Shown here: piece after piece, positions 1-64,000 of the stretch
Numbering within the stretch: the first letter of the stretch is position 1
How the letters are laid out: each line of letters starts with the position of its first letter
Assembly: GCA_963743305.1 (NCBI GenBank)
Contig: CAVUPH010000013.1
Span: forward strand, 160,001 to 224,000
Reading direction: 5' to 3'
DNA: 64,000 nt
Source: an uncultured delta proteobacterium
GTDB lineage: Bacteria; Desulfobacterota; RBG-13-43-22
Program-made: the position numbers and the translations under genes
Notes under the pieces: model-generated
The model's input: the letters and a program-made list of their open reading frames with translations, nothing else
The model's database searches: none
Told to the model about the DNA's origin: nothing

Positions 1-29
1 TCGACAGGCTCGCAGCTCAGGGCAAACGG
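1..29. repeat. Partial REP-like palindromic element (cttcgacaggctcagggc family)
   Basis: tcgacaggctcgcagctcagggc is the reverse complement of gccctgagcctgtcga (31130-31145) with a 7-nt internal insertion; truncated by the window edge. Confidence 0.55.
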
Positions 30-68
30 TTGTAGTGTCGCTTTGTCAAGGTTATTTGTCTACAGATC

Positions 69-1007
69 CTAAGTATTCGCCGCGGTGAAAGCCTGAAGAC
101 TCTTCACGTCTTCCACGTTGAAAGCGGTATAGGCAAACTCCTTAGGGAGGCATTTTTTCACTAATCCCAAAAGGACCTTTTTGGGGCCCACCTCCAGAAA
201 TCGGGTAAGTCCGTCTGCTCGCATTTGTTGGACGATATTCACCCAGCGGACCGGACTTCCCATCTGCCGCCCCATGATTTCTTTGATTTGTCCCGCGTCT
301 TGAACCGCATTTCCCGTCACATTCAAGTAGAGGGAGCATTGGGGGGGCTGAAAGGGTACGGCGGCCAATTCTTTCTGAAAAGACTCTAGGGCCTCCCCCA
401 TGAGCGGGCTGTGCCAGGCCCCGCTGACGGCCAGCGGAACCGCCTTTCCTCCCTGTTCCGTCACCCGGCGGCGGGCTTCCTCTACCAGGGGCTGGGAGCC
501 GGAGATGACCGTCTGTTCCGGGGTATTGAAATTGGCGGCGCCGATGGCCCCCTGGCCCTGCAATCCGGCCAGGATGGACTCCAATTGCTCCGGGGACAAT
601 CCCATCACAGCCGCCATGGCTCCTGGAACCTTTTGTGCCGCCTGGTCCATGAGTGCCCCCCGGGCCTTGACCAGTTTCAAGGTATATTCAAGCGAAATGA
701 CCCGGGCGGCGTAAAGGGCCGAGTATTCACCCAGACTGTGGCCGGCCACGGCCGCCGGCCGATATCCCAAATCTTCCAACACGGCCAAGGCGGCCAGATT
801 GACCGCGGTCACCGCCGGTTGGAGATTTCGAGTCAGGGTCAGTTCCTCCAGGGGTCCCTCGAAGCACAGCTTTCGGAGAGGCAGGTCAAGCAGCGTTTCG
901 GCCCGATCAAAGACCTCGCGGGCCGTGGGGTATTGATCATGGATCTCCTGGCCCATGCCCACGTACTGAGAACCCTGCCCTGGAAATAAAAATGCCCTAT
1001 CGGCCAT
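69..1007 (-). CDS. fabD: Malonyl-CoA:ACP transacylase
   Basis: FLFPGQGSQ, GHSLGEY catalytic motif, AVSGAWHS, PVRW, EVGP; start moved to ATG 1007 behind a GGAGG RBS. Confidence 0.96.
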   Translation of the reverse strand: MADRAFLFPGQGSQYVGMGQEIHDQYPTAREVFDRAETLLDLPLRKLCFEGPLEELTLTRNLQPAVTAVNLAALAVLEDLGYRPAAVAGHSLGEYSALYAARVISLEYTLKLVKARGALMDQAAQKVPGAMAAVMGLSPEQLESILAGLQGQGAIGAANFNTPEQTVISGSQPLVEEARRRVTEQGGKAVPLAVSGAWHSPLMGEALESFQKELAAVPFQPPQCSLYLNVTGNAVQDAGQIKEIMGRQMGSPVRWVNIVQQMRADGLTRFLEVGPKKVLLGLVKKCLPKEFAYTAFNVEDVKSLQAFTAANT

Positions 1008-1419
1008 GCCCCACCTCCGTCGGAAAAATTTAAATTTATAAACGTAGGCCGGCCAAAATTCAAGAAAAAAACAGGCATAGCTGCGAACTTGATCCGGGGG
1101 AAGCAACCCTCCGATTGAACTTGGGGATCGTGGTACCCTCATTGGGGGATTGCTTCGATCTGACAATGACCAGTAATCCGGATATTTGCATGCTTCGAGG
1201 ATACCCCACCCGTGGATGCTGATTTAATATTTAACATGAATGGTGCCCGATGTCAAAATTGTCGCCCTCAGGATCTGAGTTCACCAAGGAATCGCTTGAA
1301 CAGGCGGATATTTCCTGTCAACTCCCCCCGCAGGCGCAGGTCCGATTTAACCATCCATCCTGATTGACTTTTTTTTGTCTTTGGACTATTCTCAATTTCG
1401 GAAGAAAAAGGAGCCATCC

Positions 1420-1953
1420 ATGTCCCGAACCCCCCCAAAAGAACGCCTTTTCAGCAGCCGAGAGATTCAGAAAAGGGTAGGAGAGCTGGCCCGGATCCTT
1501 TCCCGGGATTATCGGGGACGGGAACTGATCCTGATCGGGGTTTTGAACGGGGCCTTCATCTTCCTGGCCGATTTGGTGAAACGAATGACCATTCCGGTCC
1601 AGATCGATTTTGTTCGCTTGTCCAGCTATGGCAGCGGCAGTGAGAGCCAGGGTCGGATAAAGGTAATCAAACCGACGGAATTTCCCCTGGCGGGGAAGTC
1701 GGTGCTGATTGTGGAGGACATCATCGATACCGGCTTGACGCTGGATTTTTTGTGCCGGTCCTTAAAAGAGCAGAACCCTGAGTCTGTCCGGATCTGCGCC
1801 TTGGTCGATAAGAGCGAACGGAGGAAATTACCCGTGTGCATTGATTACGTGGGGTTTGTCGTTCCTTCGGGATTTATTGTCGGCTATGGCCTGGATTTCA
1901 ACGAGCAGTACCGACAGCTCCCGGCAATTTATCGTTTGTTGTCTTTGGGTTAG
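1420..1953 (+). CDS. hpt: Hypoxanthine phosphoribosyltransferase
   Basis: GVLNGAFIFLADL, SSYG, VLIVEDIIDTGLTL PRPP-binding motif, FIVGYGLD; AAGGAG RBS before ATG 1420. Confidence 0.95.
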   Translation: MSRTPPKERLFSSREIQKRVGELARILSRDYRGRELILIGVLNGAFIFLADLVKRMTIPVQIDFVRLSSYGSGSESQGRIKVIKPTEFPLAGKSVLIVEDIIDTGLTLDFLCRSLKEQNPESVRICALVDKSERRKLPVCIDYVGFVVPSGFIVGYGLDFNEQYRQLPAIYRLLSLG

Positions 1954-1972
1954 ATTATTTTAGGAGAACGCC

Positions 1973-2752
1973 GTGCAGATTCAATGTCCCCAATGTGAAA
2001 CGACCTTCCAATTGGATGAAAATCAATTAGGGGAAAACGGTTCCAAGGTGCGTTGCAGTCGGTGCGGCCGGGTTTTTTGGGCCGAGGCCCCGGCTAAGAA
2101 GGAAGCACCGTCTCCGGAAGAGGCTATCCCGGAAGAGCCCAACCTTCCGCGGGAAGAAGAGATCATGACCGCCTTCCCAGGACCTCCCCAGCGTCGGGTC
2201 GGAGCCATGGTCGGGTTTTTCCTGCTGTTGCTGCTTTTGGTCATTACCGTCCGCTATTCCTATCTGCAACTCTTGGAACCCGACCAGGAATTCGGCGAAA
2301 CCGTCAAAAAAGTCTTTTTTCTGGACTCCGATCCGCGGGGCGCTAAAAAAATTCGCTTACAGGAGGTCAAGGGTTATTTCAAAACCAATCCCCTGGAGGG
2401 CCGTTTTTTCGTGGTGGAGGGGAAGGTGGTGAACGGCTACAGCCATCCCCGTGATTCTATCCATTTGCGCGGGAATCTGAAAAACGCCGTCCAGCAGGTG
2501 GTGGCGACCCGGGAAGTAGCGGCCGGTTGGAGTTTGAATCCGGAGGAACTGGAAACGTTGTCCTTCGCCGAGATCAATACCCTGGCCGCCGGCCAACCGC
2601 AACGCTTTTCCTCCAGGATTCACTTGGCCCCATCGGCCACGGCCCCGTTCATGATCATCTTTCCCCCTTCACCACAACCGTTGGCCGAATTCTCCGTGGA
2701 AGTGGTCGATTCGAAAAAAAGTTTGGCGGCGGCCCGATTCGCCCATAAATAG
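1973..2752 (+). CDS. Zinc-ribbon (MJ0042-type) / DUF3426-like membrane-anchored protein
   Basis: N-terminal CPQC...VRCSRC zinc finger, Pro/Glu linker, single TM helix, C-terminal beta-rich domain. Confidence 0.8.
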   Translation: MQIQCPQCETTFQLDENQLGENGSKVRCSRCGRVFWAEAPAKKEAPSPEEAIPEEPNLPREEEIMTAFPGPPQRRVGAMVGFFLLLLLLVITVRYSYLQLLEPDQEFGETVKKVFFLDSDPRGAKKIRLQEVKGYFKTNPLEGRFFVVEGKVVNGYSHPRDSIHLRGNLKNAVQQVVATREVAAGWSLNPEELETLSFAEINTLAAGQPQRFSSRIHLAPSATAPFMIIFPPSPQPLAEFSVEVVDSKKSLAAARFAHK

Positions 2753-2755
2753 GCT

Positions 2756-3757
2756 ATGTCCGTTGCCCGCTGGATTCTGATCAATTGCCTGATCTTCTCG
2801 ATTATCCTCCTGGGGGGGAGCGCAGGGTTCCTCCTCATCGAAGGGCCTCACTGGAGCCTGTTGGACGCCGTGTATCAGACCATAACCACCATATCCACCG
2901 TGGGCTTCATGGAGGTCCATCCCTTGAGTCCGGCCGGCCGGATCTTTACCATTTTTCTGATCCTGGCTGGCGTCGGTTTTATTTTTTATTTTCTAGCTCG
3001 GATGACCGAGATAGTGGTTGAAGGGACGATTAAGGATATTTATGGGAGGCGGAAATTGGATAAGAAAGTGACGCGTCTGGAAGGGCACTACATCGTTTGC
3101 GGGTACGGCCGAATCGGGCGGACGGTCACCCAACTTCTGAAAGAAAAACCTCTGGAGGTGGTGGTCATTGAAAAAGACCCTGAATACATACCCCTGTTCC
3201 AGGGAAAAGGGATTCTTTATCTTCTGGGTGAGGCGACCGATGAAGACGTTCTGCTCAAGGCCGGGATCGAGAGGGCCAAGGGCCTGGTGGCGGCCGTTTC
3301 CTCCGATGCCGACAATGTCTACATCACCCTAACGGCCCGGGGATTGAATGCCCACCTGTTTATTCTGGCCCGGGCCGCTGAGGAGGCTTCCGGCCGGAAG
3401 ATGATCCGGGCTGGTGCCGATAAGGTGGTTTCGCCCTATGAGATCGGGGCGCGACGCATGGCCAATACCATCCTCCGGCCGACGGTTATCGATTTCATCG
3501 AACTGGCCATGCACACCAAGAGTCTGGACTTATCTATGGAGGAGATTACCGTTAAAGAGGGTTCCCAGCTTCATGATGTCACGCTTCAAGAGGCCGCCAT
3601 CCGCAAGGATTACAACCTGATCGTGGTGGCCATCAAAAAGAATTCCGGAGATATGATCTTTAACCCCTATTCCCAGACCAAAATCCATCTGGGCGACACC
3701 CTGGTCGTCTTGGGGGATCGGGAGAACGTGTCCTTGCTGGAGCAGAAGCTGAAGTGA
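2756..3757 (+). CDS. Potassium channel protein with TrkA-N/TrkA-C (RCK) domains
   Basis: Pore signature TISTVGF, two TM helices, HYIVCGYGRIG Rossmann motif, C-terminal GDTLVVLG. Confidence 0.92.
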   Translation: MSVARWILINCLIFSIILLGGSAGFLLIEGPHWSLLDAVYQTITTISTVGFMEVHPLSPAGRIFTIFLILAGVGFIFYFLARMTEIVVEGTIKDIYGRRKLDKKVTRLEGHYIVCGYGRIGRTVTQLLKEKPLEVVVIEKDPEYIPLFQGKGILYLLGEATDEDVLLKAGIERAKGLVAAVSSDADNVYITLTARGLNAHLFILARAAEEASGRKMIRAGADKVVSPYEIGARRMANTILRPTVIDFIELAMHTKSLDLSMEEITVKEGSQLHDVTLQEAAIRKDYNLIVVAIKKNSGDMIFNPYSQTKIHLGDTLVVLGDRENVSLLEQKLK

Positions 3758-3758
3758 G

Positions 3759-4613
3759 TTAACCGGACCCGTAACTGTGCAGGCCGGACAAAATGAAATT
3801 GACCCCGAAATAAGTGAAAAGCACACAGGCAAAGCCGATAACGGAAAACCAGGCAATCCGTTTTCCATGCCAGCCTTTCATCATGCGAGCATGCAATAAG
3901 GTGGCATATACCAGCCAGGTAATGAGCGACCAGGTTTCCTTCGGATCCCAACTCCAGTAGGTTCCCCAGGCCGAATGGGCCCAGATGGCCCCGGTAGCGA
4001 TACCGACGGTGAGCAACAAAAAACCCACGATCACCGTTTGATATACCAAATCATCCAGAACCGTCTGCTCCGGCAGAAAGCCTGGAGATTTCGCAGCGGA
4101 GGACTTTGCTTTTTCCGGTCTTTTCCCGCGGAGCAGGAACATGAAAGCCAATCCGCAGGATACGGCAAAGGCGGCGTACCCTAAAAAACAGGTGATGACA
4201 TGAGCGATCAGCCAGTTGCTCTTCAGGGCCGGCAGCAGGGGCTGGATCCGGGTATTCATATCCGGGGAAAAGGAGGCGTAGGCCATGGAAAGAAAGGCAA
4301 AGGGCAAAGTAAAGGCCCCAATGGTTTTCAGCCCGGTTTTGAACTCGATCCACAAGTAAATGAAGGCGATGGTCCAGGCAAAGAAAATAAGAGATTCGTA
4401 GAGATTGGAAAAAGGGGCGTGGCCGATCCCCAATTGATAGGATTCAATCCAGCGCCAGATGATGCCCCAGGTTTGAAGAGCAAGGACAACCAGGGTGATC
4501 CAGGTGGCCAAACGGCCAAAAGCATCTTTCCGGAAAACCAGTAAGAGCAAATAGGCCACGGCGGCGAATAAATAGCCGAAAGTGACGATACTCAGGACAA
4601 AAGAGCTGTTCAT
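3759..4613 (-). CDS. ccsB: System II cytochrome c biogenesis protein (CcsA/ResC-type, WWD domain)
   Basis: GAIWAHSAWGTYWSWDPKETW WWD motif, GHAPFSNLYES, GLHSY C-terminus. Confidence 0.93.
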   Translation of the reverse strand: MNSSFVLSIVTFGYLFAAVAYLLLLVFRKDAFGRLATWITLVVLALQTWGIIWRWIESYQLGIGHAPFSNLYESLIFFAWTIAFIYLWIEFKTGLKTIGAFTLPFAFLSMAYASFSPDMNTRIQPLLPALKSNWLIAHVITCFLGYAAFAVSCGLAFMFLLRGKRPEKAKSSAAKSPGFLPEQTVLDDLVYQTVIVGFLLLTVGIATGAIWAHSAWGTYWSWDPKETWSLITWLVYATLLHARMMKGWHGKRIAWFSVIGFACVLFTYFGVNFILSGLHSYGSG

Positions 4614-4687
4614 ATTAAATCCTCATGCCCGGAGCGGGCAACCGCAAAGCATAAAAGACCTTTCTTCATACTAAACCTCAATAAACG

Positions 4688-6049
4688 TTATTCACTCCCC
4701 CAGCGGTTGACCAGGCGTTCCAGGTTGAGGATAAAACCGGCCCGATTCTTATGGGCCGTTCCTCCAAAATCCAGTTCCATCCGGGTTTTCCCTTTGGGGT
4801 CTTTTTTCTCCCGGAGCCAGACCCAGACCTGCTGATGGGAAAAATAGAAGGCCACGATGAAGCCCAAGAGCATCAGGCAGGACCCGATCCAGATAAACCA
4901 GATGCCGGGATCTTGGTTGACCTGCAGGCCGGTGACGTACCGGGTTTTCATCTCTTCCACTTTGATCCGGAAGTCGGCCAGTTGATTGCCGTGAAACTCG
5001 GGATGCTCGGCCAGGATCCAGCTATGTTCCACTTCCCGGCCGTCTTTAAGCAGGATCAGACCCAAGGCCGGGCCAAAGTTCGAAAGGTCGTTGACAAACC
5101 GTTCCAGGGAAAGACTGTAGGGGGTGCCGGGGATCTCCGTGATCCGCCCTTGGGCCACGGTGACTTTCCGGACCTGGTCACCCTGGGTCAACGAGAGGTC
5201 CACAGTCGAGGGCACCCGATCCCAGGTGGCCTGATAAAAGGTAATTCCCTGATAGGTGAAAGGATCATTAACTCGGATGGATGCCTTTTGAACCTCCCGG
5301 CCCCTTTCGAGTATGGACAAGTCCGAGCGGTATTCCTTGGGCATCCCGTTTTCATAGAAAGAGACCAGAAAACGGTCGCAACGAACGGAAAAACCAAGTG
5401 CCCGAAATCCGCCGGAGTTGCCAATCGTAATTTTGTCTTTCGTTTCCCCTTCTTTCAAATTCATAAAGCCCTTAAAACCCCAGAGGGATCCGGCGATGGC
5501 CCCGGCAAAGATCACCAGGATGCTGAAATGGACTAAATAGACGCCCAAACGGGAGTACCTTCCCTTCTCGGCGTAAAAAGCCAGACCTGAAGGGGCCTCC
5601 AAGGATTTTACAACCTTGAATTTTTTCCCCAAAAGGGCGTGCACCCGATCCCGAGAAGAGTCCAGGTCAATGGACAGGCGCATTTTTTTTCGGAAAGGCA
5701 GGGTGTCAAATAAGCCGTCACTCACAGGGCGGGGCGGCGCCTGGATGACCTTCCAGGTACTCGAGAAACGCTTGAGGGAGCAGACGATCAGGTTGACGGA
5801 TAAGAGCAGCAAGAGCCACTGAAACCACCAGGAATGATACATGTCCTGAAGCTGGAAAAACGCGATCAGCCTGGCGGTTGTCGGTCCAGAGCGTTGGACC
5901 ACCATTTCCAAAGGCTCGCCCTGGGGCAAAACGGTCCCGATGATGGACGTAGCAGCCAGTGTGATCAGGATGACGATGGCCAGTTTGACCGAAGCAAAAA
6001 AATCAATAATTTGAGCTAAAAATCCTTTAGAAGTCCGGGTATCGGCCAT
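4688..6049 (-). CDS. resB: Cytochrome c biogenesis protein ResB/Ccs1
   Basis: SIIGTVLPQ, DMYHSWWF, YLVHFSIL, VNDPFTYQGITFYQ, TGLQVNQDPG; adjacent to ccsB. Confidence 0.92.
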   Translation of the reverse strand: MADTRTSKGFLAQIIDFFASVKLAIVILITLAATSIIGTVLPQGEPLEMVVQRSGPTTARLIAFFQLQDMYHSWWFQWLLLLLSVNLIVCSLKRFSSTWKVIQAPPRPVSDGLFDTLPFRKKMRLSIDLDSSRDRVHALLGKKFKVVKSLEAPSGLAFYAEKGRYSRLGVYLVHFSILVIFAGAIAGSLWGFKGFMNLKEGETKDKITIGNSGGFRALGFSVRCDRFLVSFYENGMPKEYRSDLSILERGREVQKASIRVNDPFTYQGITFYQATWDRVPSTVDLSLTQGDQVRKVTVAQGRITEIPGTPYSLSLERFVNDLSNFGPALGLILLKDGREVEHSWILAEHPEFHGNQLADFRIKVEEMKTRYVTGLQVNQDPGIWFIWIGSCLMLLGFIVAFYFSHQQVWVWLREKKDPKGKTRMELDFGGTAHKNRAGFILNLERLVNRWGSE

Positions 6050-6190
6050 GATTGAATAGGGTACTCGTCGATTCGTTTATTTGGCGCCCAAGCCATCAAT
6101 GGGCAGTCGAGTTAAAATAATGCATCGATCAAAAAAAACAACCCTTTTATCTAAGTTTCCAATTCGGGTCAATCCCATTTATTCATTTGA

Positions 6191-7896
<1,706 letters not shown>

Positions 7897-7899
7897 GGT

Positions 7900-8118
7900 T
7901 TAACCCAACCGCTCACTTTTGAGCGTCTTCAGTCGATTCTGGATTTTCTGCACCAAGGCTTTAAGGTCGAGTTGCATGCCGGACAAATCCTGATGGCGTC
8001 TATCCGCTACCCGTTGGATTTCTCCCAGCCAATATTGGACCACTTCCATTTCTTTTTTGGCCAATTCCTCCTGGACCCGCTGATTCATCTGGCGGATCAA
8101 CGCAACGTCTAACGGCAT
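7900..8118 (-). CDS. Small helical hypothetical protein
   Basis: 72-aa ORF with GGAGG RBS, 3 nt upstream of queD, amphipathic helices. Confidence 0.7.
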   Translation of the reverse strand: MPLDVALIRQMNQRVQEELAKKEMEVVQYWLGEIQRVADRRHQDLSGMQLDLKALVQKIQNRLKTLKSERLG

Positions 8119-8239
8119 AGGGCCCCTCCCGGCAATAGATTTTAAATGGCCTTTTAATACCTGTATGTTACCGTTAGAGAGCGTTTCCTGTCAACCGGCC
8201 ATTTAACCTCTCCCGTCGGAAAGGTTCTAACTTAAAGGG

Positions 8240-8268
8240 TTGACAGAGGAAATAAGAAAGGTTAAGGT
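8240..8268 (+). promoter_or_regulatory. Putative sigma70 promoter
   Basis: TTGACA-17 nt-TAAGGT immediately upstream of the CDS at 8281. Confidence 0.45.
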
Positions 8269-8280
8269 GAAAGGCTAATT

Positions 8281-9954
8281 ATGAATACTAAAATTTTAAA
8301 AACCGGGTTGATTTTTCTTTTGGGGCTTTGTTTTTTTTGTCCACTGACCGTTTTCGGGGCGGCTGAAACCGCTAAAGTGGCTCTTCTGCCCTTGACCATC
8401 AACGCCCCCGACCGCCTGGACTACCTGCGCCAGGGCCTTCAGGACATCATGGCCTCCCGGATAGCCTGGGAGGGGAAAGTGCTGGTGCTGGATAAGACGC
8501 TGGTGCAGAAGGCCTTGAACAAGGTCCCGGGGTCAATCGATGAATCTCGGGCTTTGGAAATCGGTAAAAATCTGGGGGCGGATTACGTGATTTTCGGGAG
8601 CCTGACCATGGCCGGCACCGGTGTCAGCATTGATCTGCGGGTGGCCGCCCTGAACAAAAAACAGGCGGGAGAAAAATTCTTTACCCAGACCAAGGGAGTG
8701 GACGAAGTCATTCCCCGAATAAACGACTTGATCGAAGACCTCAATGAAAAGGTCTTTGAGCGGCCCCGAACCCCAGCGGCGGCCGTCAAAGGTCCGATTG
8801 AGCTGCGGTCGACCGCCGCCGGGGAGAAAGCGCCCATTGCCTTAAAGGATTTCACCTTGAAACCCCTGTCCCCTAAGATCAACATGAACGCCGGCGGTTT
8901 CGATCTGGCCGGTATCTGGCGGAGCAGCCTACTGCCATACGCCATGCGGGATTTGGCCTTTGGCGATTTCGACGGGGACGGCAATCTAGAAACGGTGGTC
9001 ATCAGTCAGAAAGCCGTTTATATCTACCGCTTCAAGGATGAAAAGTTCGAGTTGCTCAAGGAAATCAAGGGGGAGCGGAATGATAACTATGTCGGCGTGG
9101 ATGTGGCGGATATCAAAGGTGCCGGAAGGCCCCAGATTTTCGTCAGCAACTTCCGTGAAGACGGTGATCGGTCACTGGTGGTCTCCTGGGACCAGGGCAA
9201 TTATGCGGTCATCGCCGAAAAAATACCCTACCTTTTTCGGGTTCATCGTCTGCCGGGACGGGGCCAGGTTTTGTTGGGGCAGCAGCGGTGGGGGGAATGG
9301 GCCTTGGGCGGACCCATCAAGATCCTTTCCTGGAAAGATAACCGCTATACCCCGACGGAAGTCTTGAAATTTCCCGAGGGAATAAACATTTACAATTTTA
9401 CCGTGGTGGATTTGAACGGGGACGGTTCTCCGGAAACTATCTATTTGAATGATAAGAATCAATTGGTCATACTGTCCGATAAAGGGAAAGTGGAATACAC
9501 CAGCGCCGCCCATTACGGGGGCACCGTAAATATGATTACCTCGAAGCAATTTACCACCGTCGATGTAGTCAGTGGGACCATCATGAGTGATCGGGTCGGG
9601 CGGACCTATTTGCCGGCTCGACTGGTGGTGGTCCCGGGTTTGACTCCGGGTAAAATGGAGATTATCGTCAATAAGAATAAAGATTCCCTTTGGAATGTTA
9701 TCGACCGCTTTGAGTCTTTTACCAGCGGGGTGATTTATTCACTCACTTGGGACGGGACAAATGTCAAAGAAGGTTGGCGGACCATGACCATCAATGACTA
9801 CGTGGCCACTTACGGGGTGGAAGACTTCAAGAACAACCGCCAAAGACAGTTGGTCGTGGGCGTCGTTCAATCCCAAGGGTTTCTTTTATTGTCCAGCGGG
9901 CGCAGCCTGCTGTATTGCTATGATTTAGGGTTGTTTAAGCCCGAACAAAAATAA
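8281..9954 (+). CDS. Exported protein with N-terminal TolB-N/FlgO-like domain and FG-GAP/VCBS-like repeats
   Basis: Signal peptide, GADYVIFGSLT motif, Ca-binding-type repeats GDFDGDGNLE, ADIKGAG, VDLNGDGSPE, EDFKNN. Confidence 0.75.
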   Translation: MNTKILKTGLIFLLGLCFFCPLTVFGAAETAKVALLPLTINAPDRLDYLRQGLQDIMASRIAWEGKVLVLDKTLVQKALNKVPGSIDESRALEIGKNLGADYVIFGSLTMAGTGVSIDLRVAALNKKQAGEKFFTQTKGVDEVIPRINDLIEDLNEKVFERPRTPAAAVKGPIELRSTAAGEKAPIALKDFTLKPLSPKINMNAGGFDLAGIWRSSLLPYAMRDLAFGDFDGDGNLETVVISQKAVYIYRFKDEKFELLKEIKGERNDNYVGVDVADIKGAGRPQIFVSNFREDGDRSLVVSWDQGNYAVIAEKIPYLFRVHRLPGRGQVLLGQQRWGEWALGGPIKILSWKDNRYTPTEVLKFPEGINIYNFTVVDLNGDGSPETIYLNDKNQLVILSDKGKVEYTSAAHYGGTVNMITSKQFTTVDVVSGTIMSDRVGRTYLPARLVVVPGLTPGKMEIIVNKNKDSLWNVIDRFESFTSGVIYSLTWDGTNVKEGWRTMTINDYVATYGVEDFKNNRQRQLVVGVVQSQGFLLLSSGRSLLYCYDLGLFKPEQK

Positions 9955-9958
9955 TTTC

Positions 9959-10035
9959 GGCGGTGTAGCTCAGGTGGTCAGAGCATGCGGCTCATATCCG
10001 CAGTGTCCGGGGTTCAAATCCCTGCACCGCCACCA
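9959..10035 (+). tRNA. tRNA-Met (CAT), elongator type
   Basis: Cloverleaf with GGCGGTG/CACCGCC acceptor stem, TGCGG-CTCATAT-CCGCA anticodon arm, TTCAAAT T-loop, encoded CCA. Confidence 0.95.
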
Positions 10036-10151
10036 AATTTCAGAAAAGCCGATTTTGGGTTTGATCCCGGGAGCGGCTTAATCTCAGTTTTAAGAGACTT
10101 TGATGATGCAGATATTTTTTTCTTGTTTTTATTTTTACTTTTATTCCGGCG

Positions 10152-10222
10152 TCTGCCCGGATTAAGGGAGACTGGAACCTCTTCTCCAGTAAAACCTGAC
10201 CGGGACAGAGGCCGAAAGCGGC
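10152..10222 (+). ncRNA. Candidate structured cis-regulatory leader RNA (family not recognised)
   Basis: Nested stems TCTGCCCGG/CCGGG-A-CAGA, AGG/CCT and ACTGGA/TCCAGT, then GCCG-AAAG-CGGC hairpin, directly before a terminator. Confidence 0.4.
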
Positions 10223-10231
10223 TGCCCCGGG

Positions 10232-10263
10232 AAAAAGCCCTGGGCCCCCTCAGGGCTTTTTTT
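10232..10263 (+). terminator. Intrinsic terminator
   Basis: AAAAAGCCCTG-ggccccct-CAGGGCTTTTTTT. Confidence 0.85.
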
Positions 10264-10302
10264 GTTTGACGAACAACTTTTTTACTTGATGGTGATTAGG
10301 TT

Positions 10303-11898
10303 ATGCCTGTTAATGCTCCCTATACCCAAACCGGTCAGATCGCCAGGAAGTTTCAGCAGGCCGGTTTGGGACTGAAAGAGATGCTGTCCTTAATCGAGAT
10401 GACCTGGGAGGATAACCCCCAGGAATCTCCGCTGCTCCCTTCCAGTCAGGTCTTCGCGGATTTGGACCAACTGATCCGTCACACCGCCCAAGGCAGCCGG
10501 ATCAAGCGGTTTCGGGCGGTTGACCGGAAGCATCCCTTTCAGGCCTTCGAGGTCTATACGCGGGAAGGGGAGATTTTGGGGTACCTGAATATGCTTTACT
10601 TCCGGAAACCGGTTCCCTGTTATTACCTGGTTTACGTGGAAATCGACCATCCTTTCCGGGGTCAGGGCCTGGGAGGTCGGATCGTTGAAGCCTTCAAGGA
10701 GCTGGTGGAGAGCAAGGGCGCTCTGGGTTTACTCGACAACATCATTCCTCCCGATGATCCTACCTTTGATCTCTACACCAAGTTGGGCTGGAAACCCGTG
10801 GAGGCCTTTACCGGGACGATGGTGGGTCAACCCTCGGGACACTATCTGTTCTATCGTCCCGCTTCGATGAAGGTCAACAATCTGACCGAAAAACTGCCCA
10901 AGCTGCTTTTCAATCTCCAGAAGAAACGGCCGGTCATTGAGATGCGGGATAATGAGGAGATGGTCAAAAGGACCATTCGGGAATTCAACCAGATCTACCT
11001 GGCTTTGGAAAAACTGTTTCAGGAGGAACTTCGCCAAGGCCAGAGTACCCCCTTGATGCGATTTATGTTTACCAAATTCACCACCCGATTTTTGCATTTT
11101 CGCCGAAAAATTCAGGACCTGCTGGGCTATACGGGGGGTGAGTCTCTGGAGCAAATTGCTTTTTCCGATTCGGTCAAAGGGTTGGTCATCCAGGCGTACA
11201 GTTTTAACTGGGAACCGGGTCTTACGGTCAAGTCTTTTACCGAAGCGTCTCTCTGGAACAGGCTCCCGGAAGAGATTCGAAAAAATCCCACCCGGGCCAT
11301 CGAAGGACTTCCCTTGTACTGCCGGCCGTACCTGCGGGAATGGCTTCGAAAAACAGGCCGAAAGGAACCTCTGACCCTGACCATCGGCGATTTGCTGGAC
11401 CTGGGTTTTGACCCCACCCGACTTCGGGAAATCGTCCTCCAGGAAGAAGTTTTCATGTTGGAAAGAGTCACGCCGTTGTTGTTCGCTGAAACCGAGGCTC
11501 GGGAGGCCGTCTTGAGAAAGGCGGGTCAGAAGGCCTCAAACTCCCGGATCCATGGTTCGCGGCTGCTGGTCAATCCCCCCCTGTTATGGATTAAGGAGCG
11601 GGGCAACGGCTATATTCTCAGAAAAAAGATTCCGGGTATCCACGCCGAAGAGGCCTTGTCGCAACTGCGAAGTCGGGAAGCCTTAAAAGATCTGAACCGG
11701 CAATTGCGGGTGGATAAAACCATTGAGCGGACCATCGGCGCGGTTCAGGACTTTTTAAAGTCCCACCTCCGGCTACCGGCCCTTTTGGCCCCGGCCGATT
11801 TAGCGGTTTTTGTCCCCTGGGATTTGCAGAGTAATCGACCGCTGGTCGCGATCGATGACCGGCTGCAGCCCTACCTGGAACAAGTCTGGCTGGCATGA
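10303..11898 (+). CDS. GNAT-domain protein with long uncharacterised C-terminal region
   Basis: Acetyl-CoA-binding motif A VEIDHPFRGQGLG and LYTKLGW; 531 aa. Confidence 0.8.
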   Translation: MPVNAPYTQTGQIARKFQQAGLGLKEMLSLIEMTWEDNPQESPLLPSSQVFADLDQLIRHTAQGSRIKRFRAVDRKHPFQAFEVYTREGEILGYLNMLYFRKPVPCYYLVYVEIDHPFRGQGLGGRIVEAFKELVESKGALGLLDNIIPPDDPTFDLYTKLGWKPVEAFTGTMVGQPSGHYLFYRPASMKVNNLTEKLPKLLFNLQKKRPVIEMRDNEEMVKRTIREFNQIYLALEKLFQEELRQGQSTPLMRFMFTKFTTRFLHFRRKIQDLLGYTGGESLEQIAFSDSVKGLVIQAYSFNWEPGLTVKSFTEASLWNRLPEEIRKNPTRAIEGLPLYCRPYLREWLRKTGRKEPLTLTIGDLLDLGFDPTRLREIVLQEEVFMLERVTPLLFAETEAREAVLRKAGQKASNSRIHGSRLLVNPPLLWIKERGNGYILRKKIPGIHAEEALSQLRSREALKDLNRQLRVDKTIERTIGAVQDFLKSHLRLPALLAPADLAVFVPWDLQSNRPLVAIDDRLQPYLEQVWLA

Positions 11899-11991
11899 GA
11901 TCAATGATTAAAAATCAATTGTCAATTATTAGCGGTGTTCAATTCAATCTTCGTATTAAACGCCCAAGAAGAAAGCAGTCCTTAAAATGGC

Positions 11992-12020
11992 TTGACAGTC
12001 GAAGAGGGGTTTATTAGTAT
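11992..12020 (+). promoter_or_regulatory. Putative sigma70 promoter for tadA-tRNA-Ser
   Basis: TTGACA-17 nt-TAGTAT. Confidence 0.5.
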
Positions 12021-12063
12021 AAAAAATTTACAAATTAAGCCGTCGCGGGAGAAGGCTGAGGGG

Positions 12064-12531
12064 TTGGGATCCGAGGGCCGGTGGTTCTGGGAACGTCTGA
12101 TGGGCGAGGCCCTGGATCAGGCTCGGGAGGCTGCCCGGCTGGAGGAAGTCCCGATAGGCGCCATCCTGGTAGGCAACGGAGGTGAACGGCTGGCCGCCGC
12201 TTCCAATCATCCCCGGGGACTGGCGGACCCCACGGCCCACGCTGAGATAATCGTTTTGCGCCGAGCGGCCCGGGAACTTGATAATTACCGGCTTCCCGGG
12301 ACCACTTTAGTCGTAACGGTTGAACCCTGTCTGATGTGTGCCGGGGCCCTGATTCAGGCCCGGGTAGCCCGGATCGTTTTTGGGGCCTTTGATCCGAAAG
12401 CCGGGGCCTTGGGTTCTTTGTATGATCTATCCTTGGATCAGCGGTTAAATCATCGCCTGGAGGTGATCCCGGGAATTCGGGAAGCCGAGTGTCGTGAGCT
12501 GATTCAGGGTTTTTTTAAGACGCGAAGATAA
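12064..12531 (+). CDS. tadA: tRNA adenosine(34) deaminase
   Basis: EVPIGA, DPTAHAE, TVEPCLMCAGA, DPKAGALGS, LNH; start uncertain (TTG 12064 or ATG 12100). Confidence 0.93.
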   Translation: MGSEGRWFWERLMGEALDQAREAARLEEVPIGAILVGNGGERLAAASNHPRGLADPTAHAEIIVLRRAARELDNYRLPGTTLVVTVEPCLMCAGALIQARVARIVFGAFDPKAGALGSLYDLSLDQRLNHRLEVIPGIREAECRELIQGFFKTRR

Positions 12532-12536
12532 AAACC

Positions 12537-12630
<94 letters not shown>

Positions 12631-12666
12631 AAATAGCCGAAAATGTTTTGTTAGTTTCAATCGAAC

Positions 12667-12760
12667 GGAGAGATGCCCGAGCTGGCTGAAGGGGCACGAC
12701 TGGAAATCGTGTGTACGCCCAAAAGGTGTACCGAGGGTTCGAATCCCTCTCTCTCCGCCA
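12667..12760 (+). tRNA. tRNA-Ser (GGA)
   Basis: GGAGAGA acceptor, CACGA-CTGGAAA-TCGTG anticodon arm, long variable arm, GGTTCGAATCC, CCA. Confidence 0.96.
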
Positions 12761-12789
12761 ACCAAATTTACTAAAATAATTGATAATTG

Positions 12790-12822
12790 ATAATTAACAA
12801 TTAACGGTTAATTGTTAATTAT
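12790..12822. repeat. AT-rich perfect inverted repeat (16-bp arms, 1-nt spacer)
   Basis: ataattaacaattaac-g-gttaattgttaattat. Confidence 0.8.
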
Positions 12823-12876
12823 TAAAAGCATGACCCGGAAACCTCCCTTTCATCCCTTTTTTCTATCGGATTCACC

Positions 12877-14586
12877 ATGTCTTATCTGGTCTTAGCTCGG
12901 AAATTCCGCCCCCAGGTTTTCGAAGAGGTCATCGGGCAGCCTCATGTAACCCGGACGCTGCAGAATGCCCTCAAAACCGGCCGAGTGGCCCATGCCTATT
13001 TGTTCAGCGGACCCCGGGGGGTGGGCAAAACCTCGGTGGCCCGTATTCTAGCTAAAGCCTTAAACTGCCAGGAAGGGCCGGGCCCCAATCCCTGCAACCA
13101 CTGCCCTTCCTGCCGGGAAATCACCCAGGGGGGCAACCTGGATGTTTTTGAAATTGATGGGGCCTCCAACCGGGGGATTGACGATATCCGGGAATTGCGA
13201 GAAAATATTCGTTACTTGCCGGCCCGGGGGCGCTATAAAATCTATATTGTCGATGAAGTGCACATGCTGACCAAGGAGGCCTTTAACGCGCTGCTAAAAA
13301 CGCTGGAGGAACCTCCCGATCAGGCAATATTTATTTTCGCCACCACCGAACTCAACAATGTCCCGCTGACTATTTATTCCCGCTGTCAGTCTTTTCATTT
13401 TCGCCGTATTTCTCCGGAAGCCATGGTTAAGCATTTGGTCCGGCTGGTGGAGCAAGAGCAGATTGCCTATCGGGAAGAGGCCCTGCGCCTGATTGCCCGT
13501 CAGGCCGAGGGCAGCATCCGGGATTCGTTGAGCCTGCTGGATCAAATTCTTTCTTTCTCACCGGGGGAGATCAACGAGGCGATCATCCAGGAGATTCTGG
13601 GCCTGGTGGATCGGCGTCTGCTCCTGGACCTGGGCCAGGCTGTTCTCGGCGGGGATCTGAAAAAGATCATGGCCTTGGTGGGTGAGGTCTACGAATACGG
13701 CTATGACCTGAAAGTCTTTTTCAAGGACCTGGTGGACGTTTTTCGCAACCTGCTTTTGGTCAAAATGGGGCAGGAAGAGGGGCCGCTCTTGGATCTTTCC
13801 ACCGGGGAAATCGGCGAGTTAAAGGACTTGAGTGCCCCGGTTTCCCTGGATTATCTTCAAGACGGCCTGCATTTTCTAATCCAGTCGGAGGGCGAATTGC
13901 GGAAAACCGGGCAGCCCCGTTTGGCCCTGGAGATGATTCTGTTGCGTCTGGCCCGGTTGCAAGAAGTGATCCCCATCGATGCGCTGCTTCAGAAGCTCGA
14001 GCAATTGGAGCAGGGAACTCGGGGAGGGGAATCGCCGGGTTTTAATTCTCCTGAGAGGCCGGCCGCCGATTCATCACTCAGAGAGGAACGACAGGAATAT
14101 CGCCAACCCCAACGCCAGGACGCCGCCCAAAGGCCGCCCATTTTAGAGGCCCCGGTTTCCGCCCCGCCCGAGCCTGATCCGGGTCCCGGCCTCCGGGCCG
14201 GCGGAATAAACCCGGAACGTCTGCTGGAGCATATCCGCAGGGAAAATTTACCCTTGGCAACTTATTTAGCCCAGGGAAAACTTCGAATCCTTGAAGACCA
14301 GACCCTGGAATGGGACTTTGAGGACAATGCCTTTCATTTGGAATTGATGGAAGGGAATGGAAACAAAAAGCGGCTGGAAGAAATATGTCAGGCCTTTTGC
14401 GGTAAGAAGGTCAGGATTCGCCTGCTGGGGCGGGCTAAAAACGCTCTCAAAGGAAAACAATCGACACCGACCCAGCAGACCCAAAAAAAACGGAAGGTGA
14501 TCAAGGAAACCCTGGAACAACCCCCGATCCGCGATATCCTGGATATATTTCAAGCCGAAGTGATTGACGTCAAGATCCCCGATTAG
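12877..14586 (+). CDS. dnaX: DNA polymerase III subunit gamma/tau
   Basis: LARKFRP, GPRGVGKTS Walker A, zinc cysteines, EIDGASNRG, DEVHML, NALLKTLEEPP, SRC. Confidence 0.97.
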   Translation: MSYLVLARKFRPQVFEEVIGQPHVTRTLQNALKTGRVAHAYLFSGPRGVGKTSVARILAKALNCQEGPGPNPCNHCPSCREITQGGNLDVFEIDGASNRGIDDIRELRENIRYLPARGRYKIYIVDEVHMLTKEAFNALLKTLEEPPDQAIFIFATTELNNVPLTIYSRCQSFHFRRISPEAMVKHLVRLVEQEQIAYREEALRLIARQAEGSIRDSLSLLDQILSFSPGEINEAIIQEILGLVDRRLLLDLGQAVLGGDLKKIMALVGEVYEYGYDLKVFFKDLVDVFRNLLLVKMGQEEGPLLDLSTGEIGELKDLSAPVSLDYLQDGLHFLIQSEGELRKTGQPRLALEMILLRLARLQEVIPIDALLQKLEQLEQGTRGGESPGFNSPERPAADSSLREERQEYRQPQRQDAAQRPPILEAPVSAPPEPDPGPGLRAGGINPERLLEHIRRENLPLATYLAQGKLRILEDQTLEWDFEDNAFHLELMEGNGNKKRLEEICQAFCGKKVRIRLLGRAKNALKGKQSTPTQQTQKKRKVIKETLEQPPIRDILDIFQAEVIDVKIPD

Positions 14587-14643
14587 ATTTTTACATCCAT
14601 TGTTCTGAGAATTGGTCTTTAACAATGGATGTAAAAATCTAAT
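14582..14643. repeat. Perfect 23-bp inverted repeat at the dnaX 3' end (bidirectional terminator or MITE-like scar)
   Basis: attagatttttacatccattgtt-16 nt-aacaatggatgtaaaaatctaat. Confidence 0.8.
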
Positions 14644-14690
14644 ATAAAAAAACTATTTTCTTGTTAGTTTTTCCCCTCTCCTTTCCCCTG

Positions 14691-15404
14691 TCAAACGTTC
14701 TCAGTCTCCAGATAAGGGATCAATCGTTTTTTCATGTCTTCGCGAAGTTTCCGAAAAAGGCTTTTCCAGCCGACGCCGAAGGTGGACAAGGTCAGGGGAT
14801 CGGTGTAGGGCAGGTGGACCCGGTTGCCGTAAGCCGGATAAAAGGCACACATCCGGTCGGCATCGGAGCAAAGGGTGATGACCCGATCAAAGGTCAAGCC
14901 GGTAAAGAGATCCAGATGTTTGGTAGGCTGCCGGGCGGCATCGATCCCGATTTCCTTCAAGGCCTTGACGACCAGGGGACTGATTCCGGCCGGCAAAAAT
15001 CCAGCGGAAAAGGCGGCCCAGCGGCCCTTAAGAAAATGATTGACCAGGGCCTCGGCCATCTGGGAACGCACCGCATTGCCGGTGCAAATGAAAAGGACTG
15101 TTTTCAGTCCGGCGGCCTGGGCGATTTTAAATTTCAGTAGTTGCCCATCCGGTACCCCGGTCCCGGTTTTATAAATCCGACAGCCGGAGGCGACGGTTCG
15201 GGCGCTTTCCGGTTCCAGATCCTGGCCATCAAGGCGAATGGTCGGCGATCCGGGGAAAGCCTCTGCTTCGGCCTGGCCCGGGTCGGATACCTCTATTTCT
15301 CTGGGGGACAGGTTCAATCCCAGGGAATGAAGTATTTCCCGAAGGAGATCCCGGACCTTTTGCAGGTTCGGACAGCCCGGGGTGTAGAGCAGTTCCAGAC
15401 GCAT
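14691..15404 (-). CDS. arsC: LMW-PTPase-type arsenate reductase fused to an N-terminal thioredoxin-like domain
   Basis: C-terminal FICTGNAVRSQMAE P-loop, SAG, TLCSDADRMC, DP; N-terminal YTPGCPN...FPGSPTIRLDG...GCRIY. Confidence 0.8.
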   Translation of the reverse strand: MRLELLYTPGCPNLQKVRDLLREILHSLGLNLSPREIEVSDPGQAEAEAFPGSPTIRLDGQDLEPESARTVASGCRIYKTGTGVPDGQLLKFKIAQAAGLKTVLFICTGNAVRSQMAEALVNHFLKGRWAAFSAGFLPAGISPLVVKALKEIGIDAARQPTKHLDLFTGLTFDRVITLCSDADRMCAFYPAYGNRVHLPYTDPLTLSTFGVGWKSLFRKLREDMKKRLIPYLETENV

Positions 15405-15406
15405 AC

Positions 15407-16450
15407 CTACCTTTCCTTTGGCTTAAGAGGGCGGCCTGCTGACCGCCACCAGCTTATCCCTATCATTACTAGGGCCGCGCCTCCCAGGCTGTATTCAAAA
15501 ATCTGGGACAACAAGTGCATGGCAAAGGAAATAAATATCCCTTGCGAGGCCTCAATTCCCTGACCGGCTAGCACCCCCCCCAGGATTCCCTCATACAGCC
15601 CAAATCCGGCAACCCCGCTGACCGGCAGGCTGGCGGCCACCTCTGAGGCCATAATCCCTAACATCACTCCCAGGAAGGGCAGCGAGACAGGCACGGTCAG
15701 CAGGGCCTCCATGACTGCGTATAAAAGCAAATAAAGCAGGGTATATTTGATGGTCCTCAGGACTAAAGAAAGGCCCAACAGCGGCCAGAAGAGACGGGTT
15801 CGGCGCAGGGCCAGGAAAGAACGGCTGACCTTCATCAGTTCCTGGGCGATTTTCTCAGCCCAACTATGTTTTTTGGGGAAGGAAGTGCTCCGTAAATCAA
15901 TCCAACGGGACAAGCCTCGGAATAAGGGTTCCAGAAGGGCGATAACGAAAATCCCCCCCACCGTTATGACCATCCCCAGACCCCATAAGGCGGGATGGAC
16001 GGGGGCTCCCCTGCAGGCGTCCACCAGCAGGACGACGGCCATCAGAGGACCCAGGGTCAGCAGATCAAAGAGGGCGGCATAGGTGAAGGAAGAAAAACAG
16101 GAGGCGAAGTCAAGGGCAAAAACCCGGTTCAAAATAACCAGATAGGAAAGAGACCCGGTCCGGGCCGGCAGGAAATCCACCAGCATATTGCGAACCATGG
16201 TAACCAGGGTCATCTGGCCGAAGCCGGGGACTATAGAAGGCGCAGCCCCTTTGATGAGCAGATGGTAGCGCCAAGTCCTTAATAACAGACCGACTCCATA
16301 GAGGCCGACAAATATCTCTAATAGCTCTATCCTGATCCGGGTCAGGAGATTGAACCATTGCTCAGTGGTGTTCCGGGAAAGGATCAGGTAAAAGAGGAGG
16401 CCCGTGATGCCAAAGGACAGGGCCAGGAATAGCTTCTTCTTACCCATCAT
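15407..16450 (-). CDS. Lysylphosphatidylglycerol synthase TM / UPF0104 flippase-like membrane protein
   Basis: LRTWRY, DFLPARTG, LPVSGVAGFGLYE motifs; multiple TM helices. Confidence 0.78.
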   Translation of the reverse strand: MMGKKKLFLALSFGITGLLFYLILSRNTTEQWFNLLTRIRIELLEIFVGLYGVGLLLRTWRYHLLIKGAAPSIVPGFGQMTLVTMVRNMLVDFLPARTGSLSYLVILNRVFALDFASCFSSFTYAALFDLLTLGPLMAVVLLVDACRGAPVHPALWGLGMVITVGGIFVIALLEPLFRGLSRWIDLRSTSFPKKHSWAEKIAQELMKVSRSFLALRRTRLFWPLLGLSLVLRTIKYTLLYLLLYAVMEALLTVPVSLPFLGVMLGIMASEVAASLPVSGVAGFGLYEGILGGVLAGQGIEASQGIFISFAMHLLSQIFEYSLGGAALVMIGISWWRSAGRPLKPKER

Positions 16451-16597
16451 CCGAGCTAAGGTAACATAGCCGGATGGAAATAACAATCAGAAACTATAGC
16501 GATCCCAATAGGTTAAATAAAGTTTAAAAAAATCTATTGATAGACTTTAAAGAAATCATTAATATTTCCGATAATTTTTTTTGGGAGATCAGTAGAC

Positions 16598-17174
16598 ATG
16601 AAAAGATTATGGTGTCTGGTGGGTATTTTGACTTGCTTCACCCTTTCCTGCAGCAGCAGCGGGAGCAGCAGCGGGAGCGGGGGGAATATTATGGGCAGCA
16701 GCACAACCTATAAAAAGGAAGACTTGGCCGGGACCTGGAATTACCTGGCGAGACAGCAGGGAGGTTCGAACAGTTGCAGCGGCACGATGACCTTCGATCA
16801 GAATCTCCACCTGACCGGAATCAGCAACAGTTGCTGCACTAGGGGTCAGATGATTAGCAGCGATATGGAATTTTGGATCTGGGACTATGGGTTCGTCAAG
16901 GGGCGCAATTACGCCTGGTGTTCCGATCCGAGCATGCTCATGAAGTATGCCATGAACTTCCAGGGGTTGGATAAAAGAAGACCTCGCCGGGTTGCTGGAT
17001 GTCCATGTAAGCCATCAGGACGGCGACCCCTATACCCGTTTTGATATCACCATGACCAGCCAGGCTCCGGTACCCGTAACTCCTCCCCCGATTGATCCGG
17101 GAATCAACCCCGCGCTACAAGGCAAAAAGCCGGTCCGGACAGCCGGTCTGTCGACGGTCCCTTCGAAAAAGTAG
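16598..17174 (+). CDS. Putative lipoprotein, split by a frameshift near 16975
   Basis: Lipobox FTLSC, Ser/Gly linker, DLAGTW; coding continues in another frame (KEDLAGLLDVHV...RFDITMT, Pro-rich tail) to stop 17174. Confidence 0.6.
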
Positions 17175-17180
17175 CGGAAG

Positions 17181-20100
17181 TCAGGCCGGAATTACCCGGC
17201 GGAGATCCGGGTTTTTTCCTCCTGAACCCTGCACAGTAAAATTCCTGAACCAGGTTACCGAATCCGCTTTTGTCCAGAGACCGGGATGCCCTTTTAAGGG
17301 GGTGGCCGTCTCATAGGTCAAAATCGGATCTTCATCCAGATACCCCGTTATGGCCCGACCGTTTATTTTCACCTTCAAGGCGTACCAGCGATCGGATTCG
17401 ATTTTCTTTGGACTCGCCGCCCGATTAAACCGTCGGTGATTTTCATATTCAAAAAGAACCAGATTGTCCTCCAGGGCGTTCAGACGCCAGACAAAATAAT
17501 TGCCGAGGCTTCGAAGGCCGAAGGCGATTCCCCCGGCCCGATCGATATGGCCGCCGGTAGCGATCACTTCCACCTGAATCGTCCCTTCTTCCAGCTCAGT
17601 GTCTCTGGCTATAATCAAGGGGAAATAGTAGTAAGCTTCCATCCGGTCTAAAAAATCCTGGAGCCGGGGACCCGTCACTTTTCCCAGCAGTTTGGCCAGT
17701 CCGGTGGAAATTCGGAATCCGGCTCGGCTGCCGTCCTGGAGAATCGCCGGGACCCCTTCGAATTCCTTCTCCTCCCAATTACCCTCTTGAATATAAAAAC
17801 CGGGGAGTTGGTCCTGCCGGTCGCGGGAAAGAAAATCGTAGTCCCCCTGGAAAAAGCGATCGGCCAGGCGTTCCACCTCTTCGGGTCGGTTCAGGGCCAT
17901 GTCCAGCAGGCGGGTAGAGGCCAGTAGCCGGCCCAGTTGGTCCAGTTTGGCTTCGAGAGGTTTCCGGTCAAACCCGGTCAGGGCGGCCTCCAGGAGGTCA
18001 CCCTGGACCGATACTTCGAAACCCAGCCGTTTCAGGACCAGGTCAAGAAAGAGGACCCGGAGCGACCGGCCGAGAAAATTACCGGCTCCCCCGGAAAACC
18101 GCAGGGAAATGTAATTCTGACTTCCCTGGTCCCCGCAGAGCGTATCCAAATTGGCAAAATGGTAGCCGAAGCGGGCGCTAAGGTTCAAATAATCTTTGGA
18201 CAGAAAGGCGTAACTCTCTCCGCCGGGGACCTCGCCGAACTCGGAGGTGGCGCTGGAGGCCATGAGGCTGAGAAAGCTCTTGGGGTCGAATTGAATGGTC
18301 CCTTTCCAGGTGATGCCGGGATGGGTGAAGCCTTTCCAGAGGGCCTTCATCGGTACGGACTCGATGTGGTCGGGCACGACTGTTTCGCAATCGGTCAACC
18401 CGAATTTCAATCCGCCGCCCAGGTCAATCAGGTTGAGGATCAGGGGGATTCCGGTCTTCAGCCTTACGGAGATGGTGTGATTATCGAGGGAGTCTCCCAA
18501 CCCGAACATTTCTTTCATGGCCAGTTCGTGGGTGAAGCGGATCAGGTCATGGATGGTCCGGCAGCCCTGCGGGGAGAAGGACGGGGACTGGGGATCGGTC
18601 AGTGAGAGGGGTGAGATAGTATCCAAGAGGTCCCGCAGCCTTCGGCTGACCGGGCTGTCCAAAAAAGGCCGGCCGGCCAAAGTCCTGAGAGACGGCCGGG
18701 CCTCATCCAATCCCTCGTAGACGGTCGCCGAGTCGGCATCCAGGGTAACCGGGGTCCCCTGGGGGATGGTTGTGGAGGCTCCCCTGGCCCCCACGATCAA
18801 AGGGATGGCGAATTCCCGGGCTACCGAGGCCAGATGGCTGGTAACACTTCCCATTTCCGTGACCAGGCCGTTGACCCGCCCGGCCAGGCGGGCATATTTC
18901 GGGGAAGCGGTCGGGGCCACGAGGATAACCCCCTCTGGAATGGAGGACAGTTCGTCCTCCCCTTTAAGGACCCAGGCCGGGCCGGTCGCCACCCCGGGAG
19001 AAGCGGTTCTGGCCGCCGGAAAAAATGACCGGCAGATCAGGTGTGGCCTCGGGGGCCAGGGTTTTTTCCCCGGATTCCAGGAAATGGAGCGGCCGGGACT
19101 GGAGTAGGAATAGTTTTCCCTCGAGATCCTGGGCCCACTCCACATCCTGGGGGCGCCCGAAAAATGTTTCCAGCCGCAACCCGTAGTCCGCCAGGCGCAA
19201 CACCGTTTCATCCGTCAGGGCCGGTTGTTCCCATTCGGTTTCTGGGACTTCCTCAATCCCGGTTCCGCCCTCCGGAAGTCCCACCAGACGCCGCTTTTTC
19301 CGGGAAATGGTCCGGGATACTACCGTCCGCTTTTGACGGTCCACTCCGAAGGAATCCGGCACCGTCTGCCCGCTGACCAGTTCCTCCCCCAGGCCCCAGA
19401 CAGCAGACACCTCCAGCCGATCGGCCTCCGGATCGGAAAGGTCCCTGGTGTACATCACCCCGCTGGATTTCGGGCGAACCATGACCAACCCGGCCACGGC
19501 CATGGGCAGATCTGCATCTTCCAGACCCCGCTGCCAGCGGTACCAGATGGCTCGAGGAGAATATTTACCGGCCAGAACGGTTTTATAGGCCTCCAGGAGG
19601 TTGTCCCGACGGACGTTCAGCACCGTGGTAAATTGACCGGCAAAGCTGGCTTCCGTGTCCTCTCCAATGGCGCTGCTCCGCATGGATATTGAAACGTTCG
19701 GCTCGGTCCGATTTTCCAGGGAGCCATAGGCCTGGAGAATCGCCGAGGCAAGGGCGGCCGGCATTGGGCTGTTCCGGATTTTGTCCTGCAGGGTCAGGCT
19801 GACGGCATCCAGATCGGCGGCATCCTCCGGATCCAGGTGGAAAAGCTTTTCTGTTATCGTGGCTTCCAGGCCGTTTTCCGACAGGAAATAACGGGCCCCG
19901 TCGGCCGTTACGGCAAACCCGTCCGGGACCGGCAGGCCCAGTTCCTTTTTTATAAGCCCCAGGTTTCCGGCTTTCGCCCCGACCAGCCCGAGTTGGTCGG
20001 CGTCGATCTCATCCAGGGAGAGGATATAAACGTCAGCCGAAGAAACCCGGGGAAGGGCCAGCGGTTTTTCGACTTCTCCCCTGATCCGGTTGAAAACCGC

Positions 20101-20379
20101 TTCCAGGTCGGTGAATCTATCCCCGACCAGTTCTTGGAAGGTCTGCAGCAAGCCCTCCGCCGCGGTTAACAGGGCCTGGGCCTTTTCCCGGACTCTGGCC
20201 GAGGTAAAGGGGCGGCCGCTGAAGTGCATCTGTTCCAACTCGGCCAGCAGGCCGAGGGAGGTATGATTGAAGTCCAGGAATTCCTTGAACCGGCGGTAGC
20301 GATCCACCTGGCGGCCGTCCTGATTGACCAGCAGGGTGCAGACATCCGGTTTGGAAAAAAATTTGAAAAGATTTTTCAT
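17181..20379 (-). CDS. PEP/pyruvate-binding (PPDK_N) + phosphohistidine swivel domain protein with C-terminal DUF1080-like domain; one frameshift near 19011
   Basis: GAKAGNLG, VPDGFAVT, RSSAIGED..ASFAGQF, SGVMYT, QDVEWA, LLQSRP; after the shift TASPGVATG, GSVTSHLASVARE, VTLDA; C-terminal GGIAF..YFVWRLNALEDN..GLWTKADS. Confidence 0.8.
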
Positions 20380-20453
20380 GTCTTATTCTTCCAGTGATGG
20401 AAACCCAGTCATTCCGATTTCATTCCGGTATGTTCAGGATGTATCTAAGTGAT

Positions 20454-21764
20454 TTAAATTATACCCAACAGTCTTCCTAAAAGTCCAATGGCTCCAGCCG
20501 AAATGATTACCGTGATCATCCCCACGCGGAGCCATTGCAGGGCGACGAAGGAAGCAAGGCCTATGACTATTCCAAACCAATTGACTTCACCAGGTGCCGG
20601 AAAGAGGACCTGGATTCCGAACCAGACAGCCAGATTGAGAACCACCCCGACGACCGCGGCGGTGATGGCCGAGAGGACGGCGGATAGTCTTTTATTTCCT
20701 CTAAATTTCTCTATGTAGGGGCCTCCTAACATGATGAATAAGAAAGAGGGGAGGAAGGTAAAATACGTGGCGATCAGGGAGCCGATGAGCCCGGCCCAGA
20801 TTGGATTTAAAGCTCCCGGATTATTCCATCCCGCCATGAAACCGATAAACTGGACCACCATGATTAAAGGGCCGGGAGTGGTTTCAGCCAACCCCAGCCC
20901 GTCAATCATCTGGGGGCCGGTCAACCAGGCAAATTGCTCCACCCCGGCCTGGGCGATGTAGGCTAAGACCGCGTACGCACCGCCAAAGGTTAGAAAAGCG
21001 GCCTTGGTAAAGAACAATCCCTCGGTGACAAAGACAGGATTTGGAATTAAGATCAGCCCTCCCATGGGGATAATCCAGAGCGTCAGAAACACCAGAATTA
21101 GAATAATACTCCGTTTCATGGAGGGTTCGATATGGCAAGGGAGGTCTATCTCACAGTATTGGACATAAGCCTCCTCAGAATCGCCATCCTTTTCCTTAAT
21201 GACGTCGAATTTCTTAGGAAGGTAAAGCCTTCCTAAGAATCCTGTCAACCCGGCCCCCAGGACGATGACAGGGAAGGGGACCTTAAAGAAGAAAATCGTG
21301 ATGAAGGCGACAGCCGCCAGGGCTATCAGGGTCTCATTTTTTAAGGCCTTCTGGGCAATCTTAATGACGGCGGCGGCCACAATGGCCAGGACGGCCGGTT
21401 TGAGGCCGCTGAAGACCGCGGCGATCCAGGAGATGTTCCCATAAACGCCATAAACCAGGCTGAGGCCGAAAAGGATAAAGATGGAGGGGATGACAAAAAA
21501 ACTTCCTGCCACCACACCCCCCGGTATTTTATGCAGCAGCCACCCTATATAGATGGCCAACTGCTTGGCTTCCGGGCCCGGCAGCAGCATGCAGTAATTG
21601 AGGGCCTGGAGGAACCGGGTGTTGGAGATCCAATTCCTTTTTTCCACCAGTTCCTGGTGCATGATGGCAATTTGACCGGTCGGCCCGCCGAAACTGATGA
21701 AGCCCAGCTTCAGCCAGAATTTGAAGGCTTCCCGAAAGGAAGGGTGGGGCGTCGGTTCGATCAC
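20454..21764 (-). CDS. chrA: Chromate efflux transporter (long-chain CHR)
   Basis: KLGFISFGGPTGQI, LLPGPEA, TFGGAYAVL, AETTPGP duplicated CHR motifs. Confidence 0.95.
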   Translation of the reverse strand: MIEPTPHPSFREAFKFWLKLGFISFGGPTGQIAIMHQELVEKRNWISNTRFLQALNYCMLLPGPEAKQLAIYIGWLLHKIPGGVVAGSFFVIPSIFILFGLSLVYGVYGNISWIAAVFSGLKPAVLAIVAAAVIKIAQKALKNETLIALAAVAFITIFFFKVPFPVIVLGAGLTGFLGRLYLPKKFDVIKEKDGDSEEAYVQYCEIDLPCHIEPSMKRSIILILVFLTLWIIPMGGLILIPNPVFVTEGLFFTKAAFLTFGGAYAVLAYIAQAGVEQFAWLTGPQMIDGLGLAETTPGPLIMVVQFIGFMAGWNNPGALNPIWAGLIGSLIATYFTFLPSFLFIMLGGPYIEKFRGNKRLSAVLSAITAAVVGVVLNLAVWFGIQVLFPAPGEVNWFGIVIGLASFVALQWLRVGMITVIISAGAIGLLGRLLGII

Positions 21765-21765
21765 C

Positions 21766-21834
21766 TTATTTCCCAGTAACTTTCAGATCATCAAAGTGAC
21801 TTCGGGCATCGGCCTTGGTCCAGAGCCCTATTTT
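21766..21834 (-). pseudogene. C-terminal remnant of a DUF1080-like gene
   Basis: KIGLWTKADARSHFDDLKVTGK-stop resembles HPGLWTKADSVTWFRNFTV at the end of the 17181 ORF; its stop abuts the chrA start. Confidence 0.6.
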
Positions 21835-23087
21835 GTTGATGTTTTGGGGACCGGCATATCCCGCCCCCAAACGGCGAAACCCACGGTGCCGATGATCCCA
21901 AAGACGAAGGCCATGATGAAATTCACCTCCGGGCTGATTTGCCATAGAAACGCGCCTCCCAGGGCGGCGGCGGATACAAAGACGTCTCGGATCAGGTAGT
22001 AGAGCCCGAACATGCCCGCCTGGCAGCTTTTGGGGGAGAGATCCATGATCAGGGATTTGCGGGTGGGCTCGCCGAACTCCTTGAGGCCCCGGAGGATAAA
22101 GGCCAGGACCAGCCATTCGAAGGAGCGGCTATAAAGTAAGACCAAGGGGAAAAAAGTGAAAAATACAAAGGTCGTGAGAACAAAAGGCTTCTTGTGGCTC
22201 CGATCCGCCAAGTAGGCCACCGGGATATAGACCAATACCGCCGTGGCCATCTCGATCGTCGTCAGGAGGCCGAACTGAAGGGCCGACACCGGATCGGCGA
22301 TGGTCTTCAGACACCAGACTACCACGAAGGCGTAGGGGATCTGCTCGCAGAAGCGGATCAGGATGTCGGTAATCAGGAGCCCTTTCATGGCCGGGTTCAT
22401 CAGCCGCAGTAGTCTCAGCGGATTTTTTTCCGGGGAAAGTGTGCAGGCCTCCCCCGAGGATTTCGTGGCGGACCGGTCGTCGGCGAGCAGTCTCTGTTGC
22501 AGGACCAAGGCTACCCCGGCCAGGACCAGCGCCGCCTCAAAGGCGAGACGAACCCCGTCACGTTCCCCCCAGAGGCTAATAAAGACTCCGCCGACCAATG
22601 GCCCCAGGGCCATGGGGACGCGGCGCACCAGCGAGTGCATGGTCACCCCCATGGTCCGTTTGTTTTGGGGCAGCACCCGGTACATCAGGCTCATGGTGGC
22701 CGGCAGCGAGATGGCCGACCAGGAGATGAAAAGCACCGCTCCGGCCAACACCGCCTGCCAGGCGGGGATCACGATCACCAGGGAAAAGCCCGCCATGGCC
22801 ACCAAGTTGAAAACCAGCAGGGAACGCTTGGTTCCGATGCGGTCGGCGAGGTAGCCGCCGGGAAAGCTGTAAAGGGCCGAGAGCAGGTTATCCATGGCCT
22901 GGAGCAGCCCGATGGCCAGCACGCCGCCCCCCAGGGCCATGAGGTAGATGGGCAGAAAGCGCTCGCCCATCCGCTCGCCCATCCCCACCAGCACCACCAT
23001 GGCCAGTAATCCGACGGTGCTGCGCTGCAGGGCGAGGAATCCGGTGATCCGGGCGGTGCGGGTGGAGGCGGGGTCCGGAGACGGCAT
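21828..23087 (-). CDS. MFS transporter
   Basis: Motif A GGYLADRIGTKR and repeat AYLADRSHKK; about 12 TM helices. Confidence 0.92.
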   Translation of the reverse strand: MPSPDPASTRTARITGFLALQRSTVGLLAMVVLVGMGERMGERFLPIYLMALGGGVLAIGLLQAMDNLLSALYSFPGGYLADRIGTKRSLLVFNLVAMAGFSLVIVIPAWQAVLAGAVLFISWSAISLPATMSLMYRVLPQNKRTMGVTMHSLVRRVPMALGPLVGGVFISLWGERDGVRLAFEAALVLAGVALVLQQRLLADDRSATKSSGEACTLSPEKNPLRLLRLMNPAMKGLLITDILIRFCEQIPYAFVVVWCLKTIADPVSALQFGLLTTIEMATAVLVYIPVAYLADRSHKKPFVLTTFVFFTFFPLVLLYSRSFEWLVLAFILRGLKEFGEPTRKSLIMDLSPKSCQAGMFGLYYLIRDVFVSAAALGGAFLWQISPEVNFIMAFVFGIIGTVGFAVWGRDMPVPKTSTK

Positions 23088-23090
23088 GGA

Positions 23091-24062
23091 TTATCCTTTG
23101 CGTCTTTGGAAATAAGTATACAAATTTTCATATAAACGGATGCCCTCCTCCAGGCGTTGATCGTCGTCCGGATGAGACGAGACCAGTCCGGTCAATAAGG
23201 CTCGGAAGCCGTCCGTTTCACGACGGTTGAATTTATCGTCCTTTAAGTCGATGTCGTGGACGATCTCGGCCAGCGGTACCAGACCCCGGTCCTGGAATTG
23301 GCATCGCCCGATCATCACCTCAAAAGTACACCGGTCCCCTTCGTGGGTGAATTCTCCGTCGAACAGGTCGAAACGAAGTTCCCCGGGCTGCGGGGTATAA
23401 TGGGGGCCGCGGACGAACTTGAAGACCGCTTTTGGGTCGATAAAGCGCCTGATCAACCATCCGCAGGCCAGACGATCCACAAAGAGGTTTTTCCGGGTCA
23501 CCCAGGTTTTTCCCTGCAGCCGGTCGACCTGCTCCAGACTGCCAGGCGCCGTCAAGGGCTCACCGGCAACTTGGGTTTCCAAGTTCAGGAGCAGGGCTTC
23601 CGCGGTTCCCCGTTCGGGCGTTTGAAAGAAGTCGATGGCGAAGACCTCGTCCAATCGGCGCCGCAGCCGGGAGACCCGGGCCGGTCCCTTCAGCGCCGGG
23701 TCCCTCGGGTCGTCCGGCCCGGAAGCCCGGGCCGTGAACAACTCCCGGGCCTCCCGGATAATGTTTTCGTAATCGAACCGGCGGGCGCCTTGAAAAAGGG
23801 CGATGATCTGGTCGTCAGCCAGGCCTTCCAGAAACCGCGCCTCCGAGATGGACCCCTCCCCGCCGCCCTCGACGATCTCTTTGAGTATCCAGTTCAAGTC
23901 TTCCCGTGAGTGTTCGGAAGGGGGTAAGGCATAGACCGATTGTTTTAGCGCCACGGCGCCCACCTGCTGTAACCGGCGCCAGATTTTCACCCGTAGGGCG
24001 TTGGGCTTGGGGGGAAGTTGATGGATTAAAAGCAACCACTTTTTCGAGTCATGGGGGTTCAA
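23091..24062 (-). CDS. chrB: Chromate resistance regulator ChrB
   Basis: N-terminal WLLLIHQLPPKP..RVKIWRRL; C-terminal WVTR..VDRLACGWLIRRFID, FTHEGDRCTFE, IVHDIDLKD; TTG start with AGGAG RBS. Confidence 0.92.
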   Translation of the reverse strand: MNPHDSKKWLLLIHQLPPKPNALRVKIWRRLQQVGAVALKQSVYALPPSEHSREDLNWILKEIVEGGGEGSISEARFLEGLADDQIIALFQGARRFDYENIIREARELFTARASGPDDPRDPALKGPARVSRLRRRLDEVFAIDFFQTPERGTAEALLLNLETQVAGEPLTAPGSLEQVDRLQGKTWVTRKNLFVDRLACGWLIRRFIDPKAVFKFVRGPHYTPQPGELRFDLFDGEFTHEGDRCTFEVMIGRCQFQDRGLVPLAEIVHDIDLKDDKFNRRETDGFRALLTGLVSSHPDDDQRLEEGIRLYENLYTYFQRRKG

Positions 24063-24082
24063 TAGAGACTCCTGATAACAAG

Positions 24083-24103
24083 TGTTACTTATATAATGTA
24101 ACA
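24083..24103. promoter_or_regulatory. Palindromic operator candidate upstream of chrB
   Basis: TGTTAC-TTATATAAT-GTAACA, 20 nt upstream of the chrB start. Confidence 0.5.
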
Positions 24104-24202
24104 TCAATAACAATTAGTCAAGGGTGATTCCCAGTAAGTTTTGAAATTGATTCGCAGGAGTCCGTCAATCGATGGTTTTTGAGGGGGGATTAAAAAGAGC
24201 AC

Positions 24203-24231
24203 TTTACAACATTGAAATAACAGGGTAAAAT
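24203..24231 (+). promoter_or_regulatory. Putative sigma70 promoter for ybaB-recR
   Basis: TTTACA-17 nt-TAAAAT. Confidence 0.55.
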
Positions 24232-24276
24232 TCCTTAAAAATTCAAACCATTTTACAACAGGTAAGGGAAAAAATT

Positions 24277-24597
24277 ATGAAAAATTTTGGCAACATGGGC
24301 AATATCATGAGCCAGGCCAAAAAAATGCAGGAGCGGCTGGCCTCCGTCCAGGAGGAGATGGCCCTTAAAACGATCGATGGTTCGGCCGGGGGCGGGATGG
24401 TGACCGTTACCGCCAACGGCCGCCAGGAGATTATTTCCTTAAAAATCGAACCGGAGGTGGTCAATCCGGAGGACATCGAGATGCTCCAAGACCTGGTTCA
24501 GGCCGCGGTGAATGATGCCTTGCGTAAATCCCAGGAGATGGTCCAGCAGGAAATGTCCAAGATTACCGGGGGCCTGAAAATTCCCGGCTTGTTCTAG
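24277..24597 (+). CDS. ybaB: YbaB/EbfC nucleoid-associated protein
   Basis: QAKKMQ, GSAGGGMVTVTANG, EMLQDLVQAAVNDA, GGLKIPGLF; directly before recR. Confidence 0.95.
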   Translation: MKNFGNMGNIMSQAKKMQERLASVQEEMALKTIDGSAGGGMVTVTANGRQEIISLKIEPEVVNPEDIEMLQDLVQAAVNDALRKSQEMVQQEMSKITGGLKIPGLF

Positions 24598-24599
24598 CC

Positions 24600-25205
24600 A
24601 TGGCCTTATATCCGCCCCCCCTGGCCCGGCTGATCGCCTCCCTGACCCGCCTGCCGGGGTTGGGGGAGAAGAGCGCCACTCGCCTGGCCCTTCACTTCCT
24701 GCGCACCTCGGAGGAGGAAATCCAGGAATTGGCCCGAAGTCTGGTCCAGGTGAAGGAAAAGATCCGCACCTGCTCCATCTGTTTTAACTGGACGGAATCC
24801 GACCCCTGTCCTTTGTGTCTCCATCCGGGAAGAAGGGCCGACCTGCTTTGCGTGGTGGAAGGCCCGGGCGACTTATTGGCCCTGGAAAAGAGCGGTGGCT
24901 TCAAAGGAAAATATCATGTCCTCCAGGGGACCTTGTCGCCGATCGACGGAATCGGCCCCCGGGAATTGCGGATTCGAGAACTCCTGGATCGACTGGAGAA
25001 AGAGTCCATCAGCGAAGTGGTTCTGGCCCTCAATCCGACCACGGAAGGGGAGGCGACCATCTCCTATCTGACCGAGCAGATCAAGGCCCGCAGGCCCCAG
25101 GCGCGCCTCACCCGGATCGCCTACGGCATCCCCATGGGCGGGGACTTGAAATATATGGATAACTACACCATCAAAATGTCGCTGGAAAGCCGCAGAGACG
25201 CCTGA
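24600..25205 (+). CDS. recR: Recombination mediator RecR
   Basis: LPGLGEKSATRLA HhH, C4 zinc finger, CVVE, YHVLQG.LSP.DG, EGEAT, RIAYGIPMGG. Confidence 0.97.
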   Translation: MALYPPPLARLIASLTRLPGLGEKSATRLALHFLRTSEEEIQELARSLVQVKEKIRTCSICFNWTESDPCPLCLHPGRRADLLCVVEGPGDLLALEKSGGFKGKYHVLQGTLSPIDGIGPRELRIRELLDRLEKESISEVVLALNPTTEGEATISYLTEQIKARRPQARLTRIAYGIPMGGDLKYMDNYTIKMSLESRRDA

Positions 25206-25211
25206 TTGAAA

Positions 25212-25296
25212 AAATCCCTCCCAACCTCCCTTTATAAAAGGGAGAGGGCCGATGGAAAGATTCCCCCCTTTGAAAATGGGGGGTGAGGGGGGATTT
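25212..25296. repeat. REP-like double-hairpin element
   Basis: aaatccctcccaacctccctttataaaagggag ... cccccctttgaaaatggggggtgaggggggattt: outer inverted ends and two inner hairpins. Confidence 0.7.
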
Positions 25297-25349
25297 ATCG
25301 AATGGGTTAATATAATAAAATCTTTTAAACAAATAAGGTGAGAGAAATA

Positions 25350-27029
25350 ATGACCAGTAGCGGATTAATGAAGGGTTCAGAAATCATCGTCGAGGTCCTG
25401 CGGGAAGAGGGGGTGGACGTGCTGTTCGGTTTTCCCGGCGGATCGGTTATCCCGCTCTACGACGCCCTCTACGACTGTTCCATCCGTCACATCTTGACCC
25501 GCCATGAGCAGGGTGCGGTTCACGCGGCCGATGGCTATGCCCGGGCGACCGGCAAGGTGGGGGTCTGCATCGCCACCTCCGGACCCGGGGCCACGAATCT
25601 GGTGACCGGGCTGGCCAACGCCAATATGGATTCCGTGCCCTTGGTGGCCCTAACCGGCCAGGTGCCCACCCACATGATCGGCAACGACAGTTTTCAGGAA
25701 GCCGATATTTACGGGATCAGTATTCCCATTACCAAGTATAATTTTTTGGTGAAGGACTTGAAGGATCTGGCCCGGATCCTGAAAGAGGCCTTTTATATTG
25801 CCCGCACCGGGCGTCCGGGTCCGGTCCTGGTGGACCTGCCCAAGGATATCCAGGAAAAAAAAATAAGGTATAAACCCGCCGGAGAGGTTCAAATTCCGAG
25901 CTACCATCCCACCTTTAAGGGGCATCCCAAGCAGATCGAGACCATGGTCCGGGCCATCCGGGAAGCGCAGCGGCCGGTGGCTTATGTGGGCGGCGGGGTT
26001 ATCTCCGCCGGGGCCACCGAGGAACTGGGGCAGTTTATCCGTACCTTGCAGATTCCCATTACCAGCACTCTGATGGGTAAGGGAAGTTTTCCCGAAAACG
26101 ATCCGCTGGCCCTGGGCATGCTGGGCATGCACGGCACCCGGTATGCCAATAACTCCGTCTACCACTCCGACCTCATCCTGGCCTTAGGGGTCCGGTTTGA
26201 CGACCGGGTGGCCGGCGACGTGAAGAAATTCGCCCCCCAGGCCAAGATCGTCCACGTCGATATCGATCCGGCTGAAATCGGCAAGCGGGTGAATGTGGAT
26301 ATCCCCATTGTAGGCGACTTGAAAACGGTGCTGACCCAGGCCTTGGCTCTGATCAAGGCCGGGGAACGGAAAAAATGGCTGGAACAGATTAGCGAGTGGA
26401 AACGGCTGTACCCCTTGAAATATTCTCTGGAGGGGGGCCTGAAGCCCCAATATATCCTGGAGTGTATCAACGAGATCCCGGGTCGGGACCTGATCGTGGC
26501 CACCGATGTGGGACAGCATCAGATGTGGTCCGCCCAGTTCATCAAAACCCGGAAGCCGAGGGGCTTCATTTCCTCCGGCGGCCTGGGGACCATGGGTTTC
26601 GGTTTTCCGGCCGCTATTGGCGCTCAGGTGGGCTGTCCGGAGGACACGGTTATCGTGGTCACCGGAGACGGGAGCTTCCAGATGTGTATACAGGAATTGG
26701 CTACCATCCGGACCTATAATATCCCGGTCAAGATTTTTATATTCAATAACGGCGTCCTGGGGATGGTTCGTCAATGGCAGGAATTGTTCTGCAACAAGCG
26801 CTACTCCCAGACGCGGTTTGAATTCAACCCCGAGTTCACCAAGGTGGCGGAGGGCTACAGTATCCCGGGGCTGATCGTCCGGACTCACGAAGAGGTTAGG
26901 CCGGCCATTGAAAAGGCTCTGTCGGACCCCGGGCCCTATCTGCTTGATTTTCGCGTGGCCCCGGAGGAAAACGTCTTTCCCATGGTCCCGGCCGGTAAGG
27001 GGATTTGTGAAAATATGGAGGAGTGTTAG
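25350..27029 (+). CDS. ilvB: Acetolactate synthase large subunit
   Basis: FGFPGG, RHEQGA, TSGPGATN, GMLGMHG, RFDDRV, DVGQHQMW, GDGSFQM, MVRQWQ. Confidence 0.96.
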   Translation: MTSSGLMKGSEIIVEVLREEGVDVLFGFPGGSVIPLYDALYDCSIRHILTRHEQGAVHAADGYARATGKVGVCIATSGPGATNLVTGLANANMDSVPLVALTGQVPTHMIGNDSFQEADIYGISIPITKYNFLVKDLKDLARILKEAFYIARTGRPGPVLVDLPKDIQEKKIRYKPAGEVQIPSYHPTFKGHPKQIETMVRAIREAQRPVAYVGGGVISAGATEELGQFIRTLQIPITSTLMGKGSFPENDPLALGMLGMHGTRYANNSVYHSDLILALGVRFDDRVAGDVKKFAPQAKIVHVDIDPAEIGKRVNVDIPIVGDLKTVLTQALALIKAGERKKWLEQISEWKRLYPLKYSLEGGLKPQYILECINEIPGRDLIVATDVGQHQMWSAQFIKTRKPRGFISSGGLGTMGFGFPAAIGAQVGCPEDTVIVVTGDGSFQMCIQELATIRTYNIPVKIFIFNNGVLGMVRQWQELFCNKRYSQTRFEFNPEFTKVAEGYSIPGLIVRTHEEVRPAIEKALSDPGPYLLDFRVAPEENVFPMVPAGKGICENMEEC

Positions 27030-27032
27030 GTT

Positions 27033-27536
27033 ATGCGTCAGGTCATCTCGGTCCTGGTTCGAAATCATCCCGGGGTTCTCTCCCATGTGGCCAGCCTCTT
27101 CACCCGGCGGGCCTATAATATTGAAAGCATTGCCGCCGGCGTTACCGAACGGCCGGACGTGACCCGCATCACCCTGGTGGTCTCAGGGGATGAAACGGTG
27201 CTGGAGCAGGTCATCAAGCAGCTTCGGAAACTGATCGACGTCATCCGGGTCATCGATCTCAAATATTCCCAGGCGGTCACCCGGGAATTAATTCTGATGA
27301 CCGTCTTGCTCCCGGCGGATAAAAGGGTGGAATTTATCCAGATCGCCAATTCCTTCGGGGCGGTGATCGTGGATATTTCCGATCAGACGGCCACCATTGA
27401 GTTTTCAGGGAACGAACGGCAGATCCACTCCGTATTAATGGCCCTGGCGGCATTCAAGGCCAAGGAAATGGCCCGCACTGGTCTGATTGCCCTGCCGATC
27501 GAAAGTCTGGGGGACAGTAAAGAATTTATCGTTTAG
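27033..27536 (+). CDS. ilvN: Acetolactate synthase small subunit
   Basis: ACT domain NHPGVL..FTRRAYNIESI, KQLRKLIDV, EMARTG. Confidence 0.94.
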   Translation: MRQVISVLVRNHPGVLSHVASLFTRRAYNIESIAAGVTERPDVTRITLVVSGDETVLEQVIKQLRKLIDVIRVIDLKYSQAVTRELILMTVLLPADKRVEFIQIANSFGAVIVDISDQTATIEFSGNERQIHSVLMALAAFKAKEMARTGLIALPIESLGDSKEFIV

Positions 27537-27601
27537 CGCTTGACAAAAAATTCAAAGGTATGATAGATAAGAATGTTTTGGGGATTTAAAATCTGGAAAG
27601 T

Positions 27602-28174
27602 GTGAGTGAAACCGTGAAAAATCCAATGATTGAAGTGCGCATTCATGGCCGGGGAGGGCAGGGAGCAGTGACTTCGGCGGAGCTGATGGCCTTGGCGGCC
27701 ATCGACGAAGGAAAATACGCTCAGGCTTTTCCCAGCTTCGGCCCGGAACGCCGAGGCGCGCCGGTGGTGGCCTTTCTAAGAGTCAGTGATGATCAGATTC
27801 GGATTAGGTCCAAGGTCTATCAACCCGACGTGGTGGTGGTCTTGGATCCCACCTTGTTGGATATTGTGGACGTTTCCGCCGGGCTGAAACCCAAAGGAAC
27901 CGTGATTATTAATTCAGCCAAAAGCGCCGAACAGATCCAAAAGCAATACGGCTTTAAAGGGCGACTGGCGACCGTGGATGCGACGAAAATTGCGATGGAG
28001 GAAATGCGGGTCCCGATTACCAATACGACCATGCTGGGGGCCTTGATCAAGGCAACCGGCATGACCCGGTTGCCCTCCATGGAAAAACCGCTCAAGGCCC
28101 GCTTCGGCAAGATAGCGGAGCGCAACCAAAAATCCATGCAGCGGGCCTATGAAGAAACCGCGATAAGGGAGTAA
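27602..28174 (+). CDS. porC: Pyruvate/2-oxoacid:ferredoxin oxidoreductase gamma subunit
   Basis: EVRIHGRGGQGAVT, FGPERRGAPV, NTTMLGA; start may be 27614 or 27626. Confidence 0.92.
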   Translation: MSETVKNPMIEVRIHGRGGQGAVTSAELMALAAIDEGKYAQAFPSFGPERRGAPVVAFLRVSDDQIRIRSKVYQPDVVVVLDPTLLDIVDVSAGLKPKGTVIINSAKSAEQIQKQYGFKGRLATVDATKIAMEEMRVPITNTTMLGALIKATGMTRLPSMEKPLKARFGKIAERNQKSMQRAYEETAIRE

Positions 28175-28178
28175 ACCG

Positions 28179-28475
28179 GTGGCGAAGATTGATGCCTTGA
28201 TGCCTTGGAGGGAGGTGCCTTTGGGAGGCGCCATCCTGGAACCGGGCAATGCCAGGAAGTTTAAGACCGGAGACTGGCGGTCCAAAATCCGCCCGGTCAC
28301 CGATCGGGAAAAATGCATTAAATGCGGAATGTGTTGGGTGTTTTGTCCGGATATGGCCTATGCCCACCGGGAAGACGGCTATTTCGACTGGAATAGCGAT
28401 TACTGCAAAGGTTGCGGTATTTGCGCCCGGGAATGTCCCAAAGAGGCCATTCAGATGGTTGCGGAGGAAGAATAG
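28179..28475 (+). CDS. porD: Oxidoreductase delta subunit (2x4Fe-4S)
   Basis: KTGDWRS..P, CIKCGMCWVFCP, YCKGCGICARECP. Confidence 0.93.
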   Translation: MAKIDALMPWREVPLGGAILEPGNARKFKTGDWRSKIRPVTDREKCIKCGMCWVFCPDMAYAHREDGYFDWNSDYCKGCGICARECPKEAIQMVAEEE

Positions 28476-28477
28476 CT

Positions 28478-29656
28478 ATGGCCAAACGAGTCGGCATGGA
28501 GGTTTCCATTGCCATCAGCGAAGCGGTGAAGTTGGCCAATGTGGACGTTATTTCGGCCTATCCCATCACGCCCCAGACCCATATCGTGGAGCACCTTTCC
28601 GAATTTGTCAATGACGGGGAACTGCAGAGCGCTTTCATCCCGGTGGAGTCGGAGCATTCAGCCCTGAGCGCCGCCGTGGGGTCCTCGGCCGTGGGTGCCC
28701 GGACCTTCACGGCCACCAGTTCCCAGGGACTGGCCCTGATGCACGAGATCATGTTCGTGGCTTCCAGCCTGCGTCTGCCTATCGTCATGTCCGTGGTCAA
28801 CCGGGCCTTGTCGGCGCCGATCAATATCTGGAATGACCTGAGCGATATCATGACCGAGCGGGATACCGGCTGGGTCCAGCTTTTTGCCATCAACGGTCAG
28901 GAGGCCTTCGACCTGACCTTGCAGGCGTTTAAGATCGCCGAAGACCCGAGGGTTCTGCTTCCAGTGGCCGTCAACCTGGACGGGTTTATCCTCAGTCACG
29001 TGATTGAGCCCATCGAACTGTTGGATCAGCAGGAAGTGGATCAATTCCTGAGTCCCTTCCAGCCGGTGCTGCGCCTCGATCCGGACAAGCCCGTTTCCCT
29101 GGGCGCCTTTGGCAGTCCGGACGTCTTTATCGAGGTCAAGAAACAGATCGAGGAAGCCTTGATCGGCTCCCAGAAGGTGGTGGCCGAGGTCTGGAAGGAT
29201 TTCGGCCGGCTCTTTGGACGAAACTACAAGCCCGTGGAATCCTATAGAACCCAGGACGCCGAAACGTTGCTGATCACCATGGGCAGCATCAGCGAAACCG
29301 CCATGATGTCCGTGGATGCCCTGCGGGAGAAGGGGCAGAAGGTGGGGCTGATCCACATCCGACTCTGGCGGCCTTTTCCTTTTAAGGATTTTCTCCAGGC
29401 GATCAAGGGGGCCAAGGTCCTGGCGGTCCTGGATCGCGCCCTGGTGCCCGGGGGGGTCGGCGGGCCGGTGGGCCTGGAAGTGAAAGCCGCCCTTTATGGA
29501 AAGGCCGAACGGCCCTACGTGGCCGAATTTGTGGCCGGGCTGGGCGGCCGGGATTTGACGGTGGAGACCTTCATCGAGGTGCTGGACAAAGCCGGACGCT
29601 ATGCCCTAAAACAAAAAGACTTTCAATACGAATTGATCGGGGTGCGCGAAAAATGA
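28478..29656 (+). CDS. porA: Oxidoreductase alpha subunit
   Basis: AYPITPQT, VESEHSA, TATSSQGL, NRALSAP, GLGGRD. Confidence 0.93.
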   Translation: MAKRVGMEVSIAISEAVKLANVDVISAYPITPQTHIVEHLSEFVNDGELQSAFIPVESEHSALSAAVGSSAVGARTFTATSSQGLALMHEIMFVASSLRLPIVMSVVNRALSAPINIWNDLSDIMTERDTGWVQLFAINGQEAFDLTLQAFKIAEDPRVLLPVAVNLDGFILSHVIEPIELLDQQEVDQFLSPFQPVLRLDPDKPVSLGAFGSPDVFIEVKKQIEEALIGSQKVVAEVWKDFGRLFGRNYKPVESYRTQDAETLLITMGSISETAMMSVDALREKGQKVGLIHIRLWRPFPFKDFLQAIKGAKVLAVLDRALVPGGVGGPVGLEVKAALYGKAERPYVAEFVAGLGGRDLTVETFIEVLDKAGRYALKQKDFQYELIGVREK

Positions 29657-30639
29657 TTGCCGAGGATCTGAAAGAGTTCAAGAAATTTACGCCCAAGACC
29701 CTTCCCCGGGAAGAACCCCTGGTCTCCGGTCACCGGGCCTGCCAGGGTTGCGGGGAAGTGCTGGCCTTGCGCCTGGTGGCCAAAGCCATCGGCACGCCCA
29801 TGATCGTCGTCAGCGCCACGGGCTGCATGGAGATCATTTCCTCCCCCTTTCCCCAGACCGCCTGGGACGTGCCTTGGCTCCACGTGGCCTTTGAAAACTC
29901 CGCCGCCGTGGCTTCCGGGGTCGAGGCCGGGTTGAAAATCCTGATGGAGAAAAAAAGGATCCCGCAAAAGTCGATCAACGTCGTGGCCTTTGCCGGGGAT
30001 GGGGGTACCGCCGATATCGGCCTTCAGTCCCTTTCCGGGGCCATGGAACGGGGCCATAATTTTGTGTATGTCTGCCTGGATAACGAAGCCTATATGAACA
30101 CCGGTATCCAGCGTTCCAGTTCCACCCCCTTCGGGGCCATGACCACCACCTCGCCGGCCGGCAAGGTGATCGCCGGGCAAACCACCTGGAAAAAGAATAT
30201 GCCGGCCATCATGGCGGCCCATAATATCCCTTACGTGGCCACGGCTTCGCCGGCCTTTTACCTGGACCTGATGAACAAGGCCAAAAAAGCCTCGATGATC
30301 AAAGGCCCGGCCTATCTCCATGTCTATGCCTCCTGCCCCACGGGCTGGCGGCACGGATCGGATCTGGCCATCGAAGTGAGCCGGAAGGTGGTGGAGACGA
30401 ATATCTTTCCCTTGTATGAAATTGAAGAAGGAAGATATACGGTCCGCAAGAATAACAATCCTAAACCGGTGGAGGAATATTTTAAACAGCAGCGGCGCTT
30501 CGCTCACCTGACGCCGGAGATGTTCAAGATGATCCAGGACCGAACGGACAGGGATTACCAACGCTTGCTACAGATGGAAGCTTTGACCAACCCGGCCGCC
30601 GTTAAAAAGGAAGAACCGAAGGAGAAAGCGGCCGGATAA
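29653..30639 (+). CDS. porB: Oxidoreductase beta subunit (TPP-binding)
   Basis: GHRACQGCG, GDGGTADIG, DNEAYMNTGIQRS, CPTGW. Confidence 0.93.
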   Translation: MIAEDLKEFKKFTPKTLPREEPLVSGHRACQGCGEVLALRLVAKAIGTPMIVVSATGCMEIISSPFPQTAWDVPWLHVAFENSAAVASGVEAGLKILMEKKRIPQKSINVVAFAGDGGTADIGLQSLSGAMERGHNFVYVCLDNEAYMNTGIQRSSSTPFGAMTTTSPAGKVIAGQTTWKKNMPAIMAAHNIPYVATASPAFYLDLMNKAKKASMIKGPAYLHVYASCPTGWRHGSDLAIEVSRKVVETNIFPLYEIEEGRYTVRKNNNPKPVEEYFKQQRRFAHLTPEMFKMIQDRTDRDYQRLLQMEALTNPAAVKKEEPKEKAAG

Positions 30640-30654
30640 GTAGGATTTTTAAGT

Positions 30655-30716
30655 TTCCCCGTAGCGCAGTCCCGCTTGCAGCGGGATTTCGCTAGTGCTC
30701 AACCGAGGGGGCGGAA
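30655..30716 (+). pseudogene. Decayed tRNA 5'-half-like fragment with a palindrome inserted at the D-loop position
   Basis: ttccccgtagcgcag-[tcccgcttgcagcggga]-tttcgctagtgc resembles tccccggtagctcag..ggtagagc of the neighbouring tRNA-Asn. Confidence 0.4.
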
Positions 30717-30744
30717 GAAAGAAAAGCAAGAGCGCAGCAAGTTA

Positions 30745-30910
30745 TTAACGGTCTCATAATAGAACCGACTACCTCGAGGTTCTCTTGTCGTCATTCCCGC
30801 AGCGCTTCTGGGCGGGAATCCAGCCTCGGTCTGGCACGATTCTGGATCCCCGACAAAGACACTCGGGGATGACGGTCGGTGGTATGTACAGACAATTATG
30901 AGACCCTTAA
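30745..30910. mobile_element. MITE-like element containing a CGTC-type REP doublet
   Basis: Terminal inverted repeats ttaacggtctcataat / attatgagacccttaa (15/16); internal cgtcattcccgc..gcgggaatccag ... ctggatccccg..cggggatgacg. Confidence 0.7.
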
Positions 30911-30928
30911 TATAACAACAATATAAAT

Positions 30929-31004
30929 TCCCCGGTAGCTCAGCCGGTAGAGCGGGTGGCTGTTAACCACTTGGTCGGCGGTTCGAATCCGTCCCGGGGA
31001 GCCA
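30929..31004 (+). tRNA. tRNA-Asn (GTT)
   Basis: TCCCCGG/CCGGGGA acceptor stem, GGTGG-CTGTTAA-CCACT anticodon arm, GGTTCGAATCC, GCCA end. Confidence 0.97.
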
Positions 31005-31012
31005 TTCGACGC

Positions 31013-31050
31013 GAAAAGGGTCCCTTTATGAAACAAGGGACCCTTTTCTT
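31013..31050 (+). terminator. Intrinsic terminator after tRNA-Asn
   Basis: gaaaagggtccctt-tatgaaac-aagggacccttttctt. Confidence 0.8.
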
Positions 31051-31052
31051 GT

Positions 31053-31150
31053 CTTTCGAGGACCTCAAGATCCCGAGTATTATCGAGGGACTCATGGCCT
31101 CCGGCCGATAAAGTCGTAAGCGGCGAATGGCCCTGAGCCTGTCGAAGGGC
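31053..31150. repeat. REP-like cluster left of the GIY-YIG gene
   Basis: cccgagtattatcgagggac (31072-31091) and cgaatggccctgagcctgtcgaagggc (31124-31150). Confidence 0.6.
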
Positions 31151-31177
31151 TACCCATCACCATTTATGAATTAAATT

Positions 31178-31486
31178 ATGCCTGAAATTGCATGGTTTTA
31201 TATCCTCAGACTACGTTCAGGAAAATTTTCCACCGGAGCTACCACTGACCTGGAACAGCGGTTCAAGGACCATCTTTGTGGTAATGCCTGCCGAACCACC
31301 CGATTGGATCCACCGGTTGCTTTGATTCATTCAGAAGAATGTCAAACATTTAGCGATGCCAGAAAGCGAGAGGCACAGATAAAACGTTGGTCCCGGGCAA
31401 AGAAGGAATCACTAATAGCTGGTGACCTTAATAAGTTAAACCAGTTGTCCAAAACAAAGTCAAAACAAGAGGGACGTAAGGATTAG
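31178..31486 (+). CDS. GIY-YIG nuclease family protein (UPF0213-like)
   Basis: WFYILRL..GKFSTGATTDLEQRFKDH..G, ARKREAQIKRWSRAKKE.LI; second motif Tyr replaced by Ser. Confidence 0.88.
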   Translation: MPEIAWFYILRLRSGKFSTGATTDLEQRFKDHLCGNACRTTRLDPPVALIHSEECQTFSDARKREAQIKRWSRAKKESLIAGDLNKLNQLSKTKSKQEGRKD

Positions 31487-31500
31487 GTTATAGATTTAGC

Positions 31501-31552
31501 GTCGAATGATCCTTGAGCCTACCCGAGTAGTATTGAGGGACGAGTCCAAAGG
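31501..31552. repeat. REP-like cluster right of the GIY-YIG gene
   Basis: cgaatgatccttgagcct plus cccgagtagtattgagggac (31522-31541; 18/20 identical to 31072-31091). Confidence 0.6.
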
Positions 31553-31650
31553 CCAAAATCCAGAAAATGACTCAATCCTTTTCCTGAAGCCAATTATTTT
31601 TTCTATTCCGCAATCCAAATTCCACAAAGTCCCCTGACCTGAAATCCCCC

Positions 31651-31685
31651 TTGACACCCTTTCTTCTTATTGTATGATATATCAT
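31651..31685 (+). promoter_or_regulatory. sigma70 promoter overlapped by a 12-bp palindromic operator candidate
   Basis: TTGACA-16 nt-TATGAT; ATGATATATCAT at 31674-31685. Confidence 0.55.
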
Positions 31686-31752
31686 CTGATGTACACTTTG
31701 TTATGAATATTGATTGGACCAAACCTCTCAGGTGCTTGAAAGGAGAGCGGCT

Positions 31753-31965
31753 TTGAGTACCCCGGTCGACATCCCCCGATTAGTCCGTGAGCTCCGAAAA
31801 CGAACGGGGCTCACCCAGGAGAAATTCGCGGCCAAGCTTGGTGTGACCTACCCAACCATCAACCGTTGGGAGAACGGTCGGGCTAAGCCGTCGCCGTTGG
31901 CCATGCAGAAGATCGATGATCTACTAGACAGCATGGGGGAGAAAGATGTTGGATTGCTGAAATGA
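31753..31965 (+). CDS. XRE-family helix-turn-helix regulator
   Basis: LRKRTGLTQEKFAAKLGVTYPTINRWENGRAKPS; AGGAG before TTG 31753. Confidence 0.9.
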   Translation: MSTPVDIPRLVRELRKRTGLTQEKFAAKLGVTYPTINRWENGRAKPSPLAMQKIDDLLDSMGEKDVGLLK

Positions 31966-32096
31966 CCTACTGGCGGTGTAAATTTGAGATGATCCGATGA
32001 CTAATTCGGGGAGAATAAGAAAATCAGCGCCAATTGAATGAAAAAATTATGTCGCCTCTTATGACGTCGAACAACTGGAAATTCGTAGAGGAGATA

Positions 32097-33302
32097 ATGA
32101 ACTACACAGATGAACAACTGGAAATACTCCTGGCAGATATCGAATCGGATCTTGCCGAGCGAAAGGAATCCTGGAAGGGTGACGCCCCGGAGACCGGACG
32201 GCAGGCCGCTTGCGCTTTTGCAAACGATTTGCCTGATCATCGACGGTCAGGGGTTCTTTTTATCGGAGCGAAGAACGATGGTTCAACCTCCCATTTGGAT
32301 ATCACAGATGAACTGTTGCGTACCCTTTCCGATATCAGGACAGATGGCAATACCCTGCCGCCACCTTCAATCGTTGTTGAAAAACGAAACCTCGGAGGAG
32401 CTGCCATGGCGGTCGTTATTGTTCTGCCTTCGGATACTCCGCCGGTCAGATATAAGGGAAGGATCTGGATTCGCACTGGGCCCCGCAGGTCTGTGGCCAC
32501 TCCCCAGGAAGAACGCATCCTGAATGAAAAGCGCCGCTACCGGGATCTCCCATTTGACATCCAGCCGCTTCCATCTTGCCCCTTGTCGGCGCTCAGTCGG
32601 ATTTTGTTCGAGCAGGAGTATTTGCCCAATGCCTTTGCCCCGGATGTGGTAGCAACAAACGAACGATCTTACGAACAGAAGCTCGCTTCGTGCCGAATGA
32701 TTGCCGCCGTAGACGATCCTGTCCCGACGATACTGGGCGTACTGGTCCTGGGCGTATCGCCACGGGATTGGATCCCCGGTGCCTATACACAATTCCTTCG
32801 GATTGCCGGAACAGAGGTTAGCGATCCGATCCAGGACGAGTCTCTTATAGACGGTGCTTTGGGACAGGTTTTACGTCGCATTGACGAAAAGATCGATTCA
32901 CATAATCGCCGCCAAGTCGACATTTCATCGGCTGATCGGGAAATTCGCACGGCTCCCTATCCGCGTGTGGCGCTTCAGCAGTTGATTCGCAATGCGGTCA
33001 TGCACCGCACCTACGAAAACACCAACGCGCCCGTCCGCGTCCATTGGTTCGACGACCGTATAGAAATCATTAATCCGGGAGGACCGTTCGGGGTGGTCAC
33101 CCGGGAAAACTTTGGCCGCCCCGGCATTACCGATTATCGGAACCCAAATCTTGCAGATGCCATGAAAGTCATGGGTTTCGTTCAGCGTTTCGGCATAGGC
33201 ATCCAGACCGCAAGGGCGGAGATGAAAAAAAATGGCAATCCCGATATCGAATTCCAAATTGAACCGTTGACCGTGCTCGCTACGGTCAGGAGGCGCCCAT
33301 GA
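32097..33302 (+). CDS. AlbA_2 (Schlafen-like) + HATPase_c_4 domain protein
   Basis: ESDLAERKE, CAFAND..GVLFIGAKNDG; YPRVALQQLIRNAVMHRTY, FDDRIEIINPGG, YRNPNLA, VQRFGIGI; GAGGAG RBS. Confidence 0.85.
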   Translation: MNYTDEQLEILLADIESDLAERKESWKGDAPETGRQAACAFANDLPDHRRSGVLFIGAKNDGSTSHLDITDELLRTLSDIRTDGNTLPPPSIVVEKRNLGGAAMAVVIVLPSDTPPVRYKGRIWIRTGPRRSVATPQEERILNEKRRYRDLPFDIQPLPSCPLSALSRILFEQEYLPNAFAPDVVATNERSYEQKLASCRMIAAVDDPVPTILGVLVLGVSPRDWIPGAYTQFLRIAGTEVSDPIQDESLIDGALGQVLRRIDEKIDSHNRRQVDISSADREIRTAPYPRVALQQLIRNAVMHRTYENTNAPVRVHWFDDRIEIINPGGPFGVVTRENFGRPGITDYRNPNLADAMKVMGFVQRFGIGIQTARAEMKKNGNPDIEFQIEPLTVLATVRRRP

Positions 33303-34321
33303 GTGTTCCGGTACTGACTTTTTTCAATAACAAAGGCGGTGTGGGCAAAACATCCCTCGTGTATCACCTGGCCTGGATGTTTTCCGAACTCGACCATACG
33401 GTTGTCGCTGTTGATCTTGATGCCCAAGCCAATTTGACCGCAGCCTATCTCGATGAAGACGAGCTTGAGCAACTGTGGGAAAACGTAAAAGAGCCAACAA
33501 CGATTTACCGGGCCATAGAACCGCTCACCCAGGTAGGGGATATAGTTAAGCCCCATGTCGAAAAAGTGACGCAAGGCCTATATTTAATTCCCGGGGATGT
33601 GGCATTGGCATCATTTGAGGATTTATTGTCCGAATCTTGGCCTAAGAGCATGGGTGATCCCAATTTGTATCGCTATTTTCGTATTCTGACGGCGTTCTGG
33701 CAAGTCGCACAAATGACGGCCCAACAGGTAGGCGCCGATATCATCCTGATGGATGTCGGTCCCAACCTCGGGGCTATTAACCGGTCGGCCTTAATCGCTT
33801 CCGATTATGTTGCTATCCCCTTGGGAGCTGATCTTTTTTCTCTCCAGGGATTAATAAACCTGGGCCCGACGCTTCGTTCGTGGCGCGAAGGCTGGAAAAA
33901 ACGGATAGATAATTGGAAATCCCCCGAATTTGACCTTCCTCAGGGGCGCATGAAACCGCTTGGTTATATCGTACAGCAACATAGTGTCCGGCTCAGTCGA
34001 CCGGTCAAGGCCTATGACAAATGGGTTAACCGTATCCCGGCTGTTTATCATGAAGCGGTGCTCCAGAATTCCACCACCGCGGCTACCCCAACGCAAGATG
34101 AGGAATGCCTGGCCACATTGAAACATTTTCGCAGCCTGATACCGATGGGGCAGGAAGCGCGCAAACCCATATTTCACCTAACATCCGCCGATGGCGCCAT
34201 TGGAAGTCACGCCCAGGCAGTCCAAGAGGCTTACAAAGACTTTAAACTACTCATGGAAAGATTGCTCGAACGAATGGAAAAGATAACGCCCGCCCTTAGA
34301 AACCATAGCCGAAAGGTTTAG
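33299..34321 (+). CDS. Orphan ParA/Soj-family ATPase
   Basis: FFNNKGGVGKT deviant Walker A, VDLDAQANLT, MDVGPNLG; ATGA overlap with the upstream gene. Confidence 0.9.
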   Translation: MSVPVLTFFNNKGGVGKTSLVYHLAWMFSELDHTVVAVDLDAQANLTAAYLDEDELEQLWENVKEPTTIYRAIEPLTQVGDIVKPHVEKVTQGLYLIPGDVALASFEDLLSESWPKSMGDPNLYRYFRILTAFWQVAQMTAQQVGADIILMDVGPNLGAINRSALIASDYVAIPLGADLFSLQGLINLGPTLRSWREGWKKRIDNWKSPEFDLPQGRMKPLGYIVQQHSVRLSRPVKAYDKWVNRIPAVYHEAVLQNSTTAATPTQDEECLATLKHFRSLIPMGQEARKPIFHLTSADGAIGSHAQAVQEAYKDFKLLMERLLERMEKITPALRNHSRKV

Positions 34322-34467
34322 GCGCTTGGAACGAAATACGGCCGCTCAGAACCCTAAAGAAGCATCCCCCATCATTTACCAAATGAAATCAACGAAATAA
34401 ACTTCAATCCCAAGACCCAACTAATCTCTTTGACGAATTCGAAGATTTCAGATCAGAAAGCAACTCT

Positions 34468-35391
34468 ATGCTCAACCTCCTCAAAAACCGCGACTTCCTC
34501 CTGATCCTCTCCATCGTCCTGGGTCTGTCCCTGGGCCAGGGTGCCCAATGGACCCGGGACCTGGTGATCCCCGGTCTGGCGGTGATCATGACCCTGGCCG
34601 TCATGGGCATCCCGGGAAGTGTCTTTCGCTCTCCGCGCTCCCTGGTTATCCCGACCCTGGCCGGACTGCTTTTGAATTATGGGGTTCAGGGCGGAGTGGT
34701 GCTGGGTCTCAGCGCCCTGCTGATCAAGGAAGAGGCCCTCCGGGCCGGATTCGTCATGGTGGCGGCCGCCCCGCCGGCCGTGGCGGTGATCCCCTTCACC
34801 GTGCTGTTAAAAGGGGATGGTCCATTTTCCCTGATCGCCACCGTCGGCTGCTATCTGGCCGCCCTGATCCTGATGCCTTTGATCACTTTCGGAATGCTGG
34901 GTCCCGGCTTTGCCAGCCATGAAAAACTGGTCTGGATCATGGTGGAACTGATCTTGGCCCCGCTGCTGATTTCCCGGGTGCTGCGCTGGTCGGGGCTTGC
35001 GGAAAAACTGGTACCCTTCAAGGGGGCGCTCACCAACTGGGGTTTTTTCCTGGTCACTTACACTATTGTCGGCCTGAACCGGGCCGTATTTATTAACCGC
35101 CCGCTGAGCATTCTACCCGTGTTTCTGGTGGCCCTGGCCGCCATCTTTCTGCTGGGCTGGACCATAGAGAGAGTGGGGCGGCTCTTCAAAATCGATCCCC
35201 GAAAACGGCTGAGCTTGGTCCTGTTAGGGACCCACAAAAATACCGGCCTGGCCGCCGGTCTGGCCCTGACCCTGCTCGGCGAGCGGACGGCCCTGCCGGC
35301 TACCGTTTCCACGGTTTTCATGATCGTGTATGTCGTCTGGTTGAGTATCAAACAGCGGCGATTTAGTTTGAAGGGGAAACCTCCACCTTGA
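34468..35391 (+). CDS. Bile acid:sodium symporter-like membrane transporter
   Basis: About 9-10 TM helices, AAAPPAVAV, KNTGLAAGLA. Confidence 0.7.
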   Translation: MLNLLKNRDFLLILSIVLGLSLGQGAQWTRDLVIPGLAVIMTLAVMGIPGSVFRSPRSLVIPTLAGLLLNYGVQGGVVLGLSALLIKEEALRAGFVMVAAAPPAVAVIPFTVLLKGDGPFSLIATVGCYLAALILMPLITFGMLGPGFASHEKLVWIMVELILAPLLISRVLRWSGLAEKLVPFKGALTNWGFFLVTYTIVGLNRAVFINRPLSILPVFLVALAAIFLLGWTIERVGRLFKIDPRKRLSLVLLGTHKNTGLAAGLALTLLGERTALPATVSTVFMIVYVVWLSIKQRRFSLKGKPPP

Positions 35392-35609
35392 AATCATTCA
35401 AATAAAACGTTAATATAAGGGTTGGTATGAAAATGACCGGCAATTGTCATTCGTGGGTGCCCGCCCCCGGGCATGGGGGTTTAGTACGAAAATAGCTTTC
35501 CAATCTCAACAGCGCTCAGACCCTCCCCCTTGGGTTTTTTCATGCTTCGTGGGTGGCCGTAAGCGGCCATGGGGTTAGTGCGATATTACGGAGAATTTCA
35601 GGGGGATTA

Positions 35610-36230
35610 ATGAAGATAAAAATCGGCGTTATGGGGCATGCCGGCTCGGATTTACCGGAAAGAGAGAAACAACTAGCCTTTGAGCTGGGAATGGCCATTG
35701 CCGAACAGGATGCAATTACCATTACCGGGGCCTGTCCCGGCTACCCTTTGGAGGCGGCCAGAGGGGCGGCCAGTGGGGGCGGGCTGGTGATCGGGATCTC
35801 CCCGGGACTCAGCCTCTGGGAACACCTGCACAAATATCATTCTCCCACCGAGCATCATGATGTGCTGATCTTCACCGGCAGCGGACTCATGGGCCGAGAG
35901 GTGGTCAACATCCGCAGTTCGGATATGGTGGTCATTGTCGGGGGGAAGTCCGGGACCTTGGGGGAATTCGCCATTGCCTACGATGAGGGCAAGCTGATCG
36001 GGATCCTGATGGGCACCGGGGGCATTACCACGGAAATCAAGCACCTGGTTCGGATCGTCCGGAAAGATACCGGGTCCAAGGTCCTTTACGACCATGAACC
36101 CCGGCGGCTCATTCGACGGCTTTGGAAGTATTACCACCGGGAACATTTCAAGCATCCCTCCTGTTTTCGCGACGATCAGCAATATGCAGAAACCGACGGA
36201 GAAACCCCGGATCGGTTAAAGGAGGGATAG
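35610..36230 (+). CDS. LOG/SLOG-family (TIGR00725-like) nucleotide-binding protein
   Basis: KIGVMG, ITGACPGYP, VIGISP, TGSGLMGRE, GGKSGTLGE. Confidence 0.8.
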   Translation: MKIKIGVMGHAGSDLPEREKQLAFELGMAIAEQDAITITGACPGYPLEAARGAASGGGLVIGISPGLSLWEHLHKYHSPTEHHDVLIFTGSGLMGREVVNIRSSDMVVIVGGKSGTLGEFAIAYDEGKLIGILMGTGGITTEIKHLVRIVRKDTGSKVLYDHEPRRLIRRLWKYYHREHFKHPSCFRDDQQYAETDGETPDRLKEG

Positions 36231-36236
36231 ATTTCA

Positions 36237-37196
36237 ATGAATTCCGGTCCTCCTTTTTTTCCCATCGCGGTTTATTGGGCACATGTTCAAAACGTAAGTT
36301 TTCACGATTCCCTCGCCGGAGTGATTCTGATCGGTTTTCTCGTGGGGATTTTCGTAGGATTCTTCGGGATTGCCGGGCGATTTCTCCTGCCCCCCTTTTT
36401 GAACAGCTTCTTCAATTTTCCCTTCAACGTGGCGGTCGGGAGCGACCTGGGGCAGATGCTGGGCACCTCCACCTTGAATCTGATGAAGTTCAAAGGACTC
36501 CACAACGTGGACTATAAATTGGGTGGGTTCATGCTGATCGGCACCGTGGCCGGGGTGGAGGGCGGGGCCCAGATCATGGAGTGGTTGAAGCGTTCCGGTT
36601 CTTTTCTTGTTTTGGGCCGCTCCATACAGTATCTGGATCTGGTCCTGAGTATTTTCTATGTGGCCCTGCTGTTCTGGATTGGTCTCGTGGTTTACCGGGA
36701 ATCCCGGGGGGCCTCCGGCAGCGAAGGGGAGGGCGGCTTTTTCCCCGTCGAACCCACGGCCTTGACGGCCAAACTGCAGCATCTGCGCCTTCCGCCCATG
36801 ATCGCTCTGCCGGTCTCGGGTATCGAATCGATCTCCTTATGGATTATTATGCTGGTGGGCCTGATCACCGGACTGCTGGTGGGCCTGCTGGGAGTGGGAG
36901 GGGCCTTTATCCGTCTGCCCGCTTTTATCTATCTCATCGGTTGCCCGATGGTGGTGGCCATCGGCACGGATTTTTTCGAAAACCTGTTCTCCATGGGCTA
37001 TGGCACCTTCACTCACTCGATGAAGGGCAACGTGGACCTTCTCCTGGTGCTGGTCCTCCTGGTCACCGTGGTGCTGGGAAGTCAAATCGGCATCGGGCTG
37101 GCTCGGAGGATTCACCAGATCAAAATCAGGGTAGGCTTTGCCTATATCGCCTTGGTTGCCGTTCTATTGATCCTTCTCAAACTTCTGTGGTTGTGA
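36237..37196 (+). CDS. Sulfite exporter TauE/SafE-family protein
   Basis: GFFGIAG, AVGSDL, NVDYKLG; second repeat GLLGVGGAFI..P, AIGTD, GNVD. Confidence 0.85.
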   Translation: MNSGPPFFPIAVYWAHVQNVSFHDSLAGVILIGFLVGIFVGFFGIAGRFLLPPFLNSFFNFPFNVAVGSDLGQMLGTSTLNLMKFKGLHNVDYKLGGFMLIGTVAGVEGGAQIMEWLKRSGSFLVLGRSIQYLDLVLSIFYVALLFWIGLVVYRESRGASGSEGEGGFFPVEPTALTAKLQHLRLPPMIALPVSGIESISLWIIMLVGLITGLLVGLLGVGGAFIRLPAFIYLIGCPMVVAIGTDFFENLFSMGYGTFTHSMKGNVDLLLVLVLLVTVVLGSQIGIGLARRIHQIKIRVGFAYIALVAVLLILLKLLWL

Positions 37197-37200
37197 GATC

Positions 37201-38418
37201 ATGTTAGCTATTCTCGCTCAAATTCCGTCATTTTGGTTTCGTCATTCTAATTTCAGCTTTAAATTCTTTGGGGTCATGCTTGTTCTATTTCTGACGGGTT
37301 GTGGTATCCGACAGACCATTCCCCCGGCCTCACCGCGAGGAGTTCCTGATGGCCTGAAACCGGGAGACATCCTGGAGACCCGGACCGGACAGGTCATCTC
37401 CCCCGAAGTCCTGCTGGAGCGATTGGAGGAAGCCCGGGTCGTTTATATCGGGGAAACCCATACCCGTCCGGAAGATCATCAAATCCAGGAATGGATTTTA
37501 AAAGGTCTCTACAATCGTCATCCCTCCTGGGCATTGGCCCTGGAGATGTTTCCCCGGGTAGTCCAGCCTCTTCTGGACCATTTTTCCCAGGGGGAAGAAA
37601 CGGAAGAGGATTTCCTTCGGAAAGTGGACTGGGAGGAGATTTGGGGGTATCCTTTTCAACTCTACCGCCCCATGGTCCTGTTCGCTAAGGAAAAGAGACT
37701 TCCCCTGATCGGCTTGAATGCTCCCCGAGAGGTGGTCGATAAAATTGCCCGTCAAGGTCTGTCCGGACTTAATTCCGAAGAGCGGAGGCAGGTAGCAAAG
37801 ACTATTTTGACCAATCAACCGGGAGACCGGGAGTACGTTTTAGAAGAATATGAAAGCCATCTCAAGGGGAGTATCAAGGATTTTGAGACTTTTTATGAAG
37901 CCCAGTTGGCCTGGGAAGAGACTATGGCCGAAAGCCTGGTTGACGCGCTGAAGGCGTTGCCGGAGACCTCTCGAATTGTTGTTTTGATCGGGAAGGGCCA
38001 TATCTGGGAGGGACGGGGGGTACCCCGTGATGCCTGGAGACGCCTGGCCCACCCATACCGGACCGTCATCCCGCTTTCGGTAGATTATTTCTTTCGCCCG
38101 CTGGAATCCGCGCCGGCGGACTACCTGTGGATCACGGCGGCCCTTCCCAAGTCCCATCGACCCATCCTGGGAATTACAATCCGGATGTTGCCCGGGGGAG
38201 AGGGAATTGCCATCGGCGAATTGACCGCCGGCGGGAGGGCGGAGAAGGCCGGGTTTCAAAAAGGGGATGTGATCAAAAAGGTGAACGGGACCCCGATCCG
38301 GACCCTGGAGGACCTGCATCGAGCCCTGTCCGATAAGACCCCCTTCAAACGATTCGGGATCCACCGGGATGGCCGGGAAATGGAAATTCCGGTGGAATGG
38401 GGAACGAAAAATCCTTGA
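37201..38418 (+). CDS. ChaN-family lipoprotein with C-terminal PDZ domain
   Basis: Lipobox LTGC, VYIGETH...DHQIQ, LALEMF, AQLAWEETMA, GKGH; AEKAGFQKGDVIKKVNG; start may be further downstream. Confidence 0.85.
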   Translation: MLAILAQIPSFWFRHSNFSFKFFGVMLVLFLTGCGIRQTIPPASPRGVPDGLKPGDILETRTGQVISPEVLLERLEEARVVYIGETHTRPEDHQIQEWILKGLYNRHPSWALALEMFPRVVQPLLDHFSQGEETEEDFLRKVDWEEIWGYPFQLYRPMVLFAKEKRLPLIGLNAPREVVDKIARQGLSGLNSEERRQVAKTILTNQPGDREYVLEEYESHLKGSIKDFETFYEAQLAWEETMAESLVDALKALPETSRIVVLIGKGHIWEGRGVPRDAWRRLAHPYRTVIPLSVDYFFRPLESAPADYLWITAALPKSHRPILGITIRMLPGGEGIAIGELTAGGRAEKAGFQKGDVIKKVNGTPIRTLEDLHRALSDKTPFKRFGIHRDGREMEIPVEWGTKNP

Positions 38419-38442
38419 CAGAAAAGGCTAATCAAGTAATAT
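38415..38442 (+). promoter_or_regulatory. Putative sigma70 promoter of the liv operon
   Basis: TTGACA-16 nt-TAATAT. Confidence 0.45.
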
Positions 38443-38500
38443 TATTAAGTTTAAGTTTTTATAGGGGCATTATTCAATAACTTTTTGCAAGGAGGGTATT

Positions 38501-39622
38501 ATGCAGAAGCGAAGTCAATGGGTTTTGTCAATGGTGATCGTGGTCGGCGTCCTCTTGTTGGCGGTTGCGGCCACTCAGGCGGCCCCGATAGCGGCCAAGA
38601 TCGGGGTCATTTCCATTATCACCGGTCCGGGGGCCGGTTATGGGGAGGCCATCACCAACGGGTTTAAACTGGCCGCGGGAGAACTGAACGCCAAGGGAGA
38701 GGTGAAGATCGACCTGATCATGGAGGATTCTTCGGGCAAACAGGAACAGGCCCTGGCGGCGGCCCAGAAACTGATCAATTCCGAGCAGGTGGTGGCCATC
38801 CTCGGCCCCACGCTGAGCACGGAAATGAAGGTAGTCGGTCCGGAGGCCAATGCCAGCGGGGTCCCGATTATGGGTACCTCCACCACCGCCGTGGGCATCA
38901 CCCAGATCGGGAAATATGTTTTCCGCAATTCCCTGCCGGAGGCCCTGGCCATCCCGGCTTCGGTGAAAAAGGCCGTGGCCAAATACCATATCAAAAGCGT
39001 GGCCATGCTCTACGGGAACGATGACGTTTTCACCAAATCGGGTTTTGACACCATGAAGAAGGTGGCCACCGACCTGGGTCTGAAGATCACCACGATCGAA
39101 GAATTTCAAAAAGGGCAGGCCGATTACAAGGCCCAATTGACCAAGATCAAAGCTACCAAGCCCGATGCCATCTTTTGCTCGGCCCTCTATGAAGAGGGAG
39201 GGGTCATATTGTCTCAGGCCCGAAAAATGGGGATTACCGTGCCCTTTGTGGGCGGCAACGGTTTCAACTCCCCCAAAGTGATTGAAATCGCCAAAGAGGC
39301 TGCCAACGGATTGATCGTGGCCACCCCCTGGTTCGGCGACAAGCCCGACCCGAAGGTCAAAGCCTTCGTTCAGAAGTATGAAAAGGCCTACGGGAAGAAG
39401 CCCGATCAGTTCGCCGCCCAGGCCTATGATGCCATGTATATCATGGGCGAGGCCCTGAAGAAGGCCGGGAAAGCTGACCGCGACAAGCTGCGCGACGCCT
39501 TGGCCTCCATTCGCAATTACAACGGCGTGTTGGGCAAGTTCTCCTTCGACAACGAACGCGACGTGGTCATGGACCCCAATGTTCTGATCGTCAAGGACGG
39601 CAAGTTCCAGATTTTCAACTAA
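38501..39622 (+). CDS. livK: Branched-chain amino acid ABC transporter substrate-binding protein
   Basis: Signal peptide, KIGVI..TGPGAGYG, DYKAQLTKIK, AAQAYDA; heads the liv operon. Confidence 0.85.
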   Translation: MQKRSQWVLSMVIVVGVLLLAVAATQAAPIAAKIGVISIITGPGAGYGEAITNGFKLAAGELNAKGEVKIDLIMEDSSGKQEQALAAAQKLINSEQVVAILGPTLSTEMKVVGPEANASGVPIMGTSTTAVGITQIGKYVFRNSLPEALAIPASVKKAVAKYHIKSVAMLYGNDDVFTKSGFDTMKKVATDLGLKITTIEEFQKGQADYKAQLTKIKATKPDAIFCSALYEEGGVILSQARKMGITVPFVGGNGFNSPKVIEIAKEAANGLIVATPWFGDKPDPKVKAFVQKYEKAYGKKPDQFAAQAYDAMYIMGEALKKAGKADRDKLRDALASIRNYNGVLGKFSFDNERDVVMDPNVLIVKDGKFQIFN

Positions 39623-39625
39623 TTG

Positions 39626-39749
39626 CACCGCCCGCTTGCCACGCGGCTCGCTCAAGACGCAAAGGACGCAAAGAATCTTTACATCATGGCCGGTTTTCAC
39701 CGGCCATGATAAAAACTATTCTCTTTGCGCCCTTTGCGCCTTTGCGGTG
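39626..39749. repeat. REP/MITE-like palindrome with 9-mer repeats
   Basis: caccgc...gacgcaaaggacgcaaag / ctttgcgccctttgcgcctttgcggtg arms around hairpin atcatggccgg-ttttca-ccggccatgat. Confidence 0.7.
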
Positions 39750-39773
39750 AACAAATTTTTTTAAGGTCGAATC

Positions 39774-40661
39774 TTGTTCTTCGAGCAATTAATAAACGGC
39801 ATCACCTTGGGCAGTATCTATGCCATTGTGGCCTTGGGTTACACGCTGGTCTTCGGGGTCCTGGACATCATCAACATGGCCCACGGGGAGATCTTCATGT
39901 TCGGGGCCTTTATCGGTATGCTGCTCATTTCTCGTTTCGAGGTGCCGGTCGTGGCGGCCCTGGGCGGAGCCATTCTGGTGACCGCCGCTTTGGGTTTTCT
40001 GCTGGAACGATTGGCCTTACGCCCCCTGCGGGGTCGAAGAGGGGTCTCCCATTTGGCTTCTCTGATCAGCACCATCGGAGTTTCCATTTTTCTCGAAAAC
40101 CTGGCCCATCATCTTTTCGGCGCCGGCAACAAACGGTTCCCCACTTCTTTCGGAGATATCCAATTCACCCTCGGGCCGGTATCTATTTACCTGGTGCAGG
40201 TCATCATCCTGGCCATCTCCATTCTTCTTATGGTGGGCCTCTCCACCTGGCTTTCCAAGGCCAAGACCGGCAAGGCCCTGCGGGCCACGGCGGAAAACCT
40301 GGAGACGGCCAGCCTGCTCGGCATCAACACCGGCCGGATCATTACCTCCACCGTGGTGGTGGCCTCGTCCATGGGCGGGATCGCCGGGGTGCTGGTGGGC
40401 ATGGCCTTCAATTACGTCAACAACCAGATGGGCCTGCCCATGGGGCTTAAAGGGCTGGCCATCATCATCATGGGCGGTATGGGCAGCGTGAACGGGGCCA
40501 TGGTCGGAGGATTGATCCTCGGCCTGTCCGAAACCTTCATGGTGGCCTACGGAGATTCCGGTTACCGGGACGCCATTGCCTTTATCGCCATCATTGTGAT
40601 TTTGTTGATCCGTCCCCAGGGCCTTTTCGGCCAGGCCTTGAACGCGGAGCGCAAAGCGTGA
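39774..40661 (+). CDS. livH: Branched-chain amino acid ABC permease
   Basis: QLINGITLGSIYAIVALGYTLVFG, INMAHG, GKALRA, GGMGS. Confidence 0.92.
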   Translation: MFFEQLINGITLGSIYAIVALGYTLVFGVLDIINMAHGEIFMFGAFIGMLLISRFEVPVVAALGGAILVTAALGFLLERLALRPLRGRRGVSHLASLISTIGVSIFLENLAHHLFGAGNKRFPTSFGDIQFTLGPVSIYLVQVIILAISILLMVGLSTWLSKAKTGKALRATAENLETASLLGINTGRIITSTVVVASSMGGIAGVLVGMAFNYVNNQMGLPMGLKGLAIIIMGGMGSVNGAMVGGLILGLSETFMVAYGDSGYRDAIAFIAIIVILLIRPQGLFGQALNAERKA

Positions 40662-40693
40662 GGCGCTGAGCGCAGGGCCTGTCGGTTAAGGAA

Positions 40694-40800
40694 GAATGGA
40701 ATAGTGGAATAATGGAACGTTGGAATAAAAGCAAGATGTCTGAACTGGAGACGCCCCTTGATCATTCCATCATTCCATCATTCCATTATTCCATCATTCC
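40694..40800. repeat. Inverted arrays of the octamer ATCATTCC/GGAATGAT
   Basis: gaatggaatagtggaataatggaacgttggaata (40694-40727) facing five at(c/t)attcc units (40761-40800). Confidence 0.75.
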
Positions 40801-40830
40801 GGCATTCCCCCCCCGGGTGGGTTTCGTTTT

Positions 40831-41772
40831 ATGATCAACCCTTATTACCTCCAAATCGCCTCCTTTCTGCTGATCAACATCCTGTTGGCCTTGAGCATCT
40901 ACATTACCCTGTGTACCGGACAGTTATCGCTGGGCAGCGCCGGATTCATGAGCATCGGCGCTTATACCAGCGCTCTGCTGACCGCCAAACTGGGGCTGCC
41001 GATCCCTCTGGGCCTATTGGCCGGAGGGCTGCTGGCCGCGTTCATGGGCCTGCTCATCGGCCTGCCCACATTGCGTCTCACCGGGGTCTATCTGGCTATT
41101 GCCACTTTGGGTTTCGGAGAAGTGGTCCGCGTCGTCTTTATCAACTGGGAGTCCCTGACCAGCGGCGCGGTGGGCATCGCCGGTATTCCTCACCTGGGCC
41201 GCACCATCCTGGCCCGCCTGCAGGCGGTCGGGTTTTCTCCGGAGAGCTGGGGTCTGAGGAATAATGAATTTATCAGCTTGTCCGTTTTTTTGATTCTCCT
41301 TTTTCTCACCTTGCTGACCCTTCTTTTTTTCAGTCGTCTCCTGAACTCCCGGGTGGGCCGGGCCTTTGAGGCCATCCGCATGGATGAAAAGGCCGCCGAG
41401 GCCATGGGCATTCACACCACCTATTACAAGATCTTAACCTTTGTGCAGGGGGCGGCCCTGGCCGGATTCGCCGGTGCCTTGTTCGCCCATGTGACCGGCT
41501 ACATCAGTCCGGCGGACTTTACCTATCACCGGGCCGTGGAAATACTGGTTTTTGCCGTTTTCGGGGGCAGCGAGGTGTTATGGGGACCGGTTTTCGGGGC
41601 CGGCTTTCTGACGGTCATGCCGGAGTTGCTCCGGGGGTTAAGCGAGTATCGTTATTTCATCTACGGGACCATACTGGTGGTCATGATGATTTTCCGTCCC
41701 CAGGGCGTGATCGACCGGTCATTACTCGATCGGCTGAAAGGCCGGCGGAACGAGGGGAAAGATGCTGCTTGA
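40831..41772 (+). CDS. livM: Branched-chain amino acid ABC permease
   Basis: TGQLSLG, LRLTGVYLAIATLGF, GRAFEAIR.DE.AA, FRPQG. Confidence 0.92.
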   Translation: MINPYYLQIASFLLINILLALSIYITLCTGQLSLGSAGFMSIGAYTSALLTAKLGLPIPLGLLAGGLLAAFMGLLIGLPTLRLTGVYLAIATLGFGEVVRVVFINWESLTSGAVGIAGIPHLGRTILARLQAVGFSPESWGLRNNEFISLSVFLILLFLTLLTLLFFSRLLNSRVGRAFEAIRMDEKAAEAMGIHTTYYKILTFVQGAALAGFAGALFAHVTGYISPADFTYHRAVEILVFAVFGGSEVLWGPVFGAGFLTVMPELLRGLSEYRYFIYGTILVVMMIFRPQGVIDRSLLDRLKGRRNEGKDAA

Positions 41773-42523
41773 GATCCGGAAGGTCAGCATGATTTTCGGC
41801 GGTCTGGCCGCCTTAAAGGATGTGGACTTCCGGTTGGAGGAGGGGGAAATCCTGGGCCTGATCGGTCCCAACGGCGCGGGTAAGACCACCTTGTTCAATG
41901 TGGTCACCTCCTTTCTACACCCTACGGGCGGTGAGATCTTTTTCAACGGGGAGAAGATCAGCGGCCTCCCTACCCACGAGATTACCAATCGCGGGATCAG
42001 CCGGACTTTTCAAAATATCCGTCTTTTCGATCAAATGACCGTGGAAGAGAACGTCATGGTCGGCCGCCACACCCGGAGCCGGGCCGGGGTTTGGAGCAGT
42101 GTCCTGCGGACCGCTTTTCAAAAAAAAGAAGAGGCGCGGATCAGGGAAAAAACCGACGAACTGCTCGACCTGGTGGGCTTATCGGGAACCAATCGTTCCC
42201 CGGCCTCCAGCCTGCCTTACGGGTACCAGCGGCGGGTGGAAATCGCCCGGGCCCTGGCCGGGGAACCGCGGCTGATCCTGCTGGATGAACCCGTGGCCGG
42301 GATGAACGACAGCGAGACCGAAGAGATCGCCCGGTTGATCAAAAAGATTCTGGGATTCGGCATCACCATTCTGTTGATCGAGCACGATATGTCCATGGTC
42401 ATGAAGGTTTGCGATCGCCTGGTGGTCCTTAATTTCGGCGAGAAGATCGCCGAGGGCGCCCCCCAGGAGATCCAGAACAATCCCCAGGTCATCGAAGCCT
42501 ATCTGGGTCGAGAGGAAGGGTAG
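41762..42523 (+). CDS. livG: Branched-chain amino acid ABC ATPase
   Basis: FGGLAA, GPNGAGKTT, RTFQNIRLF, LLDEPVAG, IEHDM, VIEAYLG. Confidence 0.93.
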   Translation: MLLEIRKVSMIFGGLAALKDVDFRLEEGEILGLIGPNGAGKTTLFNVVTSFLHPTGGEIFFNGEKISGLPTHEITNRGISRTFQNIRLFDQMTVEENVMVGRHTRSRAGVWSSVLRTAFQKKEEARIREKTDELLDLVGLSGTNRSPASSLPYGYQRRVEIARALAGEPRLILLDEPVAGMNDSETEEIARLIKKILGFGITILLIEHDMSMVMKVCDRLVVLNFGEKIAEGAPQEIQNNPQVIEAYLGREEG

Positions 42524-42542
42524 AGGTTAGGAGGATGAAGGC

Positions 42543-43250
42543 GTGCTGCGGGTCGAAGGGCTGAAAACCAGTTACGGAAACATCCGGGCCATAAAGGGGG
42601 TGGACCTGGAGGTGCCCTCCGGTTCCATTGTGACCATCCTGGGCGTCAACGGGGCCGGCAAAACGACCCTGCTCAAAACCATCGCCGGCCTGCTCAAACC
42701 CAAGGCCGGAAAGATATTTTTCCTGGACGAGGATATCGCCAGACTCCCGCCTTTCAAGGTGGTGCAGCGGGGCATCGCCCTGGTCCCGGAAGGACGGGCC
42801 ATCCTGGCCCGGATGAGCGTCCTGGAAAACCTGGAAATGGGGGCCTATCAGCGCCGCGACGGCCAGGTTCGTAAGGATATTAAGAAAGAAATGGAGCGTT
42901 TCCCCTGGCTGGAAGGGCGGCAGGGGCAACCCGGCGGCTCCCTCTCCGGCGGGGAGCAGCAAATGCTGGCCATCTCCCGGGCCCTCCTCTCCCGCCCCAA
43001 ACTGTTGCTCTTGGATGAGCCTTCCCTGGGCCTTGCCCCCCTGGTAGTGAACGAAATCTTCCGGATCATCCGCCGCATCAATCAGGACGGAACCACGGTC
43101 CTCCTGGTGGAGCAGAACGTCAAACAGGCCATGAAAGTCTCCCAGTATGCCTATGTACTGGAAACCGGGAAGATCGTCCTGAGCGGCACCACCGCCGAGC
43201 TCTTGGAAAACCCCAAGATCAAGGAATCGTTCCTGGGGCAAAAGGCCTGA
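42543..43250 (+). CDS. livF: Branched-chain amino acid ABC ATPase
   Basis: GVNGAGKTT, VPEGR, LSGGEQQMLA, LDEPSLGLAP, VEQN. Confidence 0.93.
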   Translation: MLRVEGLKTSYGNIRAIKGVDLEVPSGSIVTILGVNGAGKTTLLKTIAGLLKPKAGKIFFLDEDIARLPPFKVVQRGIALVPEGRAILARMSVLENLEMGAYQRRDGQVRKDIKKEMERFPWLEGRQGQPGGSLSGGEQQMLAISRALLSRPKLLLLDEPSLGLAPLVVNEIFRIIRRINQDGTTVLLVEQNVKQAMKVSQYAYVLETGKIVLSGTTAELLENPKIKESFLGQKA

Positions 43251-43253
43251 TTC

Positions 43254-44144
43254 TTAGCCTCTATTTAATTCTTCATCAGCACCGGCAGAAAAAGCCGGGC
43301 TGGAGTATCCCCCGGGTTCAATGGATTTTACCAGAGGCAGCAGGGGCTCGTTAAACCGACCCCCATAGCTCGCGCCTAAAATTTTTAGGTACCAGGCGGC
43401 GGCCCCTCCCGGGTTTCTTATCTGCCAGTTGTTCAGAATAAATTCCACGCGCAAACGAATAATCCCCGGGTCTTGATAGGGTGGTGGGTCGATCCAGATT
43501 GGCCGCAGCCGGTATTGATAGATCCAGGGTCTCGGCAAGAGTAATTCCAACGCCCGGTAATTGGGAATGCCGTAAAAATTGGTGATGGAGATCACGCGTC
43601 GTTCAGCCGTGCCGATGGAGCCGACATCGGATATATAGCTGTTGATGGCCCGCTTGAAGGCTTCTCCGGCGGTTAGGTTGCCGTCCTGATCCAGGTGTTT
43701 GATGATGTAGGTGGACAATTTTTCATTGTGACGGACCTCGCTCACATCCGTTCCGCTTCCGGTGCCAGTGATGATGGTATACCCGGTAGCCCCCACATAA
43801 ACCCCGACTTTCTTCTTGGCGAATTCTTCCGGAAATTCGGAATAGGTCGTTCCGGGATCCGGCGCAGGATAGAGATTGTTTCCGAAACTGGCTCCGTTGT
43901 GGCACCCGGAGGTGACGATCACGGCGTTGGGCAGGTCGTTCAGGGCGGCGGTATCCCCGCTGGTGGCGTGGTTTCCGGCTCTATACGATCCCCCGCCGGT
44001 GCTGATCGCATTGTAATCGCCATGACCTCCGAAATAGACCAAATTGTACTTGGCATTCAACTTGGCTGGCACGTCGTTGGAGTCATAGCTGTTCTGGACC
44101 AGGGCGTCATCCGTTGCCGTTGCTATAGACGGAAACCAGCCCAT
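43254..44144 (-). pseudogene. Fragment with peptidase C25 (gingipain/caspase-like) catalytic motifs
   Basis: LVYFGGHG (His), IVTSGCHNG (Cys), VYVGAT, TAGEAFKRA, FYGIP; no N-terminus or obvious RBS, abrupt C-terminus. Confidence 0.55.
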
Positions 44145-44191
44145 TCGTTATCGGGATCCGCTAAGGAGATGACCAAAAGGGCTGGCTGTTT

Positions 44192-44779
44192 TCAATCGGA
44201 ATTCGATCCGGCCCAGTCATAGGGGTTGTTGGGAGCCGCCGTGTCATGCCCAATCAGGATGAGATCAAATCTGGCCAAACCGGCGTTAGCTATGTTGTTT
44301 AAAGAAATCAATGAAGTGGCGAAGCCGTTTCCATCCAGGAGGGCTTTGAAGGCCTCAGCCGTATCGGAGTCGGTATTATAAACGAGGGCGGCGGTACGGT
44401 TTTTCTGGTAGACCTGGAAAGACTGGGAAAACGAGGCGTAGCCGGAATTCACGTCGGCAACGATGGGGTGGTCCCCCATTGAGGCATCCGGCGGAATGGT
44501 CACCGGCAGGGCAAAGGTCCCGTCCGGCCGGAGTGGATTTGAACCCAGGAAACGGCCTTGAGAAGCGAAGTCCCACCAGAGCATAACCGTATCGTTGGCT
44601 CCATATCCATCATACTTCCCGGTAGCCACCACTTGGATCCCTGGGGAACCAGAAGCGGGATTGACGGTCAGGGCATAGGCGCCCCAGGCAGGTAGCGCCG
44701 GGAAAAAGACGAAGGGGGTCGGTAGCAGGAATGCGAGCTCCACCACAAAAATTCGGATCCAAAATTTTCGATTTTTCAT
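44192..44779 (-). CDS. Secreted protein N-terminal fragment (Ig-like + alpha/beta domain), probably truncated
   Basis: GGGAGG RBS, signal peptide, LTVNPASGSPG..VTIPPDAS.GDH; ends mid-domain after FDLILIGHDT. Confidence 0.55.
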   Translation of the reverse strand: MKNRKFWIRIFVVELAFLLPTPFVFFPALPAWGAYALTVNPASGSPGIQVVATGKYDGYGANDTVMLWWDFASQGRFLGSNPLRPDGTFALPVTIPPDASMGDHPIVADVNSGYASFSQSFQVYQKNRTAALVYNTDSDTAEAFKALLDGNGFATSLISLNNIANAGLARFDLILIGHDTAAPNNPYDWAGSNSD

Positions 44780-44796
44780 GGGAGGCCTCCCTTTTA

Positions 44797-44855
44797 TTAT
44801 CCGCCGCGGAGCAGAGAGTACCGGGGGTACCCCGTATCCCGCTCCGAGCGGATAA
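44797..44855. repeat. Intergenic hairpin
   Basis: ttatccgc..cggagc / gctccg.gcggataa inverted arms. Confidence 0.5.
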
Positions 44856-44882
44856 GCTCTGCGGATTTGAGATGCCGTTTAA

Positions 44883-46924
44883 TCAATTCCTTTGAATCAA
44901 TGGTAGATACAAATTAGTGGTTGGTATTCCCCATATCCGTATCCGTATCGAGTCGGCAAAGCCGTCCTGTGGTCGTCGATAAACGGTGATGCTGTTGGTG
45001 GTCAGTGATCGCCAATAGGCGCCTACGCGGTCATCGGCGTTGTACCCCGCAGACGGCTGGGTTCCAAAATCCGCGCCGCCGAAGTAACGCTGGTTCAAAC
45101 CATTACCAGGATTGGAGTCCAAATAGTTCATATCCACCAAGTAATTTTCGAACGGCCCACCGAGATTATGGGTCAGGCTTTGGGCCGTATCCACGGCGAA
45201 GGCCACCCACCCGCTGTCGTAATCGGGCTTGGCCAGGCGCCAGATGCGGACGCGCACCTGCTCGGCATAGATGTCTTCCGGTCTCCGGTAGACGGTAATG
45301 CTTGTCGAAGTTAAAGACCTCCAGTATGCCCCTACCCGGTCATCTGCGCTCATGCCGGCGGGGGGCTGGGTCCCGAAATCAGCGCCGCCGTAATGGCGAT
45401 GGTTGACCCCGTTCCCGGCCGATCTCTGCTGCATATCCACCAAGTATTCGGCGGGGTCCCCCCCAGATCATGGGCGAGGGCGGTGGACGCATCTTTCGCC
45501 AGGGCTGTCCACCCCGAATCATAATCCGGTTTGGGCATGGACCAGATCCGAATCCGCGTCTGTTCGGCATAGGTATCCTCCGCGCGGCGAAAAACAGAAA
45601 TGCTGGCATTGGTCAAGCTGCGCCAATAAGCGCCGACCCGGTCATTGGCATTATGCCCCGGAGCCGGATTGGTCCCGAAATCGGCGCCTCCGTAATAACG
45701 ATTGTTCACCCCGTCGGCAGCACTGCCTTTGTACTGCATGTCCACCAAATAACTATTGGCATCCCCGCCGATAGTGTGCGATAGGACGGTGGCATCGCTT
45801 CCGGCAGTTATATTAACCCAGCCGCTGTCGTAGGTCGGCGACGGGATTCTCCAGGCGTTGAAAATGCGCATTCGGATCTGGGGAGCGTTAATATCCTCCG
45901 GTCGGCGATAAACGGTTACCGTTGAGTCGGTAAGGGTTCGCCAATAAGCCCCGGAACGGTCTTCGCTGCCGGTCAGGTCCATTCCTCCGTAATGGCGTTG
46001 ATTGACCCCGTAGGCGCCTGATTGAAATTGCATATCGACTATATAGTCATCAGGGTTGCCTCCGATGGCATGACTGAGGTCGATGGCCTGGTCCTGATTT
46101 ATCGCAATCCAGCCGCTGTCATACGTGGCCTTCGGCCTCTTCCAGATTCGAATACGGACTTCTTCTGCATAACTGTCATCGGCCCGACGATATACCCGCA
46201 TAGTGGTATTGTTCAGTACGTACCAATAGGCCCCAACCTGGGTATTGGGCGCGCCGGCTTTGGCCCCAAAATCGATGCCTCCGTAATACCTTTGGTTCAC
46301 CCCGCTGCCGGCGCTTCTAAATTGCATATCCACCACATAATTATCACGGTTTCCAAGAAGATTGTGGGTGACCAGTGGCGCTGGTCCGCCGGCGGCCAGT
46401 GCAATCCAACCGGAGTCATAATCCGGGGCAGCATCCACCCAAATACGGACCCTAACCTGTTCGGCAAAAGTATCTTCTGGCCGGCGATAAACAGTGATGG
46501 TGGATGTGGTCAAGGAGCGCCAGTAAGCGCCCACTCGGTCATCAGGATTTCCCAGAGTAACTTGCGTACCGAAATCATTCCCTCCATAATACCGCTGATT
46601 AATCCCGTTCCCGGCGTTTTTGAATTGCAGGTCCACGACGTAGGAGCCAGAGTTGCCGCCCAAGTTATGGGTCAGTACTTTGGCTTCATCCCGGGTAATG
46701 GTAACCCAACCGCTGTCGTACGAGGCCCCGCCGTTGTAGGCGCCTTTCAAGTTGGCCGGGTTTGCCGAAAGTTGAGGATTTGCTGCAGGGAGGGAAGAAG
46801 AATTTTTGTAGACATTTTGATCGGCTGGCTGGTACTCCGAACCAAATGAAGCGTTCCAACCGAAAACCAAAGCCAGTAATAAAGCCACTGTTAAAAAACC
46901 GAAAATAAATGATTTTTTTTGCAT
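44883..46924 (-). CDS. Secreted protein with six ~97-aa YDSGW repeats; frameshift in a G7 run (45458-45464)
   Basis: Signal peptide; repeat consensus YDSGW..H.LGG...Y.VDMQ....G.N.RYYGG.DFG....DRVGAYWRSLT...ITVYRR.ED..A..RIRIW; adding one G restores HDLGGDPAEYLVDMQ. Confidence 0.8.
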
Positions 46925-46971
46925 GGCCTGTCCTCCGGAAAGAAATTTCAAAAAGGATGAGGGCAAGAAAT

Positions 46972-46993
46972 GGGAGGGGATAAACCCCTCCCC
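46972..46993. repeat. Short REP-like hairpin
   Basis: gggagggg-ataaa-cccctccc. Confidence 0.5.
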
Positions 46994-47006
46994 GAAGGCC
47001 GTTGGA

Positions 47007-47579
47007 TTAATTATTTTGGATTATAGGCAAGGCCACCGCCCCGAAAGGAGGAATGTAATGGATTCGGGCCCCGCATAATCTTGAGGTATTGGCCGCTTGG
47101 GGCTGCCATGTCAGTTCATAAAAGCATTTTGAATCGACGGTACAGTCTGTTTCCACGGTAATATTCAATTCGGCGGTAGGAAGTTTGAGTCTTCCAATAA
47201 TCCCTACCAGGGGTATTGCGGCAAGGGTTGTGCTGGTATTGGCAAAGGGGTCGTATTTTAATAAAGCGAGTGTACTAAATGGCGGCGTGAGCGGAAAGAC
47301 TAGTGGGGTAAATTCAAAAAAATAAAATTCCAGGCGTTTGATCAGAGAGCCCCTCGGTAATAGGACAGGAAAGCTGAAACCATCAAGCCCCCCAGTGTTC
47401 CAAATACAACCCTCACCACTGTTATAACTCTGGGTTGAACTCGTAGGAGTAAAAGAGGATCCGAGGACATTCAGATATTGTGTGGGAGGTTGGGCAGAAA
47501 CGACGGGTGTGAGTAATAGGGTTAATAGGAAAAAGATTCCAAAAAGTTGAGTGATAGACCGATAGTTTTTCTTCATCAC
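47007..47579 (-). CDS. Secreted hypothetical protein
   Basis: GGAGG RBS, signal peptide MKKNYR..VVSA, FPVLLPRGS.I, C-terminal ALPIIQNN; AT-richer than its neighbours. Confidence 0.7.
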   Translation of the reverse strand: MMKKNYRSITQLFGIFFLLTLLLTPVVSAQPPTQYLNVLGSSFTPTSSTQSYNSGEGCIWNTGGLDGFSFPVLLPRGSLIKRLEFYFFEFTPLVFPLTPPFSTLALLKYDPFANTSTTLAAIPLVGIIGRLKLPTAELNITVETDCTVDSKCFYELTWQPQAANTSRLCGARIHYIPPFGAVALPIIQNN

Positions 47580-47816
47580 TTTTTCCTCCATTTCTAAAAG
47601 GTTTCTATTAAATCCTACCTTCCTACTATGAAGTCTTTTAGTTGGCGCTGCTCTTACCACCCAAATTCCCCTATTTACTACAAATAAAAAGGTATAAAGT
47701 CAACGGGAAAAAGGAGGCAGAGGACCATATCCTATTGGCTAGAGATCAAGACCGAAACTACCATGGACAAAGTCAAGACAGGATTAAAATCCGATTATTA
47801 CTTCCCGGAAAAATGG

Positions 47817-48947
47817 TTAAAACAGTCGATCCATCCGGAAATACTGCAATAAGCCGATAAAGGCCGAGGAACTCAACGGGTCCCCCTTCATCCCGAACAG
47901 GTGCCCCGGGCAGGCGCAATCCGAGGCGCCGAAGCCGATAATATCCCAGTCGGCGATGGCCCGCATCCGTTCGGCTATCTGACATTCCAGATCTTCCGAG
48001 GAACGGACCGGCAGGGCGGCGATGTATTCCGTTTCCTCCCGCAGGTAATCGATATGCCAAAAATTGTTTTTCCTCAAGCGGCGATGTCTTTCCATTCGCT
48101 GGGTCAGATTTTTCATGGCCGAGCCGACATAGACGTAGTAACCGGCCGGGAACGTTTGCCGATTTTCCCGGCGGCCGAATTCCAGATTCCTTTTGCGGTT
48201 GAGCTTCAGAATCAGCAGGTAGCTTCCCCGGTCCCGAGCCTCCCTATGAATCAGCTCCCAGGGGATTTCCAATCGCTTGACCCGTTCGCCGAGAGAAAAA
48301 TCCGGTTTCCACTCCACCGCCAGCGCGATGATTTCCACCCGGTTTCGACAGGCCAGAAAGGTTTGGGCGAAAAACAGATCCGTGTGATAATCGGGGAGGA
48401 AGAAATCCGCCTTCAGCCAGTGGACGATGAACAGTACGGCGGTCTTCCGTCCGCGGTCGCTCAATTCGGTCAATTCCCGCAAATGCCGGGTCCCACGCTC
48501 CGTGACCGCGTCCGGGAACATGGCTGTTCTCTCCCCGAACAGCGTGCAGGACTTCACCTCGACCAGCCATTCATTTTTCCGGCGTTCCACCAGGAGATCG
48601 AAACGGGAATGATCGATGCGAATCTCCCGGCCGATCACCCGGGCCCCTTCCCAGCCGGGGACCTTTCCTTGATCGATCAAGTGGCCGGCCACCTCGTTGG
48701 TCCGGTGGGTGTGGAGGAAGATCGGAACCCCCTCCCGTTCCACCGCCAACACGGTAAAGGCGTTTTTTCGGGTAGGGGAGGGCGGTTCTTTGGCAATATA
48801 CACGGTGACCCCCGGCAACAGGAGCTCCTGGAGCCGACCGGGATTGGGCAGAAAGGCCTGGATGATACTTGCCCCCAGGCGGCAGCGGATTAGAAAACGG
48901 TTAGGCCGGTCGATGAATTGGGCTGGTAGAGGAGTGGCGGGGGGCAT
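47817..48947 (-). CDS. sfsA: DNA/RNA nuclease SfsA fused to a DUF123 (GIY-YIG-like) domain
   Basis: FIDRPNRF, PNPGRLQEL, SRFDLL, VEVKSCTL, FPDAVTERGTRHL; then GSYLL, GYYVYVGSA, WHIDYL, GFGASDCAC..HLF. Confidence 0.9.
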   Translation of the reverse strand: MPPATPLPAQFIDRPNRFLIRCRLGASIIQAFLPNPGRLQELLLPGVTVYIAKEPPSPTRKNAFTVLAVEREGVPIFLHTHRTNEVAGHLIDQGKVPGWEGARVIGREIRIDHSRFDLLVERRKNEWLVEVKSCTLFGERTAMFPDAVTERGTRHLRELTELSDRGRKTAVLFIVHWLKADFFLPDYHTDLFFAQTFLACRNRVEIIALAVEWKPDFSLGERVKRLEIPWELIHREARDRGSYLLILKLNRKRNLEFGRRENRQTFPAGYYVYVGSAMKNLTQRMERHRRLRKNNFWHIDYLREETEYIAALPVRSSEDLECQIAERMRAIADWDIIGFGASDCACPGHLFGMKGDPLSSSAFIGLLQYFRMDRLF

Positions 48948-48973
48948 CGGACGGATCTATCGGATCGGACCGA

Positions 48974-49747
48974 TCAGTCCAGGGGAAGGGTTCCCCGGCA
49001 ATTCGGGTAACCTGAACAGCCTAAAAATTGGGAACCGGCCTGTTTACCCTGTCGGGCGGTACGCACCACCAGGGATTTGCCGCAAAGCGGGCAAAGGGGA
49101 AGGTTTTTCTTCGGCCGATCTTGCCGCCGTCTTTCCTCGATCCGCGCCGCCGCCAGACGTTCGCTATAGCCGCCATCCCGAATGAACTGCCGCTCCAGTC
49201 CGGCGATCTGCCGGTCCAGCAGGTAGTTGGTCTGGTGGATCAGGCAAATGACGGCGTTGGCGATCACTCCCGGGTCGCTGTGCTTGAGCCATGGGGAGTA
49301 TAGGGCTTCATCGGACGGATCGGTCGGATCCGACCGATCCGTCCGATGCCTCTTCCCTACCTCACGGACCGTTATCGCCTCCGGATCATCCTTCCCCCAT
49401 TGCTCCAGACTGCGCTGTCGCAGGAAATCTTCGTAATCTAGTAAGAGCTCATCCAGGCTGGCCCGGGCGACATTTACCAGGCGCAGTTCGGTCTGGGTCG
49501 AGGTCGCCGAGGCGCGGCTGCCTTCTGCAATATTCTGCCTTCCGCTACGAGCGGCCTGCACCATCTGGTCGACCGTGCGCGAGCGCTTATCCAGAAAACG
49601 GGCGCAAAACGACACCGTGGCGTCATAGATTAGCGTTGCGGCTTGGAAGGAACGCAATTGGCGATAGCCGCCGCTGGGGCGTATCCTATTAGAATTAGAA
49701 ATTACGCGGGACTTGTCGAACCCGTTCTTTTGTGTTGGCCTATCCAT
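48974..49747 (-). CDS. Four-helix-bundle suffix domain protein with topoisomerase-type C4 zinc ribbon
   Basis: GGYRQL.SF, RTVDQMVQAARSGRQNIAEGS, VARASLDELLLDYEDFLR, GGYSERL; CPLCG..FLGCSGYPNC. Confidence 0.88.
   Translation of the reverse strand: MDRPTQKNGFDKSRVISNSNRIRPSGGYRQLRSFQAATLIYDATVSFCARFLDKRSRTVDQMVQAARSGRQNIAEGSRASATSTQTELRLVNVARASLDELLLDYEDFLRQRSLEQWGKDDPEAITVREVGKRHRTDRSDPTDPSDEALYSPWLKHSDPGVIANAVICLIHQTNYLLDRQIAGLERQFIRDGGYSERLAAARIEERRRQDRPKKNLPLCPLCGKSLVVRTARQGKQAGSQFLGCSGYPNCRGTLPLD
49309..49348. repeat. Perfect 40-bp palindrome inside the four-helix-bundle gene
   Basis: catcggacggatcggtcgga|tccgaccgatccgtccgatg; degenerate copy (32/36) at 48945-48980. Confidence 0.85.
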
Positions 49748-49757
49748 TTTCAAAATC

Positions 49758-50080
49758 CTACTTGGACTTGGGGACCATCTTGACGGTCTTCAAAATAGGG
49801 CAGCAACAGCAGCTATTTGATAATTTCTGTGTATTCGAGGGCGAAAGTACCAGGCCCGTCTCCTCCGCCAGATCGAGAACGCCCAGGGCCTCCTCGACGC
49901 TAATTTGCCGGCCCCATTTATTGTCTATATGGAAAAGTGCAAATTGGCCGAAACCCAGGCAGGTCTCTATAGGCCGATCACAATCCTTTCCTTCAGCCCG
50001 ATCCCGCTGGGAGTCGCTGGAAATCCGGTCGGCAGGGTATCCAGGAAAATCCTGAGCCTTTCATAAATATCTTTACTCAT
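49758..50080 (-). pseudogene. Internally deleted and truncated 4Fe-4S-binding protein gene
   Basis: MSKDIYERLRIFLDTLPTGFPATPSGI, then in another frame GKDCDRPIETCLGFG...GRQISVEEALGVLDLAEETGLVLSPSN...CCCCPIL-stop; ferredoxin domain missing. Confidence 0.75.
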
Positions 50081-50846
50081 TATATCTTTCTTCCAAAAAT
50101 TCCAAAATGGCCCGGTTGACTTCTTCGGGCTTTTCAATCGGCGCCAGGTGGCCGGCTTCCGGAATAGTAACCCAGCGGGACCCGGGGATATGTTCCGCCA
50201 AGTACTTCCCGTATTTCGGTGGAGTAAGCAGGTCATCTTCACCCGAGATTACTAAAACCTTGGCCTTGATTTCAGGGAGGCGCTCCCGTATGTCGAAACG
50301 GTCGCAGGCCTGAAAATCCCCGAAAGCCACCGCCGGGAGGCATTTGAGATTGTCCTCCAGGATCGGTTGAATGAGCGCCGGGTCGGTTTTGGGAGAAACG
50401 GCGAACTGTTTACTCGAGGCGACGAAAGACGGAAAATCTTTTTGAATGGACTCAAAGATCAGCGGCCTAACTTTCAGTTTGGCGCCCGTGCAAAGAAGCA
50501 TCCCGGCCGAAAAGTACTCCGGATAGTCCAAAAGAAGCTGCAAGGTGATGGCGCCGCCCAGACTCAATCCGGAGGGGATCGGCCCCGGAACTCTTAAATG
50601 GTTTAGAAAGTCTCTGACGGCCTCGGTATAATCGGTTACGGTTGTGGAGCCGCTTCCCGGACTTCGTCCATGCCCAGGCAGATCCAGGGCCAACACGTTA
50701 ACCCGTTCCCTCAGCCCCTTCATTTGATTGTCCCAAAGGACGTTGGAACCCCCGGAACCATGAATAAAAACCAGCGTTGATTTTTGGGGATCCAACGGCC
50801 ATGCGCCGGCCTTAAAGGCCAGGTCCGCTTCGAAACGATATTCCAT
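50073..50846 (-). CDS. Alpha/beta hydrolase
   Basis: FIHGSGG, LDLPGHG, GLSLGG nucleophile elbow, GEDDLLTP, AGH. Confidence 0.92.
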   Translation of the reverse strand: MEYRFEADLAFKAGAWPLDPQKSTLVFIHGSGGSNVLWDNQMKGLRERVNVLALDLPGHGRSPGSGSTTVTDYTEAVRDFLNHLRVPGPIPSGLSLGGAITLQLLLDYPEYFSAGMLLCTGAKLKVRPLIFESIQKDFPSFVASSKQFAVSPKTDPALIQPILEDNLKCLPAVAFGDFQACDRFDIRERLPEIKAKVLVISGEDDLLTPPKYGKYLAEHIPGSRWVTIPEAGHLAPIEKPEEVNRAILEFLEERYNE

Positions 50847-50872
50847 AATTTACCTGTTCGGGCCCTAGCGGG

Positions 50873-51400
50873 TCAGGGTTTAGGAATGATAACCGGCTGA
50901 TTGGATTCCAGCCTTTGCTGAAACTCTTTCCAAAAAGATTCATCCGCTTTCTGCCAGCCGGCCCCGAAACGGGTGTTGAAAAATCCTCCCAACTTTTCAA
51001 AAAGGCGTTTCCAACCGGGGGCTGATTCGTAGCGGAGCACGTCTTCCAGGAAGGGGACAATTTCACTGAGTTTTTCCTTGGGCACATAGGCCCGGGCGCC
51101 CATTTCGATGGAACGCTTTATGGCTTCGGGAGACAAGGCATGGGCGGTAAGCATAGCCACTGGAAATTTCCGGCTCACGGCCGTTTGAAGCAGATCAAAG
51201 CCCCGGACACCCATGATGTCCAGGACCACCAGATCATAGGTGTAGGATAGCAGATGGTCGATGGCCGATTCATAGGTGCTCGCCTGATGGAGGTTGCAGC
51301 CCCCACAGACTTCCGTGATCTCTTCTTGTAAAACCTCTAAAACGTCCGGTTCATCATCCACCGTCAAAATCATTTTCCCTTTTAAAATCGATTCTTGCAT
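50873..51400 (-). CDS. Single-domain response regulator with short helical tail
   Basis: ILTVDDEPD, DLVVLDIMGVRG, MLTAH, YVPK. Confidence 0.9.
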   Translation of the reverse strand: MQESILKGKMILTVDDEPDVLEVLQEEITEVCGGCNLHQASTYESAIDHLLSYTYDLVVLDIMGVRGFDLLQTAVSRKFPVAMLTAHALSPEAIKRSIEMGARAYVPKEKLSEIVPFLEDVLRYESAPGWKRLFEKLGGFFNTRFGAGWQKADESFWKEFQQRLESNQPVIIPKP

Positions 51401-51573
51401 TGGAATATCCTTTGGTCGTGTTTAATTTGTATAAAAAATCCTTTTGCACTTTTAATCGCTCATTATAATGCTCATCTCCTATCCGGACAACTGGAAAAGT
51501 GTGAACACGAATTTATCCGGCGAACGGAGTTGCTTTGTGGTATAATCGCCTCAGAAAAAATAGAGAGGTCGTT

Positions 51574-51933
51574 ATGGAATGCGCACGTTGTCAAGACCCC
51601 ATCGAATCCGGGGAGGAGAGGGAATACGCCGGCCGGGTCCTCTGTGAAGACTGCTACATGGATGCCCTGTCGCCGGCCAAGACTTGCGATCCCTGGGCGG
51701 TGCACAGCGCCAAATCATTTGCCCAGGCCGGGGGGGCCGCACCGGTCCTCAGTCCCTTGCAAAAACAAATTGTGGAATACTTACAGGAGACCGGCGGCGT
51801 TGAACCTCGGCAGATTTCCGAACGGTTTCAGATCAAGCCGGCCGACCTGGAGCGGGAAATCGCCTCCTTGCGGCATATGGAGAAGATCCGGGGAGAGCTG
51901 CGGGAAGGGCGGAAGATCATCAAGCCCTGGTAG
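51574..51933 (+). CDS. Zinc-finger + winged-helix hypothetical protein
   Basis: CARC...LCEDCY, CDPWAV, C-terminal HTH-like segment; GAGG RBS. Confidence 0.75.
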   Translation: MECARCQDPIESGEEREYAGRVLCEDCYMDALSPAKTCDPWAVHSAKSFAQAGGAAPVLSPLQKQIVEYLQETGGVEPRQISERFQIKPADLEREIASLRHMEKIRGELREGRKIIKPW

Positions 51934-52828
51934 CTAATTTTTGGGCCAGGTGGCGCACCCGGGCCTCCAGGTTGATTCGGTAGGCCGGCTCCGGCTGTTT
52001 GGGTTCAGGCCGGGAGTCATATTCGTCGGCTTTGATCCGTTCGACTACCCGCCGGATATCCCCGTCCTCCCTGGTCAGCAGATCAACTACTTGATTTTTG
52101 AATTGAGGAGCCGTCCGGAGCGACCGTTTAAAATAATCCGCCACCTCCGACCCGGTGTAAACCAGGCGGTGGCCTTGGCAAAGAGTGTCCACCTCGAGGG
52201 CCGCCAGCCGGGTCAGGGATTTTAAATAGACCTCATAGTCCACTAAAAACTCGGTGACCACATACCCCGTGGTATCGGCGCAGCCCACCGCTTCGGAAGC
52301 AATCAGGATCTTTCGTTCCGGGATGTAGTAGCTCAGAAAATCCCAGGTATGCCCTGGCGTGGCCATCACCTGGACGGAAAGCCCCGGCCCCAGTTCTATC
52401 CGTTCTCCATCCACCAGGACCCGATCCACCTCGAAGGGCTGAAAGGGTTCGCCCAGGCGCAGTTCCGGTTTCCAGCGGTTGACCGTGTCCGCCGCCGAAT
52501 CATTTAAGTCGGCCATCAGCTTCCGGGCGTTAGGGCGGCGGACAATCTCGGCCGCCCGTTGGGAAGCGGCAATGAGCAACCCGGGGAAGGCTTTTTTTAG
52601 ATAAGCCGCGGCCCCGCAGTGGTCGAAGTGGACATGGGTCAGAAAAAGGATTTCCGGGTTTCTGTTCCCCAGGGTTGCTTTGACGGCCCGTTCATAAAGA
52701 GGGCCGAAGACGCTGAAACCGGCGTCGAACAGAACCGGCCGGTCGCCGTCCAGGAGATAGGTAGGGACCTCGCTGGCCCCGATGACGTAAAAACCCGGGA
52801 CAACCTCACCGGTCGTGTCGATAATCAA
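51920..52828 (-). CDS. MBL-fold metallo-hydrolase
   Basis: LTHVHFDHCG, TPGHT, CQGH. Confidence 0.9.
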   Translation of the reverse strand: MIIDTTGEVVPGFYVIGASEVPTYLLDGDRPVLFDAGFSVFGPLYERAVKATLGNRNPEILFLTHVHFDHCGAAAYLKKAFPGLLIAASQRAAEIVRRPNARKLMADLNDSAADTVNRWKPELRLGEPFQPFEVDRVLVDGERIELGPGLSVQVMATPGHTWDFLSYYIPERKILIASEAVGCADTTGYVVTEFLVDYEVYLKSLTRLAALEVDTLCQGHRLVYTGSEVADYFKRSLRTAPQFKNQVVDLLTREDGDIRRVVERIKADEYDSRPEPKQPEPAYRINLEARVRHLAQKLATRA

Positions 52829-52863
52829 GAAAAGCCTTTCTTAGGTTAAAACAGATAGGCACC

Positions 52864-52912
52864 TGTTCGTCTCGGTAGTCGCGCTCTGCGCCCAGCGCTT
52901 CGCGCTTCGCGT
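52864..52912. repeat. Short (C)GCGCTT-type tandem repeat tract
   Basis: cgcgctctgcgcccagcgcttcgcgcttcgcg; a related reverse-orientation tract overlaps the livH stop (about 40643-40677). Confidence 0.4.
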
Positions 52913-53404
52913 TACCCCACCGGGTCTTTAATCGTGAAGTAGCGGTTGGACATCCAGGCCAGGGGAACGGCTTTTTCATCCACCCGGTAATCGACCGCCT
53001 CGGCCAAATACATGACATATTTCCCGACCGGATAGGAGGTGACCACCCGGCATTCGAGAAAGGCGTAAGAACCCTTGATGCCCGGCGAGGCGATGACTCT
53101 TGATTTCTCCAGGCCGATTTTAAACTTGGCGAATTTATCGACCCGGTTGCCATGCGTCGCACCCAGGGCCTTGGCCAGTTTGACCTGGCCGGCGGAGGCG
53201 ATATTCAGGACAAATTCCGCTGACTCTTCGATCAACTGATAGGTGGTGGAGGACTTGGCCACGCTGACCACAAAATAGGCCGGGTCCTCGGAAACGAACA
53301 TGCAGGTTGCGGTCATGGCATCCTTTTTTCTTTTTGCCGGCAACACTCAGCAGCACCACCGAACAGGGAACCCAACGGGCGACATTAGTCATTTTTTTTT
53401 CCAT
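52912..53404 (-). CDS. Flavin reductase-like protein, frameshifted in an A-run near 53325-53336
   Basis: VPCSVVLLSVA in one frame, DAMTAT...SEDP...FVLNI...VDKF...AFLECRV in the next; GAGG RBS before 53404. Confidence 0.8.
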
Positions 53405-53414
53405 AGCGGACCTC

Positions 53415-54304
53415 CTATTTTATTAAGCAATACCTGTCTGCATCTTGAACGATCCGTTCTTTTTTTGCAAGCCAATCCAGATGCTTTTTCATAATGGCCC
53501 TTTCCCCGAACTCGAAAAAGGCCCGGGGTTCTCTTGGTTTCCCGTAGACGATCGAGGCGCCCACGATTTCATCCATCGTTTGGGGGGAGGCCAAAAGGTT
53601 TAATAGTTTGCCTTCCCGCTCGTAGATAATATTTTCATAGCTGCTCCCAGAGTGATCCCGGTGAGTGGGTGAACAGGCCGGTTTCGTGACCGGTCAGCCA
53701 AACATCGGCGGAAAGGCCTTTCAGGCGGTTGATGGATTCGATGGTCTGATCGATGTCGGAATACAAATCTCCATACCAGGGACCGAAGGCCGTGAGGTCG
53801 TAATCGCCCATAAAGAGGATTTTAGGTTCCCGGAAATAGAAGGCCAGGTGACCGGGGGTATGGCCCGGGAGTGGGGAGGACTTCGACGGTCAAGGAACCC
53901 AGATCGATGATTTCTCCATCCACAAAATAACCGGCCGGTGTTCGGACTTGATAATGAAACTGTTCTCTCAACATGGCCGCCCAGAAAGCCCGGTATTCAG
54001 GGTTTTTCAGGTCGTACCAGTCCAGGAAGGTTTCGAGGTCCGTCAGCGGAGGGAGGTCCCGCTCGGAGATGCGGAAGGGCACGTCCTCGAAAAGGTCCAG
54101 ATGCATAAAGTGGTCTTCATGCCAGTGGCTGAGCCAGATTTGGCGGACGGGCCTGGTATCCCGCAGCTCAATCAGGGCTTTTCGATCCGAGCCCGGGTCG
54201 ATCAGGATCCCGGCTTCTTCGATATAGACCGAGTTGCAATAGGGATAACGTCCCCGGTTTTCACCTGGAATAAATCGAAGGGGTCCTACTGGTTGACCAG
54301 TCAT
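53415..54304 (-). pseudogene. MBL-fold metallo-hydrolase with three apparent frameshifts (about 53866, 53643, 53463)
   Basis: GRYPYCNS, LSHWHEDH, then TPG/HTPGHLAF, GDYDLTAFGPWYGD, LTGHE, IVYGKPREP..FEFGE..MKKHL in successive frames. Confidence 0.75.
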
Positions 54305-54336
54305 CACGCGGTTATGTTCCTTTGGTTGCTTCCGCA

Positions 54337-55182
54337 TTAAAGCGCACCGCGGTAATAGGCCAATTGGCGGGCATAGGGGGCAAAGCGGTGAATCAAGTTT
54401 TCCTGTTCACTCGGAGAAAGGGGCTCGAAATCCCGACCGACAGCAGCCAGGGTCTGGACCTCGGCCGGAGTGGAACAACCGACGATGGCCACGGTGATAT
54501 TCTGGGAGAGGGCATAACGGATCAATTCCTCGGCGCTGACCTCCAGACCGGGCTGGAGATAATACCCGGCCCCCAGGACTTTCATGCCGATTACGGCCAG
54601 CCCTTTCTTCCGGGCGGCGGCCAGGGTCGAATCCAGAAAGCCGCCCAGAACCCCCTCCACCGGATTGACCGGCAGCAGGACCGCGTCCACCGGCCAGTTG
54701 CTGACGGCCCGGGTCAGAACGGAGGGATCGTGGTGGCCGGTGACGCCGATGAAGCGGATCAACCCTTGAGCCCGGGCCTCCAGGAAAGCCTCCAAAGCCC
54801 CGCCCGGAGATTCAATTTGTTTTAAATCCTCCTCGGTCCGGACATCGTGGATCTGCCAGAGATCCAGGTAGGAGGTCCCCAGATTGGACAGGGTTTGCTG
54901 CAAATCCTGCCAAGCCCCCTTTCTATCCCGGCTGGCTGATTTGCTGGTTTGAAATACTTTCTCCCGAACCTGAGGGAGGCTTGGCCAGACGGTCCCATAG
55001 TACTTTTCGCTCCCGGCATAGGCCCGGGCCGAGTCAAAATAGGTGATCCCCTGGTCCAAGGCCTCCCGAATCACGGCCTGAGCCTGCGGAGTCCGGCCGT
55101 GGGTCCGGAGGACCCCCTCGCCGCCCAACCCTACCCGGGTTACGGTCTGGCCGGTTTTCCCAAAAAGACTGGTCAGCGTCAT
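54337..55182 (-). CDS. Aldo/keto reductase
   Basis: FGKTG..VTRVGLGG, GITYFDSARAY..SE, YLDLWQIHD, RFIGVTGH, IGMKVLG. Confidence 0.92.
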   Translation of the reverse strand: MTLTSLFGKTGQTVTRVGLGGEGVLRTHGRTPQAQAVIREALDQGITYFDSARAYAGSEKYYGTVWPSLPQVREKVFQTSKSASRDRKGAWQDLQQTLSNLGTSYLDLWQIHDVRTEEDLKQIESPGGALEAFLEARAQGLIRFIGVTGHHDPSVLTRAVSNWPVDAVLLPVNPVEGVLGGFLDSTLAAARKKGLAVIGMKVLGAGYYLQPGLEVSAEELIRYALSQNITVAIVGCSTPAEVQTLAAVGRDFEPLSPSEQENLIHRFAPYARQLAYYRGAL

Positions 55183-55183
55183 A

Positions 55184-55344
55184 TTTGATGACCTCGCAAA
55201 AAGTCCAAAAACGACTTTCTGCTCGGCGGGAGAGGGTTTCCCCTCCCCCGCCATTTGAAGTGAATTCAAATGGTACCACCCCTACCCCAGCCCGGCACTT
55301 AATCGTGCGCGGGCTGCTGACGGACTTCTGGCGAGTCCGTCATA
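55184..55344. mobile_element. MITE-like element with imperfect terminal inverted repeats and internal REP hairpin
   Basis: tttgatgacctcgcaaaaagtcc / ggacttctggcgagtccgtcata (17/23); internal ggcgggagaggg-tttc-ccctcccccgcc and atttgaa-gtgaa-ttcaaat. Confidence 0.65.
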
Positions 55345-55353
55345 ATTTGCTTT

Positions 55354-55758
55354 TTACTTTTCTGAACCGGGCAAATCAGAGAGATCCACATCCCGGGCAT
55401 CCGTCAAACTTTGTCCGGTTTTTTCATATTCTTCGGCGTCCGGTCGGCAGAGTCGGGTCCAAGGTAGGGCCTGCAACCGCTTGAGCGGGATGGATTGGCC
55501 GCATTCCTCGCAAAGTCCGTACTTGCCGACCTCCATTTTTCTGAGAGCCAATTCAAGGGCTTCGATTTCTCCCCGCTCCCGCGAACCCAGTTGATTAAAA
55601 AGATCGGCCCGTTCGGCCTTCTGGGCCTGTTCTTCCATTTCAACTTGAGGTTCCTGTAAATCCTGCAGTCCGGATTCCAAACCGCGTACCTGATCGAAAA
55701 TTTCCTTGCGTCTCAATAAGAGTTGGTTCCGCAAGCGGGACAGGTCTTGCTCATTCAT
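55354..55758 (-). CDS. TraR/DksA C4 zinc-finger protein
   Basis: ALRKMEVGKYGLCEECGQSIPLKRLQALPWTRLC; last Cys replaced by Asp. Confidence 0.88.
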   Translation of the reverse strand: MNEQDLSRLRNQLLLRRKEIFDQVRGLESGLQDLQEPQVEMEEQAQKAERADLFNQLGSRERGEIEALELALRKMEVGKYGLCEECGQSIPLKRLQALPWTRLCRPDAEEYEKTGQSLTDARDVDLSDLPGSEK

Positions 55759-55866
55759 GGTCGCCCTCCGTAAATTTTTATTGAAAAGAACCGCTAGAGA
55801 GATTTAATATCAAACTTACCAAAGTCTAACCGGGTAGTCAATAAAACGCGCTGGGGGGATGAGAAC

Positions 55867-56706
55867 ATGGAGGGACTGGACCAAGGAAAATGGATAGGTC
55901 TTCTGAAGGCTCTGGGCCTGGATGAAGAACCTCTGGGGATGGTTTATACCGATCGGAAGCCGGAAAAAGGGTTTTCCCCTCGACCCGGCCTGCTCCCCAG
56001 CGCCGAGGCGGAAGCCCGAGGTGCTATTGACTGGGGATCTTTGTTCACCGATTTTTCCTGCGTCATGGGGAACATCTGGCGGGCCAGAAGACAGAAGACC
56101 GCCGCCTATTTCAGCAGCGACCAATTCGGCTGCCTGGGCGGAGCCTTTTATTTGGGCTATTTAAAACCCCAACTGAATTTTATCGCCCATTATGTTTCCT
56201 CCGGTATTCCGAATCAATTGGAAGGGGAGCATTATCTAGAATCCCCGGAGGTCACCCGAAATTTTTTTGAAACCATCGATCCCCGTCCGGCGCCAGCGGC
56301 CTTTTGTGTTTTTAAACCGCTGAGTGAATTCCTGGATACGGAGCAGCCCGAGGTGGTCACCTTTTTTGCCCGCGGCGAAGTCTTGGGCGGCCTAAACCAA
56401 CTGGCCACCTTCGTGACCAACGATTTTGAGGCCGTATCCTCTCCTTTTGGGGCGGGATGCGCCAACGTGGTCACCTGGCCCCTGCGCTATCTGTCCCAAG
56501 GGAAGCTCAAGGCGGTTTTGGGCGGCTGGGATCCATCGGATCGGAAGTTTTTCAAAGCCGACGAGTTGTCTTTTGCCATGCCCTGGGAGATGTTCCGGCG
56601 CATGGTGGATCGCTGGGAGGAGTCCTTTCTAACCACCAAAACCTGGTCGATAGTGAAGAAAAAAATCGCCCGCAGTCGCAAGGTCTGGGGGGAAGACAAA
56701 GGTTAG
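55867..56706 (+). CDS. DUF169-family protein
   Basis: EPLGMVY, FGCLGG, PEVVTFF, SPFGAGC, GGWDPSDR, ELSFAMP. Confidence 0.8.
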   Translation: MEGLDQGKWIGLLKALGLDEEPLGMVYTDRKPEKGFSPRPGLLPSAEAEARGAIDWGSLFTDFSCVMGNIWRARRQKTAAYFSSDQFGCLGGAFYLGYLKPQLNFIAHYVSSGIPNQLEGEHYLESPEVTRNFFETIDPRPAPAAFCVFKPLSEFLDTEQPEVVTFFARGEVLGGLNQLATFVTNDFEAVSSPFGAGCANVVTWPLRYLSQGKLKAVLGGWDPSDRKFFKADELSFAMPWEMFRRMVDRWEESFLTTKTWSIVKKKIARSRKVWGEDKG

Positions 56707-56757
56707 AAGCAAAAGCTAAAAATGGAAAAATACCCGAAAAACAATTGAGTAAAGCCC

Positions 56758-57687
56758 TTGGCTCCCGCGCTTTATAACGAGTATTCCGCCTACTTGAAAA
56801 AAATGTTCGGCTGCCGGGTGCAGAAGATCCCTCTGGATGCCGGGCTAACCTGTCCGAACCGTGACGGGAGCAAGGGGATCGGAGGATGCCTTTACTGCGA
56901 TGCCCGGGGCTCGGGGACCGGAGCGTCTGCCCGGCTGCCCTCCATAACCGACCAGCTTCGTCAGGGGAAGGATTTTTTTGGAAAACGCTACGGGGCCAAG
57001 AAGTTCATCGCCTATTTTCAGTCCTTTTCCAATACCTACGCCCCGCTGGACCTCCTTGAAAAATTGTATCGGGAGGCCTTGGACCAGGAAGGAGTGGTGG
57101 GCTTGGCCGTGGGGACCCGCCCCGACTGTGTTAACCCGGAGGTCCTGGATCTTCTGTCGTCCTATCAAAAGACGCATTTGGTCTGGATGGAATACGGTCT
57201 TCAATCCTTTCATCCGGAGACGCTGCGACGGATCAATCGGGGCCATACGGGGGAGGAATTCGAACAGGCCGTTTTAGAAACCCGAAAAAGGGGGCTGAAT
57301 CTTTGCGTCCATGTGATTCTGGGACTGCCCGGGGAAGGGCTTCCAGAGGTTCTGGAAACGGCCCGCCGCTTATCCGGGCTGGATATTCAGGGCCTTAAAA
57401 TTCATTCGCTCTACATCAACCAGGGCACGGGGCTGGAGGCCTGGTACCGGGATGGCCGTTATCGGCCGCTGACTCAGGTCCAATATGCGGACTGGGCCTG
57501 CCAATTCTTGGAGCTCATCCCCCCGGACTGGATTATTCAGCGCCTGACCGGGGATCCGAATCCCGGGGAACTGGTGGCGCCAATCTGGGCGCTGGAAAAG
57601 AAAAAAACCCTGGAGCTGATCCGGACCTTGTTAGAGAAAAAAGGGGGGTATCAGGGAATTAGATACAAAACCATCGAAAACGGATAA
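56758..57687 (+). CDS. TIGR01212-family (YhcC/YtqA) radical SAM protein
   Basis: DAGLTCPNRDG...GGCLYC, AYFQSFSNTY, GTRPDC, EYGLQS, INRGH, HVILGLPGE, QRLTGD. Confidence 0.92.
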   Translation: MAPALYNEYSAYLKKMFGCRVQKIPLDAGLTCPNRDGSKGIGGCLYCDARGSGTGASARLPSITDQLRQGKDFFGKRYGAKKFIAYFQSFSNTYAPLDLLEKLYREALDQEGVVGLAVGTRPDCVNPEVLDLLSSYQKTHLVWMEYGLQSFHPETLRRINRGHTGEEFEQAVLETRKRGLNLCVHVILGLPGEGLPEVLETARRLSGLDIQGLKIHSLYINQGTGLEAWYRDGRYRPLTQVQYADWACQFLELIPPDWIIQRLTGDPNPGELVAPIWALEKKKTLELIRTLLEKKGGYQGIRYKTIENG

Positions 57688-57694
57688 GGGTATT

Positions 57695-58264
57695 ATGAAA
57701 TTATCGAAAACCGGAAGGTCTGAGAAAGACCCCGACACCGTATCTTATGACTCCCGGTTGTTTCCTGCGGTCGGCCGGATTTATGTGGCGGCCACTTATC
57801 GCGGGATATGCCGGATTTCCTTGCCGGCTCACCCGGTGGAGAATTTTTTCAAGACCGTTATCGAAAAATATAATCCTAGTATTTTAATCCAAAACAATAG
57901 GTTGTTTGATAATTTCTATATCCAGCTTGAAGAATATTTATCCGGCCGGCGGGCGCTGTTTTCGATCCCCCTGGACCTACGGGGGACCCCTTTCCAGTCA
58001 GAGGTCTGGGAGGCCCTGGCTCAGATCCCCTATGGGGAGACCCGCAGTTACGGGGAGATTGCCGGACAGATCGGTCGTCCTAAAGCCGTCCGGGCCGTAG
58101 GGCAGGCCAATCATGTCAACCCCGTACCCATCCTTATTCCCTGCCACCGGGTCATCGGGTCTAAGGGGGACCCGGTGGGGTATGGAGGGGGAATCCCGCT
58201 GAAAAATCAATTCCTGGCTTTGGAGAAAAAATTTCGTTGCAACTTTCCTTTCTCCCCGTTATAA
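57695..58264 (+). CDS. ogt: Methylated-DNA--protein-cysteine methyltransferase
   Basis: GTPFQ..VW, IPYGETRSY, RAVGQA, IPCHRVIG active site. Confidence 0.93.
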   Translation: MKLSKTGRSEKDPDTVSYDSRLFPAVGRIYVAATYRGICRISLPAHPVENFFKTVIEKYNPSILIQNNRLFDNFYIQLEEYLSGRRALFSIPLDLRGTPFQSEVWEALAQIPYGETRSYGEIAGQIGRPKAVRAVGQANHVNPVPILIPCHRVIGSKGDPVGYGGGIPLKNQFLALEKKFRCNFPFSPL

Positions 58265-58310
58265 TACTACCCATTGTATAACTTATTGCGTTATTGTCTA
58301 TATATAGTAT
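58264..58310 (+). promoter_or_regulatory. Tandem NrdR boxes
   Basis: atactacccattgtat (58264) and tgtctatatatagtat (58295) match acaCwAtATaTwGtgt, start 31 bp apart, and lie upstream of nrdJ. Confidence 0.75.
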
Positions 58311-58487
58311 AGTTACTGCGGTAGTAGCGATAGCGGTATGCTCGCCTTCCCAGCCAACCGGACCGGGGAAGACATTCTTAAAAAAATGCTTAAAACCAAC
58401 AGCCCTCCCAGGGGCCCCGGCGAATATTTTGGTTCAATTTAGCCGTTCGCATTATCTTTGGAAATAAATAGAATTGAGGAGTTTTCT

Positions 58488-60674
58488 ATGGCCACCCGTG
58501 TTTCTAAAATCGTCCTGTCACCCAATGCCCAAATCGTCTTAAACAAACGCTACCTGCGGAAAAACGACAAGGGGCAGGTGATCGAGAAACCGGAGGACAT
58601 GTTTCGCCGGGTAGCCCGGGTGGTGGCCTCGGCCGACGCCCTCTACGGGAAGAAGACCCAGGTTAAGAAGAGCGAGGAAACCTTTTTTCGGATGATGACC
58701 CAGTTGGAGTTTATGCCCAATTCTCCGACCCTGATGAATGCCGGCCGCCAACTGGGACAGCTCTCCGCCTGTTTTGTTCTCCCGGTGGAGGATTCGATTG
58801 ACAGCATCTTTGAGGCCATCAAACAAACGGCCATTATTCATAAAAGCGGCGGAGGGACCGGCTTTTCCTTTTCCAGAATTCGTCCGGAAAAGGATACGGT
58901 CAAATCCACCCACGGCATTTCCAGCGGCCCCATTTCTTTCATGACCGTTTTTGATGTGGCCACCGAGACCATTAAGCAGGGGGGGACCCGGCGGGGGGCC
59001 AACATGGGACTGCTCCGGGTGGACCACCCGGATATTGAAAAGTTTATTGAAGCCAAGCTGCAGACCGACCGCCTGAATAATTTCAATATTTCGGTCCTCA
59101 TCCCGGATGCCTTTATGGAGGCCCTGGAAAAGGATCAGAACTATGACCTGGTCAATCCCCATACCGGTAAGGCCGTTCGCTCCGTTTCCGCCTTGTCCAT
59201 TTTTAACAAGATCGTCCATTCCGCCTGGCGCAGCGGAGAACCGGGAGTGGTGTTTATCGACCGGATCAACCGGGATAACCCGACGCCGCATCTGGGACCC
59301 ATCGAGGCCACCAATCCCTGCGGGGAACAGCCCCTGTTGCCCTACGAGTCCTGCAACCTGGGGTCTCTCAACCTGGCCCGGATGGTGAAAAAGGGCAAAG
59401 TGGATTTCGAAAAGCTGCGCGGCACTATTCAGGAAGGGGTCCATTTTCTGGATAACGTCATTGATGTGAATAAATACCCCCTGCCGGAGATCGAAAAAAT
59501 GACCCGGGGCAATCGTAAAATCGGCCTGGGTTTGATGGGCTTTGCCGATCTGCTGATCCAGGTGGGGGTTCCCTACAACTCGGAGCGGGCCGTGGAACTG
59601 GCCGAGCAGATCATGGAATTCATTCAGACCGAGGCCAGAAAATCTTCGGCCCAATTGGCCCGCGAGCGGGGAAATTTCCCCAATTTCAAGGGAAGCATTT
59701 ATGATCCGGGGCGGAAGGCCAAGGCCTACATGCGCAACGCCACCGCCACCACCCTGGCCCCCACCGGGACCATCAGCATCATTGCCGGGGCCTCCAGCGG
59801 CATTGAACCCTTGTTTGCCGTCTCTTACTATCGAACAGTGCTGGACGGAACCCGAATGGTGGAGGTTAATCCCTATTTCAAAAAAGCGGCCAAGGAGAAG
59901 GGCTTTTACCGGCCCGAACTGATGGAGGAGATTGCCAAAGAAGGCTCCCTCAAGCACCTGGAAGGGATCCCGGAGGAGTTGAAAACCCTGTTTGTCACCT
60001 CCCACGATATCGACCCGGAATGGCATATACGCATCCAGGCGGCTTTTCAGCGGCACACGGACAACGCCGTCTCCAAGACCATCAATTTTCCCGAGGAAGC
60101 CACCCCGGAGGAAGTCAAGACCGCCTATTTGCTGGCCTACCGGGAGGGGTGTAAGGGGGTCACCATCTACCGTTACGGGAGCCGGGAAACCCAGGTGCTG
60201 AATCTGAGCAAGCCGGCGGAAGGCCCGAAGATCAATCCCCGCCCCCGGCCGGACCGGACCAACGGGGTCACGGAACGGATCAACACCGGCTGCGGGAAGC
60301 TGTATGTAACCATCAACGAGGATGAAAAAGGGTATTGCGAGGTCTTCGCCCAGATGGGCAAAACCGGGGGCTGCGCCTCGTCCCAGATCGAGGCCACCGG
60401 CCGATTGATTTCCCTGGCCCTGCGCTCCGGGATCTCCATGGGTTCCGTTATCCGGCAGCTTTCCGGGATCCGCTGCCCCTCTCCGGCCTGGGTCAACGGC
60501 CACCAGGTCCTCTCCTGCCCGGATGCCATCGGCCGGGTGATCGGCAACTACACCCAGATCGAGACCTCCGAAAGCGGATCGCTGATGGGTTCCTGCCCGG
60601 ATTGCGGCGGTCAGGTGGTCCACGAAAACGGCTGTCTGAACTGCCATTCCTGCGGATTTTCCAGGTGCAGTTAA
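58488..60674 (+). CDS. nrdJ: Vitamin B12-dependent (class II) ribonucleotide reductase with TSCPD and zinc-ribbon tail
   Basis: [66 protein letters not shown]. Confidence 0.95.
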
Positions 60675-60767
60675 AAACAAACCTCATCGATTGGTTTTTT
60701 CGAATAACGGAACGGAAAAGGAACTAAAGTGGTAAAAGCGGCCCGATCAGGTCTTGAAAAAACGAAT

Positions 60768-61754
60768 TTAGTCTGCCACCACGGGAAAATATATCTTAAA
60801 CCCTTCTGAAGCGATCCCGTCCAGCGCATCCGTCGTTCCAGAAAGTTGCGTCGTCCAGGTTATCCCGGTAGGGGAAGTCTTGATGATACCCAGATCCCCT
60901 ACGGCCACGAAAAGGTTTTTTTGAAAGGTTACCCCAAACAAGTCATTCAGCGTTCCGGAGTTTTGCCCGACCCAAGTGGCGCCATCGGAAGAAGTCAGGA
61001 TGGTTCCGTTGGCTCCTACGGCCACGATTTGATCCTTCTGGGAAGCTACTCCCCATAAAAAGCTATTGGTCCCCGACGTCTGGGGAGTCCAGATCTGACC
61101 ATCGGGCGAGGTCACTATGGTCCCCTGGTCTCCAACAACGACAATCTTTCCACTGCCAAAGGTGACCGCGGACAGGAACTCCACGGTATTCGAGGTTTGA
61201 AGGGTCCAGGTCACCCCATCGGAGGAGGTTAGAATGGTTCCGTTGTTTCCCACGGCCACAAAAAGGCCATTGGCAGACCCGACTCCGAAAAGGGCAGAAG
61301 TGGTCCCCGAGGTCTGCGAAGCCCAGGTCACCGCATCCGGGGAGGTTAAGACGGTTCCGGTCCCCAGGAAATAGTTAAAACCCACTGCCACAAAAATTCC
61401 ATTTCCATAGGTTATCCCAAATAAGGTGCTGTCGGGATCGCCGGAATTCTGGGGGGTCCACGTGATCCCATCCTCGGAAGTTACTATGGTCCCCAGGTCT
61501 CCAACGGCCACGAATTTTCCTTCTCCTCGGGTTACCCGCCATAGTTTTTGTGCGGCATTGGAGGTCCTATCGATCCAGACCTCTCCCGTGTCGGAGGTGA
61601 TAATCTTCGCCGGGTCTGCGGCCGCGTCATCTTCGATCGCTACCAAAAAGGCGGCCTGAACGGGTTCCCGGAGGACAAAGGAACCCAGCAACAGGATCCC
61701 GAGCCAGACCACAAAGGTCTGCCAGCCAAATCTTCTGATGTTTCTCTTAACCAT
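60768..61754 (-). CDS. Secreted beta-propeller repeat protein (BNR/YCF48-like)
   Basis: Signal peptide; about seven 39-aa repeats L..V.....FVAVG..GTI.TS.DG.TW..Q.SGT; GGAGG RBS. Confidence 0.85.
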   Translation of the reverse strand: MVKRNIRRFGWQTFVVWLGILLLGSFVLREPVQAAFLVAIEDDAAADPAKIITSDTGEVWIDRTSNAAQKLWRVTRGEGKFVAVGDLGTIVTSEDGITWTPQNSGDPDSTLFGITYGNGIFVAVGFNYFLGTGTVLTSPDAVTWASQTSGTTSALFGVGSANGLFVAVGNNGTILTSSDGVTWTLQTSNTVEFLSAVTFGSGKIVVVGDQGTIVTSPDGQIWTPQTSGTNSFLWGVASQKDQIVAVGANGTILTSSDGATWVGQNSGTLNDLFGVTFQKNLFVAVGDLGIIKTSPTGITWTTQLSGTTDALDGIASEGFKIYFPVVAD

Positions 61755-61792
61755 GGCGCCTCCCATTGAGAAGGACTTTTGGCCAGTCCGTC

Positions 61793-62834
61793 TTAGGTGA
61801 CATTGATAAAAGTCTGCACGGTTCCCAGGACCTTGCCGGTAATCCAGTGACGGTACTGGAGGGTTGCCCGATAGGTCTTCGGAAATGGCGGCGGCTTGAT
61901 GATCAGATCCCAACGTTGCGCCGTGGACAAAACAAAAGGGTAATTGGCTCGGAGCTTGAAGGGGCTGGAATACTTAGACGCGGGAGTCCCGCCCAAAGGC
62001 CGGCCATCCATGGCGACGACCGTTACCGGCAGTCCGATGGTCCAGCGGTTCAGGGTATACCCGGCATTGGTCAGGCGGAGGAGTATGGTCTGGCCGGCCT
62101 TGATAGTAATGGCCACCCGGGGATCGGTAACGGGCGTATTCGGGGCGATCGAAAGGCCGTTCATTAAGAAATAATCCGGTTGAAAATCGTGCAAAATGCC
62201 GTCATTGGTAAAAGGACCGTTGGAGCTGCAACCCGCCATAAAGGCATTATGCGTCAGGGAATGCCAGCGGCTGTCAATCTCATCGGGAAGCCCAGAAGGC
62301 CTCGACGTCATAAGCGGGTCCTCCGGTGAAGGCCGTTCCCGGTCCGGTGGGAGGATCGATAATCAATAAACCGTACAGGCCCATTTCAAAATGAAGGACG
62401 GTGTTTTTATGGCAATGATACGTATAGGTACCGGCGTGACTGGCATACCATTGATAGGTATAGGAATTGGGGAATTCAAAGGACATCTTTCCTACCCCGT
62501 CGTTCATGGGGGTCGGCTCGATACCGTGGTGATGGATCGTATGGGTATTGCCCTTTACGTTGGTAATGGTATGGACCACCTGCCCCTCGTTAACCCGAAT
62601 CATGGGAGACGGAAAGGTGGTGGGCAAATTGGGATCGGCGATAACCCACATGCGCACCGCCCTTCCATCCCACATGGTTACATCGAAGTCGATCTGCAAC
62701 TCCCGCGTGAAGGTTCTATCGGGGACGACGCGGTCAGGTGTCGGACCGCTGAATGTCGGCGGGCAAATGAATTTTATGAAATCCTCTTCCTGGGCCGGGG
62801 TAACAGGTTCACGAGGGATTATGGCGATCGGCAT
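61793..62834 (-). CDS. Two-domain multicopper oxidase subunit (copper ligands in domain 1 only); frameshift near 62287
   Basis: HTIHHHG, YHCHKNTVLHFEMGL; EAFW joins PDEIDSRWH..YFLMNG..ILLRLTNAG..AMDGRP in the adjacent frame; AAGGAG RBS. Confidence 0.82.
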
Positions 62835-62885
62835 TAGCGCTCCTTTTGGGCCGACTCCGGGGTGGGAGGCCCGCCACTCTTATGA

Positions 62886-64000
62886 TTATTTAGGGAAATC
62901 AACCGGTCCTCCCGGGAGGGTGATGTCCCCGGTGATCTCCCAATCCGTCACCATCCCCAGCGGATAGTTGCCGCCGGCGGCAGTCTGCGACATCTCCGTG
63001 TGATCGTGCATGGGAAAACCCAAGGGGGACTGGCGTACTCCCCCCAGGATTAAATTCAATTCCTCGGTCGGAGGCCAATTAGCCGCCGGGGGGATATCCG
63101 GAGGTTTAATAAAGGGAAGCAGCCAATCCATGCGCTGCATAGGTCTCACGAGGAAAGTATCGACCAAAAAGATATTTTTTTGCACCAGACCATTCAGGGC
63201 CAGCACATAGACATGGTTGCCATGGATATGCAGCGAATGGATCGCCAGGCCGGCATTGAGGATCCGAATCAAGGCCGGTTCTCCGACACGGCCCTCGGGG
63301 GCGGTATCCGGATTCTTGGCGGAAAAAAATCCGGATCGGCCGTTAATGGTAAAATAGCGGGGTAAGAAATTTTGTTTAAGGTCGGCCGGAGAGATAAACT
63401 GGTTATTCAGGGCCAGGGTATTGAAGTTGGGATCAATGTTGTTCAACAGCCAAATCCAGTATCGGGCGGGATTCCAGGGGTTTCCGGGAAAGTGGGGTGA
63501 ATTCCCCAGGTCATTGAACAGAGACTGGGCATTGGGCGTGGGAGAACTGTAGGGTGTGTTCCCTGAAACCGGACTGACGATCATGGCCCCCTGCAAGCCC
63601 AGGACCCGATTAACCGGCGCGTTCAAGGGATCGAGATAAAGATAGGTGCCGGCCTTGGGCGCGGTAAAGGTGATGACCTTACTTTCTCCGGGCAGGATCG
63701 GACCGCTGTCCACCACCCCGGGGATGGAAAAGGCGTGCGGTTCGTCCAGAGCGTTGGTCAACTTAACGGTGATCGGGTCGCCCTCGTTGGCCAGGATGAT
63801 GGGACCGGGAACCCGAGGACCTAAGGTTGGTGTCTGAAAGGCCCAGAAGTAAACCTGTGTAAAATCGACCATCTCGATGATGGCCTCGCTGAAGGTCAGA
63901 TCAACGGTCTGGGCGGCCGCCAGGGCCTCTGACTCCCGAAAGATCTTGGGTATCCCGGCGGGTGCATTGACGAGGATGGCGGCCAAACCGGTCAGGCCGT
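62886..64000 (-). CDS. Two-domain multicopper oxidase-like subunit (copper ligands in domain 2 only); 5' end outside window
   Basis: RVPGPII.ANEGD, KAGTYLY, YFTING, IRILNAG, HSLHIHGNH, PMHDH; frame open to the window edge. Confidence 0.85.
   Translation of the reverse strand, partial: GLTGLAAILVNAPAGIPKIFRESEALAAAQTVDLTFSEAIIEMVDFTQVYFWAFQTPTLGPRVPGPIILANEGDPITVKLTNALDEPHAFSIPGVVDSGPILPGESKVITFTAPKAGTYLYLDPLNAPVNRVLGLQGAMIVSPVSGNTPYSSPTPNAQSLFNDLGNSPHFPGNPWNPARYWIWLLNNIDPNFNTLALNNQFISPADLKQNFLPRYFTINGRSGFFSAKNPDTAPEGRVGEPALIRILNAGLAIHSLHIHGNHVYVLALNGLVQKNIFLVDTFLVRPMQRMDWLLPFIKPPDIPPAANWPPTEELNLILGGVRQSPLGFPMHDHTEMSQTAAGGNYPLGMVTDWEITGDITLPGGPVDFPK

Follow-up and report, generated by a model that had tools for sequence, protein, structure and literature searches.

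The window analysed here is a 64,000-nt stretch of DNA, and the module occupies 31651..34321 of its plus strand, where a promoter-like site is followed by an XRE gene, a Schlafen-GHKL gene and a parA gene. All four components had been named in the original prediction and were recovered. The sigma70-like promoter (TTGACA-16-TATGAT, 31651..31678, plus strand) is a consensus match only (11/12 positions), and promoter-like sites are no more numerous than expected by chance (2 vs. a mean of 3.9 in shuffles). A perfect 12-bp palindrome (31674..31685) lies over the -10 box and is a candidate XRE operator; with 25 perfect 12-nt palindromes in the whole 64 kb, this copy is modestly unusual. The XRE/Cro-type HTH protein (70 aa, 31753..31965, plus strand; HTH_3, E 2.5e-15) has a TTG start codon preceded by GAAAGGAG.

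The first core gene (32097..33302, plus strand) encodes a 401-aa Schlafen(AlbA_2)-GHKL protein, here called a Schlatpase, which is the predicted tRNase effector according to Pfam (SLFN_AlbA_2, E 1.5e-9; HATPase_c_4, E 1.5e-17), AF2 (pLDDT 95) and Foldseek. Foldseek matched the model to DIP2311 (3lmm, E 4e-19), the SLFN11 N-domain and histidine-kinase CA domains. Prokaryotic Schlafens are described as tRNase effectors in, among other sources, the available text of Perez Taboada et al. (Nat Microbiol 2026, PMC13056530), which also defines the active-site motif E-x4-(D/E)-x-K. As predicted, this motif is present, here as E16-x4-E21-x-K23 (32142..32165, plus strand), and it is kept among 79 aligned locus proteins (E16, n = 78; E21, n = 78; K23, n = 77). 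The Schlafen box CAFAND (32211..32228, plus strand), equivalent to SAFAN, is near-invariant in two alignments, and also served as a search pattern for relatives. The C-terminal end of the model consists of two strands without a winged helix, as had been proposed, but its lack is not unusual, as 63 of the 77 representatives of full length do not exceed 425 aa. In the part of PMC13056530 available, HisKinase-only fusions (pSlfn1), which have the same domain architecture as the Schlatpase, are the commonest class (34% vs. 19.2% with HTH).

The GHKL N-box reads Q295-x3-N299 (32979..32993, plus strand), with Gln where distant relatives carry the inferred catalytic Glu; the Glu found four residues before the N-box Asn in the hydrolytically active RzAgo GHKL domain is thus absent. 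The corresponding RzAgo residues are E314 and N318, and with E314A hydrolysis was lost and defence severely impaired (bioRxiv 10.64898/2026.05.29.728809); Q295 was mapped to E314 by E-x3-N spacing and family consensus, without direct alignment to RzAgo. Gln occurs in 119/119 top homologues and 14/14 representatives at 55-75% identity, and Glu in 51 of 75 representatives below 45% identity. Its presence in 79/79 loci was dropped as circular because a search pattern had required Gln. With Gln in place of the catalytic residue, the GHKL domain of this clade may be mainly an ATP-binding scaffold, with the hydrolysis-driven switch belonging to ParA; judged from the RzAgo mutant, Gln295 could also mark a weakened enzyme instead of such a division of labour. 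Gln was rejected as a marker of ParA coupling, as Glu persists in distant fusions and Gln in loci without ParA.

The second core gene (33299..34321, plus strand) begins within an ATGA stop/start overlap (33299..33302, plus strand), which indicates translational coupling, and encodes the 340-aa orphan ParA-clade (SIMIBI) ATPase (AAA_31, E 5e-27), a predicted sensor or switch. Its AF2 model (pLDDT 94) gave DIP2308 (3pg5) as the best Foldseek match, followed by Soj/ParA; no paper on the function of DIP2308/DIP2311 was found in a literature search. The deviant Walker A motif K12-G-G-V-G-K17-T18 (33332..33352, plus strand) is preceded by N11 and followed by D39-x-D41-x-Q43. Among 58 ParAs, which were chosen by a Walker A regex, K12, K17, T18, D39, D41 and Q43 are invariant, and the motif is at least 90% conserved over 68 alignment rows. 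Nuclease and Walker motifs are thus both intact. The PriB1/ConB1 marks are present (N11, V15, K17, D39-x-D41-x-Q43) and are weakly discriminating, since Soj has them too. A conserved basic cluster (R231, R234, K237, K241, R245, K275, R278, R288 and K289; 33989..34165, plus strand), with K/R at each position in at least 82% of the 68 rows, is a candidate DNA-binding face, and its location fits the ParA DNA-binding region known from the literature. HMM alignments to Soj end near residue 204, before this cluster.

Between the module and the tRNA-Asn(GTT) gene (30929..31004, plus strand; context only), 647 bp upstream, lies a small GIY-YIG ORF (31178..31486, plus strand; Pfam, E 1.8e-14) that the first reading had missed when it placed the module beside the tRNA. 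This ORF is flanked by 20-bp direct repeats, has no homologue across 80 related loci and represents a neighbouring element outside the module. A terminator-like hairpin (31013-31048) follows the tRNA, and the tRNA was rejected as an integration site, as no att-like (attR-like) duplication of it was found. The AT-richness noted earlier is clear in GC3 (0.56 and 0.53 for the Schlatpase and ParA genes vs. 0.68-0.77 for eight flanking genes) and slight in overall GC (0.514 vs. 0.547, with 6% of equal-length windows equally low). The next window gene starts 146 bp after ParA. The stated lack of parB, replicon and integrase agrees with a Pfam scan (E<=1e-7) of 72 further window ORFs and of six others, in which no ParB, integrase or replication protein was detected.

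Conservation of the pair, proposed as a check of the original prediction, is high. ParA lies directly 3' of the Schlatpase in 69 of 78 testable GTDB loci (88%) from 16 phyla, with the 4-nt overlap in 64 of the 69; nine of the paired loci are cyanobacterial and six planctomycete. Loci that differ more in one protein also tend to differ more in the other (correlation of pairwise identities, r=0.59; 0/1000 permutations as high), and purifying selection acts on both genes (dN 0.09-0.20 vs. dS 0.66 to saturated in six comparisons). Of 26 long ParA proteins, 14 are Schlatpase-ParA fusions, nine of them without signs of frameshift; a single-base error at the 4-nt overlap can mimic a fusion. The nine need seven origins (FastTree). 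The two-gene core is, as shown computationally, a conserved, co-inherited unit that has repeatedly been fused. A complex prediction with paired 68-row alignments scored 0.01 (mark 0.32) and counts neither way. The autoregulated three-gene module of the original prediction was not supported: an HTH_3 ORF directly precedes the Schlatpase in 1/74 loci, making the XRE a local accessory regulator outside the conserved core; the palindrome occurs in 0/84 loci, a weak test as those loci lack the XRE; and any tRNA lies within the fetched flanks of 7/80 loci, about 200 bp or less from ParA in two, in a set of MAG contigs that often lack tRNAs. Beyond R-M, Hma, uvrA and DUF1016-type neighbours, no conserved third ORF was seen in 65 downstream and 67 upstream regions, where rapidly evolving partners could be missed.

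In seven loci without an adjacent ParA, the Schlatpase ORF is intact and retains E/E/K, so that ParA is not an obligatory adjacent antitoxin. These copies favour an activator role for ParA over that of an antitoxin; they might also be served by a ParA elsewhere in the genome. In relatives, the C-terminal slot of the Schlatpase holds SAVED (P0278, P0297) or wHTH, and here ParA takes this position. One locus without ParA (L040, 58% identity) has a tail that looks wHTH-like by eye. The ORF overlapping the L028 Schlatpase was considered as a replacement partner and rejected, since it seems to code for a secreted protein of myxobacteria that is unrelated.

In 15 of the 69 loci, a raw count, the pair is found inside Hma/BREX operons or beside R-M genes; no R-M-type gene was found abutting the pair in the other 54. 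It lies between hmaA and hmaB (L011, L060, L073, L081), among Hma remnants or contig-edge pieces (L005, L006, L009, L026, L055), between brxC and pglX (L079), or next to R-M genes (type III, C5 or type I) or next to an HKD-Snf2 locus (L022, L042, L066, L023, L059). Payne et al. found antiviral activity in seven of the nine Hma-embedded cassettes that they tested (bioRxiv 10.1101/2024.01.29.577857). The window copy is flanked by housekeeping genes and lies outside such operons, unlike these Hma-embedded candidates and unlike the Schlafen auxiliaries of BREX/BR systems (PMC12839542); the latter are Schlafen-HisKinase-wHTH proteins, and the whole word “ParA” is absent from the main text of that paper. 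A tblastn search around the window copy gave no Hma helicase/methylase remnants; its leader shows only a marginal 60-nt similarity to L006, L005 and L011.

Because the pair is co-inherited, fused and found in defence operons of relatives, a sensor-effector defence module, as originally proposed, is the best reading. ParA may gate the nuclease in either direction. We consider it reasonably probable that the two genes travel horizontally as an abortive-infection module whose tRNase is switched on by ParA. The Schlatpase would then be a latent tRNA/rRNA endonuclease that has to oligomerise via its ATP-bound GHKL domain to form a two-lobed Schlafen cleft, as shown for SLFN-pAgo. In the sensor position, ParA would act as an ATP-sandwiched dimer that binds DNA via its basic face and detects invader DNA or failed host DNA-methylation defences. 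Activated ParA would license assembly of the active nuclease, whereupon translation would stop and infection abort. A more elaborate version is rather doubtful as a whole: ParA as activating sensor would fill an interchangeable slot otherwise taken by wHTH, SAVED or Argonaute, the GHKL domain would have lost hydrolysis through the change from Glu to Gln, leaving the ATP cycle of ParA to set the switch, and the module would guard Hma, BREX and type III R-M as a PARIS analogue, with the non-specific DNA-binding face of ParA either decoying phage DNA mimics or reporting unrestricted invader DNA.

Another arrangement of the same two proteins is improbable yet deserves attention. In the model put forward for this system class in the available text of Li, Burroughs and Aravind (bioRxiv 10.64898/2026.10.19.760177, Oct 2026), ParA would be the first-line effector, covering or sequestering invader DNA while it keeps the Schlafen inactive, and overcoming ParA would free the nuclease as a suicide backup. 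Solo ParA relatives without an overlapping effector on plasmids and in prophages speak for this, as does GiPD474, a stand-alone ParA-like protein that protects against phage and so also fits the main reading, and translational coupling suits matched synthesis. The intact ParA-less Schlatpases do not fit, nor does the exchange of ParA for SAVED or wHTH at the same position, and fusions, by fixing a 1:1 ratio, make dissociative release harder. Column identity in the ParA C-terminal region is also high within the clade (0.71 at 226-250, 0.81 at 271-305), save at 251-270 (0.40), whereas Li et al. claim rapidly evolving C-terminal extensions, possibly on a wider scale than this clade.

Readings outside defence fare less well. 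A stress- or DNA-damage-coupled translation brake would explain uvrA immediately upstream in five cyanobacterial loci and the downstream lexA (L048) and Y-family polymerase (L037), and about 30% of pSlfn genes lack a known defence neighbour in the available text of PMC13056530; the five loci form one clade and hence one event, and embedding in Hma and BREX operons makes such a brake quite unlikely. More unlikely still is a toxin-antitoxin-like addiction module that stabilises islands, with any antiphage effect incidental. It would account for the patchy distribution across phyla and for the survival of a complete pair beside Hma genes reduced to fragments (L005, L006, L009), but toxin-first gene order, the ParA-less copies, very high conservation of both proteins and repeated fusion are at odds with it. 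The database names “chromosome partitioning protein” and “RecG”, together with the ParA fold and Soj-like matches, would suit an ordinary partition or positioning ParA beside an unrelated “RecG-like regulator”. This is largely refuted by the 88% co-occurrence and hardly credible, given that no ParB turned up in the window, nor in related loci across their 92 nearest large ORFs, and that in BLAST a ParAB-type ParA scores 33 bits vs. 139-585 for effector-coupled relatives.

A published prediction of the pairing already exists, which limits the surprise: the text of Li et al. that is available lists it computationally as ParA-effector subtype (iii), a ParB-less ParA coupled to a Schlafen-HisKinase/GHKL gene, as here. 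The class shares the PriB1/ConB1 marks and has relatives coupled to SIR2 and other effectors; likewise, relatives of the window ParA at 29-30% identity overlap SIR2 genes, and the lineage includes nuclease-like and HerA fusions. The upstream gene described there is wHTH, and here it is XRE. That text gives the Schlafen subtype one list entry and a remark on multicellular taxa, and is silent on fusions, SAVED/wHTH interchange, the GHKL Gln and Hma/BREX embedding. Added here are the interchange of the C-terminal slot, the clade Gln at the inferred GHKL catalytic Glu and the seven ParA-less intact Schlatpases.

The novelty expected originally thus stands only in that PADLOC has no model for the pair: no full-length match to any system model, including HEC, PDC and PARIS, was found in PADLOC-DB 2.0.0 of 2023, and matches to Ago models were confined to their Schlatpase part. 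No experiment on the Schlatpase-ParA pair was found in the literature searched. The Schlatpase resembles the supradomain of SLFN-pAgo (Kuzmenko et al., bioRxiv 10.64898/2026.05.29.728809) in its SLFN and PF13749 GHKL domains, E-x4-(D/E)-x-K motif and SAFAN box, and the proposed oligomerisation by ATP and cutting of tRNA are modelled on SLFN-pAgo. Unlike SLFN-pAgo, the 401-aa protein lacks an Argonaute core, its proposed sensor being the separate ParA, and unlike RzAgo it has Gln in place of the Glu required for hydrolysis. ParABS partition and effector-ParAB systems feature an operonic ParB, absent from the window and related loci, and ParA-HeH a small conserved partner beside ParA, not seen here. 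No close homologues, that is none above 36% identity, were found on plasmids or, in a search with ParA, in phages.

PARIS (AriA-AriB) and PrrC-type R-M guards combine ABC ATPases with TOPRIM or HEPN nucleases. The analogy lies in an ATPase and a tRNA nuclease forming a second line beside DNA-modification defences; the SIMIBI ParA and Schlafen found here are not homologous to those proteins.

One survey of 103,533 prokaryotic Schlafens assigns 58.6% to the Schlafen-GHKL type, the most frequent of all, and how members of this type are activated without a fused sensor is a question that the pair can address. In the available text of PMC13056530, neither of the two pSlfn1 (HisKinase-type) constructs tested protected E. 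coli, which counts against the defence reading; a ParA partner is not mentioned, and the constructs may or may not have included one. If ParA is indeed an activating sensor or guard, this would account for the inactivity of the commonest class when tested. As a small cassette of two strongly conserved genes and a putative promoter, the pair offers a test of a partition ATPase turned immune sensor and of whether ParA activates or restrains the nuclease.

Upstream of this core, the XRE and palindrome probably give local operon repression. The XRE has a relative in the N-terminal HTH of Hma helicases, and would be a captured regulator, possibly left over from an Hma-type island.

The window locus has a consensus-matching sigma70-like site (TTGACA-16-TATGAT, 31651-31678) with a palindrome over its -10 box (31674-31685). 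Downstream lie a 70-aa XRE gene (31753-31965), the gene for a 401-aa Schlatpase with SLFN_AlbA_2 and HATPase_c_4 domains (32097-33302) and, through an ATGA overlap, that for a 340-aa ParA (AAA_31; 33299-34321), an anatomy that agrees with the original prediction down to the missing winged helix, which is absent from the AF2 model of Schlatpase. As the window contains 25 perfect 12-mer palindromes, the one at the promoter is suggestive rather than striking. No terminator-like site was found in the 131 bp between the XRE and Schlatpase genes, which makes a single transcript plausible. Both AF2 models have high confidence. In structure searches, that of Schlatpase (pLDDT 95) resembled DIP2311, SLFN11, and the ATP-binding domains of histidine kinases, while that of ParA (pLDDT 94) resembled DIP2308 and Soj. 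The best solved-structure matches, DIP2311 (PDB 3lmm) and DIP2308 (PDB 3pg5), are uncharacterized structural-genomics targets from a single Corynebacterium genome, where their locus tags differ by three. The block is AT-richer, as had been noticed by eye, with a slightly low GC (0.514 vs 0.547) and a clearly low GC3 (0.53-0.56 vs 0.68-0.77), consistent with a foreign origin, and the 72 further window ORFs likewise include no ParB, integrase, or replication gene.

A GTDB scan gave at least 566 Schlatpase relatives, and all locus counts refer to the best 80 of these (51-86% identity), two of which lack downstream sequence. A ParA relative follows directly in 69 of the 78 testable loci among these 80, and 64 loci share the 4-nt overlap (57 ATGA, 7 GTGA). 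Paired loci in this set span 16 named phyla, the sole archaeal label belonging to a 2-kb MAG contig. Pairwise Schlatpase and ParA identities are correlated (r 0.59; reached in 0 of 1000 permutations), which shared transfer alone would also yield, and dN was 0.09-0.20 against a dS of 0.66 to saturation in six comparisons. Schlatpase-ParA is a real, conserved module.

Among 26 long ParA-containing proteins, 14 were Schlatpase-ParA fusions, 11 carried a different C-terminal domain, and one (P0260) was a ParA-HerA fusion. Nine Schlatpase fusions are clean and five contain garbled stretches resembling frameshifts; the clean ones require seven origins on a FastTree phylogeny, at least five of them forced by well-supported branches, and P0246 and P0258, with an internal Met retained at the junction, may be artifacts. 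Together with the translational coupling, the fusions suggest that Schlatpase and ParA touch physically. The ~340-aa C-terminal domain of the 11 other fusions (P0247-P0251, P0255, P0259, P0261, P0263-P0265) has no Pfam match and a PD-(D/E)xK-like motif by eye; Walker A is degenerate in several copies.

In its central idea the original prediction holds, but the XRE gene and the tRNA are local features of the window locus. Only one HTH_3 (L072) and one HTH_17 (L009) were found among 138 small ORFs lying no more than 350 bp upstream of the pair in 74 loci, and the palindrome recurred in none of 84 loci. A tRNA-Asn does lie 647 bp upstream in the window, but a GIY-YIG ORF intervenes, no att duplication of the tRNA was found, and tRNAs occur in only 7 of the best 80 loci. 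The closest in-locus matches of the XRE protein are N-terminal HTH domains of the Hma helicases that precede the pair in L060 (45% over 53 aa) and L081. It may be the remainder of an Hma-type island; no Hma helicase or methylase remnant was detected around the window pair. From 31 hits, three relatives on cyanobacterial plasmids were examined: one is the first gene of a DUF87(HerA)-NurA operon, and the other two stand in front of hypothetical genes.

In relatives, hmaA and hmaB bracket the pair, either complete (L011, L060) or contig-truncated (L073, L081), or the pair abuts fragments of these genes (L005, L006, L009, L026, L055). It also occurs between brxC and pglX (L079), directly before type III methylases (L022, L042), and adjoining a C5 methylase (L066), a type I fragment (L023), or an HKD-Snf2 locus (L059). 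Neighbors of these kinds accompany 15 of the 69 paired loci in the best 80, a raw count with no matched control. The flank scan covered 195 of 552 large ORFs in two main batches (92 Pfam, 103 PADLOC) plus a selected set, and other neighbors were mostly housekeeping genes. In the accessible text of Payne et al., seven of nine Hma-embedded cassettes were validated. In one cyanobacterial clade (L058, L061, L064, L065, L066), uvrA precedes the pair by 30-105 bp, and in two further loci the pair adjoins lexA or a Y-family polymerase (L048, L037).

The module is probably defensive, and abortive infection with ParA as activator is the reading we lean towards. The position after the GHKL domain is modular, being occupied by a wHTH in ~500-aa relatives, by SAVED in P0278 and P0297, by ParA in the fusions, and by a wHTH-like tail in L040, which lacks ParA. 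A Gln (Q295) four residues before the N-box Asn (N299) is found in 119/119 top homologues, and in 14/14 representatives at 55-75% identity, 23/31 at 45-55%, and 23/75 below 45%. At this position GHKL ATPases use a Glu as their general base, and in histidine kinases the residue is an amide. The Gln suggests that the GHKL domain is an ATP-binding scaffold with ParA as the switch; it may equally mark a weakened enzyme, and it does not follow ParA presence. By spacing, it corresponds to RzAgo E314, which is required for hydrolysis and defense in the accessible part of Kuzmenko et al. (10.64898/2026.05.29.728809), where the SLFN-GHKL unit is named Schlatpase and ATP-driven tetramers and tRNA cleavage are shown. 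P0278 and P0297, Schlafen-GHKL-SAVED proteins 41-48% identical to the window Schlatpase and carrying the Gln, are candidate cyclic-nucleotide-activated effectors.

Addiction, with ParA as an adjacent antitoxin, is improbable: seven of the nine ParA-less loci in the best 80 retain an intact Schlatpase ORF with the E/E/K motif, which is hard to reconcile with an obligatory role of this kind, even if their ParA may sit elsewhere in the genome. In ParA, the two Walker A lysines and DxD are kept, as is a conserved basic cluster at residues 231-289; it falls in the region binding DNA in other ParAs, a match at the level of the region rather than of single Soj residues. A function in partition is very improbable, no ParB having been found among the window ORFs scanned. 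The strong cross-phylum conservation would point to a trigger that is itself conserved, for instance DNA or a DNA mimic, and not to a fast-evolving phage protein. A guard or decoy role is rather unlikely. That ParA acts first with the nuclease as backup is unlikely as well. A solo ParA-like protein is antiphage according to the accessible text of PMC12724215. A stress brake is a poor candidate, only marginally better than addiction.

Schlatpase-ParA belongs to a kind already predicted computationally. Of the features given in the accessible text of the ParA-effector preprint (Li, Burroughs, Aravind), the window ParA carries the PriB1/ConB1 marks and its 29-30% relatives show the SIR2 overlap of subtype (ii). 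The STP lineages of the preprint resemble solo relatives of this ParA at 27-28% identity, found in a Pf1 prophage and in the immunity region of P22-like phages (L088:2567-3520; L089:2489-3562). From the accessible parts of further sources, two pSlfn1 constructs gave no defense (PMC13056530), Schlafen-HisKinase-wHTH proteins are BREX/BR auxiliaries (PMC12839542), and one more Schlafen is antiphage (PMC13552941). No experimental test of the pair was found in the literature, with limited coverage of subscription papers.

Elsewhere in the window, the 102-aa GIY-YIG ORF (GC3 0.40; within 31072-31541) sits between 20-bp direct repeats at 31072 and 31522, with inverted arms (31003/31495) flanking it as well, and resembles a small mobile cassette bounded by repeats. 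Upstream of the tRNA-Asn, a 170-nt element (30743-30912) with 18-nt terminal inverted repeats, a folding z of -3.8, and no Rfam match is possibly REP/MITE-like. The usually adjacent dnaX and ybaB-recR are separated by a ~9.5-kb reverse-strand block (14694-24113) containing an LMW phosphatase, chrA, MFS, chrB, and a PEP synthase/PPDK split over two overlapping ORFs (17184-19211 and 18967-20379). Between 43257 and 48947, a series of ORFs lacks any Pfam match at E≤1e-7 (43257-47660), GC dips at 47-48 kb, and an SfsA-DUF123 fusion comes next. A SLOG cluster-4 protein is encoded 1.2 kb downstream of parA (35553-36230).

Follow-up and report, generated by a model that had tools for sequence, protein, structure and literature searches.

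Can two adjacent genes, each encoding a multicopper oxidase-like protein with one half of the expected copper ligands, together specify a single enzyme? The question is raised by a pair of genes on the minus strand at the end of a 64,000-nucleotide stretch of DNA from an uncultured delta proteobacterium (GenBank assembly GCA_963743305.1, contig CAVUPH010000013.1), which we refer to as the window. The nearest solved relatives are type-C two-domain multicopper oxidases (2dMCOs), namely the metagenomic laccase mgLAC (2zwn), the Nitrosomonas europaea blue copper oxidase (3g5w) and Nitrosopumilus Nmar_1354 (9cck), whose trinuclear centre is formed where domain 1 of one chain meets the neighbouring chain's domain 2. 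A sequence-only reading of the window had proposed that the two genes, here called alpha (upstream) and beta (downstream), encode an obligate heteromer. This interpretation is supported by the family alignments and the structural modelling described below, with all available tests in its favour.

The alpha gene (62886..>64000, minus strand, from the list of open reading frames) is truncated by the window end, which cuts off its first nine codons. The full-length protein found by protein search, P0003 (379 aa), is 100% identical to the alpha of the window. It comprises two cupredoxin domains, with two HxH motifs in domain 2 and no trinuclear-centre or type-1 ligands in domain 1, and has an extra linker of ~70 residues. 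Pfam Cu-oxidase_3 scores 37.5 bits on alpha (cut-off 21), and Cu-oxidase_2 scores 16.5 bits on its domain 2, under the cut-off of 20.4. Ligand positions were compared across the best 120 homologues of each subunit (121 rows for beta) and, separately, in species-level alignments of 78 paired loci of other species, to which one reference row per subunit was added. The first domain 2 motif, HSLHIHGNH (63213..63239, minus strand; H263, H266, H268 and H271), aligns with HAMHSHGH in domain 2 of 2zwn; H266 and H268 are proposed ligands of the trinuclear centre, and H266, H268 and H271 are invariant in 120/120 best homologues and 79/79 species-level rows. The second, HDHTEMSQ (62985..63008, minus strand, with HDH at 63008-63000; H340, D341, H342 and E344), would supply H340 and H342, and here H340, H342 and E344 are invariant in all 120 best homologues.

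The residue between these two histidines had been described as a change from Cys to Asp. This agrees with Cys being the commonest residue at position 341 (Cys 95, Gly 14, Asp 8 and Ser 3 among the best 120 homologues; Cys 48, Asp 28 and Gly 2 at the 78 species-level loci), but domain 2 of 2zwn also has HDH, at the place aligned with the alpha motif. The Asp is therefore compatible with a working trinuclear centre and need not be read as a defect.

Domain 1 of alpha has no HxH at the ligand positions, and in the alignment to 2zwn it lacks 14 residues at the place expected for HWHG. An HxH does fall within the domain 1 range in 11 of the 120 homologues; the ten that were inspected lie in the linker ('IWHxH.IDP'), off the ligand positions. 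The alignment of alpha with beta reveals what appears to be the remnant of a type-1 pocket (63611..63737, minus strand), made up of H97 (63737-63735) in the motif HAFSIPG, D132 and N139; YLYLD is present in domain 1 as well. In the pairwise alignment D132 is opposite Cys141 of beta and N139 opposite His148. These residues are themselves well kept, H97 and D132 in 120/120 and N139 in 116/120 best homologues.

In the window, beta occupies two open reading frames. The first (62280..62834, minus strand, 184 aa) encodes an N-terminal extension without a signal peptide followed by cupredoxin domain 1, and the second (61793..62311, minus strand, +1 frame) encodes domain 2, which has a cupredoxin fold without copper-ligand motifs. 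The beta ATG (62834) is 51 nt from the alpha stop codon and is preceded, at a distance of 5 nt, by AAGGAG, a Shine-Dalgarno-like element read from the sequence (62840..62845, minus strand). By motif, domain 1 contains a type-1 site and four trinuclear-centre histidines, and it scores 48.3 bits with Cu-oxidase_3 (cut-off 21). In the motif HTIHHHG (62523..62543, minus strand), which aligns with HTIHFHG of 9cck and HTIHWHG of 2zwn, H98 is a predicted type-1 ligand, and H101 and H103 are predicted ligands of the trinuclear centre. H98 and H101 are invariant in 121/121 rows and H103 is kept in 120/121; the NDGVG that follows this motif is also kept, with D112 present in 79/79 rows. The second motif, HCHKNTVLHFEMGL (62376..62417, minus strand), would provide H140 and H142 to the trinuclear centre and C141 and H148 to the type-1 copper, with L153 in the axial position. 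H140, C141, H142 and H148 are invariant in all 121 rows, and the axial position is occupied by Leu or Met (76 and 45 best-homologue rows; 42 and 34 species-level rows). Domain 2 of beta has no HxH at the ligand positions; HxH occurs anywhere in the domain in only 7/121 rows, at scattered places, and the Pfam Cu-oxidase score of 17.9 bits is under the cut-off of 21.

All motifs quoted in the sequence-only reading are found on the minus strand (HAFSIPG, YLYLD, HSLHIHG and HDH in alpha, HTIHHHG and HCH in beta), and the alignments bear out its statements that domain 2 of beta and domain 1 of alpha lack the corresponding ligand motifs. Of the eight histidines of a trinuclear centre, those in the two domain 1 motifs occur in beta only and those in the two domain 2 motifs in alpha only. 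Likewise, the type-1 ligands of domain 1 (H98, C141, H148 and L153) are found only in beta, and alpha has H97, D132 and N139 there. The proposed complementarity extends through the family: H266, H268, H340 and H342 of alpha are kept in 79/79 species-level rows, and the type-1 site and four histidines of beta in 76/79, the other three being truncated. With ligand columns that are invariant family-wide in these alignments, the pattern is not due to chance.

The order of the two genes is fixed as well. The suggested survey of co-occurrence, a scan of genomes made with alpha, placed beta directly after alpha, on the same strand, in 79/80 genome loci, and the contig of the 80th ends 111 nt past alpha. 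In a plasmid collection searched by reciprocal tblastn, alpha and beta were found in the same three records, adjacent to each other. The subunits are paralogues with 25% identity and form the two sides of one branch, with a support of 100, in a joint tree of 70 pairs; by this phylogeny they descend from one duplication. Their separate trees are congruent (cophenetic correlation r = 0.884, equalled by 0/500 shuffles). Single-chain proteins in which alpha is followed by beta, with both ligand sets, account for 5 of the 19 newly listed matches of at least 560 aa (P0252, P0253, P0255, P0349 and P0361). These fusions could be gene-calling artefacts, and the linker of P0252 resembles a read-through spacer. 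The two-gene form was found in 207 stretches of species-representative genomes; its carriers extend from Nitrospirota and Desulfobacterota-type MAGs to cultured Neobacillus, Skermanella, Sphingomonas and Salinilacustrithrix. Current annotation of both genes goes no further than 'multicopper oxidase domain-containing protein' or 'hypothetical protein'. Neither chain has a family of its own in NCBIfam, and the ESM Atlas offers only generic names and no model.

The asymmetry between the subunits includes their export signals. The hydrophobic core and Ala-rich end (..ESEALAAA) of a putative Tat signal peptide are encoded at the edge of the window (63912..64000, minus strand, assigned from the N-terminus of P0003). 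A twin-arginine motif had been expected beyond position 64000, and the N-terminus of the identical full-length protein, MERRQFIQ, places one nine codons past the window end. An RRxF[LI]-like twin-arginine motif occurs in 106/120 best alpha homologues and in 0/120 best beta homologues, and one alpha homologue, P0008, has the Pfam TAT_signal domain (PF10518). The contrast first noted in the window, with the end of a signal peptide in alpha and none in beta, recurs in the homologues, where a hydrophobic N-terminus is present in 101/120 alpha and 0/120 beta sequences.

We co-folded mature alpha with the beta of a related locus (L001) in a 1:1 ratio. The pair scored 0.96, and the best of three controls scored 0.00. 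The mark used is reached by 116/157 solved complexes and 2/215 mismatched pairs, counts that are only rough for a run that used our own alignments. Runs share at least 98% of contacts, and partner pLDDT is at least 94. The modelled interface (alpha 260-264, 266, 268-271 and 342-356; beta 101, 103-110 and 112) sets the domain 2 histidines of alpha beside the domain 1 histidines of beta, and an extra N-terminal arm of ~40 residues in beta contacts alpha. The expectation that modelling would bring the two sets of histidines together is thereby borne out in part: the sets are adjacent, but H340 of alpha and H140 and H142 of beta are outside the list of confident contacts, in which an unlisted residue is merely uncertain. 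The modelled interface is not significantly richer in positions conserved at 90% or more, with odds ratios of 1.34 in alpha (p = 0.34) and 1.39 in beta (p = 0.36). The co-fold may also pass by likeness, because structures of homotrimeric 2dMCOs have been solved and the model saw the alignments of this analysis.

Taken together, we think it likely that alpha and beta form an obligate heteromeric oxidase that has a single type-1 site and a single trinuclear centre and is exported by Tat hitchhiking. A type-C-like ancestor would have been duplicated once, and the resulting alpha and beta would have lost complementary halves of the copper sites. Domain 1 of beta would supply the type-1 copper (H98, C141 and H148, with an axial Leu here) and H101, H103, H140 and H142, and domain 2 of alpha the remaining four histidines, H266, H268, H340 and H342. 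A centre with eight histidines could then be built only where domain 1 of beta meets domain 2 of alpha, so the heteromer would be obligate. The trinuclear centre would be wired to the type-1 copper via the H-C-H triad, and the enzyme would oxidise a one-electron donor and reduce O2 to water. With a twin-arginine signal on alpha and none on beta, the complex would probably be assembled in the cytoplasm and then co-exported via Tat. From the sequences and the model we infer the binding, copper loading, O2 reduction and co-export of the pair.

The distribution of ligands in the sequences excludes a functional homotrimer of alpha or of beta. A 1:1 pair cannot close the canonical ring of three subunits, and a 2:1 ring would leave one half-site unsatisfied. 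We tentatively suggest, as a possibility rather than an expectation, that one alpha and one beta make up the functional unit, a 1:1 heterodimer whose four cupredoxin domains hold a single type-1 site and a single trinuclear centre, in which the N-terminal arm of beta clamps alpha and the conserved His97/Asp132/Asn139 pocket of alpha is a new metal or substrate site. If so, this would be a quaternary architecture new for multicopper oxidases, neither a homotrimeric ring nor a single chain of three or six domains. It would also represent a living asymmetric stage between the two-domain homotrimers and the oxidases with a single centre, and the first known instance of Tat hitchhiking by a copper enzyme.

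The genes around the pair give a hint about the substrate. A third co-oriented gene in the window (60768..61754, minus strand, from the list of open reading frames) starts 39 nt past the beta stop. Its product has beta-propeller-like repeats and, at the N-terminus, a signal or anchor (MVKRNIRRFGWQTFVVWLGILLLG..); the longer open reading frame matches DUF6242 with 35.7 bits. This gene also follows beta in the related loci L001 and L002 and is absent from the other loci, and hence is conserved only in the closest relatives. No convincing terminator-like or promoter-like site was seen between the genes. Among the 44 loci with a same-strand open reading frame starting no more than 300 nt past beta, the frame encodes SCO1/SenC in nine, CopC in three, a CusB-type protein in three and a giant multicopper oxidase in one. 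Such copper-handling genes, found next to the pair in some lineages, are a hint that the substrate may be Cu(I) or a different metal ion; none adjoins the pair in the window or in L001. Neither a third oxidase subunit nor a universally conserved neighbour was found, the largest cluster of neighbours being present at 11/78 loci.

Whether the module works in the genome of the window depends on the interruption of beta, which the sequence-only reading had treated as one open frame. DNA alignment locates a frameshift at 62285..62287 (minus strand), where the window has CCC and the related loci L001 and L002 have CC. The extra C brings a TGA into frame (62282-62280), and domain 2 goes on in the +1 frame. 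By blastn against L001, this insertion is the sole indel inside the two oxidase genes, and the reading frame is intact in the closest relatives of beta (P0123, 344 aa; P0124, 348 aa; and the L001 beta P0243, 346 aa). The frameshift may be either an assembly error or a real inactivation, and since it interrupts beta, the module would work in this genome only in the former case. If the insertion is real, beta would be a recent pseudogene or would be made as two pieces, and the module would be dead here with the family elsewhere unaffected. We regard this as unlikely, though with an appreciable chance of being correct: the frameshift stands in the given sequence, and fragmented beta genes also occur at 2/79 other beta-holding loci (L027 and L035). 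Against it, the insertion sits in a homopolymer (CC to CCC), and the frame of domain 2 is open for 172 codons past the shift and close to the L001 protein, which argues that beta has not decayed. Moreover, the related L001 assembly has a 1-base indel that splits a ribonucleotide reductase gene intact in the window, so single-base errors do occur in these assemblies. No entry identical to the 184-aa fragment was found, the best match being 57% identical, and short members of this kind may be hidden in the cluster of a full-length protein.

A second alternative accepts the heteromer and assigns it to nitrogen-oxide or hydroxylamine chemistry, as in NirK or Nmar_1354, in place of O2 reduction by a laccase or metallo-oxidase. 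In the PDB, beta matches 9cck best (Nmar_1354, E = 5e-14), many of the weaker matches are copper nitrite reductases, and Nmar_1354 is described as oxidising hydroxylamine (PMC11761707). We nevertheless consider this improbable. The ligand pattern is an eight-histidine trinuclear set and not the three-histidine type-2 site of NirK, the NCBIfam Cu_nitrite_red model (TIGR02376), with a cut-off of 296.3 bits, gives only 31.1 and 38.9 bits, and the loci examined showed no nitrogen-cycle genes next to the pair. Nmar_1354, too, retains a trinuclear centre.

Somewhat less probable again is a reading in which the two proteins share no active site and are merely co-regulated, alpha being a periplasmic four-histidine protein that binds copper or acts like a chaperone and beta a cytoplasmic cupredoxin-type electron carrier. 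Each chain alone does retain potential metal ligands, beta has no export signal, and copper chaperone genes adjoin the pair in some lineages. However, it is difficult to account for four HxH motifs that are exactly complementary in hundreds of homologues unless the chains share a centre, and the invariant H-C-H triad of beta would have no role without type-3 coppers. The strict adjacency of the genes, the fusions and the confident, productive interface in the model also argue for a joint site. Lastly, a programmed +1 frameshift that regulates beta, suggested by the direction of the shift and by a stop codon two codons on, has almost no likelihood and was rejected because the extra base is not conserved in relatives, L001, L002, P0123 and P0124 (86-98% identical proteins) all being in frame there, with no fitting slippery P-site codon.

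The heteromeric oxidase that we favour would bear on how multicopper oxidases, a textbook group of enzymes, evolve, since the path from homotrimers of two-domain chains to asymmetric enzymes with a single centre has until now been deduced solely from single-chain and homomeric forms. If correct, a widespread pair of genes whose products can build the centre only together would be a new principle of multicopper oxidase assembly. It would be a natural example of complementary degeneration after a homomer had been duplicated, and Tat hitchhikers of a new class would be predicted from it. Predictions of activity from either gene alone would then be wrong. In the full-text literature outside subscription journals and preprint supplements we found no description of a heteromeric two-domain oxidase.

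Among known systems, the closest comparison is with the type-C 2dMCOs. According to PMC13151041, 2dMCOs are trimers in which two protomers build the trinuclear centre; a preprint (bioRxiv 10.64898/2026.07.28.741245) gives four histidines per protomer, and PMC11761707 describes Cys-His diads tying the type-1 site to the trinuclear site at the interface of two units in 9cck. A type-C chain has two cupredoxin domains in about 300-350 residues. Alpha and beta are like these enzymes in having two cupredoxin domains per chain, and in the placement of type-1 and HxxHxH/HCH motifs in domain 1 and of HxH and H(D)H in domain 2. Similarity to the type-C structures is remote (E = 1e-9 to 1e-14): domain 1 of beta aligns with domain 1 of 9cck and 2zwn, domain 2 of alpha aligns with that of 2zwn, and the best PDB matches of alpha are 2dMCOs and NirKs, over both of its domains. 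Unlike the type-C enzymes, in which every chain carries the full ligand set and three centres form per homotrimer, alpha and beta divide the ligands between two paralogues, and each beta-to-alpha interface would hold at most one centre.

The pair would work like six-domain multicopper oxidases such as ceruloplasmin and like the three-domain laccases and CueO. These proteins have a single trinuclear centre in a pseudo-symmetric array of cupredoxin domains, and their other interdomain interfaces are degenerate. They are single chains that arose by domain duplication and fusion, whereas alpha and beta are two separate genes that are rarely fused. The NCBIfam models for CueO, CopA, laccase and ascorbate oxidase all score far under their cut-offs on alpha and beta, copper_res_A reaching at best 58.4 bits (cut-off 478.95) and CueO at best 29.4 bits (cut-off 525).

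With a twin-arginine signal on alpha only and no signal peptide on beta, the pair also resembles Tat hitchhikers. The small and large subunits of hydrogenases and DmsAB are pairs of this kind. NxrA/NxrB is another (PMC3578206). In such pairs the partner without a signal is presumed to be exported within the folded complex. Known hitchhikers are Mo/Fe-S or Ni-Fe enzymes with unrelated subunits, whereas alpha and beta are paralogues that would belong to one copper enzyme; no case of a Tat-hitchhiking multicopper oxidase was found in the literature searched. The proposal that a multicopper oxidase is active only within a hetero-oligomer has a parallel in the Mnx complex of Bacillus spores, formed by MnxG with MnxE and MnxF. 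In that complex MnxG holds all of the catalytic coppers and its partners are small proteins that are not multicopper oxidases, whereas alpha and beta would share one centre between two multicopper oxidase paralogues.

The sequence-only reading had proposed that the products of the two multicopper oxidase genes at the right-hand end of the window, here called alpha (upstream) and beta (downstream), form an obligate heteromer. Alpha, beta and a third gene, which encodes a propeller-like repeat protein, lie in the same direction on the minus strand. Alpha extends from 62886 to beyond 64000 and is truncated at the window edge. A 379-aa protein, P0003, matches it at 100% and places nine codons outside the window; its N-terminus (MERRQFIQYGLTGLAAILVNAPAG...ESEALAAA) is a twin-arginine signal, the motif that the earlier reading had proposed to look for past position 64000. 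A spacer of 51 nt containing an AAGGAG ribosome-binding site separates alpha from beta, which starts at an ATG at 62834 and stops at 61793. The propeller-like gene (60768-61754), whose product has an N-terminal signal or anchor, begins 39 nt past the beta stop. Sequence inspection revealed no promoter-like sites between the three genes and no convincing terminator. The propeller-like protein has a weak DUF6242 match, and its best PDB matches are designed 'Cake' propellers (E = 8e-8); its gene is directly 3' of beta only in the window and in the two closest genome loci, L001 (12222-13265) and L002 (12340-13266).

The predicted division of export signals, present on the upstream subunit and missing from the downstream one, extends to the homologues. 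An RRxF[LI]-like motif occurs in the first 40 residues of 106 of 120 alpha homologues vs 0 of 120 beta homologues, and a hydrophobic N-terminal stretch in 101/120 and 0/120, respectively.

All of the copper-ligand motifs quoted from sequence are present where they had been placed, on the minus strand. Domain 1 of alpha reads HAFSIPG and YLYLD, and its domain 2 carries HSLHIHGNH (63239-63213) and HDH (63008-63000). Beta carries HTIHHHG (62543-62523) and HCHKNTVLHFEMGL (62417-62376) in domain 1, and no ligand motif is present in domain 2 of the window beta. At E <= 1e-3, protein searches found over 1300 matches for alpha and likewise over 1300 for read-through beta; scanned exhaustively, 1.84 billion cluster representatives contained 1576 matches at that threshold and 145 when it was tightened to E <= 1e-30. 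Among the best 120 of the more than 1300 homologues, alpha H266, H268, H271, H340, H342 and E344 are kept in 120/120, and beta H98, H101, H140, C141, H142 and H148 in 121/121, with H103 in 120/121; the beta axial position is Leu in 76 and Met in 45 of the 121 rows. Across homologues, neither domain 1 of alpha nor domain 2 of beta has HxH at the ligand positions. In species-representative genomes (78 pairs plus the reference), the alpha ligand set is complete in 79/79 rows and the beta set in 76/79, the remaining three being cut by contig ends or alignment gaps. HxH does occur in the domain-1 range of 11/120 alpha homologues; in 10/10 inspected it is a W-H-x-H in the interdomain linker ('IWHxH.IDP'), as in P0005, P0007, P0054 and P0064, aligned to window alpha at ~190-198, where the window reads IWLLNNIDP.

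The Asp in alpha HDH had been described as a change from Cys. The residue is indeed Asp, but it is not a defect, because HDH also occupies the aligned position in domain 2 of 2zwn, a type-C two-domain laccase of solved structure. This middle position is Cys in 95, Gly in 14, Asp in 8 and Ser in 3 of the best 120 homologues, and Cys in 48, Asp in 28 and Gly in 2 of 78 species-level loci. Alpha and beta are paralogues (25% identity across 265 residues), and in their pairwise alignment alpha H97, D132 and N139 stand opposite the beta type-1 ligands H98, C141 and H148. This triad in alpha domain 1 (window 63611-63737), with Asp for Cys and Asn for His, retains H97 and D132 in 120/120 homologues and N139 in 116/120, and may be vestigial, or may serve as another kind of site, for a metal or a substrate.

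The motifs assigned to beta hold, but beta is not a single open frame in the window, as one extra C splits the gene. A 184-aa ORF (62280-62834) ends in TGA (62282-62280), and domain 2 resumes in the +1 frame in an ORF at 61793-62311, both on the minus strand; in the alignment, the window has CCC at 62285-62287 vs CC in the two closest loci. Beta is uninterrupted in the closest relatives: P0243 of L001 (346 aa), P0123 (344 aa) and P0124 (348 aa). An assembly error is a plausible source of the frameshift, because past it the frame is open and near-identical to L001 beta, and L001 has its own single-base indel in a ribonucleotide reductase gene. That class II-type enzyme (738 aa) is unbroken at window 58458-60674 and is split into two ORFs in L001 (13359-15546) by the indel, which falls at window 59167; conserved genes in the related assemblies thus contain indels of one base. 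Should the frameshift be genuine, each half of beta could still be translated as its own polypeptide. Inside beta, GGAGGA (62324-62319, minus strand) stands 8 nt ahead of the ATG of the domain-2 ORF (62311-62309); in L001 and L002 these bases simply form part of the coding sequence. Elsewhere on the minus strand (17181-20379), ORFs of 471 aa (PPDK_N) and 676 aa (PEP-utilizers mobile domain) overlap by 248 nt, which may represent a second frameshift, here within a gene resembling PEP synthase, or a wrongly assigned start in a pair of separate genes.

When genomes were scanned with an alpha profile, 207 stretches proved to encode a relative; the 80 loci retained belong to MAGs spanning many phyla and to cultured Neobacillus, Skermanella aerolata, Sphingomonas oleivorans and Salinilacustrithrix flava. 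The co-occurrence survey proposed in the sequence-only reading came out in favor of linkage: a same-strand beta is directly 3' of alpha in 79/80 loci, and the contig of the other (L053) stops 111 nt past alpha. Beta is broken into fragments in L027 and L035. One locus, L013, has two separate pairs (514-3383 and 9875-12221), the first more divergent (HMM scores 347 and 323 vs 562 and 581). In the plasmid collection, alpha and beta matched the same 3 records (4 places), side by side. In RefSeq, the names given to the two proteins are 'hypothetical protein' and 'multicopper oxidase domain-containing protein'.

In a joint tree built from 70 of the 78 pairs (L014, L015, L035, L036, L045, L066, L067 and L073 were excluded for fragmented or truncated beta), a single branch (support 100) parts all alpha from all beta. 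Distances in the alpha and beta halves are correlated (r = 0.884, matched by 0/500 shuffles); since shared ancestry alone yields such a value, the correlation shows only co-inheritance, not co-evolution. Five of 19 newly listed representative matches of at least 560 aa (P0252, P0253, P0255, P0349 and P0361) are alpha-then-beta single chains with both ligand sets. Such chains may be genuine fusions or may be artefacts of gene calling, and no alpha-beta fusion was found among the 79 genome loci.

Mature alpha (P0003 residues 40-379) and L001 beta were co-folded as a 1:1 pair with a 25-row alignment each. The score was 0.96 in 3/3 runs and 0.00 for the best of three controls; the same mark is reached by 116/157 solved complexes and 2/215 mismatched pairs, a rough comparison as custom alignments were supplied. 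The runs share at least 98% of contacts, with partner pLDDT of at least 94. Because homotrimeric relatives have solved structures, this pass may reflect likeness to solved enzymes instead of binding. Domain 2 supplies 68/94 residues of the alpha side of the modelled interface, including 260-264, 266, 268-271 and 342-356; the beta side comprises domain 1 residues 101, 103-110 and 112, parts of domain 2, and an N-terminal arm (residues 3-37) that packs on alpha 47-57. By this residue list, the model selects the productive pairing of beta domain 1 and alpha domain 2 over the dead one. The expectation that modelling would bring the two His sets together is borne out at the level of domains, but alpha H340 and beta H140 and H142 are absent from the confident interface list. 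The modelled interface shows no enrichment for conserved positions (p = 0.34 and 0.36). The fully complementary ligand losses, and the existence of fusions, suggest 1:1 stoichiometry. A three-subunit ring has room for only one beta-to-alpha interface; whether built 2:1 or 1:2, such a heterotrimer would contain a single centre and leave one half-site unsatisfied. A 1:1 assembly cannot close the canonical ring.

The gene neighbourhood is variable, with the biggest neighbour cluster in 11/78 loci. In 44 loci, an ORF on the same strand (at least 80 aa) starts within 300 nt past beta; it encodes SCO1/SenC in 9, CopC in 3, a CusB-type membrane-fusion protein in 3 and a giant MCO-domain protein in 1. 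On the 5' side are di-haem peroxidases (L022, L023), a haem peroxidase (L067) and sensor kinases. Such neighbours are consistent with the pair being an extracytoplasmic oxidase that carries copper; its substrate may be Cu(I) or a different metal ion. No copper-handling genes lie beside the pair in the window or L001. In six Neobacillus, Bacillus and Paenibacillus loci (L030, L034, L037, L041, L042 and L048), genes for a CopC-domain protein and for a giant protein of ~1000-1500 aa that contains multicopper-oxidase domains come after the pair, and alpha and beta are each ~100 residues longer. The window also encodes a chromate-resistance-type cluster (20454-24113, minus strand; ChrA transporter, MFS transporter and ChrB), a set of 2-oxoacid:ferredoxin oxidoreductase genes (27602-30639) and genes for cytochrome c assembly (3759-6049). 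This gene content suggests an anaerobic or microaerophilic host with metal-stress genes.

No NCBIfam model was found for alpha or beta, and both fall far under the cut-offs of the NCBIfam NirK, CueO, CopA, laccase and ascorbate-oxidase models. Full-text searches of the openly available literature yielded no description of a heteromeric two-domain oxidase or of a Tat-hitchhiking copper oxidase. The nearest solved structures are remote (E 1e-9 to 1e-14) and comprise the two-domain oxidases 2zwn, 3g5w, 3gdc and 9cck, and copper nitrite reductases. In PMC13151041, bioRxiv 10.64898/2026.07.28.741245 and PMC11761707, two-domain multicopper oxidases are described as trimers in which two protomers make the trinuclear centre with four His each, and are assigned to types A, B and C by the location of the type-1 site. 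Domain 1 of beta resembles domain 1 of the type-C enzymes, and domain 2 of alpha resembles their domain 2.
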